64,000 nucleotides of DNA, taken from the IMG/VR virus record IMGVR_UViG_3300012205_000277, positions 1 to 64,000 of that record. One strand, given 5' to 3'. This document shows positions 1 through 64,000 of this stretch, in pieces. The translations under genes were made by a program, and so were the position numbers. Under the pieces are notes generated by a model. It was given only the letters and a program-made list of their open reading frames with translations. It was not told where the DNA came from and did not search any database. Origin of the DNA: a virus. Each line of letters starts with the position of its first letter. Position 1 is the stretch's first letter.

Positions 1-2229
1 CGCTGCGCCTGGCGTCAGTACGATGTTGCCGCCGTTCGCGTTCGCACCGGTCCCAAGCGACGCTCCACCCGCGCCCGCCGTCAGATTGATCGCTCCACCC
101 GCTCCGCCTACCGCGTTCGTCCCTGTCCCGGCTCCGCCAGCTCCCGCTGCGATTGAAGGCGAACTGCCGATTCCGGCCGTTCCCGTTGCATTGCTGTCGG
201 CACCGCCCGTAACGCCGGTGATCGTGAGCAGTGCCATGGCATTCGTGCCCGTAGAAGTGGATACCGAAGCCGGCGCTGTCCCCGAAAGCGTGAATCCGGT
301 TGTTGCCGTATTTGGAAACGTGAAACTGCCGTTGCCGACTGGAGCAAGGAGTCCGGTCCCGGTTGAATCGAAAGTCGGAGAACTGGTTGCGCCACCGCGA
401 ACGATGGCAAAATAATTCGTGTTGTCGGAATAAATCCAGGCGCACTGGCCGGTGGTAAGTGCCAGAGTGGATGCGGCACTGGTATAAGCCGAGCCGGTCG
501 AATAACTGATATTCGATGTCGTTGGTGTGATCGTCGCCGTCCCTGTTCCAATATCGCAACCCACTATCACGAAGTTGGATCCAAAGCCCGCCGAGGCTGC
601 GCTTGGCAGCGTCACGGCGATCGAGCCCGCATTGCTGAAAGTGACGTAGCTGGCGCGGTCAGTAACCGCGATCGTGTAAGTCGTGCCCGTTTGCGCGTTC
701 GTTGGTACACCCGGAAGCGCCCAAGCTTCGAGCGCAGCAGCGCCGCCCGATGGAGTATTCGTCAAGATTTGCGGGACGCCATTCGGAGTCGTAGGACCAG
801 CCAAACGAGCCGCAGCGGGAGTGGAATTCTCAACGATGATATCGCCTAGGGTCGTCATGGGATTTGTAAAACTTCCGCACGTACCCCAAGAAGTCTGTTG
901 TGGGTTCGCACCATTTGTTTGCAGGCATTGCCCATTCGTTCCGGTGGTAGTCGGTAAATTGATACGATTTGGAGTTCCGGCTACGCTGGCTGCTCCGAAG
1001 GCCGCTGAACCACTCGTTGCGCCGTTGTAAATTGTCTGGCCCGGAGGATAGCTTACGCGATACACGTTGATGAAGTCGTACCAAGTAGTACCTGCAGTGC
1101 CAAACGGGGTCGAGACTAGCTCTAAGGTGGCAAATACAGCGTTCGATGGAACAACCCCAGTAGCAGCCAGCAGTACCCAACTTGTCGAAGAACTTGAGAT
1201 TACTAAAGCATCGCCTGGAAAGGCCGAGGTAGCCTGAAGATTCTTATCGATCCACCTGATGGCAATGTTCGCGGTCACTACCCCGTCTGTTTTGACCGCT
1301 CCACTCACATAGAAGGTTTCTCCAGGAATGACCGGAATATCGGTAAACGTAAATACTCCTGCCCCGGCAGTGTCCGTATTTGACAGACACTTCAAGCTCC
1401 GCAGCCCCTCATAAGGGGTGACGGTTTCATAGGAGCAAGTCATGTTAAGATTCGGGTCCCAACCGGGAGGAGGTAAAGGGGGATTCAAACCCTCGAAGTC
1501 ACCGTTATATACAACAGGCAGTGGACCCTCAATAAATGAACGCTTATTGAAGAAGGCCCCATCAGGGATGGTATCCATCGTAATCGCAGCACAACCCGGC
1601 GCGCTGTTGCGCGAAAAAGCATTCGCGAATTGATTGGCAGGACAATTCCCAACGCCGGAATAGGCCGATGTCAGCCCGGCATCGTTCAGAGTCCCGGATA
1701 AGGCGAATTGCTCGATGCCGCCGGAAGGATTCGATGCGGCGATGGTCAGGCCATTAACCGCGGATCCGTTTTGAAAATTCAGGATCGATTGCAGCGCATT
1801 GGGCGTGCCATTTGTTTGTAGCGTTGCGCTTCTGCCGCTCTGGGTAAAATAATTCGTTCCGTTATTGTATATGTCTACGCCGCTCCCGGTAGACAACGTT
1901 ATGCCAGATGAGCCATCAATGGTTCCAAAAAGAGGAGTGATGGTCACAAGCCCGGCACCCAAATTTTTCAATTGGAATACATATCCGGCGCCGCAGGTCG
2001 CAGCCGATGGAAGATTGACGGCAAAGGCCGAAGCACTGTTCAACGTAACAAGCTTCAAAGCGTCCGAACAGACAACGGTGTAAGGGGAAACGGTCTGGGC
2101 ATTCACGCCGCTGTTCATGCGCGCAGTGTTCTGCCCGTACAATGGGCCTGCCATGGCCAGAAGTAAAAGCAACTTATTGAATATTTTCGGGCCTCTCGCG
2201 GGGAACATCCATCTGATCGGATTTAGCAT
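1..2229 (-). CDS. Large virion/tail-fibre-like protein (3'-partial, >=743 aa) with N-terminal signal-peptide-like segment, CBM4/9-like domain and Gly/Ala/Thr-rich region
   Basis: Translated by hand; open from ATG 2229 (or 2208) off the window edge, absent from the ORF track. MLNPIRWMFPARGPKIFNKLLLLLAMAGPLYGQN...; two copies of NAQTxxxYTxxxxDxxxxVTxxxAxxxAVxLPSAA; NGDFEG...PGW...YEGLRSL...PGETFYVSGAVK...WYD carbohydrate-binding-like module. Confidence 0.75.
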   Translation of the reverse strand, partial: MLNPIRWMFPARGPKIFNKLLLLLAMAGPLYGQNTARMNSGVNAQTVSPYTVVCSDALKLVTLNSASAFAVNLPSAATCGAGYVFQLKNLGAGLVTITPLFGTIDGSSGITLSTGSGVDIYNNGTNYFTQSGRSATLQTNGTPNALQSILNFQNGSAVNGLTIAASNPSGGIEQFALSGTLNDAGLTSAYSGVGNCPANQFANAFSRNSAPGCAAITMDTIPDGAFFNKRSFIEGPLPVVYNGDFEGLNPPLPPPGWDPNLNMTCSYETVTPYEGLRSLKCLSNTDTAGAGVFTFTDIPVIPGETFYVSGAVKTDGVVTANIAIRWIDKNLQATSAFPGDALVISSSSTSWVLLAATGVVPSNAVFATLELVSTPFGTAGTTWYDFINVYRVSYPPGQTIYNGATSGSAAFGAASVAGTPNRINLPTTTGTNGQCLQTNGANPQQTSWGTCGSFTNPMTTLGDIIVENSTPAAARLAGPTTPNGVPQILTNTPSGGAAALEAWALPGVPTNAQTGTTYTIAVTDRASYVTFSNAGSIAVTLPSAASAGFGSNFVIVGCDIGTGTATITPTTSNISYSTGSAYTSAASTLALTTGQCAWIYSDNTNYFAIVRGGATSSPTFDSTGTGLLAPVGNGSFTFPNTATTGFTLSGTAPASVSTSTGTNAMALLTITGVTGGADSNATGTAGIGSSPSIAAGAGGAGTGTNAVGGAGGAINLTAGAGGASLGTGANANGGNIVLTPGAA

Positions 2230-2281
2230 GTGCGTTTCCTAAAAACGGTACCAAGGAAATGCACCACGGACAACCACTTTA

Positions 2282-3139
2282 CTAGAAGATGGTACCTGCG
2301 CAGGCGAGCGCTGCCGGCATATCGCCGATGAAAGTGTTCGTACCCATATGCGTTGATTTTATCCAGGGACAAAGCAAAACTTTGTAACCCATGGCGATGC
2401 TGCTGAAGCAAAACCAGTAATCTTCAGAATCGTATTCGTGTGTTTCCGGATTGATGCCGACCTTGAAAAAATCATGGATGCGGCCGGGATTCGATGCGGG
2501 ATCGTGGCGAGCTTCATACCAGCGGTCCGGATAGACTTTCATGAATTTCAAAAACACTTCGCGCTTGACCATCAGGATCCCGGTACCGACATGCTTCATC
2601 GGCTCCGGCTGATCGAGTTGAATGGTCTTTTCGCCTTCAAATGCCGGGAAATTCAAGACGAAGTCGCCGCCGATTCTAGGAAGATCCTCAGCCGTAAACG
2701 CCTGGCCGCTCGTCTTGAACTGATGCGCAAGGCCTGCAGGATCGAAACCATTCGGAGAAGGATTGTTGTGGCTCCATTCGAGGACGCGGCGCGCGATCGC
2801 GTATTGAATGCGGTCCCAGCGGATGGATTTCTTGCTGCAAGGAACGCCCAAAATATCCTTGTCCATTTCGAGCATCGCGACGATGTCGCGCGGATCGAAA
2901 CCGATATCGGCATCGATGAAGCAGGCATGGGTATTCGAGCTTTCTTTTAGAAAACTGTCGGCCAGGCGGTTCCGCGCCCGGCTGATCAAGGATTCGTTGT
3001 AGACGCTGCTCCAGCCGAAATCGACGCCCAGTTCTTTGCAGAGGTAGGCGAGATGCACAAAAGAATCGTGATAATTGATGGTGAGATTGCCGCCGTACAT
3101 CGGCGTCAGGATATACAGCGATTTCCCGCGTAGACTCAT
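2282..3139 (-). CDS. GT-A fold glycosyltransferase-like protein
   Basis: ILTPMYGG, SLISRARNRL, FIDADIGF (DxD), GTGILMVKREVF, SEDYWFC motifs. Confidence 0.8.
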   Translation of the reverse strand: MSLRGKSLYILTPMYGGNLTINYHDSFVHLAYLCKELGVDFGWSSVYNESLISRARNRLADSFLKESSNTHACFIDADIGFDPRDIVAMLEMDKDILGVPCSKKSIRWDRIQYAIARRVLEWSHNNPSPNGFDPAGLAHQFKTSGQAFTAEDLPRIGGDFVLNFPAFEGEKTIQLDQPEPMKHVGTGILMVKREVFLKFMKVYPDRWYEARHDPASNPGRIHDFFKVGINPETHEYDSEDYWFCFSSIAMGYKVLLCPWIKSTHMGTNTFIGDMPAALACAGTIF

Positions 3140-3163
3140 GCAGGCCGGAATAATATCACAAAT

Positions 3164-4372
3164 TCATTTTGAAGCGCTGCGCACCAATGATTCTTTTTCG
3201 GTGATGCGCATGGGATCGATCAGGAATTGCCCGGACTTGACTTGGAGTCCGCGATATTCCGCAGAATCTATTGTTATCACGATCGTGCGGCAGGCCAGCA
3301 CTTCCTCCAAGTGCTCCGCCATGATCAGCGGGTCATGAACCCTCACGGTTCGGCCCATGGCCCTTAATTCCGTCATGAGCGCCATGCCGGCAGATTCTTC
3401 GGTGATGGCTGTGCCCGCTTTGTAGGCAAGACCCAGGATCCCGACGTCGCCATTTACTGGAATCTGCGCCAAGATGAATTTCAGCATTGTTTCGTTGATG
3501 GCGTCGGTAGCGGCCGCCAAATGGGCGGTGATTCCGGCTTTTTTGGCAACACATTGGAACATCCGGTTATCGCGCGGGAAACAGGGCCCACCGTAGCTCA
3601 AACCCGGCTGTAATGCTTTGTGCCCGATACGGCTATCGCGGCCGATGAAATTGAGAATCATGTGTGGGTCGGCTCCCAATTGTTTCGCTACCATGCCCAC
3701 CTGGTTCGCAAAACTGATCTTCATGGTAATCGCGCAATTCAAGGAAATCTTCGCGAGTTCGGCTTCGACCAAAGACATGCTTTGGAAATCGCAAAGCTGC
3801 AGGCGTGAATAAAGGCGGAACACTTCCTCGGCTGCCGCCTTGTCATTGGCGCCAATCAAGCCAATGTCCGGATGAACCAGGTCGCGCATGACCGTTCCGA
3901 GAGCGATCAATTCCGGCTTGTAGACCAGCTGGATGTTGGCCGAATGCTGCTGGATGGCCGGCAAAAGAATCTTCTCGCAACTCCCCGGCGTCACCGTGGA
4001 TGCAATGATGAAAAAATACGGGCTCTTGCGGTTTTGCTCGCTGACCGCATTGGCAATCGCTGCGATTCCATCAAGTAGATGGTGGTTGCTAAAACTTCCG
4101 TCAGCAAGGCTTGGCGTGGGAGCAACGAAGATGCAAGCTTCCGTCGAGCCAACCGCTTCCTGCGGGTCGGTCGTCGCGTTTAGGAATGGCCCCGTTTTCT
4201 GGATGGCTACCTCGAGTTCAGGCTCCTGGATGGGAGAGCATTTCCCATTGACGTGATGAACTTTCATGCGATCGAGGTCGTACCCGGTTACCTGCAAGCC
4301 GGTGCGCGCAAACGATACCGCCAGGGGCAAGCCCAGGCGTCCTAATCCAAGTACGCAGAGATGGTTGATCAT
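3164..4372 (-). CDS. UDP-glucose/GDP-mannose dehydrogenase family protein
   Basis: GLGRLG Rossmann motif, PTPS, STVTPG, AELAK, GGPCFPRD catalytic Cys, GLAYK. Confidence 0.92.
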   Translation of the reverse strand: MINHLCVLGLGRLGLPLAVSFARTGLQVTGYDLDRMKVHHVNGKCSPIQEPELEVAIQKTGPFLNATTDPQEAVGSTEACIFVAPTPSLADGSFSNHHLLDGIAAIANAVSEQNRKSPYFFIIASTVTPGSCEKILLPAIQQHSANIQLVYKPELIALGTVMRDLVHPDIGLIGANDKAAAEEVFRLYSRLQLCDFQSMSLVEAELAKISLNCAITMKISFANQVGMVAKQLGADPHMILNFIGRDSRIGHKALQPGLSYGGPCFPRDNRMFQCVAKKAGITAHLAAATDAINETMLKFILAQIPVNGDVGILGLAYKAGTAITEESAGMALMTELRAMGRTVRVHDPLIMAEHLEEVLACRTIVITIDSAEYRGLQVKSGQFLIDPMRITEKESLVRSASK

Positions 4373-4632
4373 CTGAGGGTAAACATAAATTCGTGCGGTT
4401 CGAGTATCCCGGTCAGATCAAGACGCACCGGGATTATGCCGCAAACGAAAAACCCTTCGGCATCGGAAATTTCGCGCAAACAAGACCAAAGAGCGCCGCC
4501 AATCATAAGCGACGGTTGCGGCTTGCCATGGACTCCTTGTAATAGCTGCTGGAATTCACCGAAGGCGGACAAGATCTGCTCGTAGGGCCATCCTTCGACC
4601 GCTGGCAAGGTGATGGAAGAAGTTTTTGACAT
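4369..4632 (-). CDS. Hypothetical protein
   Basis: ORF coupled within the operon (ATGA overlap with the next gene). Confidence 0.6.
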   Translation of the reverse strand: MSKTSSITLPAVEGWPYEQILSAFGEFQQLLQGVHGKPQPSLMIGGALWSCLREISDAEGFFVCGIIPVRLDLTGILEPHEFMFTLR

Positions 4633-4635
4633 TTT

Positions 4636-5343
4636 CTAGAACCAGGACTCTCCGCACTGGTTGCAGCGCCGCATCCCGCCGGCGAGCCCTGTCGCCGTAC
4701 TCCCACATTTTGGACAAACCGGCAACCGTTGTCCAACAAGAAGATCGGGAAGGTTCGTTCTTCGTATCTGGTCTACCGGCTGTACGTGGTCCGTTTTGCT
4801 GCCGCGGTAGAAGTAAAAATACATGACTTCGGGGATGTAATGCTCCGTCTTGACAATGCCCAGATTGCGCAACTGCGTTGACCAGCGCTCGTCCTCGCCG
4901 AAGCCGCCGGACATCTTGGCTTGCAGCGCCAATTCGCGGCGAATCGGATTTAGGTGCGAAATGTCGCGATAAAAACCGTCCTGGTCCGCATTCCATTCTT
5001 TGTATTGGAGCGAATGATAAGTCGGCTTCTGCTTTTCTCCGTCCACATACAATTGAAGACGAAAGCCCACGTAGTCGACTCCATCGAGCAATGGATAGAT
5101 TGTCGAGACATAGGAGGCCGGCACCAAATCGTCATCATCCACTTGCGATATATACTCAGCAGAGGATGCCTCGATCATAGCTTGGCGGTTAGTTCCTAGA
5201 TCCATGCGTTGGTCGAATAGGCGGGTCTTGAATTCAACATCCGAATATTCTTCAAGTTGAGGTTTTAGAACGGCACTGATGCGCGCCAGAAAACGTTCTC
5301 GAGAAGGTTGAGTCAAGCAAAGGATGCTCCATTTGGCGTTCAT
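4636..5343 (-). CDS. Glycosyltransferase family 2 with C-terminal zinc ribbon
   Basis: WSILCLT..R, SQVDDDDLV, GEDERW; C-terminal CPKCG...CNQCG; start moved to MNAKW. Confidence 0.8.
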   Translation of the reverse strand: MNAKWSILCLTQPSRERFLARISAVLKPQLEEYSDVEFKTRLFDQRMDLGTNRQAMIEASSAEYISQVDDDDLVPASYVSTIYPLLDGVDYVGFRLQLYVDGEKQKPTYHSLQYKEWNADQDGFYRDISHLNPIRRELALQAKMSGGFGEDERWSTQLRNLGIVKTEHYIPEVMYFYFYRGSKTDHVQPVDQIRRTNLPDLLVGQRLPVCPKCGSTATGLAGGMRRCNQCGESWF

Positions 5344-5864
5344 AGGATGACAGTTCTGTGCGCTGTAACGGTGACCTGCCCCCAGTTCGCAAGAGCCTCT
5401 TTGAAGACGCGATTGGCTCGCATATTGTTTTGTTGTTGTTTCCGGGTGGCCCATCTACAATTTAAAGGCTCATAGTTACCAAGTTTGTTATTCCGCTCCA
5501 GGCTTTTATTCTTAGGGCGGTCGCCCATGTCAGCAAGGAAATGTAGGAATCCATCGGGACCGAGCCAACGATTGCAAACATTAATTCCACGGCCGCCATA
5601 TCGATGAAAATTATCGTTTCGTGGGTTACAGCAACGCTGTATCATATGGTCCCAAGACATGTAGGTTCGTGTTCTTCTCTTGCGTCGATTATGTCCATGA
5701 TGGGTAGCGGCTACGTGTCCAAGTGCTGCATTTTTTAATGGCCCAACCCAGCCTCGCGTCTTTGCATATTTCTGTCGTCTACTTGCGTACATACACGACC
5801 TACACTGTGCGGAATATTTACCCTTGATATTGCCGCAGCTACATTTATTCCACAGATGCCTCAT
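5340..5864 (-). CDS. HNH homing endonuclease inserted in the glycosylation cluster
   Basis: SWDHMIQRC.NP....YGGRGI.VC.RW...F..DMG.RP...SLER....GNYEP.NCRWAT. Confidence 0.88.
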   Translation of the reverse strand: MRHLWNKCSCGNIKGKYSAQCRSCMYASRRQKYAKTRGWVGPLKNAALGHVAATHHGHNRRKRRTRTYMSWDHMIQRCCNPRNDNFHRYGGRGINVCNRWLGPDGFLHFLADMGDRPKNKSLERNNKLGNYEPLNCRWATRKQQQNNMRANRVFKEALANWGQVTVTAHRTVIL

Positions 5865-6552
5865 AACTTGCCTTTCTTAATTTTTCTATATCGACCTCAC
5901 GCAACGGCGCTAGGTCTTCGTAGAGTTGAGATACATTGTCACGCGAATGACGTTCCAATCGATCGTCGTAGGTTTTATCTTGGGGGCCCTTGCCAAGCCA
6001 AAAATGGAGATGCTCTATGATAAAAGTCAAATATTTTCTCCTACCAAGAGCATTTGCAACTTCATTCAAGTGAGTATCGCCGTAGTCTGAGGAATAGAAT
6101 GGAGGAGTTAAATATCCGAGCGTCTCCAGCCATCTGCGATGAACAAATGGGTGACAGCCAAACTTTCCCTGACTACCACTCGGAAGGTTCGTTCCATCGG
6201 ATCCGTGAACCAGTAAAATTTTGTCAGGATATTTAGAGAATTCCCTATAAACCAAACTATCCCATCCACGTGTTCGGAATGCAATATCGTCATTCCCCTG
6301 ATGGAAAATTTCGCCAATGGCCGCGGCTGCGCATTTATTCCACATATTCGAAAGAACGATGCGCGGACCGATGAGGAATTGGACTTCGAGATTAAATTCC
6401 TCGTTGAAATTGAAATAGGTCAAGGCATCGTCTTGATCCACATAGGCGATAAATTGAAGGCAGTCACGATCATCTGCCGTGTCGAGAGCCGAACGGACGG
6501 CGTGTTCCAGGCCTCGGCGGCGTCCCCGCGTCGGAATTAAAATAGAAATCAT
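5845..6552 (-). CDS. Glycosyltransferase family 2
   Basis: MISILIPTRGR, YVDQDD, GNDDI.FRT.GWD, IEHLH. Confidence 0.82.
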   Translation of the reverse strand: MISILIPTRGRRRGLEHAVRSALDTADDRDCLQFIAYVDQDDALTYFNFNEEFNLEVQFLIGPRIVLSNMWNKCAAAAIGEIFHQGNDDIAFRTRGWDSLVYREFSKYPDKILLVHGSDGTNLPSGSQGKFGCHPFVHRRWLETLGYLTPPFYSSDYGDTHLNEVANALGRRKYLTFIIEHLHFWLGKGPQDKTYDDRLERHSRDNVSQLYEDLAPLREVDIEKLRKASYEASVE

Positions 6553-7097
6553 TCGGGGCGTTGGAAGATCGCGAAACCTACGACGGAGGGCAATACCAGA
6601 TGGGGCCAATCCCGCGCGGCGGCAAAGCTTCCGTACATATTCTGGTAGGCTACGCAGGCATCGTGCCAGCAGACAATCCCGCCGGGAGCAATATTGTGGT
6701 CTCCAAGGCTCATCAATTCCTTCTCGCGCACATTCGGGTCGCCGGAATCGATGTGGACAAAATGCATTGGCGAGGTCCTTGAAGCAAGAAGGTCTTGCCC
6801 TGACATCTGCACGACATCCACCATCGGCAGGTCTAAGAATCGTTGGCGCGCCGGACCGATGCGCTCTGGATCGATGTCGCAGGTAATCAAGCGTCCCGTG
6901 CCGTTATCGCGGAGAGCCCGGCCAATCCATTCGGCCGAATCGCCGACAAACGTGCCGGTTTCAATGCAGACGATCGGCTTAACCATCCGGACTAGCCCGT
7001 AAAGGAGCGCACCCACTTCCTGTTCGACCCCGCGGCCTTCGACCATGTTGTACTGGCTACGCGGTCGACCCGCCGGCAATGCTTGGTACTGTCGCAC
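6549..7097 (-). CDS. Class I SAM-dependent methyltransferase (Methyltransf_24-like)
   Basis: IETGTFVGDS, CDID, FVHIDS, GGIVCWHD. Confidence 0.85.
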   Translation of the reverse strand: MRQYQALPAGRPRSQYNMVEGRGVEQEVGALLYGLVRMVKPIVCIETGTFVGDSAEWIGRALRDNGTGRLITCDIDPERIGPARQRFLDLPMVDVVQMSGQDLLASRTSPMHFVHIDSGDPNVREKELMSLGDHNIAPGGIVCWHDACVAYQNMYGSFAAARDWPHLVLPSVVGFAIFQRPE

Positions 7098-8097
7098 GGT
7101 TCATCACCTTTCCGATCATTTTCTGGAGCATGCCTTCAAGGGTATAGTCCCGCCGCACCAACTCGCCGCCGGCGCGCGCGATTCTTTCACATTCTTCGGG
7201 ATGTTCCAGGTAATACTTGACTTGCTTCCCGTTGTTGGCGAAAAATCCCAGCTCATAGTAGACGATATGGATTCCCTCTTTAAAAATCGTGAGGTTCTTG
7301 GCGGCATCGCCCGGGAAACGCGGAAACATGACCAACGTATCGCTGGCCATGATATCGAAGGTTTTTTCCACCAGCAATCGTGACATTGGGGGCAAAAGAA
7401 AAAAAATTCTTATCTGACGGTAGTTCTCCGCCAGAAGCTCGGTCGTTTCGCGTTCGCGAAGCCCGCCGAGATCCTGGACGAGAACGCAGCCGGAATAGAA
7501 AGTGGTTTTTGCGCCGACGTGCTGGATCAGCTTCATCAGATATTCATGCCGTTGCTGATAGAGCGAGCCGATGAAGCCGAGATCGTATTTCTTTAGCTTA
7601 CTGATAATCGGTCCATCCGACAGACCGTTCAATGTCGGCGGATGGAAGATCGTGGTATCGGCGCCGTACGGCAGCCACTCGCCGCCATATTTTTCAGCGT
7701 CCTGGGCTGCCGGGAAGGAATAGTACCTTGCCCATTTCTTCAGTTCCGGCACGCGCTGCGGCAGCCAGAGGTCGCCGCGGTCCATGGACTCATCGAACCG
7801 CGCGAGCACCGGCACTTTCTCCATGAGCAGCTCCCACTGCTCGAATGGATATATCACTTTGAGCCAGGGCTGGGTGTATTCGTGATAGAACGAAATTACC
7901 AAATCCGATTCAAGCAACTGTTCCATGGTCGGCATCTTGGCCAGGATTTCAGCAGTGACTTGCACGGTGTTGCCGGGGAAAAAGCAATCGCGCACTTCAT
8001 GTCCCATTCTCGTCAGCGTATTGTAATAGCCGCCGAGAGCGTAGCTGCAGGCCAAAAAATTCCGCGGGTAAAAAATCGCGATCTTCACGGTTTCCAA
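7057..8097 (-). CDS. GT-B glycosyltransferase (CgeB/YkvP-like)
   Basis: WLPYGAD..IFHP, YDLGFIGS, KTFDIMA, YYLEHPEE.ERIARAG. Confidence 0.75.
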   Translation of the reverse strand: METVKIAIFYPRNFLACSYALGGYYNTLTRMGHEVRDCFFPGNTVQVTAEILAKMPTMEQLLESDLVISFYHEYTQPWLKVIYPFEQWELLMEKVPVLARFDESMDRGDLWLPQRVPELKKWARYYSFPAAQDAEKYGGEWLPYGADTTIFHPPTLNGLSDGPIISKLKKYDLGFIGSLYQQRHEYLMKLIQHVGAKTTFYSGCVLVQDLGGLRERETTELLAENYRQIRIFFLLPPMSRLLVEKTFDIMASDTLVMFPRFPGDAAKNLTIFKEGIHIVYYELGFFANNGKQVKYYLEHPEECERIARAGGELVRRDYTLEGMLQKMIGKVMNRATVPSIAGGSTA

Positions 8098-8438
8098 CCT
8101 CTTGTGGTTTCCGCGGCCTTCGGTATATCGTAGCTGATGCCAAACTCGGTCGCGCGCATCCCGGGGAATTTTTCTTCGTATTGTCCGGAAAGATGGTCGG
8201 CTTCCTCGATCATCTGCTTCTGAAATTCTTCCACCGTAAAAATTCCTTTCTTGACCAAGAGGCCCAGCAAGGCGTTTAATTCAGCGCGCATCAGGATGGT
8301 AACTTCGCGATGATCTTTGACGGCCTTGCATTCCGCATCGGTATCGCTGCGCGTGCCCAACTGCCAGGCAGCAAAGGGCTGCCGCCACTTCGTCAAGATG
8401 TTCAGGTGGCGCATCAATTCTTGCTCTAGTTCAGCCAT
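8085..8438 (-). CDS. Hypothetical protein
   Basis: Operonic ORF. Confidence 0.65.
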   Translation of the reverse strand: MAELEQELMRHLNILTKWRQPFAAWQLGTRSDTDAECKAVKDHREVTILMRAELNALLGLLVKKGIFTVEEFQKQMIEEADHLSGQYEEKFPGMRATEFGISYDIPKAAETTRGWKP

Positions 8439-8884
8439 TAGGGATGCTCCTGTTGAAACATTTGAAACGTGGTCCGCCGCCCACAGGTCTTGCAGCAGAA
8501 CGTTTCCATACTGAAGTCGGGCTCGAACCCGGACGTGGATCCACAGCCTCTGCAGGCGAGCTCCGCCTGCAAGCCGATTTGGCCGAGATTGAAGTAATCG
8601 TTGAAGTCGCGGAATTGGGTTAGGTTTGGATTTTTCTTGATTGCCTGGCCAAGCGCTTCCTCATCGAGTGCGCCATTGGGCATTATCCAGCGCGGGCCGG
8701 GTAATTCCCAGGACCTAGGTGCGACCAGCGGCTGCCAGGTTTCCGGCCATTTCCATGGTGTACTTGGATTTGTAACGGACGGCCTAGCAACAGTGGGTGC
8801 GGATGCGATGGATGCTTGCGGCTCCGGCTCCGCAGGCGAGCAGATTTCCGAATCTTCGAGCACGATCCTGCGGTCGAGCGCCAT
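8438..8884 (-). CDS. Hypothetical protein with C-terminal zinc ribbon
   Basis: CRGCG...CKTCG. Confidence 0.6.
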   Translation of the reverse strand: MALDRRIVLEDSEICSPAEPEPQASIASAPTVARPSVTNPSTPWKWPETWQPLVAPRSWELPGPRWIMPNGALDEEALGQAIKKNPNLTQFRDFNDYFNLGQIGLQAELACRGCGSTSGFEPDFSMETFCCKTCGRRTTFQMFQQEHP

Positions 8885-8920
8885 CGGCGGATTCTATAAT
8901 AGAAAATCTAAGAGGGCAAG

Positions 8921-9154
8921 TTATTGGGCGGTGATTTTTACGATTTGCTCGATTGGGATAAACGTCAGTACGCCGCTGGCATCTGTAAACCAAAACCCGC
9001 CGGAGCGCACAATATTCGAAACCATCAAGCTATAATCGGCCTGACTGCCTCCCGCTGAAACGATAGTTATCGTCACAGTCGTCGTTGTGATTACGGCTGG
9101 CGAAGCCCCGCTGTAGACTAAATAGGTGATTATTATTGTGGTTGGATTTGCCAA
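8921..9154 (-). CDS. Small hypothetical (possibly virion) protein
   Basis: TTG start with AGGGG SD; Thr/Ile-rich. Confidence 0.6.
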   Translation of the reverse strand: MANPTTIIITYLVYSGASPAVITTTTVTITIVSAGGSQADYSLMVSNIVRSGGFWFTDASGVLTFIPIEQIVKITAQ

Positions 9155-9176
9155 CTTAGCCCCTTAGATGTATACT
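9148..9176 (+). promoter_or_regulatory. sigma70 promoter of pentamer RNA 1
   Basis: TTGCCA-N17-TATACT. Confidence 0.75.
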
Positions 9177-9180
9177 TATG

Positions 9181-9275
9181 TTCGGCGTGGATAAGCCAGG
9201 TATGACTATATGGGCTGCGGCAAGACTTGCAATGGCAGGCAAGGCCGAGGGAGCGAATTCTGCTCCCTCTTTTTT
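9181..9275 (+). ncRNA. Pentamer-repeat (GGN-NN) candidate guide RNA 1
   Basis: 10 pentamers 9184-9233 plus GGCAGGC; own promoter and own terminator. Confidence 0.7.
9247..9275 (+). terminator. Rho-independent terminator
   Basis: GAGGGAGC-7nt-GCTCCCTC followed by T6. Confidence 0.8.
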
Positions 9276-9289
9276 CACCTGAATTCGCA

Positions 9290-9544
9290 TTACGTAACGT
9301 CCGGAGTGCCTTCGTCGATGATGCCCGGTTTTTGGCCGCCGTAAATATAAGCTTGATAATTCGTTACGGCCGTTTGTGCCGCTTGATAGGCAGCTTTGTT
9401 CGTTTCGCTGGTTTCGATGCCGGCCTGATAAGTAGCCAACGTCGACGCTGCCGTCGCCTGCAAAACGGCGAGCTGCGTCAATTGCGCCGCTGTCGGAACA
9501 TGAGGCGCATCTGCGCCTTGCGGATTCCCTGCTGCTGCTGGCAT
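9290..9544 (-). CDS. Small protein downstream of the capsid gene
   Basis: GGAG SD; position in the head operon. Confidence 0.65.
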   Translation of the reverse strand: MPAAAGNPQGADAPHVPTAAQLTQLAVLQATAASTLATYQAGIETSETNKAAYQAAQTAVTNYQAYIYGGQKPGIIDEGTPDVT

Positions 9545-9576
9545 AGGCCCTCTCCTTCAGAAATCGCCAGCCGCTA

Positions 9577-11256
9577 TCAGGCCGGGGCGACGAACGGTCC
9601 GCAGCCGGTGCGGATCGCGGAAACCCATGGCATGTAGTGCGCCAGGACTTCCTGTACGTAGGTACCGAAGGTCCACTGGCGCGTCACGATCGGCCATTCG
9701 ATCGCGTAGTAGTCGCGCTGCATGAGGAACGTGCGTACCGCGGGGATCCGGCTGTGCGGATACGGGTTCTTGTTGATGTCATAGAGCATCGTGCCTTGCG
9801 GGAACATGGGGTGAATGCGAATCGGGATAGTGTCGCCGCCGGTCGGGTTGACGCTGTACTTCGATTTGTAACCGGTCACGACGAACCCGCCGAGGATGCC
9901 GGCTTGCTGCTCCATCTGGCTGACCTGGAACATGTAGCTGTTGTTCCCGGTCGAAGAGAAGATGATGGCGGACTCGAGGTTGGCTTTGACGTCGGCGGAA
10001 ACCCAAATGGCATCGGGCTGCGCCTGGAAGTTGGTCCAGAGATATTGGAGGTCGCTTTCGAGTTCGGCGACTTGGCCGTTGCCTGCCGGAGTGAACGATC
10101 CGCCGTTCATATCGGTCCACAGGCCGTTCTGGAAAGTATAGGTGCCCAAGCCGTCGAAATCGGTTGGCTGGAAGCTGTTGTCGGTCGAGAGCCCGGCGGC
10201 GTTGCCAAGTTGGGTGCCGGCGGCGACGGCGGAAATCGTGTAGTTCGGCCAAGCAGTGATGGCGCCAAGCTTGACGTTGCCGGTGGCGGCGGTGACGTTG
10301 ACGCCCCAGAACCAGGCATAACCAACGGCACCCTTTACGGCGGGCACGGAAACGGTGACTTTCTGGGCCGTGGCGTTGGTCGTAACGATGGCGGCCACGT
10401 TTGAAATCGAGCTGCAGCCGCAAGCCACGTTCGTCGTGCTGCCATCGGCGTTCGTCCGGCTATAACTCGGGGTGATGCCGTTGACAACGCTTGGCGGCGC
10501 CGCATAACCGGCTTGGCCGCCCGGGTTCATGCCGTAAGCGGTGATGGCCACGACTGCGGCGACAACGTTTGCGCCGTTGCCAAGAGCGGTGCCGGCAATC
10601 AAGGTCGAGGTTACGTTCGGAGCCTGCCCAAGGGCGAAACCGAGGTTTCCCGCCGCCGTGCCGCTGTTGCCCCACAGCGTCATCATCTCTTCTTGCAGGC
10701 GCAGGCGCGCCAGGTTGCGGAAATGCTCATCGGCCAGGTTGTCGGTGTAGCCTTCGCCGGCAAACTGTGCCGTGAAGGTTTCCCCGCCTTCCATGCCGAG
10801 TTCCTTGTAGGTGGCCAGGTAATCGATTTCGTTCGGGGTGGCCGTCGCGTTGCGCTGCCCTTCGAGCACGCCGGCATAGACAAACGTGGAATTCGGATTG
10901 CGCGTGGCCTTCCAATGCGCCGCGGTGCCGACGCCATCGTTGACGCGGCCTTGGCGGGGGATCATCTGGATGAACGGAGTGAGCAGCGGGAAAATGAAGT
11001 AGGCCGGTCCCCGGAGGTCGAAAAAGTTGAAGCCCGTGCTGGTCGTGACGCCCGCCTTGATCAGCGCGCGCCCGACCGCCTTGACGAGCGGGTGATCCCA
11101 GTTCCAATCCTTCGGGTCGACTTCGCCGCCCAGCGTCTTCGGCATGGCTCGCTTCATCAAGATAGCGAGTTCCGATCCAGGAGCGTACGCCTTGGCCATG
11201 CTGCTGCGCGACCCGGCCATGGCGGCTTTGTAAAAATTCTGATCCATGCTTTTCAT
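9577..11256 (-). CDS. Putative major capsid protein with central beta-rich insertion
   Basis: Follows protease and scaffold; strong codon bias; DLRGPA..IFPLLTP...IPR and IRIHP.FP.GT segments. Confidence 0.75.
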   Translation of the reverse strand: MKSMDQNFYKAAMAGSRSSMAKAYAPGSELAILMKRAMPKTLGGEVDPKDWNWDHPLVKAVGRALIKAGVTTSTGFNFFDLRGPAYFIFPLLTPFIQMIPRQGRVNDGVGTAAHWKATRNPNSTFVYAGVLEGQRNATATPNEIDYLATYKELGMEGGETFTAQFAGEGYTDNLADEHFRNLARLRLQEEMMTLWGNSGTAAGNLGFALGQAPNVTSTLIAGTALGNGANVVAAVVAITAYGMNPGGQAGYAAPPSVVNGITPSYSRTNADGSTTNVACGCSSISNVAAIVTTNATAQKVTVSVPAVKGAVGYAWFWGVNVTAATGNVKLGAITAWPNYTISAVAAGTQLGNAAGLSTDNSFQPTDFDGLGTYTFQNGLWTDMNGGSFTPAGNGQVAELESDLQYLWTNFQAQPDAIWVSADVKANLESAIIFSSTGNNSYMFQVSQMEQQAGILGGFVVTGYKSKYSVNPTGGDTIPIRIHPMFPQGTMLYDINKNPYPHSRIPAVRTFLMQRDYYAIEWPIVTRQWTFGTYVQEVLAHYMPWVSAIRTGCGPFVAPA

Positions 11257-11307
11257 TGCTGTGCTCCTAACGGAAATTTCGCTTCTTGAATCTTGGAACC
11301 GGCCTTA

Positions 11308-11991
11308 TCAGGCTTCGACGTCGGCCAGTTTTTCGAATTCCATGGGAACCGGGATCTTCTCCGCTGCGGCCGGCGCGCCCGCGCGGGGAACGGCAGTGAT
11401 CCCGGGCCGGTTCGGAGTGACCGCGGATACCGCCGTCGGTATGATCTTGTCGCCGAGCGTGGCGGAAATCCCCTTCAGCACCATCTCGCGAATCTTTTCC
11501 TGGACCGCAGGGTCGGTGTCGAAACTTTCCAGAGCCTTCTTGGTCAAATGCTGGGTCGTTTCATGAATCATGGCTTCGATGCCGCCGGAAGGCACAACAA
11601 GAGCAGTGCCATCGGCGCCTTTGACAACGCCAACGGTGCTGCCGCCCCACTCCGCGGCCATGGCCTTCATGGCGTCGATTTCGGCTTTCATCGTTTCGGC
11701 ATGAGCGGCATGCGCTTTTGCAAGGGCCTCGTGATGCGCGGCCATTTGCGTGTGGTGCGTGGCGCCCTTGGCCATGTGCGCCTTCATGTCGTGATCGTTG
11801 GCCATGCCGTCGTGCGTGGCCTTGTAGTGCGCGGCATGCTCGCTGTGCGCCGCCTTCATCGCGTCATGGTGCGCCGCTGCGGCGGCATGGAAAGCGTGGG
11901 TCTTTTCCAGGTCCTGCGCCTGCTTTGTGAAGAAATTCCCGATGGAGCGCCCGGCCTTCTCAAGATCGGCTGCTTCGGTAAGTTTGAACAT
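11308..11991 (-). CDS. Putative scaffolding protein, His/Ala-rich
   Basis: Between protease and capsid; GGAGG SD before MFKLTE; helical composition. Confidence 0.6.
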   Translation of the reverse strand: MFKLTEAADLEKAGRSIGNFFTKQAQDLEKTHAFHAAAAAHHDAMKAAHSEHAAHYKATHDGMANDHDMKAHMAKGATHHTQMAAHHEALAKAHAAHAETMKAEIDAMKAMAAEWGGSTVGVVKGADGTALVVPSGGIEAMIHETTQHLTKKALESFDTDPAVQEKIREMVLKGISATLGDKIIPTAVSAVTPNRPGITAVPRAGAPAAAEKIPVPMEFEKLADVEA

Positions 11992-12025
11992 CGTTCCTCC
12001 TAGAATCTTTAGAAAAAATCCCGTT

Positions 12026-13228
12026 TTAGGCCACGCGCGCCTTGACTTCGGCAAGCATTTCGCGCGTCTCTTCGTCCACCATGGCGACCAGCGTCTGTGT
12101 CAGCGCGGCCACGTTACCGGCCAGCATCTCGGGCAACTGCGAATTTTCGTCCAGTTCGTATTCCTGCTCGCAGGCAACCGAAAACACCAGGCAGGCCAGT
12201 TCCTCGAGCGAACAGGCTAAGCGCGAAACTTCCCACATGCCCTTGGCCAGCTTCCCCATATCGGCGTCGAGCGCGGCCAAGCGCTGGCTGGCAATCTTTT
12301 CCAGGTTCTGATTCAGATAAACCCGCGCGGACTTGCGCATCAGGGTGCGGATGGCGGCAATCTTCGTTTCCTCGGTAGTCACATCGACCCCGAATTTCTT
12401 GGCGGCAGCAACGATCTTGCCGCGTACTTTGGCCTTCTCTTTTTCCGGCGCGGCCACCATCTTCGCAATGCTCCGGCGGACATAGCCGGCTTCGTGCACC
12501 GGATAGTCCCAAGTTTCCGTCTTGTCGAGGTCGGGAACATGCGCAAAAGCCGTGCTCTCTAAATCCTTTCCGCCTATTCGCTTGGTTTTCTTGACTGGCG
12601 TTGCTGCTGCTGCTGCCGCGGGCATGATCCCTGTCGTAATCGGCGTCGCTTTGACTGCCTTCAAGAGGCTGACTTCGGCCTCGAGCGCCGCGATCCGCGG
12701 ATCGGATCCAGGAACTTCCGTCTTGAGGAACTTGCGCATTTCAATGCTTCCGTCGGTCTTTATGTATGCGAAGTGAGCCGTTGGGAGGCAGGGGTTGTCG
12801 ACTAAAGAAATTTCTGACGGATTCGCCACGTAGCGCATGCAGTTTTTGAAAACCGGATCGGGAACTTGATTGCCGACTTTGCGGCCGCCTTGAGAAAAAC
12901 CGGTGTAAACTCGCTCTTCGACTTTTTTCCAGGCATCGTCGTCAATTACCTTAAAAGTCATTTCGATCTCTTTGTCGGAGTCATCGAAATTGAATCCGAT
13001 GCCCTTGCCCACCGCGGAAAGCTGATGCATTTCTCGCAACGGCATGATATTCGCGCCGTCGGTGGCTTTTGACATTTCCGTGATCAGCGCCTGGTAGTAG
13101 GGCTTGGATTTTTCATAATCGCAAACTTCAAGATCCTTATCGGGCAATTCGGCGGTGACGATGCCCGACACTTCGCGCTTGGCGGCATTCACCTTTGTAA
13201 AAGGGAGGAATTTTAAGAGGTCAGACAT
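12026..13228 (-). CDS. Prohead protease with C-terminal extension
   Basis: REMHQ (His), YTGFSQGG (Ser), EISLVDNP. Confidence 0.82.
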   Translation of the reverse strand: MSDLLKFLPFTKVNAAKREVSGIVTAELPDKDLEVCDYEKSKPYYQALITEMSKATDGANIMPLREMHQLSAVGKGIGFNFDDSDKEIEMTFKVIDDDAWKKVEERVYTGFSQGGRKVGNQVPDPVFKNCMRYVANPSEISLVDNPCLPTAHFAYIKTDGSIEMRKFLKTEVPGSDPRIAALEAEVSLLKAVKATPITTGIMPAAAAAATPVKKTKRIGGKDLESTAFAHVPDLDKTETWDYPVHEAGYVRRSIAKMVAAPEKEKAKVRGKIVAAAKKFGVDVTTEETKIAAIRTLMRKSARVYLNQNLEKIASQRLAALDADMGKLAKGMWEVSRLACSLEELACLVFSVACEQEYELDENSQLPEMLAGNVAALTQTLVAMVDEETREMLAEVKARVA

Positions 13229-13412
13229 TTCACAAAAACCGTATCGAAGAAATGCACCACATACAACTAATTTCTTATAACTAGGATTGGCAGCATTAGA
13301 AACTTAGGCTGCGGGGAATAAAAACTTAGGCTGTTTCTGTTAAAATCAAGCGGCGGACGGCTGTTGAAAGCAGCGCGCCCGCCAGCATAACGAGTCGTTG
13401 GAGGACTCAACC

Positions 13413-13892
13413 ATGCGCTCTCACTTTAATGGCAAACCGGTACAGTTTCAATGGTTGATTCACCGGGTCAAAGAACACAAATCAAATAAATGTCTATTCT
13501 GGGATGGCCGTCTTGAGAAAACCGGATATGCAAGGATTCGGTCAGAGAATGGTCCAAAGGAATTCGTCCATCGAATAGCATATCGGCTGTTTGTAAAACC
13601 AATCCCGAAAGGCAAGTTTGTTCTGCATCATTGCGACAATCGTTCTTGTTTTTGGTATATGCATCTTTATCTTGGTACAAAGAAGAAGAATTCGGAGGAT
13701 ATGGTCGAACGCGGGAGAAGCATGCGCGGAGAAAGGAATTGTAAAGCAAAGCTCACACCAGAAAATGTTATTGAGATACGAAGGCTTTACAAAGAAGGAA
13801 TCAATGCAACGGTCTTGGGATTCCGCTTCGGGGTGGATAGAACCGTAGCGTGGCAGGCCGCCACGCGAAGAACATGGAAATATTTAACCTGA
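13413..13892 (+). CDS. HNH endonuclease (zinc-binding type), antisense to the head operon
   Basis: HRIAY..F...IPKG..VLHHCDN..C....HL.LGT...N..DM..RGR, AKLT...V.EIR; GGAGG SD. Confidence 0.88.
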   Translation: MRSHFNGKPVQFQWLIHRVKEHKSNKCLFWDGRLEKTGYARIRSENGPKEFVHRIAYRLFVKPIPKGKFVLHHCDNRSCFWYMHLYLGTKKKNSEDMVERGRSMRGERNCKAKLTPENVIEIRRLYKEGINATVLGFRFGVDRTVAWQAATRRTWKYLT

Positions 13893-14753
13893 AACTTCTG
13901 TAACGATTAAAACACATGCACAATTCGGATGATCTGGCGGCATCACCGAGCCGCTGGCAAATGGTTTATTGATTTCCATTTCTCCTTGAGCTTCGTTAGT
14001 TAAACATTCGTCGCAAGGTTCAAGATTCGATGTGAGCCATTTCACTTTCCTCACTAGCCCCGACTGAATCCAGGCCGAAAAATTTCCCCCGGCTTGCGCC
14101 CGACTGATTTCCGTTCTAGCAATCATGGCCGCTCGCGCTTCGCTAAAAATACCACTACCGGTTGCCTCTTCTTCCAGTGCCTCATGAATAGCTGATTTTA
14201 TTTCTTCAAGCGGAGTCTCTTCGGTGAAGGCGTCAGCAATAATTTCACGTATTTTATCACGGCTCGTATTTGATATTGCCCATTTAGCGTCCGGATTCTG
14301 AACGAGGGTCCCTTCGACGTCCCGTTTCATGCCAACCATTTCGGCGGCACGCTCGCGAGCATAATTTTCGGCAGTGGTGTTGGCCGATGCGATCATGCCG
14401 GCAGTGGAGAATTCAATCTGCAGAGCTCCCTGGCCGATCCCGGAGAGCATCGCGGATTCGAGTGCCGGCTGGACCTCGAGCGGCAAGCTTTCCCATTCTT
14501 TTTCTAGCGCGGCAATCACAGCGTCGGCGAAGGCTTGCACATCGTCATCGAGAGACTTCCGGAGCAGCTTCGCGTAGCTTTTCGAAGCATGGGGCCCGGC
14601 GATGGAATTAGCCGAACTGAAGGCGATGCGTTCGCGCTCGGCCGCGGAATCGCCTTGATGCTTTTTCCACTCGCTGTTAAAGACGTGCAACCATTGACGC
14701 CGGCGCGACGAGGGAACGTATTTAGGGACCTGCGACTCACTAGAGTAAGGCAC
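13884..14753 (-). CDS. Minor head protein (Mu gpF/SPP1 gp7-like) with N-terminal ChaB-like domain
   Basis: RA.MIARTE, W...PC..C..N, PP.HPNC.C; N-terminal MPYSS...P...W..VFNS.W. Confidence 0.85.
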   Translation of the reverse strand: MPYSSESQVPKYVPSSRRRQWLHVFNSEWKKHQGDSAAERERIAFSSANSIAGPHASKSYAKLLRKSLDDDVQAFADAVIAALEKEWESLPLEVQPALESAMLSGIGQGALQIEFSTAGMIASANTTAENYARERAAEMVGMKRDVEGTLVQNPDAKWAISNTSRDKIREIIADAFTEETPLEEIKSAIHEALEEEATGSGIFSEARAAMIARTEISRAQAGGNFSAWIQSGLVRKVKWLTSNLEPCDECLTNEAQGEMEINKPFASGSVMPPDHPNCACVLIVTEVSG

Positions 14754-14791
14754 GGATGGATTGTGACTTCAGAATTGCCGACTCGTCAAGG

Positions 14792-15193
14792 TTATCTTCC
14801 GGCCAGCCGCGAGTTCATCCATCCCATGGCTTCTTCGATGCCCCGAGATGGAACTTCGACTTCGAATTCCTTATCGTCAAAATAAATTCGCCGAAGCTTC
14901 TTTGCTACATCAGCAGATGCTGCATCAGCAGGCCGAAAATCCCATAGGCATGTTGGTACTTTGGCGAGATTACGCATTTTTATCATCAAATCCCAGGTCC
15001 CGTACCGCCAAAGTTCGGTTTCGGGGTAGAACAGGCCGGCTTCTACTGGTTCGTTCAAAATCACTTCCCGGGCTCGCTTGTAAGCAATTGCGTCCGCCCA
15101 CATTTGGTCGTCAGCCGCTGCATTCAATTCCGGCGCCACAAAGAGGCCGATGATCCCGCCGAACAGAACTTTGAAAAAGGATTTACGCTCCAT
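14792..15193 (-). CDS. Hypothetical protein with Tat-like signal
   Basis: MERKSFFKVLFGGIIGLFVAPELNA. Confidence 0.65.
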   Translation of the reverse strand: MERKSFFKVLFGGIIGLFVAPELNAAADDQMWADAIAYKRAREVILNEPVEAGLFYPETELWRYGTWDLMIKMRNLAKVPTCLWDFRPADAASADVAKKLRRIYFDDKEFEVEVPSRGIEEAMGWMNSRLAGR

Positions 15194-15590
15194 GATTGAT
15201 CCTCAGCCACCGTCCGTCAGGAAGTGTTATAGTGCCAGTCTCTCGAAATTGCCGCATATTGTTTTTAAACGCCGTCACCTGCTCTGTTGTTGGCTGCTTT
15301 GGGTGTAAAAGACCGCATTTCTGGCAATCCTCCACATTAAACAGAAAGCCTCCCAGTTCGCCGTTCGGTTCACCGACTATGGCGGCAGCCTCTTTAAGCG
15401 TTAGGCGCGTGGGTTGTGATTGGCAATCCCAGGCTATACCAGGAGGAAGTAATCCGGGCATGCCCGGAGAATAATCTACCGTCATCTTAATATCGGTTGG
15501 CCTAGGCCACAAGCAAACGGCCTTCAGTTTTGCCGCCAGCACCGCGAACGGCGATAGCAGAATGGTGCGAAGAAAAGATTTACGTTCCAT
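15183..15590 (-). CDS. Hypothetical protein with Tat-like signal
   Basis: MERKSFLRTILLSPFAVLAAKLKA; GGAGG SD. Confidence 0.65.
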   Translation of the reverse strand: MERKSFLRTILLSPFAVLAAKLKAVCLWPRPTDIKMTVDYSPGMPGLLPPGIAWDCQSQPTRLTLKEAAAIVGEPNGELGGFLFNVEDCQKCGLLHPKQPTTEQVTAFKNNMRQFRETGTITLPDGRWLRINHGA

Positions 15591-16011
15591 ATTGCCTCCT
15601 CAATCAAAGTTCCTGGTCGTTGTTACGAGGTAAGAGTCCTTGCCCCTAATCTCAATGGTGAGCGTCTTAAACGCCGTACAAAGAGCTGGAGCTAATTTTT
15701 TTAGCAGTTCGTCGTCCAACCCTTCAGACTCCAAGGTAACAACGGTGCGAACCGACCAACTGTCACCTTTTTTATTTGGTTTGGTTTTACTAGTGGTTAT
15801 CTTCATAGCGATCCTATGTAGCTGAGAGTGGTCGAGCCACAATTCGGGCAATATTTCCAAGCTTTGCTGGCGATCCCTACACTATTTGATTCGCATACCA
15901 GACATTCAAAAACTTTTGCCCTGAGCAATAATTCTATAAGTTCTGTCGCGGCCGGCATGCCTTCTGCACAAGTTCGGAAAAGTTCTTCATCGGTCATTTC
16001 TTCCGCTGATT

Positions 16012-16257
16012 TCATAATTGTCCCTTTGTCCTAACGCGCGCCTTCGGCTGCTCGCCGCCGACAACGCTCTTGCGAATGAACTGCTCGATATCCGACTCGC
16101 GGTATTTGATTGCGGAGCCCAAGCGCACAAAGGGCAGTCGAGGCGTGCCGAGTGATCGCCACTTTTCCAAAGTTTTTGGACTAAGGCCGAGTTTCTCGGC
16201 CGCTTCTCGCTGATTCAGCAGTTGCGCGGATGTCATTTTTTCCCCCCAGGGAAACAA
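16012..16257 (-). CDS. Excisionase-like/AlpA helix-turn-helix protein
   Basis: LLNQREAAEKLGLSPKTLEKWR...P.VRLG..IKY...DIE.F. Confidence 0.85.
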   Translation of the reverse strand: MFPWGEKMTSAQLLNQREAAEKLGLSPKTLEKWRSLGTPRLPFVRLGSAIKYRESDIEQFIRKSVVGGEQPKARVRTKGQL

Positions 16258-16263
16258 TTCCCG

Positions 16264-17217
16264 CTAATATACAGTTTTTGGAGTAGCTGCAAATTCACAC
16301 TCACCATTAGGCTGCCTCTCCGCGCATCGTGAGATCGTCCTGATTAATCCAAATACGTTTTCCATTCTAGCCCTTTCCTTGAGATGGTCTCTGGCGAATT
16401 GATCCAAATGTAAAATTGACAAACGAATACAATTCATCCGAGTCTTTATGTTTTCTCCAGGAACCATCCATCTGTCCAGGTCTTTAAACCACCAGATTGC
16501 ACAATTAAGTTCCTCATAGTTGTAAACATGCCCGCTTGGGCGCGGCCATAAAACCTCGCCATACATTACGGTTCGCTTCTCGTTTATTTGAAGAGGTTTT
16601 TTACGTTCCTCGTACATACGGATATCTGTTTGTTTGCGGAGCCCGTCAATAATGATTGACTCCGTCGTTGCTGGATGTGCGATGATTCGTTCCTTTGCCG
16701 CTATGGCTATTGGCAAAATCCGATCACGCACGGCAATCAAATCATCGGTTTTGGTTAAATCGTATCGCAGTCGAGTTCTGTGGTTTAACTTGGGGAATAG
16801 GGTGCGAAGGGTAGGTTTCGCAAAGACCTCGGATGTCGATATAAGAAGGCCGTTGTCCATAAGAGTTAAAAATAGGTTCCAGATATCTTGGCTACCGGAC
16901 CGCTTAATTGAGCTTGCTAGATATGACCTGGTTTGCAAATTTTTTATAAAGACGGCTAGTTCTTCCGCTCGCGGAAATGTATAAAATGCCCCATGTCTCT
17001 GTCTGGTCAGGGCATTTGTAGACCCGGACATTTTGTCCGGACCCGGCAAAATGTCCGGGTCGTACGGGGGATTGACTGGCACTGTGGCAATTCCCACCGA
17101 TGTATCTTCCGGTTGGCTGATAATCGAGACGTGCGAAATAACCGATGCATGACCGCATCCTGACAGTTTACCAATAAAACAATTAAGTTGCTCTTCTAAT
17201 TCAGATTCTGGAATCAT
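16264..17217 (-). CDS. Hypothetical protein (AT-richer)
   Basis: 317-aa ORF with AAGGA SD. Confidence 0.65.
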   Translation of the reverse strand: MIPESELEEQLNCFIGKLSGCGHASVISHVSIISQPEDTSVGIATVPVNPPYDPDILPGPDKMSGSTNALTRQRHGAFYTFPRAEELAVFIKNLQTRSYLASSIKRSGSQDIWNLFLTLMDNGLLISTSEVFAKPTLRTLFPKLNHRTRLRYDLTKTDDLIAVRDRILPIAIAAKERIIAHPATTESIIIDGLRKQTDIRMYEERKKPLQINEKRTVMYGEVLWPRPSGHVYNYEELNCAIWWFKDLDRWMVPGENIKTRMNCIRLSILHLDQFARDHLKERARMENVFGLIRTISRCAERQPNGECEFAATPKTVY

Positions 17218-17248
17218 GTATTCCTTTGGAACCCCAGGGGTTGCCCAG

Positions 17249-17458
17249 CTAATCCCGTGTTTTGTGATCCCTTTTTAGAAATGCTTCCAAGCTGGTTTTG
17301 GGGATGAGTGTCTTACGGCCGATCTTCCTCCTCACCAGTTCCTTTGCTTTAAGCAGGTTATTGACGGTGCGAATCGAAATGCCCAAAAAAGTCGCGGCCT
17401 GCGATTTGGTGTACAGCGCCGGCTCAGGGCGCCAGTCGAGTTGGAACGTGTCCGCCAT
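17249..17458 (-). CDS. Excisionase-like helix-turn-helix protein
   Basis: LYTKSQAATFLGISIRTV..L....EL..RKIGRKTLI. Confidence 0.85.
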   Translation of the reverse strand: MADTFQLDWRPEPALYTKSQAATFLGISIRTVNNLLKAKELVRRKIGRKTLIPKTSLEAFLKRDHKTRD

Positions 17459-17536
17459 CTTTCATTGCACCAGTGCGAGAGCTGTTTCGTATTGGTCCTA
17501 TAGATTCCGGAACCGGCCGGAGGACTCCGCCTTGTT

Positions 17537-18526
17537 TTAATCGGCCGCGTCTTGCTTTGCGCTCGCAGGATATTGAACTTCGATTGGGCCGGCGGTGGCA
17601 TTTTTCTTAAATATACTTAATTTGTATACCCTGCCAAAGGAAAATTCCCGTAGCGCAAATGCTGCGACTCCTAGTTGCTTGGCAACACTGAGATGCTCTT
17701 TACGTTCGCTTGCATCCTGGGCATCTTCGATCACTTTACCGGCCTGAACAAGCACGTCCTCCGTACCATCGGGACTCGCTCCGGACTGTAGACGTCTCAG
17801 CTTCTCCAATAGTTCTGATTCCGGCCATTGCCAAAGAAGAAAAAGATAGGCCATCGTAGAAATCTTATCTAATTTCAATATTGGCTTTACCTGTCCCTCC
17901 ATCGACTTTTCAGCTATACGGATCGCCGTGTCAAGGATCGCATCTTGCCGTTCCATTTCCTGCTTGATTTCTTGCGGCGATTTCAATGCAGCCTGGCGAT
18001 TCCCTGCGGCGACGCGGTATGTTGCACTCACTTTAATGATTATTTCCTTTAGTCTCGCATTCAAGATCCCATCCATTTTGGCTGCGTCGGACGCACGGCG
18101 CACCTTAGGATTGTCGACAGTATCGATCGCATCGCGCGCCATTCCGCATACAATGGTTACTTTAAGCGAGTATCCCGCCATCGCCGCGGCGGCAAGTCGG
18201 TTTTGACCATCAGCCAGAGTGCCATCTTTGTAAAAACCAATCGAGGCACAGTTGAATTTCCATAACCCAGTAGTCATGCGCCGAACAAGTTCCGCAACCC
18301 ACTTTGAGTCAAGATCACGGTTGTGCTCATTGGTCGCCATAAATAACAACGCGCATACGCACGGGGAAAGTGTTTGTATCTTGCTAGCTTCGTGGCCAGC
18401 TTTAGCTATAGCCAATAGCTCTTCGAGATCGGCGCTATCTTTCGGCGAAGCATTTGCGGCAATTGATTCAATTTTCTTGCGGATCGTTACCTCAGGACTG
18501 TCCAGGGAAAATAATTCACGGTTCAT
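17537..18526 (-). CDS. ParB/Srx-like (DGQxR) domain protein
   Basis: NRDL....V......M..G.W..N...I.F..DG.L.DGQNRL.A. Confidence 0.7.
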   Translation of the reverse strand: MNRELFSLDSPEVTIRKKIESIAANASPKDSADLEELLAIAKAGHEASKIQTLSPCVCALLFMATNEHNRDLDSKWVAELVRRMTTGLWKFNCASIGFYKDGTLADGQNRLAAAAMAGYSLKVTIVCGMARDAIDTVDNPKVRRASDAAKMDGILNARLKEIIIKVSATYRVAAGNRQAALKSPQEIKQEMERQDAILDTAIRIAEKSMEGQVKPILKLDKISTMAYLFLLWQWPESELLEKLRRLQSGASPDGTEDVLVQAGKVIEDAQDASERKEHLSVAKQLGVAAFALREFSFGRVYKLSIFKKNATAGPIEVQYPASAKQDAAD

Positions 18527-18614
18527 AAATGCTCCTTTTTACGCAATCGTTTTAATTGGCCGAGCCACGATTTGCGATGTTCGGAGCTGATAACTTAGAG
18601 TCTTTGAATATAGA

Positions 18615-18643
18615 TTGTCAAGGACTATTTTAGGGTGTAAGAT
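18615..18643 (+). promoter_or_regulatory. sigma70 promoter of pentamer RNA 2, overlapping a divergent leftward promoter
   Basis: + strand TTGTCA-N17-TAAGAT; - strand TTGACA(18621-18616)-N18-TAAGTT. Confidence 0.7.
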
Positions 18644-18646
18644 TAT

Positions 18647-18727
18647 GGCGGCACGGAGTGGGTTGGCTGGGCGGGATTTGGTCAGTCAGGAAGAGGCGTG
18701 CAACGATAAGGCATGGCAGGCATGGTT
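18647..18727 (+). ncRNA. Pentamer-repeat candidate guide RNA 2
   Basis: 13 pentamers 18650-18714, each starting with G, then GGCAGGC. Confidence 0.75.
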
Positions 18728-21700
18728 AAATCCCAAGGCGGCGAAGCCGTTCGCTCGGGAGTATCAGTTTCCCGAGGTCCTGTACGGTGTAATCGATTCC
18801 GCTATAAACCAAATTCCTCAGCGTAAATACTTCGCCTTCGATCCCGCTGCCGGCATCCACATATTTTTGTGCGTCGGCTTTCGGATCCAAGTACGCGACG
18901 CAAATGTGCGGCTTATATTCCGGATGGGTTTCTGTGTGCGGGAGTACTTTCAGATCCTCGTGTAACTTTCGCAATTTTTCGCTTTCGATTCGAATTACCA
19001 AAGGCACGCCATCTTCACCAACCGGGAAAGCTTCAAGTCCTTCGATCGTAACTTCTATATCGCCAATTCCTTTGGTGATTTTGTTGATTTGTTTGGCGGT
19101 CACTTCGGCGTGAAAACCCCAAAGTACGGTGACGTGCGGAGCGACATCCCTCCCCTTTTTGGCAAAATCTTCTTCCTCGACTGGAATCGCCAGCACCCGC
19201 TGGGCATCATCGGCCGATAGATTGAATTGGACGCTTCCATATTTGCGTTTCTCGAGAATGTTGCCGAGGATCTTCTGGAACCGGCCGGAAACGGACGTGA
19301 GCTGGGAATTGAACACTTTACGTACAGCATGCTGGATGGCGTGGACGGCTTGTTCGGATTCGGCCGTCAGTACGCCGGCTTCAATACGCGATCCGAGCCG
19401 CTTTTCGAATAACGCTTCGCGAATTTTTTTTTTACCGTCGAGGCTTTCCTTGCCGTTCTCGGCCCCGGTGTTTCTTCCCGTCGACCGGCCGCCACCAGCT
19501 TCCTGGCTGACGGGGGTTCCGCCGCGCGTGGCATTGTGCCCGCCGGCGCCGTTCGTTGCGGGTTTCATAGGCGGTGCCGTGGGCGTTACCGGATGCGGCT
19601 TGATATTTCCCTTTTCATCGACCATCAATCCCGCGGTTGCCGGAGCGACGCCCACCGGAATGAATCCGGTCCCGCTGATCACCCCGAGCTGGTCGGCTTC
19701 CGGCTCCGGCCGCAATTCCTCGCCAACGCGCTTCCGGGCTTCGTTCGGGGTCAGCACGGCTTTCCCGACCAGCATCGTAAGCGCCGCGGCATTCTTCAGC
19801 GGATCCGGCTCGGCATAGGGGTTGATCGCGATTTCATAATCGGTCATGCCCATCTTGCGCTGGATGATGAAATCGATGATCCCTTTGACCCAGAGCACCC
19901 AGGGAAGCGTCCCTTCGACTTCGGCGGCGTCCGAAGACGATTTGCCTTCCGTGCGGATCATCTTCATCAGCCGCTGGGGGCTTGTCCCGTAGCCAAAAGC
20001 GATTTCGCGGATATGCTTTTCGTCGTAGAGCCCGGCCAGGAGCGGCTCTTTCGGGAAAAGAATCTGGTCGATTTTGCCTGGTTCGTTGAATCCTTGCACG
20101 AGCCGCCACTGGTTGCGCTTCGCGAGGTTCCCGGCCAGCTGCGAGTTCATCCATTCCATCGCTTCTTCGATGCGGTCGGGTGAGGTTCCACGTGGAACGA
20201 CTTGAACGACGCCGGGAACGGATCCTTCGGTATTCCCGGACCATGCAACTTTTCCGTTGCGACGGACATAAAGGAATTTATTGGGAACACAGACGCAGCA
20301 AACGGGGCCGCTATATTGTTCGCGGGTTGCGGTCCATCCGCGCGTATTTATGCCTTTACGGCGCGTGACCATCCAGCCAATTCGAGATTTACCTGAACGG
20401 CTATCGGGAAACTTTGCGGTTTGCGCCTTGCGTGTCCATGTTGTTGAAGCATCACCCATCTTCTGGATGATTTCTGTGAGTTGGTCAGCTAGTTTCTTAC
20501 TGACTGTGAACACCTGCGGAGTTCCGGAAGCGCATCCATCACCCATCCAATAATACTTCCAAAAAATCTCCAATTGGCGCGTGGTGGTATCGCGAATATC
20601 ATCCGGGATGAATTTTTGATGCGAATGGCCAAGTGGTTTCAGAAAGTCAACGAGCACTCGGCGCTGAAACTCGAACTGATGGCCGGAATAACATGGCTCG
20701 TCACCGAGAATATCCGCAAGCAGTTTTAGGTAGAGTTCATAACTGCCACGTGTATCTCTTTTCTTTTGGGCAATCTGAATAGACCTTCTGCGCGTAGAGC
20801 CTTCTGCTAAATACATGCCCATGAAAGCGCAATATTGGTCACCAGTCATGCGGACTTCGAGTGGATCTGGGCCACTTCGCTTTTTTGTTGACTTGAACAC
20901 CTTCTCAGAAATCTCAGTTCCCATCCATACAGATGACTGCGGGATTCCGGTGCGTCCGGAATACACTTCTGCCAGTGCATCGGCTTCAATGACAAATTCT
21001 TTTTTGCGCCCAGGCTTGCCTTTTCCAAGAGCGCGAGGCAGTGAATCAACAAGCATCCGATGGTTTGGTGTAACGAGCAGATCCAAACTTTGGCCCTTAA
21101 AGTGGACCATCTCCCCTTCGTAATGTTTATAAAAAGTGTCGTATGCTTTTTGCCACTCAAAGATTCCTGTTTGAATTTGACGTGTCGCAAATTCATCATT
21201 CTCATTTGTTTCTGCAAAACGGAACCAGCCGCGTTTTGTCAAGACTTCGGTATCATCGGAGTAGCAATAGTAGGCAAGAACGAACTGCATGCGTTTGATG
21301 CCGATTTGAATTTCCGGGGCAAGTTGTTCAGTCACGGAATTCCCGTATAGCTGAGAGGCCAGCGTATTGCGGGGCACGATGCTGCGCGGCTTGTAAACGA
21401 GTTGGTCCGTAGTTAGGTCGACCAGCGGCAAGCCCCACCAGTTTTGGGCATAAGCCGGGCTCGGCGGCATGGGCGTAAATCCGTTGTTATCTATATAGCG
21501 CGTGATCATCTCCCCTCTTATCGTAGGGAGTTCCGCGATTTCTCCTTTGTATGTTTTCCTGATCAAAATGCTGGGCGCATCGATGACCAGCAGATCGTCG
21601 AGCAGCGGCCGAAGCCATTCCTGCCAGTTGTGCTCGCGGTCGGGATATTCAAAGAACCGGTTCAGTTTGATCAGGTCGTCTTTGTTGTCTTTGGCGCGCT

Positions 21701-22070
21701 GCGCTACGTCCTTGCGCGACTCCATCGGGTTGGCGCGCATCTGGATTTCCCAGGGCGCGCGCGTCACGGTGTCTTTCACGTTCTCGATGCAGATGCGCGC
21801 CAGCGGATACGTCGCGAGCGCTTTCAGGTCGGCGGCGGAAAATTCCGCGTCGGCCCGCGGGGTAAAAATCAGGTTCTGCCCGGCCCACGTCTGGAAGCCG
21901 CGCGGCTCGGTTCCCGGGGGAGCTAGCGGGCGCACCGGCTGCAGGGGAGAATACCAACTGTCTTGATCGATGCCGCGGATGGTTTCTGGCGGGCGCTGAT
22001 ACAGCGATGTGAGTCCTTGCACCAATTGGGCAACAGGACGGATGACGAGACCGGTGCGGCCGTTTGCCAT
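18726..22070 (-). CDS. Portal protein with LAGLIDADG intein and C-terminal 2H phosphoesterase (Acb1-like) domain
   Basis: Portal segments DLLVIDA, YG.S..EQ, TPNEAR...G; intein; PHVT...PHIC 2H motifs. Confidence 0.85.
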   Translation of the reverse strand: MANGRTGLVIRPVAQLVQGLTSLYQRPPETIRGIDQDSWYSPLQPVRPLAPPGTEPRGFQTWAGQNLIFTPRADAEFSAADLKALATYPLARICIENVKDTVTRAPWEIQMRANPMESRKDVAQRAKDNKDDLIKLNRFFEYPDREHNWQEWLRPLLDDLLVIDAPSILIRKTYKGEIAELPTIRGEMITRYIDNNGFTPMPPSPAYAQNWWGLPLVDLTTDQLVYKPRSIVPRNTLASQLYGNSVTEQLAPEIQIGIKRMQFVLAYYCYSDDTEVLTKRGWFRFAETNENDEFATRQIQTGIFEWQKAYDTFYKHYEGEMVHFKGQSLDLLVTPNHRMLVDSLPRALGKGKPGRKKEFVIEADALAEVYSGRTGIPQSSVWMGTEISEKVFKSTKKRSGPDPLEVRMTGDQYCAFMGMYLAEGSTRRRSIQIAQKKRDTRGSYELYLKLLADILGDEPCYSGHQFEFQRRVLVDFLKPLGHSHQKFIPDDIRDTTTRQLEIFWKYYWMGDGCASGTPQVFTVSKKLADQLTEIIQKMGDASTTWTRKAQTAKFPDSRSGKSRIGWMVTRRKGINTRGWTATREQYSGPVCCVCVPNKFLYVRRNGKVAWSGNTEGSVPGVVQVVPRGTSPDRIEEAMEWMNSQLAGNLAKRNQWRLVQGFNEPGKIDQILFPKEPLLAGLYDEKHIREIAFGYGTSPQRLMKMIRTEGKSSSDAAEVEGTLPWVLWVKGIIDFIIQRKMGMTDYEIAINPYAEPDPLKNAAALTMLVGKAVLTPNEARKRVGEELRPEPEADQLGVISGTGFIPVGVAPATAGLMVDEKGNIKPHPVTPTAPPMKPATNGAGGHNATRGGTPVSQEAGGGRSTGRNTGAENGKESLDGKKKIREALFEKRLGSRIEAGVLTAESEQAVHAIQHAVRKVFNSQLTSVSGRFQKILGNILEKRKYGSVQFNLSADDAQRVLAIPVEEEDFAKKGRDVAPHVTVLWGFHAEVTAKQINKITKGIGDIEVTIEGLEAFPVGEDGVPLVIRIESEKLRKLHEDLKVLPHTETHPEYKPHICVAYLDPKADAQKYVDAGSGIEGEVFTLRNLVYSGIDYTVQDLGKLILPSERLRRLGI
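20232..21266 (-). mobile_element. Intein (345 aa) with LAGLIDADG homing endonuclease
   Basis: YY|CYSDDTEVLTKRGW...VTPNHRM...FMGMYLAEGS...YWMGDG...VRRNGKVAWSGN|T. Confidence 0.92.
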
Positions 22071-22099
22071 TTAGTGGGCCAGTGTATTCCAAATATGTA

Positions 22100-22468
22100 C
22101 TATGTGGAAGATGCAGTTTCCCCTTCTTCCTGCAGGAATGCTTGCCGGTCTTCTTTTGTTTCGAGATCCGTCCGCGCCACCGATGGCAATACTTTCGAGG
22201 GATCGACGGCTTTGGCGATCGGAGAATCGAACCAGCGCGCGCCGTCGACCGCACACGTATGCTGGCAAAGAATCTGCCCGCCGATGACGGGGTTTTTCGC
22301 GGTTGGACCCGGTTTGGCTTTGAGAACGCACCGTAAACGCCCTTCGCGAGCGCCGCATACCGGGCAGCGCGCATTCGGATCGATCCGTGCAAGTTCTTCC
22401 GGCTTGGGAATCCGCAAAAACCATACGAAGCGCTTCAAGGCGACGATCAGCCAATAAAAGAGCATCAC
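22100..22468 (-). CDS. Hypothetical zinc-finger protein
   Basis: CPVCG...C.VDG. Confidence 0.6.
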   Translation of the reverse strand: MMLFYWLIVALKRFVWFLRIPKPEELARIDPNARCPVCGAREGRLRCVLKAKPGPTAKNPVIGGQILCQHTCAVDGARWFDSPIAKAVDPSKVLPSVARTDLETKEDRQAFLQEEGETASST

Positions 22469-23030
22469 TCCCTCCGGCGGAATTGCCGCCGATCGCTATA
22501 GAGCTTGTCGGCTTCGTGTTCGATGGTTTCGCGCGACGGGAACCAGCGCACAAAATCGGGCCTGGTCTCGACCGAATCCATTATGAATTGGAGGCTCCCA
22601 TAATCGCAATTGATGCAGACCACTTCCCCATCGCGCCCTCTGAGGATAAAGCCGAACTTGAAGGGCCGCGCTGCCTCTTTCAAGGCCGCGAGTTCCTGGC
22701 TCCTGGTCAGGACGGGCGGGTCTCTTTTCTTGCCGTTCATCAATTCTTCCAATTTCCCCAAGGGGCCACGCGCATCAGTTCCCGGATGCGCTTTTGCTCG
22801 GCTAGAATTCCCGGAGCGGTATGCTTCGGCAGGGCGCGGTGAGGCTGCATGAGTTTCGCCGCGTCCGCCCCGGAGATGACGCCCACCACGTTTTTCTCGT
22901 AGCCGAAACGGCCGTTCCACAGTTGCGCGTATTCGTTCCAACTGTTCGCCGTACGCCGCCAAGAGCGCGAACTGCAGGCCTGGGCCTTATAAAGTTCGCC
23001 GTTACGGAACCACACAACGATGGTCACGTT

Positions 23031-23399
23031 TCACTCCCCAAATTTCCATTGGTTCCAGCGCCGCAGGAGTTCTTCTTTTGCCGCCGCTGTCGTTAAACGC
23101 TCGAGACAACCTGTGGTCATCCCTTCGAAACAATAATCCATTTGGTCCCAGAGTTCGCCGCCGAAGATTCTCCCATTGCAGTAGAACGCTTCCGCAATTT
23201 CCGCGCAAATCAGACACGTGTCGGCTACCCACATGTCCCCTTCGAACTTGCCGGTGGCATGCTCATAACGCTCGCCAGATAGGATTTCCTTGCTGCACTC
23301 GCTGCATTTGTGCGGCTTCCGGGCCCGGCGAACTTCCACGTGGAAGAATTCACAAGAGCCTTCCGGTTCCGCTCCGATGCAAATTCCACAATCGCTCAT
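23031..23399 (-). CDS. Cys-rich phage protein
   Basis: RRARKPHKCSEC...GE.Y....G..EG....TC..C; start MSDCG. Confidence 0.65.
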   Translation of the reverse strand: MSDCGICIGAEPEGSCEFFHVEVRRARKPHKCSECSKEILSGERYEHATGKFEGDMWVADTCLICAEIAEAFYCNGRIFGGELWDQMDYCFEGMTTGCLERLTTAAAKEELLRRWNQWKFGE

Positions 23400-23970
23400 C
23401 GCCGCTCCTCGTCCTGCTTCATATCGAAAAGCGCGTCGACCAGTCTCTTGGCTTTTTCGGGGTCGAGCCCGGGACGCGTCGCGAGCACCGCCTTGAAGAT
23501 CCCGCCTGCCGGCCGGTTCATCTGGATCAGCGGCCGCATGACGTTCACATAGTTTCGCCGGCGCTTCCATCGGCGATTGCTCGTGCGGTCGACGCCGAAG
23601 CCCATTTTAGCCTTTCTTTAGCCTTTCTTTAGAGCGGAGGCCGGTCCCTTTTCCATCGTACCCACCGGCCCACGCTCCTCCTGGCGGTCAACTATCCCGC
23701 CGGAATCCAATCATGTGCCCAGCTGCTTGTCGGTCCCTTCCCAGACGAATTCAGTCAACGGGGCGGGGTTTCAGTTCGCGTTCCTTCCAATATTTTTGCC
23801 GGGCTTCCTGTTCCGCTTCCTCCGCTTTCCGGATGAGGAGGTAGCCAAGATTCCGCGCCTGGTCCGGGGAGAAAACGATATGCCCAACGCCGTTCGCGTC
23901 CGGCTGCAAATCCGGATGATTCACTACGACTTCGCCGTCCAAAGTGCCCACTTCGAGAATACCTCCGGTT

Positions 23971-24411
23971 TTATTGTCCACCCGGCACCTCCCAATTGAA
24001 GATTCCTTGCGCGCCTTTCTGCGGGAAGGGCTTGTCGAATTTACGGACGAGCGTCAGGAACCATCCGAAGCGCCCCGGCGTAAAATCCCCGTAGCGGCCT
24101 TCCTGGTACAGCATGATTTCTTTGTAAAAGTCCTGCGTGAACCGTTCGCACTTATCGAGCCGTACGATCCCGAGCACGGCGCCGCGCGGTATGCTGTCGG
24201 CGGAATAGCCCCAGGAAGCGCACATGCAGCGGTCGACATATTTGGTCGCATGAATCGCCAGTTCCGCCCCGATGAGCCAGGCCGGCGCGGGCCAGTGGCG
24301 CGTTTCGATCTGTTTTCTGCCGTCGGTTATGAGACTTGCCCACGGCTGCCAGAGGGAAATACATTTGAGAGTGGTCGGTAGCGTCGTCGTGCCCATTATC
24401 GTGCCCGCCAA
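23971..24411 (-). CDS. ASCH domain protein
   Basis: ISLWQPWASLI..G.KQIETR.W...KG.QG. Confidence 0.88.
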   Translation of the reverse strand: MAGTIMGTTTLPTTLKCISLWQPWASLITDGRKQIETRHWPAPAWLIGAELAIHATKYVDRCMCASWGYSADSIPRGAVLGIVRLDKCERFTQDFYKEIMLYQEGRYGDFTPGRFGWFLTLVRKFDKPFPQKGAQGIFNWEVPGGQ

Positions 24412-24803
24412 TGAATGATTTCTCCGCTAAACGGCAGCCGGTTCTTCGGCGTGGTCCAGAATTTCATCATCTCGCGAAGGCTTTTGAAACCGTCGCGGCG
24501 CGCGAAATGGTCGCATTCGGAATCATCCAGTTCCACGCCATCGATCGTTATGCCCATGGTCTTTAGACTTCCAAGCGCCCGGATGATGGGCCAGATATTG
24601 ATTTGCTCCACCTTGACGCATTCAACTTCCATAAGTAGCTTCGCTTCTTTGGTGCGCAGCCCGGTGTAGAGGTAGAGCGTGTCGCCAGGCTTGTCGGGAT
24701 ACTTCCGCGCCGCGCGGATAGTGTGCTTCTTCTTCCCGGCGAGGATCGCTCCTGCAAACATCGGTTTGAAATTGTACAAGCCCATTTTCAGCAGTCCCGC
24801 CAA
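24396..24803 (-). CDS. ASCH domain protein (second subfamily)
   Basis: NFK..F...I..GKK.HTIR, PGD.L.LYTG.RT, FA..DGF. Confidence 0.8.
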   Translation of the reverse strand: MAGLLKMGLYNFKPMFAGAILAGKKKHTIRAARKYPDKPGDTLYLYTGLRTKEAKLLMEVECVKVEQINIWPIIRALGSLKTMGITIDGVELDDSECDHFARRDGFKSLREMMKFWTTPKNRLPFSGEIIHWRAR

Positions 24804-25039
24804 ACGCCTTTTTCAAGATAGCCGTGTTTTTCGACCGGCTTCCCGGAATCGTGCCCGGTCGTCAGTATCGACGGGCTTGCCGTGATCGTCCCGTCTTCGT
24901 GCTCGACGATTTTGTGATTGGCCAGATTCCCCAGGCCACAACCGGGCATGTACAGATACCAGATGCCTTCTTGCTTGAAATAACAGAATTTCGTATCGTC
25001 CAGATCCTCAAATTTTTCGATGCGATACGCTGGGGTCAT
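24788..25039 (-). CDS. DUF6527-like protein
   Basis: DGTIT.SPSI...HGYL..G.W. Confidence 0.55.
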   Translation of the reverse strand: MTPAYRIEKFEDLDDTKFCYFKQEGIWYLYMPGCGLGNLANHKIVEHEDGTITASPSILTTGHDSGKPVEKHGYLEKGVWRDC

Positions 25040-26018
25040 TCTTTTTCACCAGGCAATCGATTCGAGCTTGGCCCAGGCATGGTCCCATTCCTCGGCGTTC
25101 AGTACCACCACGCGCTGCGCTTCGCAAGCCTGAGTCATGTCCGGATGGGCGACGCACGGGCAATTCTTCTTGCAGTCCGCCTCGTCCGCATACACCTTGC
25201 TGCCGCCAAGGGCATGCCCCAGCTCGTAAGCAAAATCGGTAGAATCCATCCAGCCGATTCTTTTCCTCCGCATGGCTTCAAGCAGCGGCAGTAAATGCTC
25301 CGCCAGCACCTTTTTGCCGTGTTCGATGACCTGTTGGCGGACGTAATGGTTTACCAGGCCTTCGCTCGGAGCGATGCGCGAAGCCAGGTTGTGGAGCAAC
25401 TGCTCTTCTTTGAGATTCATGCGGTCCCTCACAGGAAATAGATGGCACGCGCTTCGGCAAGCGCCCGGAGACGCCCGCGGCCCAGTTCGCGAAGTTTTTG
25501 ATACAGCCACAGATACTCTCTCAGCCCGGTGCCAACCTCCAAACGGTCGGCATTGTAAATGATCCGGCCATCTTCTTGAACCGCATAGACGGGATTTGAC
25601 CAGTGACGGTGGTGTCCGGGACCGTATTTCGCGATCGTCCAGCGGGGATACCGGGTTAAAAATTCCGGCGCTATCGCCAATTCCGGCTGCCCTGCTTCTC
25701 CGCACGATGGCTCATCCGGAACTTTTTCGGTTGCCATGGTTACCGGCGTCCGGCCATCGGCCGGCCAGGGATCGGAACTGAGCACCGGCGATACGATGTT
25801 TCGCGGAGGCGGTGCCGCCGGCATGGGTGGAAGTGGCTTAGGTAAGGGCGGATACGCCAGGGAAGTCAGTGGTGGCAATAGCGGATCGCGATAGAACCGC
25901 GCCATCGCTCCGTTATTGAATAGCGCCACTTCTTCGCCATTGCGCTCGATGATGCGGTAGGGCATGTTCGCCGAATCAAGCGGCCGGCCTTTCATCACTC
26001 CGGTGGCATATTTCAGTG

Positions 26019-26651
26019 TCATGATTTCCCCTCGAAATGATCGTTGACGACCAGCATGTTCCAAGGAAACGTTTCAACGACCGTCCATCCAGGAAGCATG
26101 CCGAGGAGCTCCGCCTTTGTCGCCATCCCTTCATATACCGGAGTATCGAAGCATTCCACAAACAAATAATGCGTGCGCTTCAAAGCTTCTCTCCCGAACG
26201 CGATCATATCTTTTTCGGCCCCGTGGATGTCCACCCACAGCAAATCGATCTCGTCGAGCCCGGCATCGGCAAAAAGACGGTCGAAGGTGAGGCAGGGAAT
26301 GGCCGTAATTTTTTTGAATTGTGCCGGCAGCACGCTCAAGCCTGAAAGCGGCGGATAAATCGATCCGAACCCCCCACCGGAATCGCGGCATTCCCAGAAA
26401 TCGCACGTGCCATCGTGACCCGCGATGGCTCCGTGAAGATAATAATGATTCCCGGGGAGCCCGCGGGTGACCAGCTTCATGAAATTCACGTGGTCGGCTT
26501 CGACCATCACCGCGCGCGCGGGCTTCCCGCCGACAGCCTCGAGCATCCATTCCATGTCTTCGCCTTCGTGCGCGCCCAACTCGACAATCGTTGGCACGTT
26601 CAAGATTTTGAGGATCGCGGTGATGCGTTCCTGCTCGACTGGAAAAGTCAT
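26019..26651 (-). CDS. FkbM family methyltransferase
   Basis: IVELGAHEG, VEAD, IDLLWVDIHGAE, Y.G. Confidence 0.88.
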   Translation of the reverse strand: MTFPVEQERITAILKILNVPTIVELGAHEGEDMEWMLEAVGGKPARAVMVEADHVNFMKLVTRGLPGNHYYLHGAIAGHDGTCDFWECRDSGGGFGSIYPPLSGLSVLPAQFKKITAIPCLTFDRLFADAGLDEIDLLWVDIHGAEKDMIAFGREALKRTHYLFVECFDTPVYEGMATKAELLGMLPGWTVVETFPWNMLVVNDHFEGKS

Positions 26652-26886
26652 TCTTTTATGTCCTCGATTTCGCGGAAAAATTCGCCCACCTGCAAGGCTA
26701 CCTGTTCGAAATTGAGCACGCCGATCCGCGCCAGCACGGCATTGGCTTCCGCCAGCTGCGCGGCGATTTCCGTCAAGATTTCCAGTTGCGTCAAGGCGAT
26801 TTCGCGGTCGAGTGTCGGGGTGACCGCGCCTTGCTGCTGCATAAGGTTCCGCAAGCGCCAGTATTTGGCCCGGATTTCGCTGACAT

Positions 26887-27084
26887 TCATCGGAACATTC
26901 TCTTTTTTGCCAATTTCGCGATCGCGAGCCGGCTGGGAGCGTGGAGCTTTTTTCTCAAGCTGCAGACGGCGTTCTTGGCGCTTTGCACTTTGATCGACAA
27001 CTGCTCGGCGATTTGGCGGTCCGTGAGGTTGCGCTCAAGCAGCGCCAGCAAATCCCATTCGCGTTTGGTCAGCCGGAGGGCCAT
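26887..27084 (-). CDS. LuxR-type helix-turn-helix regulator
   Basis: LTKREWDLL.LL....TDRQIA.QL.I....KN....LRKKL. Confidence 0.85.
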   Translation of the reverse strand: MALRLTKREWDLLALLERNLTDRQIAEQLSIKVQSAKNAVCSLRKKLHAPSRLAIAKLAKKRMFR

Positions 27085-27333
27085 TTGTTTAGTTCACCAA
27101 TAATTTCTGCTGGTGTTCCCAGGCGGCCACCGCGGCGTCGGCAGCCTGGCGCACCGTCAAGCCTTCCGGATCGGTTTCCCCGGAATCGAGGATATAGCAC
27201 CCGCAGCGCCGCTCGATATGCGCGACGCTCCCAATGATTGTCCGCATAAAGCAGTTCTTGTGCGCCAGGTCGCCGTCGGGATACCGATGCACGGGATCTT
27301 CCGGGCCGATCGGTTCCTGGCAATGGAAGCACT

Positions 27334-28701
27334 TCATTGCGGTTCTCCGAACATGTCCGGGGCGGCTTCCTCGAACCGCGTGTAATTGGATAGGAACACG
27401 AACCGGACCATGTCCGTCGGGCCGTTGCGCTGCTTGCCGATGATCAGTTCGGCTTCGTCGCGTTCTTCCTGGGTGGCGCTATGTTTGTACAGGTTCGGGC
27501 GGTGGATGAACAAGACCACGTCCGAATCTTGTTCAAGGCTCCCACTCTCGCGCAAATCGGATAGGTGCGGAGCGCGGTCTTCTTTGTCCGGAGCCCGGGT
27601 GAGCTGGCTCAGCGCCACGACCGGCACGCCAAGATTTTTCGCCAAGGCTTTTAAGCCGCGGCTGACGTCGGCAACTTCTTCCTGGCGGCTGCGCAGATGC
27701 CGCGAGCTAGCTACCAGCTGCAAGTAATCCACGATCACCAGGCTCAGGCCATGCTCGTTTTGGACGCGTTCTGCGCGCGCCATGATTTCACCGACGGTAG
27801 CGAGGGAAGAATCGTCGATCCACAGCGGGGCCGGAGCGATCGTCGCGAGCGCGGTAACGATTCTCTGCCAGTCTTCTTTGGTGAGGTGCCCGGTCCTGAA
27901 TTTATGCGCATTGATTTTGGCTAGAGACGCAAGCAAGCGCAGGAGGAGCGAATCGGCGCTCATTTCGAGGGAAAACAGCGCGACCGGCTGGTGGCTCCGG
28001 ATGGCCACGTTTTCCGCGATGTTCACGGCCAAAGACGATTTCCCGCAACTGGGGCGCGCCGCGAGGATCGTTAGTTCCCCGGGCTGGAGGCCGGCAAGGG
28101 CTTTATCGAGTTCGCCGTAGCCGGTAGGGAGTCCGGTAACGTTTTTGCCTTCTTTATAGATTTTCTCCAGCCGCTCGAAATTCCCTTTGACGATGCCCAT
28201 GACCGGCCGGAGGCTTCCGGCCGACTGCAGTTGCTGCAGCTGGTTCAGCCGGCTGCGGGCTTCTTCGAGGACGGCGGCCGAGGTTTCTCCTTCAAATGCA
28301 TGGAGCTGGACGGCTTCGGCCATGCGGATGATCTGCCGCAATACGGCTTTTTCCTTGACGATTTTCGCGTAATGCTCGACGTTCGAAATTTTCGGCATGC
28401 CGTCGACCAGGCTCGCGAGGTAGGCGGTGCCGCCGATGGCCTCGAGTTCCTGTTCCTGGGCCAGGCGGTCGTTGACGGTAACGAGATCGACGGGGATCCC
28501 GGCGGTGTGCAGGGCCAGGAAATGCCCGAAGATATGCACGTGCGGGGCATAGTGGAAATCTTCGGGCTCGAGGAGCTCCTGGGCGGCGAGCAAGGCTTGG
28601 TTGTTGGCCAAAATGCCGCCTAGGACAGAACGTTCGGCTTCATGGTTGTTCGGCAAAGCCGGAGCGATCGCTTTGGCCTGCGTCATTTTTGGGCTAGCCA
28701 T
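27334..28701 (-). CDS. dnaB: Replicative DNA helicase
   Basis: EAERSVLG, AARPSCGKS, FSLEM, IVDYLQL, LSQL.R, DLRESGSLEQD.D, KQRNGP. Confidence 0.97.
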   Translation of the reverse strand: MASPKMTQAKAIAPALPNNHEAERSVLGGILANNQALLAAQELLEPEDFHYAPHVHIFGHFLALHTAGIPVDLVTVNDRLAQEQELEAIGGTAYLASLVDGMPKISNVEHYAKIVKEKAVLRQIIRMAEAVQLHAFEGETSAAVLEEARSRLNQLQQLQSAGSLRPVMGIVKGNFERLEKIYKEGKNVTGLPTGYGELDKALAGLQPGELTILAARPSCGKSSLAVNIAENVAIRSHQPVALFSLEMSADSLLLRLLASLAKINAHKFRTGHLTKEDWQRIVTALATIAPAPLWIDDSSLATVGEIMARAERVQNEHGLSLVIVDYLQLVASSRHLRSRQEEVADVSRGLKALAKNLGVPVVALSQLTRAPDKEDRAPHLSDLRESGSLEQDSDVVLFIHRPNLYKHSATQEERDEAELIIGKQRNGPTDMVRFVFLSNYTRFEEAAPDMFGEPQ

Positions 28702-29308
28702 GCTTCTCCCTGAATTTTTTCATGGCCTTCTCGAGCAACGGCCGCATTTCCGGAGAGAGGAATCCCCCCGGCTGGGAATATTTTTCTAGTGCGATATGGA
28801 GCAAATAGGCTTCCATGTAGGTTTTTTTGGCCCACACAAGCTGTTCGCGCGTGGCCGTGGCGAGATAAGCGACGCCGCCGGCGGAGCGGATAGCGTATGC
28901 GCTTCTGGGAGTGAATTTCGGTCCGCGGCCGAGATCGGGATAATAATTCTTGTCGATCGCTTTGAGGGCTTCCTGCCAGGAATCTTCGTTTTCCTCCCTG
29001 TCGGCGGTTTCTTCTATCCCCTTCAAAATATCCCAGACATGGGTGGGTGCCGGGAAAGGGCAGGCCATGCTAGGAATGAACGTTTTCATCAATTGCCCGA
29101 AAGCGAGTTCCAGGAGCGGCGGATCCACGTCCGCCAGACTTTCCAGCCATAGCGGCTCCCAAGCTTCATTCACCTCGCGATCGAATAGCACGGCGAGGCG
29201 GAAAAGCCCTTCACGGATGGTCAAGTCTAAGGGTTTTGGCGGCTTTCTGGGCACGATTTCGGTATTCTTCGGTGGTACGGCCGGCAGGTCCGATGATTCG
29301 TCGGGCAT
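28694..29308 (-). CDS. Putative helicase loader
   Basis: Between initiator and dnaB; W...L..........FP.P..V pattern. Confidence 0.55.
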   Translation of the reverse strand: MPDESSDLPAVPPKNTEIVPRKPPKPLDLTIREGLFRLAVLFDREVNEAWEPLWLESLADVDPPLLELAFGQLMKTFIPSMACPFPAPTHVWDILKGIEETADREENEDSWQEALKAIDKNYYPDLGRGPKFTPRSAYAIRSAGGVAYLATATREQLVWAKKTYMEAYLLHIALEKYSQPGGFLSPEMRPLLEKAMKKFREKHG

Positions 29309-30044
29309 TGGTATTCTCCTTTGGAGGTGATTTTTTCCAGTTTTCTTCCTGCAACCACTTCCTGGCTTTCTGGATGAATCCTTGCTGCCATTGCGGCGAA
29401 GCTTTGTAGACGAGTACGGCGGCGATCACGTCGTCCAGGACGGCGACGGGCAAATACAGGAAAATGGTTTTTGCCGATTGCTCGTCCTGTTTATTCGGAT
29501 ACAGCTCCCAGAACAGTTCCCACTTGGCCTGTTTGAATTTTTGGGATTCATCGCCGTTTCCCTCGGCGCGCCCGGCATATTCTTTGCCGATGGCCGCGGC
29601 TTCGGCCTGGAGGGCTGCCGGAGCGGGGAATAAGCGAAGCGTCTCCGGGTCGGCTTTGAGGCCGTTCCAGTATTTTTCTATGGCTTTATCGCTGGGGGTC
29701 GTAACGTCCAGTTTCGGGTAATGGTTGCGCTGGGATTTGGGCGGCAGCCGCCCGGGCTTGTTGCTGCCGGTCCAGTGCCCGTATTTCTTCCCGTGCTCTT
29801 CCCAGATATAGAGCAAGCCGTGACGATGGAAATCGTCCAAGACTTGCCGCAACGTATCGATACCGAAATGCGGCCGGATGGCGGCGACTTTGCCGTGGAT
29901 CACCCGCAAATCGCCGATTTCGAAATTGCCGTTGGCGTCCGCCAGCGCGTACAGCCAGGTATATTCCGGAATGAATTCCTCCTTGCAGTTCGCCAGTTTC
30001 GAACTGCCCCAGACCGCATCGCCGTCGATGATTCTTTTTGCCGT
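29211..30044 (-). CDS. Putative replication initiator/replisome organiser (start uncertain, possibly ACG)
   Basis: KRIID..VW.S.KL, ADANG; C-terminal FWELYP.K.....A...F...WL....W. Confidence 0.7.
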   Translation of the reverse strand, partial: TAKRIIDGDAVWGSSKLANCKEEFIPEYTWLYALADANGNFEIGDLRVIHGKVAAIRPHFGIDTLRQVLDDFHRHGLLYIWEEHGKKYGHWTGSNKPGRLPPKSQRNHYPKLDVTTPSDKAIEKYWNGLKADPETLRLFPAPAALQAEAAAIGKEYAGRAEGNGDESQKFKQAKWELFWELYPNKQDEQSAKTIFLYLPVAVLDDVIAAVLVYKASPQWQQGFIQKARKWLQEENWKKSPPKENTNARRIIGPAGRTTEEYRNRAQKAAKTLRLDHP

Positions 30045-30816
30045 AGCCCCTCCCGGTCTTTTTTTTAGCGCAGCCCCGGCAGGGCCGCGTTCGCTTCTTT
30101 CAGCAAGGTCATGCGGCTTCGCCAGCCTTCGTATTCGGGTGCCGTGTGTCCCGGCCGGTAGGCGCAATTCCCCTGGACGCACCCGTGCGCTTCGGCTCCC
30201 GCCAGCGGCCACCCGCAACACATGCAGCGCCGGACGGAAGCGAGCGCCACCATTTCCTGCAACGCCATCAGCTTCGCTTCGAGAAAAGCATTGGTGAATT
30301 GCTGTTCGTTCATTTCTTTCCTGTAAAGATTTTCTTCAGGAGCAAAATCAGGAGGACGGAAAAGCAAACCGCCAAAACCAAAGCCGCGAATTGTTCCATT
30401 TCCCCGGGCCCCCTGGATCTTAAAAATGTTTGGGACAAAAATCCTTGCCGGCCGTCGAACGCGCGCAGTACCGGCAAACCGGGCGGTCGCAGGTGAAGAT
30501 TGCGCCCCCGAGCGAACGCCCTATTTCGTAATCGCAAACAAGCGTGGCGGGCTGGGACCCGGAACAGAATTTGCACCGCGGCGCACGCCGGGCGGCATGC
30601 TTCACGATCGCCACTACGCCGTCCGGGAACTTGACATGCGAGCAGGGCATGAACGACCTAAAAAAAGAGCTGCAGGAAGGAAGGAAAACCTAGGGAGAAC
30701 GGGCTGCGGATAGAGGGAGAAAAAGATGGACGGTTTAGCCGGTTTTACCCGGCCTAGCGCTTCACCGATTTCGTTCTAAACCGTTCACCGGTTCTCCTTC
30801 CCCCCGCAGGAGCCGT

Positions 30817-30845
30817 ACACTAGTACTATGGTCCTAGCGTGTCAA
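30817..30845 (-). promoter_or_regulatory. sigma70 promoter for the replication operon
   Basis: TTGACA-N17-TAGTGT. Confidence 0.65.
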
Positions 30846-30925
30846 GTTTCATTTCTGTTTTCTCCAAAATCCGTCCGTGGATTGCTGTGGGAAACCACTA
30901 AAAACCATGGGAAAAAGTTTTCTGT

Positions 30926-31052
30926 CTAGGCAATGCCTAGCTGTTGCGTAGGCAGCCAATTTGGTTGCCTAGATAGGTTTGGGTTTGGTTTGGGTTTGGT
31001 TTAGGTGTAGGTAACACATACTATCTAGGCGCGGTCCTTTTTGCCTAGGCAA
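30926..31052. repeat. Cluster of CCTAG/CTAGGC motifs, palindromes and GGTTT(G) tandem repeats
   Basis: CTAGGCAATGCCTAG, TAGGCAGCCAATTTGGTTGCCTA, GGTTTGGGTTTGGTTTGGGTTTGGTTTAGG. Confidence 0.75.
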
Positions 31053-31519
31053 GGATGCCAAGTCGTCTCATTGTGAGATTTCCTGTGCTCCTACAATCCA
31101 ACCCGAAATGAAACCCACAAGACCAAACTAATTTCTTTCCCCGAGTAGTACTACCCCCCCCCTCGGAGTTTACCTGATTGACTTCCACTCCTCCCTTGCC
31201 ACACTCAATTCTGGCCTGCTCTTAGGCCTAAAGAAAAAGGCAAATTTTTGCCCGCGGATCCCGTCCCCATGACCCGTGAACGTAAAACCGATTCCGCCCT
31301 CAAATCCGCCTGGTTCTCCGGCCTCCTCTCCCCCTCCCTCGCCGCCGATTCCTCCCTCCTCGATTCCTTCCCCGATGGCCATTCCGCCGACCGCTCCCTC
31401 TCCCGCTTCCTACGGAGAAAAAAACTCAGAATCCTGCCCCAAAAATTCCTCGAGTCCAAACGCGCCTGAAAGTCCCGAATTTTACCCAAAAATTTTCGCG
31501 GGGCTAGAAGAGCCCTGGC

Positions 31520-31635
31520 GCGCATCGCATCCCAGAAGTTATGAGCCGCATCGCATCGCAGATCGTCGCGCCTTGCGGCTCTGTGTCGCATGAGCGCGCA
31601 TCCTAGGACGCATCGCAACCGCATCGCATCGCAGG
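31520..31635. repeat. CGCAT short-repeat tract
   Basis: About 10 copies of CGCAT in ~115 bp. Confidence 0.65.
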
Positions 31636-31765
31636 CTAGGGCGCATGCTGGCCGCACTGGGAGAGAGGCGCGCAAAATAAAAAAGCGCAATAGGGGCGCA
31701 TTAGGGCGCATTTAGAATCTAGGGCAAGTTAGGTAGTAGGTTGCTGGCTGGGAGTCTGTAGGAGC

Positions 31766-31795
31766 AAAAAAAAAGGCCGGGCTCGCGGCCCGGCC
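31766..31795 (-). terminator. Rho-independent terminator
   Basis: GGCCGGGC-loop-GCCCGGCC followed by T9 on the minus strand. Confidence 0.88.
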
Positions 31796-31812
31796 AGTTA
31801 GGGTTAGTGTGT

Positions 31813-32001
31813 TCAGAGTTTGCCTGACCGGAGGGTCCGCACCGATGGAAGTGCGCGCAAGGAACTATGGGCTATCTTGTGCGCGGTACTCTCTGCGATG
31901 CTGAGGCGCGTTGCAATAGTGCGGAGAGACAATCCGTACTCTTGTAGCGCGCGCACCCTAGCGGCTAGGCTAGGGGTAATTTGAAACGGTTTGCCAATCA
32001 T
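31813..32001 (-). CDS. Small helix-turn-helix protein
   Basis: GLSLRTIATRLSIAESTAHK; GGAGG SD before MIGKP. Confidence 0.65.
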   Translation of the reverse strand: MIGKPFQITPSLAARVRALQEYGLSLRTIATRLSIAESTAHKIAHSSLRALPSVRTLRSGKL

Positions 32002-32130
32002 GCTTTCCTCCCGGGATAGAGACAGGCATCCCATACCGTTTGGTCCCGCGAATCATCCCGCAAAAAAGTATCGCGGAATAGATCCCCGAGAAGGAACAGC
32101 ACCAAAAATACTTCGAAGAATGGGAGCATG

Positions 32131-32373
32131 TTAGATGCTCTGTTTCTTGGCGGCTAAGTAAGACTCAAGCGCCGCCTGTAGGTTGTTATGGCGAAGGAAA
32201 GATTCTAGGTCCGCATCCGTTTGGAACATGTAGCAGGGATTCGGCAATTCGGCGAACGGAATCAGAATGCGCGCGCCGTTTGCTTTTTTGCAAAAGCGCA
32301 TTGCGGCGAGGCGGATTCTCTCCGATCGTTCGCGCACTGTCCGCTGAACGGTTTGCTTTGTAATCATAGGCAT
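32131..32373 (-). CDS. Small early protein
   Basis: Start MPMITK, preceded by the repeated structured leader. Confidence 0.6.
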   Translation of the reverse strand: MPMITKQTVQRTVRERSERIRLAAMRFCKKANGARILIPFAELPNPCYMFQTDADLESFLRHNNLQAALESYLAAKKQSI

Positions 32374-32431
32374 GGATTCTCTTTTCTTAACTGGCCGTCT
32401 AGTTTGGTTCATGCTCACTAGGCGGCCAGCT

Positions 32432-32467
32432 AAAAAAAATGGGAGCGGAAAAATAATCCGCTCCCAG
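32432..32467 (-). terminator. Rho-independent terminator
   Basis: TGGGAGCGGA/TCCGCTCCCA stem followed by T8. Confidence 0.8.
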
Positions 32468-32478
32468 GCCGGAAGAAA

Positions 32479-32628
32479 TTACCGATTGTCCAGAAAAGAC
32501 TCGACCGCCTTGCGGCCCTTTTTGGCGGCGCGGAGATACGCTTGAGATTTCATCGTTTTCCAAGCGGCAAATGCCGCCTTGCGCGCACTGGCTGACCGAC
32601 GCGATGCTGACTTGGATTGCTTGCTCAT
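32479..32628 (-). CDS. 49-aa basic protein (not in the ORF track)
   Basis: MSKQSKSASRRSASARKAAFAAWKTMKSQAYLRAAKKGRKAVESFLDNR; flanked by promoter, leader and terminator. Confidence 0.65.
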   Translation of the reverse strand: MSKQSKSASRRSASARKAAFAAWKTMKSQAYLRAAKKGRKAVESFLDNR

Positions 32629-32692
32629 GGAGTGATTCTCTTTTCCGACTGGCCTAGCTTTGGTCGGGCTCGCTTGTGGCCAATCTGTAAGA

Positions 32693-32721
32693 AGTATGAA
32701 CCTAGCCTATAAGATTGTCAA
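32693..32721 (-). promoter_or_regulatory. sigma70 promoter
   Basis: TTGACA-N17-CATACT. Confidence 0.7.
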
Positions 32722-33462
32722 CACAATTCGGAGTTAGGGCCAAAGAATAATTTGAATACAAGATTGGCCGATGCATGCAAAATACGGATACATACCGATG
32801 TATCAACGTTCGCTTTAGTTACGCTTTAGTTACGCTTTCCGCGCATACCATTTTCGGCATTCGATACCATTTATCATTTCGCGCATTCCATTTTCCATTT
32901 TTCCGCATATGCATTCCCATACGGAAAACCCTGACCCTCCAAAATCTCTCTGGCGCAAAATACCGGGAAAGTATTTTCCAGTCCAGGAAATCAAAACGGA
33001 TTTGAAAGGGGGGTCAATCGGCCATCTTGGGATCGCCGGCATTCTTGGGATTTAATGTTTGGTGAGTAGAACCTACCGGGCAACTTTATTGCTTGGACCG
33101 TGGTAAACTTGCGGCCATGAATCAACAGCAACAACACTGGCGAGATCCAAAAGAAAAAGTATTTTATATCGCGTGGATGACTAGCAAGAATGTGCCATGT
33201 ATCTTAACCGGGCCGTTCGAAAATACCGATCAAGCAAAACAGGCGATTGATGCGCTGCAACCACTGCATCGCAATAGACGCCTGGTCTATGTCGGGGGAG
33301 AACTCTGGCGCAGAATCGGATGGTAGACTTTCGCCTGTCGTCGCACGCCACAGTCTGATAAGACCTAAAAGGTTAACCTGGGGTCCATGTATCGTGGTGT
33401 GTGTTCAATAACTTACAGGGTAGCAGTAATTATGCGGACCTTCGCCACTACTAATTGCGGTA

Positions 33463-33921
33463 CTACTCGCCAGTTTTGCTCGATTCTTCATCTTCGAGCT
33501 GCTGCGTAACGCTCTCGACCACCGCGGCTTCGATCACTTTGTTTTCGATCTTCTCTTCGAGCATGCGTGTTTTCGCCGGCGCTTCAAAAGAAATTTGTAC
33601 TTGCCAGCCACGATCTTCAGGTGAATGAATTTCTACGCGCTGCGTGGGCTTGCCTTCAATGCGATCCGCAATTTCTTTTGCCGCGAGCGTTCCTCCGCGT
33701 GTTAATGCTTCGCGTGCGCGAGCAAGCGCCATCGCGCGGCCCCACGTTGTTCCAACCGGCAATCCCAAAGCCTTGCGTTCTTTCTCCGGCAAATCTTCTC
33801 GCACCAATTCGTCGTACTCTTCAGTCATCGGCCGTTTACGCGGCCGGCCAGGGCTTATTGGCGGCGGATTATTCGGGCCCCAAGGCTTCAGGGTGGAAGG
33901 ATTTCCGTTGGGATTTGGCAT
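33463..33921 (-). CDS. terS: Putative terminase small subunit (DUF5681-like N-terminus)
   Basis: GNP..LKPW......PGRPRK, A.KEI.DR.EGKP.Q. Confidence 0.6.
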   Translation of the reverse strand: MPNPNGNPSTLKPWGPNNPPPISPGRPRKRPMTEEYDELVREDLPEKERKALGLPVGTTWGRAMALARAREALTRGGTLAAKEIADRIEGKPTQRVEIHSPEDRGWQVQISFEAPAKTRMLEEKIENKVIEAAVVESVTQQLEDEESSKTGE

Positions 33922-34096
33922 TTCAGCTTTGAAGCAGCAATACCGGGTGCTTCAATCGACAGGATAGCCGCGCAAGGATTTTTCCGCAAGAGCAAGTTAG
34001 CAACCATGTGCGGAAAGGATATTTTCCGCTTTTTATTTCCTTTGGAAAAACTTAGACTCAATTCGTGTCGAAGCCTGGCGAAGGGAGAAGCGAAAA

Positions 34097-34483
34097 ATGG
34101 CCGACGAGCCCACCGCAGCGAAACCTACAGGGAAAGTAAAGATATCGAAAGTGGTGGAACCGCCGGCGCCTCCGCCGGAAACATTCGGGTTGGTGGTGAG
34201 CGCGGTTTTTGATATTCAGAGCAAATTGGGCGAGCAAACAAAAACGGTGGAGACGCTGAACACGCGGTACATGGAGCAGCGGGAGGACATCCGCATCCTG
34301 GAAAAATTAATCGAAACGAAAGTTTTGGAGTTGACGACGGCGATGACTTTGATGAACAGGACACTTTATGCCGGGTGGATATTGCTGGTGACGATCGGGG
34401 GGATAGCGGCATGGACGATTTACCGGGTATGGGAAGTGATCCTACCCCTAATCCAGAGCAAGCTAGGGATACCGGTGAGGTAA
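34097..34483 (+). CDS. Coiled-coil protein with C-terminal transmembrane segment
   Basis: Hydrophobic LYAGWILLVTIGGIAAWTIY. Confidence 0.6.
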   Translation: MADEPTAAKPTGKVKISKVVEPPAPPPETFGLVVSAVFDIQSKLGEQTKTVETLNTRYMEQREDIRILEKLIETKVLELTTAMTLMNRTLYAGWILLVTIGGIAAWTIYRVWEVILPLIQSKLGIPVR

Positions 34484-34498
34484 GGCAAGGAGGCCGAA

Positions 34499-34882
34499 AT
34501 GGAAATTTCATCCGAGAACCAAGTCAACCGCGGCATGGAAGTTTTCGCCGTATCTACTGAAGAACCAACGCCATGCAGTTCATGTGGGAACTGGAGGATT
34601 GGGAAATACCGCGTCCCGGGAATATCGGGAGTGTTCTGTTCGGTGGGTTGCCTGGAAACCGAGCTATTCGGGCAGAAGCACTGCCGGTGGTGCGGAAGGC
34701 CGATGGAGAACCCTTACACGAGCATCGAAGCGCGGCTGTGTTCAGAGAACTGCAGCGTAAGTTATTGGAAACACGTGAAGGGCGACCGAAGTGCCGCATT
34801 GGGATCTGGTAAGCGCTTCGTCGGCTGGCTCCAGGAAAACTCCCCAAGAGCGTTTGCCATGCTCATGGGCAATAGAGCGTAA
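34499..34882 (+). CDS. Tandem treble-clef (TRASH/MYM-like) zinc-finger protein
   Basis: Two CxxC...CSxxC units. Confidence 0.6.
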   Translation: MEISSENQVNRGMEVFAVSTEEPTPCSSCGNWRIGKYRVPGISGVFCSVGCLETELFGQKHCRWCGRPMENPYTSIEARLCSENCSVSYWKHVKGDRSAALGSGKRFVGWLQENSPRAFAMLMGNRA

Positions 34883-35311
34883 TGGGTGTTTTCACCAAGA
34901 ATCCGTTTTTGCCTGTGGAAAACGTTCCTGCGCAGCCTGGAACTGCCAGCATTGGCATGTTTGAACAGATTTCGCAAAGTCTCCCATGAAACCGGGCTTC
35001 ACAACTGAGCGGTGTTCCTGCGGGGGCAAAGACCCGTTTTGCGGCAAATGCTCCGGGTTGGGCCGGGTGATGGTGGAGAGAACACCAGAGCCTACGCATT
35101 GGCATAGACTAGGCTGGGTAGTGTTTTGGGTAGTGGTGTTATTCTTGCTGACGATTCTGGTTACGGTGAAGTGAATGGGGTGGCTGAAACCAAAGCGCGG
35201 GAACCTGGGGCCGGGCTGGCTCTCGCAGCATGGCGCGGAAGTTTGCCGGCAATGCGGGACGTGTGTCGCGGCGATGGTCGGCGGCCCGAAAACCATGCGA
35301 CTAGGGAAGCC

Positions 35312-35581
35312 ATGAACCGGCGTTACTTCGCTAGTAAACTTCTGGGCGCGATCGCGGTGTGGCCCTGGCATTTTCGCGGCGCCCCGATCGACTGCGCCGA
35401 AGGGAAAGACTTGTGCCCGCTGGGGCATTGCCAAGTCAGTGAAGATTTCCTGCAGTTGCCGGCCGAGCCCCACCAGCGGATCCTCGCGGAAATGGTAGCG
35501 AGCTGGACACTCAAAGCCAAAGTCTGCACGCACGCAGGTTGCGGGATCGTGTACGTGCCGCGCGCGGGGCTTAAAACATGA
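35312..35581 (+). CDS. Small protein with twin-arginine-like N-terminus and Cys motifs
   Basis: MNRRYFASKLLGAIA; CPLGH, C...GCG. Confidence 0.55.
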   Translation: MNRRYFASKLLGAIAVWPWHFRGAPIDCAEGKDLCPLGHCQVSEDFLQLPAEPHQRILAEMVASWTLKAKVCTHAGCGIVYVPRAGLKT

Positions 35582-35754
35582 AAATCTGTTTCCTGGCCCT
35601 GGCACTGGCGTTTTGCGGGTGTTCGGCGCGGCGCGCGGGCTCGTTGCGCTCCCCGTGCCGGCCGGGCTTCTGGAATCCGGAGACGCGCTCTTGCCAGCAG
35701 TGGCATTACTGCTTGGAGAATTGCCGCTGGGACCCTACGGTTACTACGGAATAA
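35578..35754 (+). CDS. 58-aa Cys-rich lipoprotein (not in the ORF track)
   Basis: MKICFLALALAFCG|CSA lipobox-like; ATGA coupling; ends 4 nt before terL. Confidence 0.6.
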   Translation: MKICFLALALAFCGCSARRAGSLRSPCRPGFWNPETRSCQQWHYCLENCRWDPTVTTE

Positions 35755-35758
35755 AATT

Positions 35759-37390
35759 ATGCCGGCAGCCAAACCCACCACCCCCGAGCCGGACATCCCC
35801 CAGGAGCTGATCGACAAGTTCACGCCCAAAAGGTTAATCACTGTCAAACTCCGGAATCCCGCCGGGCATCCGGGGCAGGAACGGATCTGCTATTCCACCA
35901 AGAAACGCATCATCGTAAGGGCCGGAAGACGTGGAGGCAAAACTTCCGCCAGTGCCATCAAGGCGGTGATGTCGTTTTTAGGGGACCCCGATAGAGGCAT
36001 TCCACCGAAACGCGTCCTTTATGCCGCGCCGACCATCGACCAGGTGCGTAAATTCTGGGAAGAAGTCAAACGCGCCTTGCACGAAGGCCTGGCCTACAAG
36101 GTGTATTACAAAAACGAGACCAACCATATTATCGAGCCCTTCGGAACTCCGCCGGTGATGCCCGGAGAACGTCCCCGGCACCCACGGATCCGCGCCAAAA
36201 CCGCCTTCAACGCGGAGAGTTTGCGTGGAGATTTCGCCGACGTTTTGATCCTCGATGAATACCAACTGATGGATGAAACCGCCTGGACGGAAGTCGGCGC
36301 GCCGATGCTGATGGACAATAACGGGGATGTGATTTTCATATACACGCCACCCAGCCTCGAAAGCCGCTCGGCATCGAAGGCGCGCGACCCGCAGCATGCC
36401 GCGAAAATGTACCGCGAACATAAAGACGATCCGTTGTGGGAATGCATCCATTTCGCGAGCAGAGAAAACCCGCACATCTCTGAAGAAGGGATCGAAGAAG
36501 CCAGTAAGAACATGACGGCGCTCGCCTACCGCCAGGAGATTCTCGCCGAAGATACCGAAGAAATTCCGGGAGCCTTGTGGACGCGGAAAATCATCGAAGA
36601 GTCCAGAGTGAAATCGATTCCGTGCGAACTGCGGCGGGTGGTGGTGGCGGTCGATCCGAGCGGCGGAAACCTTACCGAAGTCGGGATCATGGCGGCCGGC
36701 GAAGGCGCCGACGGGCATTACTATGTGCTGCGCGACGCTTCGATGAAAGCCAGCCGGCCGAAAGAATGGGCGCAGCGCGCGGTGAACCTGTATTACGAGC
36801 TCCTCGCCGACCGGGTAATCGCGGAACGCAACTACGGCGGGGACATGGTCGAAGAAACGCTACGTAACGTGGATGAAAACGTGTCTTACCACGACGTTGT
36901 TTCTTCGCGCGGGAAACTGGTGCGCGCCGAGCCCATCCTGGCGCTGTTCCAGCAAAACAAGATGCACCTGGTATGCCGCTGCGGGCAATCGCCCTGCCGC
37001 GAATTCGCGGAACTGGAAGAAGAACTCGTCACGTACACGGCCGAAGCCGGCCAGAAATCGCCGAACCGCTTAGACGCCATGGTCTTTGCAGGAACGGAAC
37101 TTTCCGGCATGGGCAGCCTCGGCCTGCTCGACCTGTTCAAGTCCGGGCGCGCCGGGAAAATGGCGGAACGGGAAATCGCGAAGATCAAGACGTCGACCTC
37201 GCTGGCCGCGATCGCGACAAACGACAAGACCCCGCGGTGCACGAATTGCGGAAGCTTGACGCTAAGCGTGCTCAGCCGCGGGCCGCAATTCGACGGCGGG
37301 ATCGAGTACCGCTGCCAGGCTTGCGGAAACCAGCAACCCAAGCCCACCATTTTGGGAATCGGCAGCCGACGAATCCAATTGGAAAAATAA
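35759..37390 (+). CDS. terL: Terminase large subunit with C-terminal zinc ribbon
   Basis: AGRRGGKT, LRG...D.LILDE, VAVDPS, E.NYGG, K..RAEP, SPNRLDA. Confidence 0.95.
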   Translation: MPAAKPTTPEPDIPQELIDKFTPKRLITVKLRNPAGHPGQERICYSTKKRIIVRAGRRGGKTSASAIKAVMSFLGDPDRGIPPKRVLYAAPTIDQVRKFWEEVKRALHEGLAYKVYYKNETNHIIEPFGTPPVMPGERPRHPRIRAKTAFNAESLRGDFADVLILDEYQLMDETAWTEVGAPMLMDNNGDVIFIYTPPSLESRSASKARDPQHAAKMYREHKDDPLWECIHFASRENPHISEEGIEEASKNMTALAYRQEILAEDTEEIPGALWTRKIIEESRVKSIPCELRRVVVAVDPSGGNLTEVGIMAAGEGADGHYYVLRDASMKASRPKEWAQRAVNLYYELLADRVIAERNYGGDMVEETLRNVDENVSYHDVVSSRGKLVRAEPILALFQQNKMHLVCRCGQSPCREFAELEEELVTYTAEAGQKSPNRLDAMVFAGTELSGMGSLGLLDLFKSGRAGKMAEREIAKIKTSTSLAAIATNDKTPRCTNCGSLTLSVLSRGPQFDGGIEYRCQACGNQQPKPTILGIGSRRIQLEK

Positions 37391-37465
37391 TGCAATGCCT
37401 GCCCTGCCTCGTTCGCGCCGTTTCTAACCCTGTTCGTGCCAATGCTCAACTCTCCTCGCCTGATT
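37391..37465 (-). ncRNA. Pentamer-repeat candidate guide RNA 3
   Basis: 11 units (two are 6 nt) plus GGCAGGC; promoter TTGACA(37498-37493)-N18-TAGACT. Confidence 0.7.
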
Positions 37466-37541
37466 CCAAGTCTACTATCTTACCCGGCAGGTTGTCAAGG
37501 ATTGCTTGACCTGGGGAAACAAAGGCGGTAAGTTGATGGGT

Positions 37542-38273
37542 ATGCAGTTCTCGACCGCCGGCGTGATCCAGTATTTATCGATGCGGCTGGACTTCGTGCG
37601 CGACATCGACCATGAAGTGATCCGGCGGGTGGCGAACTACGTCGTCAAAGGCGACTGGACGATGGCCGAAGCGGAAGAATTTTTAAGGCAAGTCCAGGCG
37701 CAAGATGTGCGCTTGAAAAGAGGCAATCCCCCGAGAAAGGCGGTTCCCTCTTTGACCCGCACGGCCACGCAAATGCTGCAGCAGCAGGAAGCCGCCAGGG
37801 AGCGAATGAAAACGGTTTTTAATGACATGATGGGGCCAGGCTATTGGGAAAGCTGCGAGGACCAGCGGCGGGCGCGGTTAGCCGCATTGGACACGTTCGG
37901 AATCCCGCCGGAGAGGGTGCCACCAGACGGTGCGAACCGGGCGACGGCGGAAGTCTTGCAACAGGAACAGGAATCGGCCACCGAGCAAATGATTATAGCT
38001 TTCAATGAACTGATGGGAGAAAACTATTTACAAATCCCCTCTGCGCTCCGCACGGCCGAGCAGCAAGGCCAGATTGCGAGAGCCGAACTGCAGCGCCAGG
38101 ATGAGGAGAATCGCTATCGGCTCGAATTGCTGAAAGACATGCCTTTTATCGTGCCGGGAGAAACTGTCGATGAATTGCGTGCTAGAAAGTCGAGTCCAAG
38201 TTCACCGGGAATCATACAGACCGAGCCGGAAACCTCTTTTCTTACCGGCAAGCGCAAAATTGTTTTGGAGTGA
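37542..38273 (+). CDS. Hypothetical protein with internal duplication
   Basis: RTATQMLQQQE...FNDMMG / RATAEVLQQEQE...FNELMG; promoter TTGACC-N17-TAAGTT immediately upstream, possibly leaderless. Confidence 0.65.
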   Translation: MQFSTAGVIQYLSMRLDFVRDIDHEVIRRVANYVVKGDWTMAEAEEFLRQVQAQDVRLKRGNPPRKAVPSLTRTATQMLQQQEAARERMKTVFNDMMGPGYWESCEDQRRARLAALDTFGIPPERVPPDGANRATAEVLQQEQESATEQMIIAFNELMGENYLQIPSALRTAEQQGQIARAELQRQDEENRYRLELLKDMPFIVPGETVDELRARKSSPSSPGIIQTEPETSFLTGKRKIVLE

Positions 38274-38368
38274 ATCATGACACGCTGGCTGAAAAATGAA
38301 TGGCGATTCATTAAATATATTTTCCGGTATGCGGAGTTTAAGCCAAAGGAATAATCATGTGCTTCCCG

Positions 38369-38809
38369 ATGAAAGATGCCATCGAAAAAGAATGGCGCTA
38401 CGCTGGCCTCGATTGCGTGGTGGCACGCGCCGACCTGGCGCACGCCGTGGGTGGCTGGGAAGGTGTGATGAAGCATCGCTGCGGCTATGTGCGCGTTCCG
38501 GCCGGACACCGCTTCCATGGACAACCGTACGACGATATCGATGTGGACGTGCATGGCGGACTGACGTTTGCCGAAATCGAGCCGTGCGCCCATGAAGACG
38601 GCATCGGCTATTGGATTGGATTCGATTGCGCCCATTCCGGAGATGCCAACTGCCCGCCAGGCGATCCGGACGCCGTGCGTCTTGGACTACGCAGTATGCT
38701 CCAGGGCCATTACTGGACGCTCGATGAGGTCCAGGCGGAAACCGAACGCTTGGCGGAACAAGTCCTCGCGGCTGCCGCTCTTGGCGGCCGGCACATCGTT
38801 GTGGCATAA
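38369..38809 (+). CDS. Conserved phage hypothetical protein
   Basis: CGYV.VP.GH..HG, VHGGLTF, GFDCAH.GD. Confidence 0.75.
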   Translation: MKDAIEKEWRYAGLDCVVARADLAHAVGGWEGVMKHRCGYVRVPAGHRFHGQPYDDIDVDVHGGLTFAEIEPCAHEDGIGYWIGFDCAHSGDANCPPGDPDAVRLGLRSMLQGHYWTLDEVQAETERLAEQVLAAAALGGRHIVVA

Positions 38810-39010
38810 ATGAAAGAAAAAGGGTGGCTTGGCCGGGTTATCTGTTTCCTGCATCTGTGCACGCTCGATCAGATCAGATACGACTGGGATCCGTTCATTC
38901 AGCACAAGCGGCGGAAATTCGGGATTTGCTCGCGGTGTTTGCGCAGTAAACGCCTGCCGGCACCTTGGCTTTGCCCGCATTGCCACGCCTTCCACTGGAG
39001 ATAATTCGGC

Positions 39011-39040
39011 TTGACAGCGCGGGCGGAGTTCTGGCAAAGT
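39011..39040 (+). promoter_or_regulatory. Putative promoter of the pth-like/tRNA unit
   Basis: TTGACA-N18-CAAAGT with TG extension. Confidence 0.5.
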
Positions 39041-39049
39041 CTTCGCATC

Positions 39050-39487
39050 ATGACCTAGATTCCACAAGAAGAATCTTACGTTTTTTGTTTCATCCGCACT
39101 AACCTCCCGACCGAACATCAATTTGTGCAAGCCCTTCATTCCGTCTATCATCTGGCACAACTCCGCCGCGAAGATGGCACGCCCAACATCGTCCTGATCG
39201 GGTTGCCGGATGCGGCGGCGCTCCGGCGCGCGGAACAGAAGCTGATTGCCGCGAAGATCCCGCATTTTGTTTGGGAAGAGCCGGATTATAATTTTGGGCT
39301 TACGAGCATTGCGACGGCGCCGATCCGCGGCGATGAGCGCAAGGCTTTGGCCAATTATCGAGTTTACAAAGCACCGGTGGTGTCAAGTAGCACGTCGCCC
39401 TCTAAAGGTGAAAGTGTCTGCTCAATACAGACCCGGTGCGCCAATTCCAGTGGGGCAGGCACGGTTGCTAGCGCTGTGCGGGTTTGA
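39050..39487 (+). CDS. PTH2/PTRHD1-like peptidyl-tRNA hydrolase with in-frame TAG at codon 3; ORF runs into the tRNA genes
   Basis: MT*IPQEESYVFCFIRTNL...QALHS...IVLIGLPD...IPHFVWEEPD...TSIATAP...YRVYK. Confidence 0.75.
39371..39443 (+). tRNA. Atypical tRNA, anticodon CUA (amber)
   Basis: GCACCGG/CCGGTGC-G-CCA; D stem GTGT/GCAC with loop CAAGTA lacking GG; stem TCGCC/GGTGA with loop CT-CTA-AA; T stem GTCTG/CAGAC with loop CTCAATA. Confidence 0.8.
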
Positions 39488-39504
39488 GTACCACTGCCCC
39501 ACCA
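39452..39504 (+). ncRNA. 53-nt D-armless tRNA-like RNA with CUA centred in its loop
   Basis: GGGGCAG/CTGCCCC-A-CCA; stem GCACGGT/GCTGTGC with loop TG-CTA-GC; mini T arm GGT-TTGAGT-ACC. Confidence 0.65.
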
Positions 39505-39510
39505 GTTTGA

Positions 39511-39585
39511 CCGCGTGTAGCTCAGTGGCAGAGCAGGGACTTCTAAACTCCTTGGGCGCGAGTTCGATTCTCGCCACGCGGTCCA
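39511..39585 (+). tRNA. Amber suppressor tRNA (CUA)
   Basis: CCGCGTG/CACGCGG-T-CCA; canonical TAGCTCAGTGG and GTTCGATTC; loop TT-CTA-AA; C31-C39 mismatch. Confidence 0.88.
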
Positions 39586-39638
39586 AATGTCAAGTTTCCG
39601 GCGCAAAAACTTGACATTTAGAAACGGAATCTTATACT
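39585..39638 (+). promoter_or_regulatory. 13-bp perfect inverted repeat overlapping the promoter of the ARPP-1 gene
   Basis: AAATGTCAAGTTT-N9-AAACTTGACATTT; TTGACA-N16-TATACT. Confidence 0.75.
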
Positions 39639-39687
39639 CTTCGACGGAACTACCTGCGGAAGAATCCGCATCGAAAAGGAGAACCTG

Positions 39688-40794
39688 ATGCCAAACCTCG
39701 AGCTATCCGTCAATTCCATTTGTAAAATCGTTTCCGAAGAAAAATACGGTTTCAAATTCGGCAAGCCCGATCGTCCGTCGGCCGAATCGTTGTCTTGCAT
39801 CCTCCCGATCCTGCGCAAGACGGCGCAAGTCCGCCAATACGTGACGTATCCGGAAAGCGATCAAGTCCTCGTCCACGACTCCGGCAGCATCAACAAAGTC
39901 AACCTGCTCAATTCCTCGAAAGAAAATGTTTTCGTCCGCAGCGGAACGATTTTCGAGGGCAAAGGCACGCAAAGCCGCGCGTTGACGCGCAGTGCGGTGC
40001 TCTTTCCCGGCCAGGCGGTGGCGCTCGATGTGCGCTGCGTGCATGCCTCGCACGGGATCCGCAGCGGGTCGGCATTCGTTTACGGCGGGATCACCCCGCT
40101 GAGCGTCGATACGGCTTTCTATCGTTCCGGGTACACTCCGGGCGATCAGCACACCATGTGGAATACGGTAACGGCCAGCACCACTTCGATGAGCGGCATG
40201 TCGGCTGGCGAGGTCCCCGAACCGGTCCGCGGCAGCTTTGAAAAATGGGCTGGCGCCCCAAGGCGCGGAAGCCGTCGCAGCCTCATGGCTTCCGGCGGAA
40301 GCGTCGTCCAGGACTTCGGCAGAGCCGTCATTGGCGAAGCCGGCCATGAAACGTACCTGCCCAACGCTGACAACCTCAAAGAGAACTTCGATGCGTTCGC
40401 CAAGAACTTTGACGAGATCCTGTCGAAAGCGCGGCTGCATGACAACCAGGTCGGTCTCGGGCTGATTACCGACAAAGGATGCAAAACCGTTGAACTTTTT
40501 GATATAGGCAAATCCTGGGAAGCGGTCCACAAGGATTCTGTAAAACGCGTGGGCGCAGAATTGCTTCGCGGCGAGGACAAAACGAATGTGTTCGAATACA
40601 AGCCGGAGCATGCGGTCAATGCGGTTCGCGCGGTCCTTGGATTGCCGTTCAAAACCAACCTGATCTACCAACATAAGCCGTCGAACGGCGAGCCGCCGGT
40701 ATCGATCTTTGGATTGACGGCCGAGCGCTTCGTCGGCGAAGTGGTCGAGTTGGATTCGCGAGTGATCCACCTGGTCATTATTGAGACGGTGTAA
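39688..40794 (+). CDS. ARPP-1/DUF6569-like protein
   Basis: G.I..V.L.N.S...VF...G..F.G..TQ.R......L.PG....L.V.CV; Q..MW..V. Confidence 0.7.
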   Translation: MPNLELSVNSICKIVSEEKYGFKFGKPDRPSAESLSCILPILRKTAQVRQYVTYPESDQVLVHDSGSINKVNLLNSSKENVFVRSGTIFEGKGTQSRALTRSAVLFPGQAVALDVRCVHASHGIRSGSAFVYGGITPLSVDTAFYRSGYTPGDQHTMWNTVTASTTSMSGMSAGEVPEPVRGSFEKWAGAPRRGSRRSLMASGGSVVQDFGRAVIGEAGHETYLPNADNLKENFDAFAKNFDEILSKARLHDNQVGLGLITDKGCKTVELFDIGKSWEAVHKDSVKRVGAELLRGEDKTNVFEYKPEHAVNAVRAVLGLPFKTNLIYQHKPSNGEPPVSIFGLTAERFVGEVVELDSRVIHLVIIETV

Positions 40795-41058
40795 ACTCAT
40801 GGAATGGGTCTTACCGCCGAAGAACGCGAGAAATTCGCGGCCTATCTCGAGCAAAACGCCAGGGACACCGAGAAACTGGTGCAGCAACTGCTGAATCTCC
40901 CGGCAGGCCGGCAACTGGCCGCACGATTCGAGAAAGAAGCGGAGGCTTCCCGGATCATCGCGGAGAAATTGCGGAACACCCTGAGGCAGGAAATCAAATA
41001 ATCAAGGGTACTCGCTTGCTGTGGGACGCCCCAAGCTTTCCCCTTGATTATTTTTCCT

Positions 41059-41394
41059 CTATCCGACCGGAACGCCAAGCCCGAAGGAAATCTGTGCCGC
41101 CGGCCCGCTCACGATATCGATCGAGACCGCCCCGGTTGGACCCGGCGTCCCGTCCGTATTCGTCACCGCGGCATTGATCTGCACGGTCCCGAGCTTCGCT
41201 CCGCCGGCAATCACCCCGCTCGCGACCGTTCCGCTGGCAGGAGTGGCATCCGGCAACACCGTGGCACTGGCCGGGTCGCTCGAACTGACCGTGATCGTGC
41301 CGCCCGGCGCCAGCTGCGCCGGGTTTCCGTCCGCATCCACGGCGGTCAACTGGTAAGGCACCTTCTGAACGTCTTGCAATTGGAAATTGGACAT
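41059..41394 (-). CDS. Ig-like beta-sandwich protein
   Basis: L...DADGNP......SSSDP..ATV; GGAGG SD. Confidence 0.65.
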   Translation of the reverse strand: MSNFQLQDVQKVPYQLTAVDADGNPAQLAPGGTITVSSSDPASATVLPDATPASGTVASGVIAGGAKLGTVQINAAVTNTDGTPGPTGAVSIDIVSGPAAQISFGLGVPVG

Positions 41395-41609
41395 TTTGTA
41401 AATTTCCTCCTTTTTATTTCGGTAGTCCCAAAGAAAATTTCAATACCACTGCTGTACGCCCGTGTAAAGCATCCAGGATTTTCTGTTGCAAGACCAGGGA
41501 CTCTTTTTGCAGGTGCAGCGATAGCGCCAACTGGTTTCTGAGCAAAGCCAGGTTGTCTTCGATCTCGGTCAGCAACCGCCGGTCTTCCTTGCCGTAGAAC
41601 GTGAGCATT

Positions 41610-41876
41610 TTATTCGGCCTCGAGCCGGATGGCGCGAATGCCATCGAGCGGGAAACGGTCTACGGGGATTTCCGGGTCGGGAGTTGCGGCGAGATCCGCG
41701 CGGAGTCCGCGGTAATCCAATTCGGCGATCAGGCTGTCTCTCAGCCAGCGCCATTCCGGGGAAGTCATCACAAAGGTGGTCGTGAGAAAAGATAAATAAG
41801 AATCGGACAACAAGCGGATACGGGTGCCTTTATGCTTTCCGAATGGGATCACCGCCCTGCCATGCCGCCGTGCCAT
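41610..41876 (-). CDS. DUF3820-like protein
   Basis: IPFGKHKG..I..L..SYL.F. Confidence 0.65.
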   Translation of the reverse strand: MARRHGRAVIPFGKHKGTRIRLLSDSYLSFLTTTFVMTSPEWRWLRDSLIAELDYRGLRADLAATPDPEIPVDRFPLDGIRAIRLEAE

Positions 41877-42115
41877 GACGGTTATTCTGGCACGAGCGTC
41901 ACGATTTGGATATCGTTTTCAACGCGGACTTCGCTAACTTTCCACCAGACGGATCTTTCACAGATCGGATCGCCAACGGCATAAAGCCGGCTGTATAGCA
42001 TGGGCTCTTCCCAGAGAACATCACCGTCGTGGATATAGCGAATCGTGTTGATAACATCGGCCATGGAGAGTTCTCCTCGGGCGGAGTCTAACATATTTAG
42101 GGTGTAAGAAAGTAG

Positions 42116-42225
42116 TTGCAATCCGCCATGAGGTTACCTAGACTCTAGGCCACGTGCCGGTTGCTGCGAGCCGGAAAGGGTGAAACCCTCGCCCTCAAGG
42201 GCCCGCGCGGGGACAGGCCGGCACG
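42116..42225 (+). promoter_or_regulatory. Promoter plus structured 5' RNA
   Basis: TTGCAA-N17-TAGACT, then CGTGCCGG/CCGGCACG stem enclosing hairpins. Confidence 0.6.
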
Positions 42226-42249
42226 ATTGATTTTGGGGAGGAATCGGAA

Positions 42250-42687
42250 ATGGCGCGATGGGTGAAATGGTCGATTGGCGGTACCGCCGGCCTGGTCATA
42301 GCCTTCTTGTTCTATCTGGCCTTGTTTAATCATATCGCCATCAACGAAATCGGCGTAGCTTACAATTCCATCGGCGGCAAAGTCTGGGTGCAGGATCATC
42401 CCGGGTGGTATGTGACCGCGCCAACCGTGGAAGTGGCGGTCATCCCGACAGTCCCTTTGCGGGTAACGATACCTTCCGAAGCCAAGGTGATCAACACGAA
42501 AATCGTCCGGTTCAATCCCAAAGGCGTCGATGAATTTATCCGCCTGCAAGGCTTCAGTTATTTTTCAAATCAAGGAATCGAAAATATCCTGATGGGCTAC
42601 GCGTTTTCCGGACAGAAGTATCCTTTCCTGGATGTGCTGCAGGAAAGCGGCGGCGAGAACGCCACTTCCGCTCCGCTCCGGCAATGA
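42250..42687 (+). CDS. Short SPFH/band-7-like membrane protein
   Basis: N-terminal TM helix, I..NEIGV..N..GG......PGWY. Confidence 0.55.
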   Translation: MARWVKWSIGGTAGLVIAFLFYLALFNHIAINEIGVAYNSIGGKVWVQDHPGWYVTAPTVEVAVIPTVPLRVTIPSEAKVINTKIVRFNPKGVDEFIRLQGFSYFSNQGIENILMGYAFSGQKYPFLDVLQESGGENATSAPLRQ

Positions 42688-43110
42688 AATGGCGCATCGC
42701 GATGACGCTAAGCCTCGCGGCTGTTGCGGTGCGACTGCTGTATGGCTGGAGGCAACTCACGTTCCTCGTATGGACGGTTGCGGCGGTCATCAACCATGCG
42801 CATCCGCTTCTGACCGTATCGGCGATCGAAGGGACAGTGATTCTTGGCATCGTCAAGGCCTCGTGGTTGGCGGCAGGAAGGATTCTTGATTTTTGGATGG
42901 AGCTAAAATGGAAGTGCGTATCTCGCTATCGGAAGAGCAATTCAAGAAACTAGTTGCCGGCGAAATCGTGGACACCGAACTGCCCCATCCAGAGACTTAT
43001 GGTCTTGTCCCCATCAAGCTGGCGCTCCAGGATATCGGTTTCAAAGTCATGCTGCGCGCTGTTTATGATGCTATGGCCGCACAAGCCAAGAAGAACCGGG
43101 AAGCAGCCCG

Positions 43111-43305
43111 ATGAGACGCCGCTGGCTTACCGCCGAAGAGTACTCGCGGATCAAGGCGCTGCGCGGGCAAGGATTGACCTACCAACAGATTGCGTCGCGC
43201 TTTGGGATTCCGTTGCCGACGATCGAGACGATCGCGAGAGGCCGGTCGAAGCCGCATGTTTATGCCAAACTGAAACCGAGCGATACCCGGAGCGCGACCC
43301 GATGA
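43111..43305 (+). CDS. Helix-turn-helix protein
   Basis: GLTYQQIASRFGIP..TI..I..G. Confidence 0.7.
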   Translation: MRRRWLTAEEYSRIKALRGQGLTYQQIASRFGIPLPTIETIARGRSKPHVYAKLKPSDTRSATR

Positions 43306-44657
43306 AAACGTATTTCCGCAAAGTGAATGGTATGTACCATGTCGATGAGGAGGGTTATTTGGTCAAGACCAGCAATGGCGAGCGCGTGCCGCCAGAAGAG
43401 CCGCTGTTCATTTTGCGCGGCCGCGATGCGCTTGCTGTTGAAACCATTCATCATTACGTGGGATTGCTCGCTGGCAATGGAGGAGATCCGCAGAGAATGT
43501 TCGAACTTGGCGGCGTGGTTCACGATTTTTTGATGTTCAGGAAAGACCATCCCGAACGCATGAAACTGCCAGGGAGCACCAAAGGCAAATGATTGTCAAA
43601 GTCAAGATCGCGCCGTTTGAAAAATGGTGTGAGCCGATGCGGCAGGCCATGGCGCTTGCGCCGCCGCACCTTCTTCATAGATTTGGCCTTCCTATCGGCG
43701 TGGAAATTAGCATCGAAACGTCCTCAATGAGGACCACGCAAACGGTTATTCCCTGCGGTGGAAAAGAATGGCGCGTTGTGGAGTTGCCGGCCGAGATCAC
43801 GCCGTTTGATGCGGAAACCGGCGAAGTGAAGAAGGGCGGACGCGGCTGGATTTGCGAGCATGTTCTCGAAATGGATTGAACTGAAAAAAATGGACCAGCA
43901 AGAAAGACTTGAAGCCGTCAAAGCCTCGGTCGAACAAGTCCGCCAACTGACTTTGCAAAGCTGGCCTTCGACCCACTCGAATCCCCCGGATATCGAGAAT
44001 TGGCGGACGACGATTGCCTGTCTGATTAAAAATTGCGATGAATTACAAAGGGCTCTGCGCCAGCAGCGTTGGATCGATGAGAATTTTGCTTCTTATGTGC
44101 TGGATCAATGCGAACGGGCAAAAATATCGACGCGCGCCGGCCATCCCATGGATTGGATGGCGCTGATGGACAGCTTAATCGTTGCCTGCCGCGACGTTCT
44201 TGACCGATGATCTGCCCGAAGGAGTGACGATGCCGCTATTTGAATGTGAGCAATGCCATTGCGTGGACAACACAGCGCTTACAAACTTCTGGCAAGCGCA
44301 CATTGAGGAAAAGCCTCAGCTATGCAGCGCGTGCGACCCTGAAATTGGGAAGTGGCATGATAAGTTTCCGAGGATTCCAGCAGCCGAATACACGGAGAAG
44401 TATCCGAAGGCCAGAAAAGTTGAATATCCGGCTAAGGGCGCGGCGCAAAGCCGTGGGTGAGGAGACGGCGGGCCGATGAAAAGACGAGCATTGCAGATGG
44501 AATTCGTACCCTAGCCCAAGCAGCCCATCCCGCTCGCTGCATTGGCTATCCTGATTGCGATGGTGACCTAGAAGGCGAGAAGCATAGTGAGAAGTGCAAG
44601 GCAGCCCATCCCAGAGTTTCAGGCGCAACTAGCGCCGCGAAGGATGGTGATTGACAA

Positions 44658-44870
44658 ATGCTAAATCCGTTGTTTGAAGTCCATATGCTGAACGAGCAGG
44701 GCAAGGGACTGGCAAAGTCGTTGGCTGGGGAATTTCATGGCTTCCTGTGTTCTATCGAGGGCATGTGCGGCACGGAAGGCCGGGAAATGGCAATCGTGCG
44801 AACAAAGTTAGAGGAGGCGTCGTTTTTCGCAAAGAAGGCGATGGCAAATCAGAAGTGCAACCAGCAATAA
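44658..44870 (+). CDS. Acb2/Tad1-like helical-hairpin protein
   Basis: GREMAIVRTKLEEASFFAKKAMA. Confidence 0.6.
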   Translation: MLNPLFEVHMLNEQGKGLAKSLAGEFHGFLCSIEGMCGTEGREMAIVRTKLEEASFFAKKAMANQKCNQQ

Positions 44871-45967
44871 ATAGCGGTGACTTGATGCGCGTGAGGACTT
44901 GGGGCTGCGGTGCGCAGTTAGCTTGAAATCAGAAACCACAAGCAACAAGCGCAGGACAGCCACAGCCCCAAGATTTCAGGAGAAATGGGCCATGAGCGAA
45001 GCCAAACGCGACTTTTATGGTGATCTGGTTGGTCCTGACCGGCAACCTGAGCAGGAGCGAGCCATGAGCGAAGTGGCAAAGCTAGTTGAGAAGTGGCGCA
45101 AAGAGCAATTTACATATTCAGGCATCCCAGACTGGATGGCCGTATTTCTGGCAGTTAGAACATGCGCCGACGAACTGGAATCCGCGCTACGAGCGGATGA
45201 ACAAGCACCAGAAAGCACAGGAGGGATTTACAAAGGAGGTACCCGCTACGAGGGCACGAACGAACGGGCCGCGAGTGAGACTGAAGACTATCCCGGCCAG
45301 GCTTTCTTCCATGAGAACAATCCGAATATCAAACGGGCTGAGGAGCGAATTGTGAGCCGGGAAGAGTTCAATGGCAGTATCAGTGATGAGGCTGCGCAGT
45401 CCACCCTAGAGGAAAGAGCGAGGGAGTTTGCCGACAAAATAGCTGGCCTGCTTGACCCCCAGCAACTTGCGACAATTGGAAAAGGTGGCCGCGTTCCTTC
45501 TAGCACACTTCGGTATAACGTTCGACAGGCGAAGAAAGCAATAGAACCTTTGGCCTTAGAAATGCTCACCAGCGTCCAAGCCGAAGCGGAAGGCCATGTC
45601 GTCATCCGAATTAGGAACGTCCTCGCGGTGCTCGCAGGTGCTCCATTTGACAATCTCACGCCGGAAATTCAGGGACTAGTAAAACATTGGCAGCCAGCAA
45701 TCCAAGCCAAGTTGGAAACGGCGCTCCAGCCCCAAGCCGCAAGTGCTGGGGCGCTGAGTGCTATAAAAGAGAAAATACACTGGTATGTCGGCAGTGATTC
45801 AATGAGTGACTGTTGGGCAGAGATCTTGCCGCTGCTCGCTGCCCACGATCAAAAGGTGCGAGAAGGGATGCTGGATTTGCTACGAAAATGTCCGGAGTGG
45901 GCCACACCAAAAGCAAATTGGCTAAAGGCCGCCCTGGCCTCCCGAACAGAGGAGAAGGAGACGAGTC

Positions 45968-46165
45968 ATGGCAAGACTTAGCCCAAGGTCCAGAGAGCTA
46001 GTCACGTTGCTGATCTGTGGGCTTACTATCAAAGAAGCGGCATCCTACATGGACATTTGCCACGGCGCAGCCAGGAAACTCTTGATGAAAGCAAGAATCA
46101 AGCTCGGCTGTCGAACTGCCTGGCAACTGCTATACGAACTTGGGATGGAGTGTAATCTCAAATGA
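45968..46165 (+). CDS. LuxR/sigma4-type helix-turn-helix protein
   Basis: LSPR.RE...L...GLT.KEAA..M.I........AR.KLG. Confidence 0.75.
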   Translation: MARLSPRSRELVTLLICGLTIKEAASYMDICHGAARKLLMKARIKLGCRTAWQLLYELGMECNLK

Positions 46166-48075
46166 GCGAAGCAACCGAAATAGTCCACTGGCCCGGCCAG
46201 GACACTCCGATGTGTGACCGTCATACGTTGCAAGCGAAGCGTATCGGTCAGGCTATGGGAATCACCGTCAGCTCTACTCCATGGCCGGTAGAAGGCACGA
46301 TCTGCAAGAACTGCGAGAACGAAGCAAAGAAGGCAGCAGCCAAATAGTGAGGTAGCAATGGACGAACGACGCTCCGGAAAAAATAAATCACACTCGACTT
46401 TGGAGCAAAAGGTGGAATGGCTGCTGAGGCATCCTCTCTTCCTGAAAGAGATTCTGGACAAGAAGAAACTTGTGGCGGAGATGAAGAAGGACAAACTGAT
46501 CGCGCCGTCCACCTATTGGAGAGATATCAATCTGGAGGATGCGATTAAGCAGGCGAAGATTAGGACATGAGACTGGGGATGAAAAGAGGACTGCCCGGAA
46601 TGCGCAGTCCTCAGCCCTAGCCCAGACACCTGCCAAACCGAAGTTTACTTCGCGCCAGCGGATTTTTCAAGGATTGAACCAATGGTATTTTCTGCAAAAG
46701 AAAGAGGTTTGAGGTCGCCAAGTAAAAGCATTTTTTTTTGGAGCAGCCGACAGACTTCGAGGCGCACCTCGAGCGGCCATGCCTCATCGTGGATTACATG
46801 GTTGTGGATATCCAGTAACATGTACCAGCGCCGCATACGGGAGCAGCCTCTGTTCTGTTACCTGTAAAATTGGTTTAATTCGTACGCTTAAACCACTACG
46901 ATAGCAATAGTACCGGGAGGCAAGTACGGAAGTACTCTCCATGATCTCTCCCATTGACGTCCACACCATAGAATCAATTGATACCGACGTGAATAAATTC
47001 GCCGGTGGCTTCATCGTCGCGCGGGCCGAAGGGAATACTCTCGTCGAGGCCTATCATTGTGATACGCAGTCGGAAGCGGACAGTCTGGCCCGCAGCTTAT
47101 TCGAGGACAAACTAGGATATGTGGAAGTCTTTATCAAGGAAACCATTCATTGAGCGAAGAAAAACGCCCTTTCACGAAAGAGCAACCGCATTATGGAGAA
47201 TCGATTCTTCATTGCGGCCATCCCAATAGCCGGCCGCAGCACTTCTACAGTTTTGGCCCAGGCATGCCGGAGAAAGAATGGAAATCGCCGGATGGAAGAG
47301 CAGTGATGTCGCGCTGGATGGTGTTGTGCGATGATTGCAACAAAATCTATGGCTTCACGCCGCATTTGGCAATTCAAGCGGATGCCACATGGAAAGCGCT
47401 CGATCCGGTGATCCAAATACCGGAAGTAAGGAAAAATAAAATATGAGATCGATATCGCCAGTAATTCCCGGGATGGACCTGGAAGAAACTGTTTTTGCAA
47501 AGCATCAGCCGCAATACAATCCGTTGCCGGCCGTCATGGTCGATGGCCGCGTGATCAGCCGGTGGAAGCTGACCTGGCGTGAACGGTTCAAGCTGCTCGT
47601 AACCGGGAACCTTTGGCTGACGCTGTTGACTTTCGGGCAGCCGCTCCAGCCGATTCTCATCGAGATAGACTCACCCAAACGTTATCTCGAAGAAGAGAAA
47701 GAAGAAACGCTGGCCGACGCTTAAAGTTTTCAATATCCGTGCACTGCACAGCCTCGGCTTCTAAAAAGCACGGTGCGTTCGCTTTTGTTACATCGAGTGC
47801 ATGTCCACAAACAATCGAGGCACCCACACCGAAGAGTGATATTTATTTTCTCCCACCGATGCCTGAAGATTTTACAAAGCAGGCCCAGCTTCATAGCGAC
47901 ACTCGATTGAGCAATGCAATTTCCGGAGGGGAAAGTTTGCCAGCGCACAGGAAACAGATCCAGGAATCCTCGAGTTTTTCCGTGCGCGCCGGGCAAAGTG
48001 GCCCGGGATCGCCAAGACGCCGCGGCAGCGTGCACGTTCGCAAGTGTCCGCATTTGGAGCAAAAATGAGTGTGGG

Positions 48076-49203
48076 TCATGGGCATTGGGATTCCTTCCGA
48101 TCGTTGTAAGTCGGCCCATAGCCTTCGATGCGAACCAGTTTCCGGAATTCGGCTGGCAGCGGGTTTGGCGCCTGGTCCAGATGGTTCAAGGCAATCCAGT
48201 CGACCCCGCCGCAAATAGCGAGTGCTTTGCGGAATAGCTGCTCGTCGAAACGGCCGTACCGGAATGCTCCGGGGAATCCTGGCTCGTTGTGCGGCTCGGG
48301 ATAGCTCAGAGTCGGATCTTCGGTCGGGAATGCTCCGAGGCCGTGCCGTGTGTAGTAGGTACGGATAATGCCGACGCGCGTGCGTTTGCCATCATAGCCG
48401 GATTCATTCAGGAGCGTATCCGCATTGTGGAATGTGCAATCCGTCCACGTATTGAATCCCGGCTCGCCATGATTCTCATCGAGCAGCACGCCCTGGGCCC
48501 CTTCGAAGATGGCGCAATCTGTCTCGGCGAGCAAGGTTTTCAGATGCCCGCGGTCGACCACCTTCGCCGGCCAGTTTTTGTACCAGCTCCAGCACACGTC
48601 GATCAGATCGTCTTTCTGCAGCGTTGGATCGACATAGCGTACGAATGGCTTGGTCATAAACCCGGCGGCGCTCAATTCATCCGAGGCCCAGAGTTCGATA
48701 AACTTAAGTTTCTGGCGAACTAAAGTTTCATTTTTTAGGTCGCCGGCGAACAGTGCCCGATCGCCAAACTCCAGATGGAATTGGCGGCACTTGCCGATGC
48801 CCTGGCCGCAAGTGTTCGTGCGGTTGCCTGGAAGAGTCAAGAGGCGGTTCAATTCTCTGTGGAAAGGGGTGACGATTAATGCTTCGGCGTCGACCGTTGT
48901 ACGCTCCCAGGCGTCAGTGACGCCAAGTGATGCCAAATGCTCAGCTTCTCTCATAGCATTTATTGGATTGTAAAGCATAAATCTTGAGATATGCGTGCGC
49001 ACACCGGGATGGAAAGTGCCACTCCCGAATTGCTGGAAGATATGATGCCGGCCGTCGGGTGTCACTACGGAATGCCCTGCTTGGCAGCCTCCGGAATAGC
49101 GGACGACAAGCCCGGCATTATGCCAAAAAGTAAGTGCGTCAACTGTACTGCCTTTGCCGCAGTCGCCAAAACCCAAGCCGCAGACGAGGAAACTTTGCTT
49201 CAC
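48076..49203 (-). CDS. purA: Adenylosuccinate synthetase-like protein
   Basis: GLGFGDCGKG, GGCQAGH, FEGAQG.LLD, Y.TRHG.G. Confidence 0.88.
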   Translation of the reverse strand: MKQSFLVCGLGFGDCGKGSTVDALTFWHNAGLVVRYSGGCQAGHSVVTPDGRHHIFQQFGSGTFHPGVRTHISRFMLYNPINAMREAEHLASLGVTDAWERTTVDAEALIVTPFHRELNRLLTLPGNRTNTCGQGIGKCRQFHLEFGDRALFAGDLKNETLVRQKLKFIELWASDELSAAGFMTKPFVRYVDPTLQKDDLIDVCWSWYKNWPAKVVDRGHLKTLLAETDCAIFEGAQGVLLDENHGEPGFNTWTDCTFHNADTLLNESGYDGKRTRVGIIRTYYTRHGLGAFPTEDPTLSYPEPHNEPGFPGAFRYGRFDEQLFRKALAICGGVDWIALNHLDQAPNPLPAEFRKLVRIEGYGPTYNDRKESQCP

Positions 49204-49220
49204 AATCCCTCCTAAATTAA

Positions 49221-49247
49221 GATAGGGCCGCGATTAACGGCCCTATC
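49221..49247 (-). terminator. Terminator-like hairpin between RNA 4 and purA
   Basis: GATAGGGCCG/CGGCCCTATC followed by TTAATTT. Confidence 0.55.
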
Positions 49248-49249
49248 CA

Positions 49250-49331
49250 TTTGACGTGCCTGCCACACCCAGCCCTGGCTCGACCGGTCTTTCCATGCCT
49301 TTGCATTCCAAGGCCCGCCTGCAGCGTCAAA
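49250..49331 (-). ncRNA. Pentamer-repeat candidate guide RNA 4
   Basis: 11 G-initial pentamers plus GGCAGGC, closed by a TTTGACG/CGTCAAA stem. Confidence 0.75.
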
Positions 49332-49964
49332 CTCTTATCGCAATTCTATCCATCTGTGTGCCGCGTTCTTGCGAAGCCACTCCCCGGCTTTTTGATAAAG
49401 CGGATTGTTCGGTTCGCGGCTGTAGCCGTAGCCGTCGGTCACACCGTTCCGGTAGGACCACTTCATGCAGAAGCTGGCTACGATGATCCATGTCAAATTC
49501 CCAATGAGTATCCAACCGAATATTTCAGTCATCGTCGTCCCTTTCATTTCTTGTCGAGGCAGGCTGTAGGATCGAGTCCGCAATTCGGGACCGGGACATG
49601 CCGCATGAGATAACCCCAAACCAAACCGGAAGCGATGATACAGAAATAGATCAGCAAAGCCTTCTTCGTCTCTTTCTTCATGGCTTACCCCCCCTTATCG
49701 CGTGTAGGCCAAAAGACCCAAACTATGGCGAGGTTCACAAAGCCTACGACCATCAGTATCGCCAATAGCCACTCTACCCCGCCCATTGTGGCCTTCGCTT
49801 TGCCAGAGCCTTCTGCACGGTCGTCGCATGAATGCACAAGAGCTTCGCAATTTCCGGTTTGCTGACCCCGCGCGCGGCGAGACGGCGAATCTCGTCGGCG
49901 CGGGCATCGGCATTCTTCTTTTTGCGGGCTGCGACAGCGGTTCTCTTTGTGAGTTGATAGTCCA

Positions 49965-50897
49965 TCAGGCTGTCGCGGAAGTTCCCAGATTGATCTTGCG
50001 GCCGCCCCAGAGGATTTTGCTGATGGCGGCAGCTTCGGCGGCGTCAGTGCCAGCGGCTACGAGGTCCGTGACGGCATCGGCTTCACTGTTCAGCCGGCCT
50101 TCGGTCATGCCGATGAGCGATCCGATTACTTCGCAAATCAGGTTCGGATGCTGGAGCGTGATGACGCATTCGTTGCCGAACAGGCGCACGTACTGTTCCC
50201 TGGCATTATCGAAGCCGCCTACCGGCCAGAGCACGAAAACGTTGTAGAGCTGCTTGAGCGCCAGGATGGTTGTTTCAATCGGAATCGATCCAGGAAGGCT
50301 GTCGCCAAACACTGACCGGGCATGTTCCGCGCTGGTTGTCGAGAAAATGGGTTCATCGGCATACATGAAGAAGTAACCCTTCCGGTTGCGCTTCTCCATG
50401 CAATCGAGGATGGTCTTATTGGCGGCCGCATACATGACGAGATCGTAGGACTCCCCCTGATTGCCGCCACCTTGTCCGACCAGCATCAGCTTGCGAATGT
50501 GCTCGTCGATCCGGTTGTCGGATTCGAAGTCTGAGATTTGTGTAGATTTGTCCCGGACCACGGTCCAATCGTCGTTGGCGGCAATCGCTACCTGGGGATC
50601 GGGAAGATAGCGCTCAAGCAGCGCCATGAGGTTCGGAAGTTTCTGCTGCGCTTCGCGCGCCCGCGAGATGTTCGATCCAGTGACGTCCAAGCAAAGCAGG
50701 ACGGCATTCGATTCCGGGTGCTCCGTGCTGTCGCGGCTCTCGAGTTTCCCGAACGGCTTTGCTTTGATCCGTTTCGGATCGAGGTCCGGGTGGATGGTTG
50801 TCGCTGTTTGCGTGTATTCGAAATCATCCTTCCCGGTGAGTCTGCGCGTTGATGCCGCGCGTGAGTAGGTAGGTGCATCAAAACGTCCACTGCCCAT
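49965..50897 (-). CDS. vWA-domain protein
   Basis: MGSG.F....Y, ESRDS.EHP.S, LDVTGS (MIDAS), GGGN.GESY, ADE. Confidence 0.8.
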   Translation of the reverse strand: MGSGRFDAPTYSRAASTRRLTGKDDFEYTQTATTIHPDLDPKRIKAKPFGKLESRDSTEHPESNAVLLCLDVTGSNISRAREAQQKLPNLMALLERYLPDPQVAIAANDDWTVVRDKSTQISDFESDNRIDEHIRKLMLVGQGGGNQGESYDLVMYAAANKTILDCMEKRNRKGYFFMYADEPIFSTTSAEHARSVFGDSLPGSIPIETTILALKQLYNVFVLWPVGGFDNAREQYVRLFGNECVITLQHPNLICEVIGSLIGMTEGRLNSEADAVTDLVAAGTDAAEAAAISKILWGGRKINLGTSATA

Positions 50898-51483
50898 GTG
50901 AATTCTCCTTTTAATTTTGGCCCGTTTGGCTACGCGACCGGAAAAATTTATTCCAAGACAATTCTGCGTCCTGAGAAAAACGGTTCCACCGTCGGTGGCT
51001 GCTTGCTCAGCCAAATGCGGCTCCCTTCGGCAAGACAATCACAGTCGGGCGGGCCGATAACGGCCGGATGATAGTTCTCGCAATGCGCCGGCCCGCGCTC
51101 CCGGTGAAGCGCGAATCCAATGTCATTCATTTCGTTGACTTCCTTGATGGTGAAATCGGAATACCGGATCATTTCTCACCTCGTCCCGGTTTTGGCGCGT
51201 CCTTTCCAGGACATTTCCTTGCAGAGTTCCGCATACTTGATCCTGCACAATCGGTGCGGACAATACTCCGAATTTAGCCATGTCGAGATATGATCAGGCT
51301 CCAGGAGTGGCCAGTTGATCCAGCTTGGCTGCCCGCACATGCACAGAATTCGTTCATTTCCATCGGAATTGACCACACTGGCTTTCTGCCAGATCCAATC
51401 GTTCTTCTTACAGTGCGCGCAAACAATGGGCTTCGAATCCACGTTGACGGATCCAAACATCGGAACGTGGATAAAGAGAGCCG

Positions 51484-51774
51484 TCATTTCTCGCCGATGG
51501 CCCGGATAGGCGCTCCCAATTGCTTCCCGGTACCGAGCCCCTTCGATTCAAAGAAGGTCCCGGTCTTTTTAGGGTCGGCCAGCGCCGGCAACCGTTCCTG
51601 GCCGACTATGTTCAGGAATTGGAGCTCCACCTTGGCCGAATTGATGATTTGCGCGGCCACGTGAGCTACCGCTTCGGCGCGCTCAACCGGCATGGGATTG
51701 TCTTTGTCTTTTAGCTTTTCGAGCGCGTCGAACAAATGATCGCGCAAGTCTGACATCTTCCTGTTGTTTTCCAT
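51484..51774 (-). CDS. Conserved phage protein downstream of HNH gene
   Basis: DLRDHLF..LE.L......ERA.AV..VA.QII.SAKVE. Confidence 0.7.
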   Translation of the reverse strand: MENNRKMSDLRDHLFDALEKLKDKDNPMPVERAEAVAHVAAQIINSAKVELQFLNIVGQERLPALADPKKTGTFFESKGLGTGKQLGAPIRAIGEK

Positions 51775-52579
51775 ACTTTTCCTTTCTTTCTCGGATTTGC
51801 CGTTTCAGTGCTCCGGTCAAAAGAATCACTTTCCTGAGTTCGGGAGGATAGCTTGGCCGGTGAATGGAATTGCGCCGCATCAGCTCCGCCCTGGTGATGC
51901 ATTCCAGGTTCGTAAGAACGGTATTCTGTTTGTTGCCATCCTTGAAAACCACGGCATGCCCTGGAGGAACCTTTCCATGCGCCTCTTTCCATATGCGAAG
52001 ATGCACAAATTCCCATACTTTCTGATTGCCGAATCCGCCCAGGACTCGATCGGCAATCTTCCTTCGCAGGTAGCCGTCGGAATCCGCCTTGATGGTTCCG
52101 ACTGGAAACCAGTTGCGTGACCGCTGGCCTTTCTTGAAGGTTGTCTCCGCCATGCGGCCATGCGCCAAGGAATACCCTGGACGTCGCAAGCCTTTGTTAT
52201 GAGGAACCTGCCCGGGCTTGAACCGCGTTTGAACGCTGCACCGGCGCAAGCGCGCGCTTTCGGCTGCGTGAAGAGTCTCTGTGTATGCTTTTGTTTTATG
52301 TAGATGCAATATGCCCGCTTGAGCATGGACGCTATTGAGAGTGCGGCCCAAGAGGCCAGCCACTTCGGCACAAGGCAAGTGCGGATAGATTTTACGGAAC
52401 TGTGCATGATCGGCAGCCGTCCAAGGCTTGCAGCCAAATCTTTTTCTGATTCCAAGTTTCTCCGCGCGGCTCTTGATCGAATCATCGGACCGGTGAAGTT
52501 TGGCGGCAAGTTCTTTCCGGGGATGATCGGGATAGAGCCGACATAAAATCAGGTCTTCACGTTTTGACCAGTATCGCAT
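51683..52579 (-). CDS. HNH endonuclease family protein with N-terminal helical repeats
   Basis: F.PG..P.NKG, H..IW....G..P.G..V.FKDGN..N....NL..I.R. Confidence 0.8.
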   Translation of the reverse strand: MRYWSKREDLILCRLYPDHPRKELAAKLHRSDDSIKSRAEKLGIRKRFGCKPWTAADHAQFRKIYPHLPCAEVAGLLGRTLNSVHAQAGILHLHKTKAYTETLHAAESARLRRCSVQTRFKPGQVPHNKGLRRPGYSLAHGRMAETTFKKGQRSRNWFPVGTIKADSDGYLRRKIADRVLGGFGNQKVWEFVHLRIWKEAHGKVPPGHAVVFKDGNKQNTVLTNLECITRAELMRRNSIHRPSYPPELRKVILLTGALKRQIRERKEKYGKQQEDVRLARSFVRRARKAKRQRQSHAG

Positions 52580-54196
52580 GGTGCCTCCTTTCTTTTTTGA
52601 GCGCGGCTCGCGTTCGCTTCGACAACCACCACATAGCGTCAATTTCAGCATCCGTACGCGGCGGTGGCGGCGGCGGCTTTGGCGGCCGGGGACCGCCAAG
52701 AGCACGCCAGAGAATTTCTTGATTCCGCGGACTGCGCCTGGTTCTCAATTTTTGAATCCTTCGAGGGCGGTCAAAGCCGCTTGGATCTGGCCTTGGAATC
52801 TACTGATAACTTCCAAATCGCCGGATGCCCTGGAATTCATGCAGGTAAATCGGTGCCAGGCTTGGCGTTCCGGCAAAGTTAATTTATCGAATATGGCTAG
52901 GATCAATTTCATTTCCGGGGAATCATCCGGCAGTCTTGCGCCTGTGGCGAGGTTGAGCATCGCTGGCTTGCATCCGGGACAGGCATCCTCGTAGGTTTCC
53001 CAGCTCATGATTGATTCCCTAGGGCCTCTAGTGCGCGAAGCACCACTTGCCCATATTCCGTGGCGGTGCCAAAGCCGCTTTCGACGCAGGCAATCCGTTT
53101 TTGCCAGTAGGGGTCGTCCAGTAAATCCCGCAGGGCTTTCTCTAGCGCTGATTGTTTCGAAAGCCAGCGTGCGATAATTGGCTCGATTCGGTCGATATCC
53201 TGGGCAATGATTTCATCGAGCTGGCCGATGGCGTCTACGCTGGCTGCTTCTGGTAATTCTGGATCGCGCAATGCATTGAAGAGTTCCTGCCGTTGCTTGT
53301 CCGATAGTTTCATTCATTGGCTCCGCACGGTTGTATCGATGGGAATCGAGCACGGAATCTTGATCGACCGCGGATCGTCCGGCCGGCCAGCCGTTGTCAC
53401 GATGCCTGTCCATCCGCACCGCGAGCAGGAAATGAGATACTGCCCACAACGCGGCGCTGGATATGGCAAGGCCGTCTGGCAGGTAAACTGGAACGGATGG
53501 CCGTTTGAAACATCGATATCGATGCCATTCGGATATTTCGGGTCCGGAGCGTTTTGAGGCTCCCGGTGGCCGTCAATCCACTCTACCGTTAGATTTTCGC
53601 TGTTCATTGAGTTCCTTCGTTAGTTCTGAAATGACCCGAGCAATATCGAGAGCCGCAAAATATCCGGGCAAGCCAGCCGAACTGGTGGCTAAAAAGATGG
53701 CCTGTCACGTGGTAGAACCGTGCCCGCGCGCAATGGCTAGAATCTGTTCGCGTGTCAAACCGCATAAAAGGGCCTGGCCTATCGCGGCTTCGAGCCGTTC
53801 ATATGCCGTCATGGATCTTTCCTCTTCTTGCGTCTGTGCGGCGCACCGGAAAGGTGAATTCGCTCCAACCCTTCTGCTTCGGGGACGCTCTTGATTGACG
53901 ATAGCGGCACCTTGCATTCGTGAAGCGGGAAGCGCACTGACACTAATGCTTTGCAAACTGGACAACGAATTACGCTGCTCATCATTTTTTCCTCACTCTC
54001 TCAAGGGCATAGCAGCCGCTAACTCCTGTCAGCCAAATAACGGCAGTATGGCCACTAAGCATCTCCGCCTCGCTGCGCGTGGTCGTTTCTATTTCTGTGC
54101 CATCGTCTTTTTCAACGATCACCGGAGTCCCAATCGGAACCTGGCCCCAAGCGTCAAAGATTTTCTGCTGCTGCTTTACGTAGCCGGTTGGATGTC

Positions 54197-55003
54197 TCAT
54201 GGGAACAATCCACTTTTCTCTTTGCCGTACTGGAAGTAGGCAGATGGATATTCTTGAATTTTGCCTTCGCCTTCTAGCTCAATTTTCATTTCTGTTCTGG
54301 GAGCACTGCTTTGTTTGAACCAGAAAGCAATATCATGCTTCCTACAAATCTTCAGGATGCGCCTGGCCCACTCATGATCCATGAAACGAAATAAGTCAGA
54401 ATTGTTTCCGGATTCTCCGCCCACAATCAGTTGCGAGAAGCCGTCAACATATTCCTCTAGGTCCGGCGTAATGTCTTCGAGCAATGGCTCGGCGGATACA
54501 AACCGAACGTATGCGGGAATCGCGCGGAGCACTGCCATGCGTTTCAAATACTTTTTGCTTTCGACGCTCACTCCCATCCAACAATTCTTATAACCAATCC
54601 CCCAATCAGTAGGTAGGCGCCGCTCAATCAATTCCGGGCGCTTGGTCAATATCTGATAGACCAGGTTCGGAGTGTCTCGGATGATCTTCCATACTTCCGG
54701 ACGCCATTGGTCGGCATCTTGAATGAAGAAATCACTCAAGCTGCAAGTAAAAACCAGATCGTAACGCTTGGCCTTTTCTGCTTCCCGTTGCCAGCGTTTT
54801 GGATCGTTCCAAGTTTTTGTGCGGACTACCGTATCAAATGGATGAGGATTCGCCGGTGTGCCGCGCATCCGGTTAATCATTGCTCGGGCATAGCATGCGT
54901 GGCACCCTGGCGACACGGTCCTGCAGCCAATAAATGGATTCCAAGTTTTTGAGGCCCAGCTAATACGCGTTGTATCGCCCAAATTTACTCCTTTCACCTT
55001 CAC
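54197..55003 (-). CDS. DUF5131 (phage Gp37/Gp68) three-Cys protein
   Basis: WNP..GC..VSPGC..CYA, LSDFF, LTKRPE, S.EPLL, GGESG. Confidence 0.9.
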   Translation of the reverse strand: MKVKGVNLGDTTRISWASKTWNPFIGCRTVSPGCHACYARAMINRMRGTPANPHPFDTVVRTKTWNDPKRWQREAEKAKRYDLVFTCSLSDFFIQDADQWRPEVWKIIRDTPNLVYQILTKRPELIERRLPTDWGIGYKNCWMGVSVESKKYLKRMAVLRAIPAYVRFVSAEPLLEDITPDLEEYVDGFSQLIVGGESGNNSDLFRFMDHEWARRILKICRKHDIAFWFKQSSAPRTEMKIELEGEGKIQEYPSAYFQYGKEKSGLFP

Positions 55004-55006
55004 TGA

Positions 55007-55125
55007 CTTACCTGTCCCTGCCGTACAATTCCAAGAACGCGAACACCGCGCCTAACCCAAGCGGGCCAGTTCGTGTCTTGTCCCGCCGAGGCTGGACATG
55101 CCATGACTAACCGGTCCGGGTTAAG
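55007..55125 (-). ncRNA. Pentamer-repeat candidate guide RNA 5
   Basis: ~20 pentamers (first 15 G-initial) plus GGGACAGG; promoter TTGACA(55152-55147) with -10 TAATCT (N17) or TATAAT (N15). Confidence 0.72.
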
Positions 55126-55158
55126 ATTATAACTTAGGGTCTAATTTGTCAATGATTT

Positions 55159-55839
55159 TTACTGCGCTTCGACAAGCAAGCCGTAGTAATCGACTCTTCC
55201 TAGATTGATAACATAGCCTCTGGTAATATGGGCCGTCGGGCACGGCATCGTCAGAAGACATTTGTCCGCGTAATCAAATACTTCTTTCTTTCCGGGAACA
55301 TTCCAACTCTCAGGGATACCCATCACCCGCTTTGCCAACTTGCTGATCGGCATCTTGCCGCTTCCGGGTCCGTGTTGGCCATAAGATACAGTCCCGCGCG
55401 TCAAAAATACAACTGTGCGTTGCTTGATCCGGAATAGCAATTCATGCCAGATCTCCCATGGATCGCCGTAACAGTCCACGTCCACCGTGTTATACCTACC
55501 CAAGCCTGTGCCGGTGTATTCATCGACTTTCGTATCGCCATTCAAGGCCGCGATAAAGCGCGGCGTGATTTTAATTTGGAGCTGGCCGGCTTGCTTCGCG
55601 ACTGCATCGACCGGCGTATACGTTTGGACTTGCAAGGCCCGCGGCTGATCCTCGGGAGATAAGTCCGGATCGTAGCGCGGCTGGCGCCGGAGCTCCGACC
55701 AAACCATTCCCTCCCCGGCAAATAAATCAAGGACACGCAGCGGTTCCATCTGGGCTTCCTCAATCAGGAACCTTCGTAGGTAAACTTTATCGGCTAAAGA
55801 ACGATTGTCGGTTTTTTTCTGCAGCGCCGAAGCACTCAT
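55159..55839 (-). CDS. Methyltransferase-like protein upstream of DUF5131
   Basis: VLDLFAGEG..W, Y..VD.D.YG.P. Confidence 0.6.
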   Translation of the reverse strand: MSASALQKKTDNRSLADKVYLRRFLIEEAQMEPLRVLDLFAGEGMVWSELRRQPRYDPDLSPEDQPRALQVQTYTPVDAVAKQAGQLQIKITPRFIAALNGDTKVDEYTGTGLGRYNTVDVDCYGDPWEIWHELLFRIKQRTVVFLTRGTVSYGQHGPGSGKMPISKLAKRVMGIPESWNVPGKKEVFDYADKCLLTMPCPTAHITRGYVINLGRVDYYGLLVEAQ

Positions 55840-56385
55840 AGCGGATCGAGCCCGATATCGAGCGCCTTGAAAATCCACTGGCTTATTTCTGTCGCCGTGG
55901 CCAAGTCGCGCGCGCTGATTCTCAGGTCTGCAAGTTCGGTTTGGAATTCCGGCTGGTCCCAACAGGGAGCGTTGATCCAATGGCAAAGATAGTCGCGCAC
56001 CAAAGAAATCTGTTCGTCAGTAACCGTGGTTCCTTTGATCCGATTGTCCAGGTAAGCGTTGACGGCGCTGATCAATGTTCCGGAGACTTCATCGCGCCAA
56101 AAAAAAGGGAGCCCCAGCGGGGGCTTGTACGCGGCCGGCATAATTGTCATGGGGATTTGTCTCTAGGCAACAGCAGCTTCAGATTCGGGTTCAGGCTTTT
56201 TCTTTTTGGAGCCGGGCGGTCTGCCGCCAAGTTTTGCCCATCTGGATAATTGCGCGGCGGAATGTCTTTTTGCGCGAGCGCGGCCGCCTTTGCTGCCAAC
56301 TTTTTGGAAAAATTCCAAAGCCGGGCCGCTCAATTTCAATTTGTCTTTCTTTGCCATTGGTTCCTCGTCTGGTCATAAGTATACA

Positions 56386-56982
56386 CTAGGTTTTTGCCAG
56401 GAAATCGTAAACTTCATTTAGAAGATTGGTCACTTCCTCGAAAGAAGGTTTGAGTCCTTTTTGTCTAAGATGCATCCATAACGCGACGCGGAGAACTTGC
56501 TCCGACCTAGAATCACCTTTTATCGTATTCGCCCTGCGGGAGATAACGGATACATTACCATTGACATACCCAAGCTGAGGATAGAACTTATCAATACTGG
56601 CACAGTCTGGGTCAGGCGAACCCTTCGTTTTCTTCTGCACAAACGGCGTTCCGAATACCGGGCACTTCATTGGAAGTACGAGTCCCAATAGGTCGCCATA
56701 GGCGATGTGAGATTGTCCGTGCTTTCTCGCATACGCCTTGGCTCGCGAGAGCATTGCCCTGGCAATAGCGGGAGCACCTCCGCATTCCATACATTTGCCA
56801 CGGATTTTACCGTGAGTGCAAACATTGCTCCCGCCGCATTCTTTGCAGTTAGTGCGCCTCTTTTTATGTTTGCAGAAACGGTGAGGAGCGCACCTTGCAC
56901 AGTTGGACGCAGCGTTGCCGTGTTTGCATCTTTTACTCCTGTAAACTCGCGTCATGCCGCCGAATAAGTCTGGTGAGTTCAT
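56386..56982 (-). CDS. HNH-like endonuclease with N-terminal C.H....C..C repeats
   Basis: CKHG/CKHK/CTHG repeats; CPVFG, SIDK..P.LGYV.GNV.VIS.RAN..K. Confidence 0.72.
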   Translation of the reverse strand: MNSPDLFGGMTRVYRSKRCKHGNAASNCARCAPHRFCKHKKRRTNCKECGGSNVCTHGKIRGKCMECGGAPAIARAMLSRAKAYARKHGQSHIAYGDLLGLVLPMKCPVFGTPFVQKKTKGSPDPDCASIDKFYPQLGYVNGNVSVISRRANTIKGDSRSEQVLRVALWMHLRQKGLKPSFEEVTNLLNEVYDFLAKT

Positions 56983-57550
56983 GTGCTGTGATTATATCAA
57001 TCTTTGTCTCTATGTTTCAAGCCAGCGAGGCATGTGCTGCCTTACGGCTGTAGCAACCGCTGGATATATAATTTTGCCTTATCGTAGCCCCAGGCATGAA
57101 TCGAATGGTCAATCTTGGTGACGTCCTCATTCGGGAACACAACGTCAGCCGGGCCAGCGACTGACGGTTCCCAATTTATTGCGATGACTCGCTTGCGCCA
57201 GCCCAAAGTGACTCGGCCTTTCCTTGTGGTTATGGTGTACCACGGCTTCTGGCTGCAACAAGGCTGGGAGCAATAGCCGTTGGGAATTTCCTCTACGAAA
57301 ATTAGCCCGGTAAGCGAAAAGGGTTCAAATAGGCCAACCAGTGCTTGGCGTTCAACTTCCCGTTCGACGGCAACATCGGGATCGAGCCGCGCTGTTTCCA
57401 GCTCCAATGCTTCTACCAGTTTGTCGGCTAAGTCCCTCGCGGCGCGTTCATCGGCTTCGGTTACCGGCCGATGCAAAGAAACGCGAACCTCGATGCCCAA
57501 AGCATGCTTGCCAATGATTTCCTGCTTGTAAAGTGTCTTGTATTCGAGAT

Positions 57551-58438
57551 TCATGGTCGTCCTTTCTTTTTATGCTTCAAGTCCTCAGCAATATTGCGAC
57601 GAATTGTTCGCCAAGCTTTTTGCGCGCGCAAACTGCCGATGCTCGAAGCACCGCCGCATGTCGGACAAATGGTCAGGTGTGGCAGTTTGCATTTCAACTC
57701 CGAACACTTCCACGGCTTGTGGCATTTCTCGCAATCGTGGGTGTGTACTGGAAGGATTTTCAAATCCCCATTTGGAAGACCTTCCCGTTTATCACCGAGG
57801 AGCAATTCCACTTGCAATTTGTTTAGCGCGTCCCGAACATTGAATTGAACGCTCTTGGCCAGATCGCAGAAATTTACAGGATATTTGCCGCCCTCTTTCT
57901 TGTAAATCGCGCCTAAGTAGGCTCCAAGTTCTTCTTCCAGGGTTTCGGCATCGAATTCGAGCACGCTGCACCTGGACATAAATCGAGGCTCCAGATTCAA
58001 TCTGCTGTTGGCTGTGAAAATGAAAATGGTTTTCGGCGGCCATGCGGTCGAATCCATTTTGGACAGGAGAGAGATTTGGGCCGCTGGCGACATTTTATCG
58101 GCCTCGTGAATAGAGAGGATATGCCAGTCGCAGGTTTTGCCGGTATCGAAATTGAATGCGCCGTATCTGCACATTTCCGTCTCGCGCCTTACCCGGTCCA
58201 GGTCGCATTCAGCGCTCGGGACTTCGTGAAGTTCGGCATTGATTTCTTCGGCGATGGCCTGTACCAGGGCCGTTTTCCCAAGGCCAGATCCGCCGAGAAA
58301 GAACCAGCTATGTTCGAATGGTTTCTTGACGAATGGTTCGATCGTGCGTTTCACCTTCATCAATCCGATGAATTCGCTCACTCGCCGCGGGCGGTATTTC
58401 TCCGTTAGTGGCTCGGGGAACGGCAAGCTTTTCGTCAC
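57551..58438 (-). CDS. Clamp-loader-like AAA+ ATPase (RFC/DnaX clade) with Cys/His-rich tail
   Basis: LTEKYRP, G.SG.GKT, IHEADKM, TAN, SRC. Confidence 0.8.
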   Translation of the reverse strand: MTKSLPFPEPLTEKYRPRRVSEFIGLMKVKRTIEPFVKKPFEHSWFFLGGSGLGKTALVQAIAEEINAELHEVPSAECDLDRVRRETEMCRYGAFNFDTGKTCDWHILSIHEADKMSPAAQISLLSKMDSTAWPPKTIFIFTANSRLNLEPRFMSRCSVLEFDAETLEEELGAYLGAIYKKEGGKYPVNFCDLAKSVQFNVRDALNKLQVELLLGDKREGLPNGDLKILPVHTHDCEKCHKPWKCSELKCKLPHLTICPTCGGASSIGSLRAQKAWRTIRRNIAEDLKHKKKGRP

Positions 58439-58739
58439 TTGAGCTGCCCTCCCTGACCCCAAAGATTGACGAAGACGCGCTTGCCATGCTCATCTTTCAT
58501 CATGTTTGGGTGGGCGATGTCCTGACCCTGACAGTCATAATCGTAGATTTCCACGGTCATGCCGGGCGGGATGTTGTGAATCCTATGAATGACACCGCCA
58601 TTCATGACGACGCGGATTGGCTTCTGTGTAGGAACTTCATGGCCCTTGCAATGCGTCCATTGGCCGGATTGCACCTGTGGACAATTTTTGTTGTCGCCGT
58701 GATGCATGGTGGTCATGTGTTTCTCCCTTTGGACGCTTA

Positions 58740-58799
58740 GGCCGCGCCCTGGCTTGAATCTTAGACACTAACATAAGTCCCGGCAGGGCAGGCGCGGTT
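58740..58799 (+). ncRNA. Degenerate pentamer-repeat RNA 6
   Basis: GGCCGCGCC/GGCGCGGTT closing stem, GGCAG-GGCAGGC end, irregular period. Confidence 0.45.
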
Positions 58800-59223
58800 A
58801 ATCCTGCAAGACAATTGATCGCGTCGTTTGCAATAAAAATATCGGCTCGATCGGAGCACTGCTTGTGATTTTGCGGCCGGCCCGGAGGAATGCCTGTTCC
58901 GCCGCAGGAGTCGTCCGGCTCTTATCCACTGGTTCCTTGGACAAGATCAGGTCGATGTGCTTGCACGCGATCTTCGGCGCTTTGTGAAACTTCCAGAACG
59001 GGCAGGAACATGCCCAGGTCCCGTCCGCTTTCATGGAAACTACGTATTGGGCATCGGAAGTCATGCTGGTGACTTGCCAACGCGCGATGTACTGCGCACT
59101 CGGTTTCAGTTTCGTAACCATTTTGTTTCTCCCTTTTTTTGATTCCAACCACTGTTTCACTTCGGCTTTGATGGCTGCATCAATTGTCTGCATCGTCTTC
59201 GGGAAGATTTTGTGCTTCTTCAT
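58798..59223 (-). CDS. SWIM zinc-finger protein
   Basis: W.CSCP.W.......CKHI. Confidence 0.78.
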   Translation of the reverse strand: MKKHKIFPKTMQTIDAAIKAEVKQWLESKKGRNKMVTKLKPSAQYIARWQVTSMTSDAQYVVSMKADGTWACSCPFWKFHKAPKIACKHIDLILSKEPVDKSRTTPAAEQAFLRAGRKITSSAPIEPIFLLQTTRSIVLQD

Positions 59224-59958
59224 TTTGTTTCCTCCATCAGTCGTATGCATTCCTCAAGGCGCCCGGCGCGCAATAATCGGAGACGCTCACTCGCCGCCGG
59301 GATCGCCATCTCTCCTTTCCATCGTTGTTTGAGAAGCGGAAATCCGCGATGCCAATCGTTGAGCACACAAGCATCGCCGTCCCACGTGGCCTCATCGGCA
59401 CGCTCTAGGGAAAATTCCACACCCAAATAAGCGGAACCTTCATTGAACCAGGTTGAGTCGAGCAGAATATTCTGCGCGTCTGCGTTCCAGGCATGAGGAA
59501 CTGGCAAGGCGGCCCCACCAAAACCGGGCAGCGCATAGCCTTCGACATATTTAAGGTTGTAGATCGCGCCTGCAAAAACGGAATTCCCGTAGCAGTGTTT
59601 TGGAAGGCCGCGATAACCGTCTGGCGGATAAGCCACCGGCTCGTACCAGATCCCATGCTCGATGATGAAGTCGGCGGAACAGGAATAGACAAAGCCATCC
59701 GGCTTCGTCATGCATTCCCGTATCTGTTCGAGGGCACGCAACAAGCGGTTTCGTGCCTGGTTCATTTCTTGACCCATGGGACGGTATGCCAAGTCCTCAA
59801 GAGGAGGACATGCGGGATGGGATATGGTGTCCCGGCTTTAACTGCCTTCATGATCTTGCGCATCCCGTTCTTTCCGAACATCAACTCCATGTCCTTATAG
59901 AAGGCCGCAAGATGCTTGATCGGCACGGTGATATCCAGGGTGACGACGACCTCTGATT

Positions 59959-61461
59959 TCATGCGACCTTCTTCGGCGCGGCCTTTGGCTTGGATTTCTT
60001 TTCGCTGGCTTGTTTGGCCAATTGGGCGAGTGGGACACCAGCTTGTTTTGCTTTAGCATCGAGCAGTTGCGCCTTGTTGGTGCTGCCGCTGTGGAACCAC
60101 AGGTCGGATTCCGCCAGCATGAGCAGATAGAGCCACTGATAAACGGCGTCTGCGGTCAATTTGGCAAGGTTCTTCTTGACTGTGCCGTGATAGTCCTTCC
60201 CGCCATACTTCGCGGCTGCTGGCTGCCATTCCATGGCGTCAGCGAGACTTTTGGCGTGATCGTGGCTGAGTCCTTCGATCGCGTGGCCCAAGATTACGCG
60301 GTAGTCTTTAGTGGCCATCGGGAAGGTATCCGACGCCAGTTCTTTGAATACCAGTGCGCGGCGCCGCAGCTCGATCTTGCGCTTTCGATCGGCCTGCTTT
60401 GATGCATCACTGCGTTTATAGCCCGAGTCAGAAGCATAAGACTGATGCGTCTTGCATTTCTGGTTCGTGCAAATCTTCAATATTTGACCAAGTTTCGCTT
60501 CCTGGTTGTGATTGGCATAGTGGCTGATCTGTTCGACCACCACGCCTTGTTTCGTGTCCGGGCAATTCTTGTCGCCGGCTTTTACCCAGGTCGTCAGGTG
60601 TTTGGCTCTGGAAGATTCATACTGCGAGGCAATGCTCAGCAGGACCGCGTCCTTGTGGGTACCCACCTGAATCTTGATGAAGGCCCGGGTCTTTTCCTCG
60701 AAGCAGGCCGGATCGGTGCAGGTGTCGGCGCTTCGCACGTCTTCAAAAAGCGCCTTGTTGAATCCGGTGCGTTTCGGGCAAGTCACACAGGACCCCGCTT
60801 TGGCTACCAGCTTCGCGTCAGTCGTATCGAATGGAGCCTGCTTCAGCACCAGAAAGAAATGCCGTGCGATTTCATCCGCGAGGTTGCGCGCACTGTCGCC
60901 ACGCTTCAGCCAAGGCACGATTTGTTTCTGCTGCTCCGGCTGGAGCCGCGCGGCCTGGTCGGCATGGCCAACGCCGATTTTGTTTTCGAGAAACAGCTTC
61001 CGGATTGGCTCGATGAGATCCGCGTATTTCAATCGTCGCTGCACATACGCAGTTGACTTCCCTAGCCGTGTTGCGAGCTGCTCCAAGGACAAATTCCCTT
61101 CCTTCTGCAATTGCTGGTAGCCGGTACATTGTTCGAGTGGGTGAATATTTTCCCGTTGATCGTTTTCAAGAACCATCAGTTCGACGGCCTGCTGATCGGT
61201 CATTTCGCGGACGAGTACTGGCACTTCGACCAAGCCAGCATCTTTTGCGGCGAGATATCGCCGATGACCGGAGACGATCTCCAAATGCTTGTAGACCGGG
61301 CCTACGCCATTTTGCACTGGTCTCGCGAGCAAGGGCGTAACGATTCCTTGCTCGCGGATACTGGCAACCAATTCGGTCATGGCCTTCTTATCGAAGAATC
61401 GACGCGGATTGTTTTTTGACTCTTGCAGACTTCCGATTGGCACTTTTTGTAGTTCTGACAT
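59959..61461 (-). CDS. ParB/RepB/Spo0J family protein
   Basis: NPRR.F, L..SI...G...P, IVSGHRRY.AA, EN.QRE...P.E; C..CPKR...C.D..CF. Confidence 0.9.
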   Translation of the reverse strand: MSELQKVPIGSLQESKNNPRRFFDKKAMTELVASIREQGIVTPLLARPVQNGVGPVYKHLEIVSGHRRYLAAKDAGLVEVPVLVREMTDQQAVELMVLENDQRENIHPLEQCTGYQQLQKEGNLSLEQLATRLGKSTAYVQRRLKYADLIEPIRKLFLENKIGVGHADQAARLQPEQQKQIVPWLKRGDSARNLADEIARHFFLVLKQAPFDTTDAKLVAKAGSCVTCPKRTGFNKALFEDVRSADTCTDPACFEEKTRAFIKIQVGTHKDAVLLSIASQYESSRAKHLTTWVKAGDKNCPDTKQGVVVEQISHYANHNQEAKLGQILKICTNQKCKTHQSYASDSGYKRSDASKQADRKRKIELRRRALVFKELASDTFPMATKDYRVILGHAIEGLSHDHAKSLADAMEWQPAAAKYGGKDYHGTVKKNLAKLTADAVYQWLYLLMLAESDLWFHSGSTNKAQLLDAKAKQAGVPLAQLAKQASEKKSKPKAAPKKVA

Positions 61462-62071
61462 TTCGTTTCTCCCTTGCAAAACTTCCAGGCGTCTTGCTGC
61501 CCTTTAAATAACTTTCCCTTGCTTATTGAGGAAGGCTTTCCAAGTGAACCGCGTGCACTCGCATTGGAGGCATTCAAGATGATGCAGGTCTCCGCCATGC
61601 TGTGACCTCTTGTGGCCGCAGCAGCAGAGTTCTTCGATGACCTTTGACCAATCGCGTTTCTTCTTCTTCATCAGGCTAGTTTCCGGCCATTGCGATTGCG
61701 CGCTTGATTGTTCGGGTAGAAAGACGCATTGTGAAATAGGTCCACTTCCGCCCCACTTTCGTGCTGAAAATCTTACCGCCTGCAAGTTGTGGCTTCAGAT
61801 GAATCGCTTTCATTTGGTTTCTCCTTTTTGTTATCGAGCATGTGTTTCGATAAATTCAGCGGCCTTGATGGCCATTGCCCGCCGATCGTCCATCGATACG
61901 GCTGTCTGTGAATGGCTTGGCCCTATCAGCCATCCGGCCCAGAACGCCAGTGCCGGCCCGGCCTCGGAATCAGATACTTCTGGTACTTCTCCGGTAAGCT
62001 GATACTGCCGCAGCCATTCGCTCACTTTCATGTTTGGTACCTCTTAAAATTAGCGGCGGTTCCCGGCCCGC

Positions 62072-62159
62072 GTTTGCCGTTCCTGCCTTGCCGGGCCAAG
62101 GCGGGCCTTTTCGCAACTTTGCCCGCCTCTCCTTCCTTTCCTAGCCTGCCACGGCAAAC
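62072..62159 (-). ncRNA. Pentamer-repeat candidate guide RNA 7
   Basis: ~12 G-initial units between GGCAGG motifs; closed by GTTTGCCGT/ACGGCAAAC. Confidence 0.65.
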
Positions 62160-63230
62160 TTAGGCTGCAATCCCTTCTTTGAAAGCTTTCTTTAGTTGAG
62201 AAAAAACACATTCCGATTCCGCTATATCGGTGCGCATTTCCTTGACCCGCGGCTGAAAAAGTCTTCCACCGGCGCCGACATATAAGAATGTGATTTCGAG
62301 AATTGAACCAATCCTAATTCGAGAATCTTTCCCGTTCAAACTAACGCGGCCAACTTCACGCCATTTGCCTTCGTCGAGCAGTGCGAGTGTCGCGGAATTG
62401 TGACCTTTATGACCCATTCCAATGACCTTGCAACTCGCGCTCTTTAAGAATTTGAATTTCTTGTGTTGGCCGTTCCGACCTGCACGGTAAGGTGCATCTT
62501 TGCATTTGAAGCAGACACCTTCAGCGCGTTTTTTCAGAAGCAATGCTAAGGCGGCTTGCTTTTGTGTCGTTGAAAGCCAGGTATCGACCGTGAATTCCGG
62601 AGCCTTCTCGTCAAGAAGTAGCCAGCGCTTTTCGTAAGGCATGGTTTTGATATTCGTTCCATCGGCAAAGAAAATATCGAAGGCGTAATACTTGTCGCCG
62701 ATGATCTCGCCATCTATGAAAAAAGAATCAAGGGCGATGGCTTTGAGACTGTCGACCAATTCTGCCGGGAGTGCAACTGTTTCACCCTTTTTGTTATAGC
62801 CCACGAAATTGCTGGCCTTTGTCTTTTCAATTTGGCGGCGATGTCCGTCGAGTTTGGTTTGCAGAATATAGCGGTCATCTTTGACTAATGCTTCCGCTTC
62901 TTCTCGCGTGATTTCTTCCAACAACTCGACCGGGAACTGCGTCCGCGTGCTGTTGGCTGGCGGTTCAACTGGTGCGAGCGGTGCCGCGGTGCCAGCTTCC
63001 GCGCCGACGTAGCCCTTGCTTGTTTTTTCGCGGACCAGGCGTTCGTAAATCTTGGTTGCTTCTTCGAGCGAAACTGGCGTTGGCGTCTTAGTCCCCGCGG
63101 TCAAAGTCCCAGCGCGACGACCATATTGAAAAAGCACAACGTATGCAGTACCTTTTTTGACCAACTGAAGCCGATACTCCTTATCCGAGTTCTCTTCGAG
63201 GCTCTTGTAATACAAAATCGTTGCCTTCAT
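62160..63230 (-). CDS. WGR-domain ATP-dependent DNA ligase
   Basis: SDKEY...YGR WGR domain; KLDGHR, DGE, AFD, EG...K, KFKF ligase motifs. Confidence 0.85.
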   Translation of the reverse strand: MKATILYYKSLEENSDKEYRLQLVKKGTAYVVLFQYGRRAGTLTAGTKTPTPVSLEEATKIYERLVREKTSKGYVGAEAGTAAPLAPVEPPANSTRTQFPVELLEEITREEAEALVKDDRYILQTKLDGHRRQIEKTKASNFVGYNKKGETVALPAELVDSLKAIALDSFFIDGEIIGDKYYAFDIFFADGTNIKTMPYEKRWLLLDEKAPEFTVDTWLSTTQKQAALALLLKKRAEGVCFKCKDAPYRAGRNGQHKKFKFLKSASCKVIGMGHKGHNSATLALLDEGKWREVGRVSLNGKDSRIRIGSILEITFLYVGAGGRLFQPRVKEMRTDIAESECVFSQLKKAFKEGIAA

Positions 63231-63459
63231 TTTGATTCTCCCTTTGCATCGGATTCCAGGCTCGATGTTGCCCACAAAAATCGTCAAACTGTCACGTCGA
63301 ACTGTTCCAAGAGGTCGGCGATGGCTTCCTCTTCGGTCGCTCCTTTTCCAATGATTGCCTTCGAATCAGGATCTCCACCATCGATTGTGCCGTCCACATA
63401 GGCTTGCCAGTCGTAGTTGCGCGTTGGAATTGGAGGACAGACGAATACGGTTTTGATGT

Positions 63460-63972
63460 TCATGGTTTCTCCATTCGCAGATAATCTTCGATATCTTCTT
63501 TCGTGACATCGCGGAGGTCGGCGGGCCGGCTTTCGTCATCCCATTTGCGCTGCCTCGCGCCAAGATCATAGCCACCTTCCGATACCCAGCGCTCGTTGTA
63601 TCCAACGGGCCACTTCATGCCTTTGATACTCCAAAGCGAAAATTCATTGGATGTATCCACTAATCTGGATTCGGCTGGAAAAAGTTCGATGGCTTCTTCC
63701 TCCGGGCCGAGCAATTCATTTTTGATTCTCTGGAAGTGCCGCCAATCGCGGCGTGTGCTGCGAGCGTGATCGTGTATGGAGAGTTGAATTACTGTCCCAA
63801 CTTCGATTCCATCCTTGTCGAAGAGTGGTGTCTCGCGTTTGTGAACGGTGTATAAATTGTTTCTGTATATCGATGTCTCTCTCTCATTCTTCTGTTCCAT
63901 GCGCTTTCCCAAGTCTGTGTCCGGGGCTCTGGATACGCCAAAAGCTGGCTGGAGCGGCTCCCATTTGATCAT
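63460..63972 (-). CDS. Conserved phage protein (DUF7694-like)
   Basis: LSI......DW...Q.IKNEL.G.E.EA.E..P..S.LVD..N...LW. Confidence 0.65.
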   Translation of the reverse strand: MIKWEPLQPAFGVSRAPDTDLGKRMEQKNERETSIYRNNLYTVHKRETPLFDKDGIEVGTVIQLSIHDHARSTRRDWRHFQRIKNELLGPEEEAIELFPAESRLVDTSNEFSLWSIKGMKWPVGYNERWVSEGGYDLGARQRKWDDESRPADLRDVTKEDIEDYLRMEKP

Positions 63973-64000
63973 TCGAGTTCCTTTCTCATTTTGGCGCGAA

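What the first reader, a model, noticed from the sequence alone, without database searches (positions are those of the whole stretch)
48964..49331. RNA 4 decodes to a purA allele (antisense)
The NN string is GG TT AT AA AT AA CG GA AG TG GT. Its reverse complement read as codon starts gives T-H-L-S-R-F-M-L-I/M-N-P, against the resident THISRFMLYNP at 48996-48964. Seven of 11 dinucleotides are exact, and the three half-mismatches are synonymous or conservative (CGn/AGA Arg, TTn/CTT Leu, L/I). Here the RNA is antisense to the mRNA, whereas RNAs 2 and 3 are sense, so the common target is more likely dsDNA. A terminator-like hairpin follows, just before the purA SD.
Basis: seen in the sequence. 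Interest (0 to 1): 0.88.

Follow-up and report, generated by a model that had tools for sequence, protein, structure and literature searches.

The report
Phage VIPR guide aimed at rivals' purA
The short non-coding stretch before this soil phage's PurA-like gene is a guide RNA of the recently described CRISPR-like VIPR kind, and it spells the version of that gene carried by related phages (up to 21 of 22 read bases) while the phage's own copy is mismatched at five of the read bases.

Summary

- **The element.** On the minus strand at 49319-49265 lie 11 five-base units, each a fixed G-rich triplet followed by two variable bases (NN). A GGCAGGCACG tail, a 12-bp hairpin and the PurA-like gene's ribosome-binding site follow. 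It is one of seven such units in the 91.8-kb contig.
- **The kind.** This is the vrRNA format of VIPR systems (bioRxiv 10.64898/2026.04.26.720920). In these, the NN bases pair with DNA and every third target base is skipped.
- **The decode.** The NN string gives T-H-L-S-R-F-M-(L/F)-(I/M)-N-P.
- **Own gene.** It reads THISRFMLYNP and matches 17/22, no better than chance taken alone.
- **Homologues.** They read THLSRFML[VI]NP. In 80 viral PurA-like loci the guide's best hit is at this same site in every locus scoring 16 or more. It scores 21/22 in two loci and 18 or more in 20. Shuffled guides never exceed 18.
- **Controls.** Only pentamer positions 4-5 with a 1-base skip give this signal.
- **Sister phage.** Its copy of the guide differs in one unit and matches a complete 179-kb relative 22/22.
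- **Own deviations.** Ile72 and Tyr78 are unusual residues, and Arg74 and Leu77 use the other codon family.
- **Gaps.** No Vipr protein gene was found in this partial contig, and expression is untested.

This is a known kind of system in a linked "guide beside mismatched allele" layout.

The parts
49265..49319 (-). Guide region of vrRNA 'E49' (the finder's RNA 4). It has 11 pentamers: ggcGG gccTT ggaAT gcaAA ggcAT ggaAA gacCG gtcGA gccAG ggcTG ggtGT. The capital letters are the NN read-out.
   Evidence: Only this register with a 1-base skip finds PurA-like genes.
49249..49264 (-). 3' tail start, GGCAG GCACG TCAAAT. Its two NN-like pairs (AG, CG) do not match the targets. The GGCAGG motif recurs at the 3' end of all seven elements.
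   Evidence: units 12-13 score 1 of 4 on G001. In the fold, 5' UUUGACGCUGCA pairs with the tail.
49221..49248 (-). 12-bp hairpin followed by TTAATTT (49214-49220). It is the likely 3' end or terminator of the vrRNA.
   Evidence: MFE -53.6 kcal/mol, z = -4.2. The strict scanner did not call it.
49320..49334 (-). 5' flank of the vrRNA, directly after the stop codon (49335-49337) of the upstream small ORF 49335-49619(-). No consensus sigma-70 promoter is present.
   Evidence: This flank is conserved in relatives L203 and L208.
48076..49203 (-). PurA-like adenylosuccinate-synthetase-family gene (375 aa, GTG start, SD AGGAGG 49208-49213).
   Evidence: homologues carry PF00709. (P-loop GFGDCGKG).
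48964..48996 (-). The phage's own copy of the targeted site, codons 70-80 (THISRFMLYNP). It matches the guide 17/22 (0.77). The mismatches are at Ile72, Arg74 (AGA), Leu77 (CTT) and Tyr78.
18650..18729 (+). vrRNA E18: 13 guide units plus a GGCAGGCATGG tail, preceded by a TTGTCA-17-TAAGAT promoter-like site. Its best genome-wide match is 20/26 at 19093-19130(-), in the adjacent 1114-aa gene (TVLWGFHAEVTAK).
55043..55117 (-). vrRNA E55 (15 units), directly after a TTGACA...TATAAT promoter-like site. It lies between the TcmP-like and DUF5131 genes. No target was found.
62053..62132 (-). vrRNA E62 (9 guide units plus a GGCAGGAACGGCAAA tail), directly 3' of the phage's own DNA ligase gene (62160-63287). 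It matches the ligase gene of relative G001 16/18, in frame, and the phage's own ligase site 9/18.

Best explanation
The element at 49319-49221(-) is a single-guide vrRNA gene of a VIPR-type system. Each five-base unit would be held through its G-rich triplet by one subunit of a Cas7-like Vipr filament. The 11 exposed NN dinucleotides would pair with double-stranded DNA while skipping every third base, so that codon wobble positions are ignored.

The guide is tuned to the conserved THLSRFML(I)NP-coding stretch of PurA-like genes in related, competing phages. Bound there, the filament would block transcription of that gene.

The phage's own PurA-like gene lies 20 nt downstream of the vrRNA hairpin. 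It carries five mismatches at read positions: two unusual amino acids, Ile72 and Tyr78, and two switches between the codon families of six-fold degenerate residues, Arg CGN to AGA and Leu TTR to CTT. This puts it below the 0.8 identity level used in the literature for candidate targets.

Shown here: the repeat format, the code (register and skip), the match to non-self alleles, and the mismatched own allele. Inferred: transcription of the RNA, loading onto a Vipr protein (none was found in this partial contig), DNA binding, silencing, and protection of the own allele.
For: 1. Format. There is G at every fifth base for 13 units here and in 7 elements of the contig. The pentamer composition is G 96% / G 53% / C+T 76% with G 1% / N / N, followed by a GGCAGG tail and a hairpin. 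This is the GGY/NN vrRNA format, with relaxed variants, described in 10.64898/2026.04.26.720920.

2. Code. Only positions 4-5 with a 1-base skip give a signal on 80 PurA-like loci: maximum 21/22 and 20 loci at 18 or more. The other 19 combinations reach at most 18, in at most 2 loci.

3. Target. The best hit is at the homologous, wobble-aligned site in every locus scoring 16 or more. Shuffled guides reach 18 at most. Homologues read THLSRFML[VI]NP.

4. Sister phages L203 and L208 (PurA 89% and 87% identical) keep the same vrRNA with one unit changed (AA to AG). That version matches G001 22/22. Their own allele scores 18/22 against their own guide.

5. The own allele is odd exactly where it mismatches. 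Codon 72 is Leu in 56 of 56 located homologous sites, and only 1 of 120 homologues has Ile there. No homologue has Tyr at codon 78.

6. Generality. The best genome-wide self-matches of E18, E49 and E87 lie within 700 nt of each guide and are codon-phased. E62 matches the G001 allele of its neighbouring ligase gene 16/18, against 9/18 for the own gene.

7. G001 is a syntenic relative, with most ORFs at 45-85% amino-acid identity. Variant alleles and guides co-occur in one soil run.
Against: No Vipr/RAMP gene was identified in G000 or in the complete relative G001. PF03787 gave no hit, Pfam and NCBIfam scans of about 50 ORFs found no RAMP, and no Cas7-like motif was seen. The guides may therefore be orphans.

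No exact 22/22 target of this phage's own guide exists in the viral or JGI metagenome collections.

The second G of the triplet is kept in only about half of the units. That G is a protein contact in the solved SUSP1 complex.

No consensus promoter precedes E49.

Mismatch tolerance of this VIPR branch is unknown, so immunity of the own allele at 17/22 is an inference.
Confidence: 0.8

Rival explanations
1. The guide regulates the phage's own PurA-like gene. The filament would bind the imperfect site 270 nt downstream and throttle or time transcription of that gene (self-regulation rather than warfare).
For: The guide sits directly upstream of the gene it resembles. The 17/22 site is the best in the genome. 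A hairpin separates the guide from the gene.
Against: Non-self alleles match better: 21/22, and 22/22 for the sister guide. The own gene deviates from an otherwise conserved motif exactly at the read positions. A self-regulator would be expected to keep a good match. Published surveys found no self-hits at 0.8 or above, and lower self scores than non-self scores. E62 scores only 9/18 on its own neighbouring gene.
Confidence: 0.08
2. These are orphan or relic guides. The vrRNA-like units are real descendants of VIPR guides but have no Vipr partner in this phage. They are either inert or depend on a Vipr supplied by a host, prophage or rival phage (the 'solo vrRNA' situation).
For: No Vipr was found in G000 or in the complete relative G001. 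Hundreds of VIPR-null phages with solo vrRNAs are reported in 10.64898/2026.10.15.759431.
Against: The format, tail and hairpin are kept in all seven units. The guide is conserved, with a meaningful single-unit change, in sister phages. This speaks for ongoing selection. RAMPs are hard to detect by sequence and G000 is only about 60% complete. This rival concerns the source of the protein, not the reading of the guide.
Confidence: 0.1
3. Chance numerology: the NN decode matches purA by accident.
For: The self-match alone (17/22) lies within the range of shuffled guides.
Against: 20 of 80 homologous loci score 18 or more at the same site, against 0.05 expected. Only one of 20 register/skip combinations works. 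A 22/22 match exists for the sister guide.
Confidence: 0.01
4. The element is a TRAP-like leader/attenuator: a ring protein would bind the period-5 G tract and control the hairpin before purA.
For: The period of 5 nt and a hairpin directly before a gene resemble the B. subtilis trp leader (my own knowledge).
Against: There is no (G/U)AG triplet consensus; the base before the fixed G is unbiased. E18 stands alone on the opposite strand with no gene behind it. The variable bases carry target information.
Confidence: 0.01

Closest known systems
VIPR systems (Vipr + vrRNA), type II of Escherichia phage SUSP1 and a Pseudomonas fulva prophage (bioRxiv 10.64898/2026.04.26.720920; structures in 10.64898/2026.04.26.720927)
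   Same: Five-base repeat units with a fixed G-rich triplet and two variable bases. 9-16 units per RNA followed by a 3' tail. Target read with every third base skipped. Wobble-aligned targets in coding sequence on either strand. Carried by phages and aimed at competing mobile elements.
   Different: Only the first G is near-invariant: G2 is kept in 53% of units, and position 3 is C/T 76%, A 23%, and G only 1%. The tail is a short GGCAGG motif plus a hairpin rather than the SUSP1 pseudoknot tail (not tested structurally). The guides are single, scattered transcription-unit-like cassettes across the genome instead of an array beside vipr. No vipr or vap gene was identified.
Solo vrRNAs of VIPR-null phages and satellites (bioRxiv 10.64898/2026.10.15.759431)
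   Same: Stand-alone guides without an adjacent vipr gene. Self-match scores are lower than non-self scores, which that paper reads as avoiding autoimmunity. Wobble-aligned targets lie in conserved coding sequence.
   Different: Published solos target vipr genes, other vrRNAs, satellites or host REP elements. Here the targets are rival alleles of ordinary phage genes (PurA-like, DNA ligase, a 1114-aa gene). Each guide also lies next to the phage's own mismatched copy. Word searches of the first and third VIPR preprints found no mention of that layout.
Class 1 CRISPR crRNA on Cas7 backbones
   Same: A periodic protein filament on a guide RNA, with regularly interrupted pairing. Vipr is reported as a RAMP relative.
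   Different: The period is 5 with 2 paired bases against 1 skipped target base, not 6 with 5 paired. There are no repeat-spacer array, no cas genes and no adaptation module here.
Free-standing homing endonucleases / marker exclusion in T-even phages (analogy from my own knowledge)
   Same: A selfish determinant sits beside the phage's own resistant version of the sequence it attacks in relatives.
   Different: Recognition here is RNA-guided and presumably silences rather than cleaves. No nuclease link or gene conversion was shown.

Membership tests
VIPR system (vrRNA component) | Tandem 5-nt units with a conserved GGY triplet alternating with hypervariable NN, 9-16 units per RNA | tested here: met
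   E49 has 11 guide units plus 2 tail units. Across 100 units of the 7 elements, position 1 is G 96%, position 2 is G 53%, position 3 is C 57% / T 19% / A 23% / G 1%, and positions 4-5 are unbiased. This is a relaxed form. The preprint mentions NNNGG, YNNNG and NNNNG variants.
VIPR system (vrRNA component) | NN dinucleotides specify a target by the 1-nt skip rule, with natural hits at 80% NN identity or more | tested here: met
   21/22 (0.95) in L122/G001 and L133. 22/22 for the sister guide from L203. Shuffled guides reach at most 18. Only register 4-5 with skip 1 works.
VIPR system (vrRNA component) | Skipped bases fall on codon wobble positions of a coding target | tested here: met
   The read bases are codon positions 1-2 of residues 70-80 in the own gene and in all homologues.
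VIPR system (vrRNA component) | No self-target at 80% NN identity or more on the source contig | tested here: met
   The best own-genome site is 17/22 = 0.77.
VIPR system (vrRNA component) | Conserved structured 3' tail capping the repeat tract | tested here: inconclusive
   All seven elements share a GGCAGG motif followed by a hairpin or terminator-like stem. The tails differ in sequence. Pseudoknot and covariation were not tested.
VIPR system (whole system) | A Vipr protein (minimal Cas7-like RAMP) encoded by the same element | tested here: inconclusive
   None was found. PF03787 gave no hit in G000 or G001. Pfam or NCBIfam scans of about 50 ORFs, a motif scan and one Atlas look-up found nothing. 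G000 is about 60% complete, and RAMPs usually escape sequence searches. No structure screen was run.
VIPR system (whole system) | The vrRNA is expressed as a roughly 100-nt RNA and co-purifies with Vipr; the complex binds dsDNA and represses transcription | not testable with these tools
   Only DNA runs from soil metagenomes hold the sequence.
TRAP-type attenuator (B. subtilis trp leader) | About 11 (G/U)AG triplets spaced by 2-3 nt; a TRAP protein; antiterminator/terminator alternative | tested here: not met
   There is no base preference before the fixed G. E18 has no downstream gene.
CRISPR array | Direct repeats of 24-48 nt separated by unique spacers; cas genes nearby | tested here: not met
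   No such repeats, no Rfam hit other than tRNAs, and no RAMP family hit.

The most novel reading that the evidence does not exclude
In this soil-phage lineage, VIPR guides may be organised as linked cassettes. Each single guide sits beside the phage's own recoded, presumably resistant copy of the gene whose rival alleles it targets.

Because the guide skips wobble bases, resistance is bought in only two ways. One is an amino-acid change in an otherwise conserved motif. The other is a switch between the two codon families of Arg, Leu or Ser.

Such guide-plus-immune-allele pairs would be inherited together in recombination between co-infecting relatives. They could spread like homing elements or marker-exclusion modules, possibly using a Vipr protein supplied in trans.
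Probability: 0.4. Interest if true: 0.75.

Novelty: new variant of a known kind. Interest (0 to 1): 0.6.

Why it matters
VIPR was described only in 2026, from enterobacterial and Pseudomonas examples whose guides aim at satellites, prophage regulators or other VIPR loci.

This case shows the same gapped code at work in an uncultured soil phage, with a relaxed repeat that has one fixed G. The guides are aimed at ordinary metabolic and replication genes of sister phages.

It also gives a clean natural example of how a genome escapes a wobble-blind guide: Arg CGN to AGA, Leu TTR to CTT, and rare residue changes in a conserved motif.

The guide-next-to-resistant-allele layout makes targets predictable from a single genome. 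It suggests an allele-level exclusion mechanism between related phages that could be tested directly with reporters.

For annotation, it shows that period-5 G tracts in phage intergenic gaps can be decoded, and that their neighbouring genes are the first place to look for the target family.

Tried and rejected
**Alternative readings**
- A TRAP-like or ring-protein attenuator was my first idea. I dropped it once the composition and the VIPR literature were seen.

**Target searches that found nothing**
- The exact 22/22 pattern gave no hit in viral contigs or metagenome contigs.
- Single-protein search for related loci in viral contigs and genome contigs found no close relative.
- None of the 80 viral PurA-like loci has a vrRNA-like tract within 6 kb.
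- The 8-unit alternative element of L204-L207 gave no convincing target.

**Vipr hunt, all negative**
- PF03787 in G000 and G001.
- Pfam on 40 ORFs and NCBIfam on 10 ORFs.
- A Cas7-like motif regex.
- An ESM Atlas look-up of ORF 16264-17217.
- tblastn of all G000 and G001 ORFs against 119 array-bearing IMG/VR loci. The two recurrent array-neighbour families turned out to be a helical WDD..AA..R protein near terminase and a C5 DNA methyltransferase.
- Reading by eye the G001 region that G000 lacks.
- The two structure-prediction jobs were not spent, because no candidate stood out.

**Unavailable or uninformative**
- The record behind L206 is not held.
- No RNA holder is listed among public runs.
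- Parts of the stretch had no contig cover in runs X4-X6.

**Side checks**
- TAG recoding (because of two tRNA-CUA genes) is rejected as a global code. 20 of 88 ORFs with a G001 homologue end in TAG, nine of them on the main coding strand, for example 2282-3139 and 7057-8097.
- E39 (39959-39999) is a 9-G run inside a credible 368-aa ORF. I treat it as chance.
- E62's first 'self-match' at 61884-61930 is not codon-phased and is probably chance.

Full report
**What is in the sequence**

On the minus strand, directly after the stop codon of a small ORF (49335-49619), the sequence runs TTGACGCTGCA and then 13 pentamers that each start with G (49319-49255). Next come TCAAAT, a 12-bp hairpin (49221-49248), TTAATTT, AGGAGG, and the GTG start at 49203 of a 375-aa PurA-like ORF.

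The finder's NN string is positions 4-5 of the first 11 pentamers. The last two pentamers (GGCAG GCACG) belong to a motif shared by all such elements, and they do not match any target.

A run of 13 G at period 5 is itself unusual. The window holds three more such runs: 18650+ with 16 G, 55117- with 15 and 62132- with 12. The 91.8-kb contig holds seven in all. No other base or period gives a run longer than 11, the longest being period-3 and period-6 runs. Windows with at least 11 of 12 G number 32, against 0-3 in 20 shuffles.

Over 100 units the pentamer composition is: position 1 G 96%; position 2 G 53%; position 3 C 57%, T 19%, A 23%, G 1%; positions 4-5 any base.

Several elements start 7-9 nt after a sigma-70-like promoter (E18, E55, E74). 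Most end in a hairpin with a T run before the next gene's ribosome-binding site. E18 stands alone on the opposite strand.

**What kind of thing it is**

An IMG/VR scan for (GNHNN)x13 followed by G found many viral contigs with diverse, non-tandem pentamer tracts punctuated by GGCAGG.

A literature search led to the VIPR preprints. In these systems vrRNAs consist of 9-16 GGY/NN units plus a 3' tail. One Cas7-like Vipr protomer binds each unit and sequesters the GGY triplet. The NN bases pair with dsDNA while every third target base is skipped, which usually falls on the codon wobble position. Either strand can be targeted, and the outcome is transcriptional silencing of competing mobile elements (10.64898/2026.04.26.720920; 10.64898/2026.04.26.720927).

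Relaxed repeat forms and solo vrRNAs without vipr are also described. So is the observation that self-match scores are lower than non-self scores (10.64898/2026.10.15.759431). The finder applied this published rule.

**Testing the decode**

The phage's own gene reads THISRFMLYNP at codons 70-80 and matches 17/22. Taken alone this is within the range of shuffled guides.

Among the 120 best homologues the stretch reads THLSRFML[VI]NP, and four read exactly THLSRFMLINP.

I fetched 80 viral PurA-like loci and scanned them with the 11-unit guide.
- In every locus scoring 16 or more, the best hit is at the homologous site, antisense to the gene.
- Scores are 21/22 in L122 and L133, 20/22 in three loci, and 18 or more in 20 loci.
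- 200 shuffled guides over the same DNA reached at most 18, with a mean of 0.05 loci at 18 or more.

As a control on the code itself, I tried all five dinucleotide registers of the pentamer against skips of 0-3. Only positions 4-5 with skip 1 gave a signal. No perfect 22/22 site exists in the viral or JGI metagenome collections.

**Relatives**

Metagenome contigs L203 and L208 (PurA 89% and 87% identical) carry the same vrRNA at the same place, with one unit changed (AA to AG). That guide matches L122 22/22. Their own allele (THLSRFMLISP) scores 18/22 against their own guide.

L204-L207 (82-87% identical, including a 132.7-kb contig) carry a different 8-unit G-periodic element at the same spot. 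The site before purA is therefore a changeable guide slot.

L122 lies on a complete 178,858-bp viral genome, G001. G001 is a syntenic relative of this phage, with most ORFs at 45-85% amino-acid identity. Other guides of this contig also point to G001:
- E62 lies directly 3' of the phage's own DNA ligase gene. It matches G001's ligase in frame, 16/18, with the first eight units perfect. The own ligase site scores 9/18.
- E18 matches the homologous site of the adjacent 1114-aa gene 20/26 in both genomes. In G001 the first seven units are perfect.
- E87 matches the start of a small ORF 600 nt downstream 19/26, codon-phased.

For E18, E49 and E87 the best site in the whole contig lies within 700 nt of the guide itself. 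By rough estimate, the chance of that for three of seven guides is about 1e-4.

One soil run contains contigs identical to the window together with variant contigs that differ at the target site and in the guide. Related lineages therefore co-occur.

**The phage's own allele**

At the 11 codons, the 56 homologous sites I could locate show Leu at codon 72 in all 56, against Ile (ATC) here. At codon 78 they show Val or Ile, never Tyr, against TAC here. Arg74 is CGN in 35 and AGR in 6, against AGA here. Codon 77 begins CT in 29 and TT in 6; here it is CTT, while the guide wants TT.

All five mismatches therefore sit at read positions. Two are rare residues in a conserved motif, and two are switches between codon families. 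For a guide that ignores wobble bases, family switches at Arg, Leu or Ser are the only silent changes it can detect.

**Mechanism, and what remains inferred**

The most likely reading is a vrRNA that directs a Vipr filament to the PurA-like gene of rival relatives and blocks its transcription, while the resident gene escapes. The E49 guide is antisense to the mRNA and others are sense, which agrees with dsDNA recognition.

Not shown here:
- **Transcription.** Only DNA runs hold the sequence, and no consensus promoter precedes E49.
- **The protein partner.** No Vipr was found in G000, which CheckV rates about 60% complete and which lacks the part matching G001 97.8-142.3 kb. None was found in G001 either. 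RAMPs usually escape sequence searches, and no structure screen was run. The alternative is solo guides that use a Vipr supplied in trans.
- **Mismatch tolerance** of this branch.

**Comparison and novelty**

This is a member of a kind published in 2026. It differs in three ways:
- only the first G of the unit is near-fixed;
- the guides are single, scattered cassettes;
- each guide lies beside the phage's own mismatched copy of its target family.

Word searches of the first and third VIPR preprints found no such layout. Other agents of this scan noted the same layout in other soil phages. Those are unchecked AI notes, but my results here agree with them independently.

**Verdict:** observation confirmed, interpretation supported, and a new variant of a known kind.

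Noticed in passing
window 39371-39443 and 39511-39585 (+): Two tRNA genes with a CUA anticodon (amber-suppressor type; ARAGORN labels them Pyl; Rfam tRNA scores of 44.6 and 59.9 bits). TAG is still used as a stop in 20 of 88 ORFs with a G001 homologue (nine on the main coding strand), so there is no global recoding. Their role is unexplained.
   Followed up: partly
window 18726-22070 (-): A 1114-aa ORF with a weak LAGLIDADG-like hit and a C-terminal 2H-phosphoesterase / Acb1-like (anti-CBASS) domain at residues 966-1070. Guide E18's look-alike site (TVLWGFHAEVT) lies in that domain.
   Followed up: partly
window 54197-55986 (-): A DUF5131 protein and an adjacent methyltransferase-like (TcmP-type, by eye) protein, with vrRNA E55 in the gap between them.
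   Followed up: no
window 62160-63287 (-) and genome 69781-70614 (L120:5781-6614, -): The phage encodes an ATP-dependent DNA ligase with a WGR domain and a Ku homologue (an NHEJ-like pair). vrRNAs E62 and E70 lie beside the ligase and Ku genes respectively.
   Followed up: partly
L204-L207, about 170 nt upstream of their purA-like genes: Close relatives carry a different 8-unit G-periodic element (NN = AC AC TT CA AA GC AA CA) with a GCAGGCAGAAAGG tail at the same slot where this phage has E49. Its target was not found.
   Followed up: partly
G001 (L214) 47936-48080 (+), next to the terL homologue: The complete relative has two overlapping or staggered pentamer tracts (19 and 14 units) abutting the 3' end of its terminase large-subunit gene. 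This phage has no tract at the matching place.
   Followed up: no
window 2282-8097 (-): A cluster of glycosyltransferase-like genes, a UDP-glucose/GDP-mannose dehydrogenase and, further on, an FkbM methyltransferase, near the capsid gene (9577-11256).
   Followed up: no
window 16264-18526 (-): Two genes next to E18, a 317-aa ORF of unknown function and a 329-aa ParB-like (DGQNR motif, by eye) protein, have no counterpart in the otherwise syntenic relative G001.
   Followed up: no
window 39688-40794 (+): A credible 368-aa ORF of unknown family (no Pfam or NCBIfam hit) lies opposite a longer spurious minus-strand ORF. The weak 9-G period-5 run (39959-39999) falls inside it and looks like chance.
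   Followed up: partly
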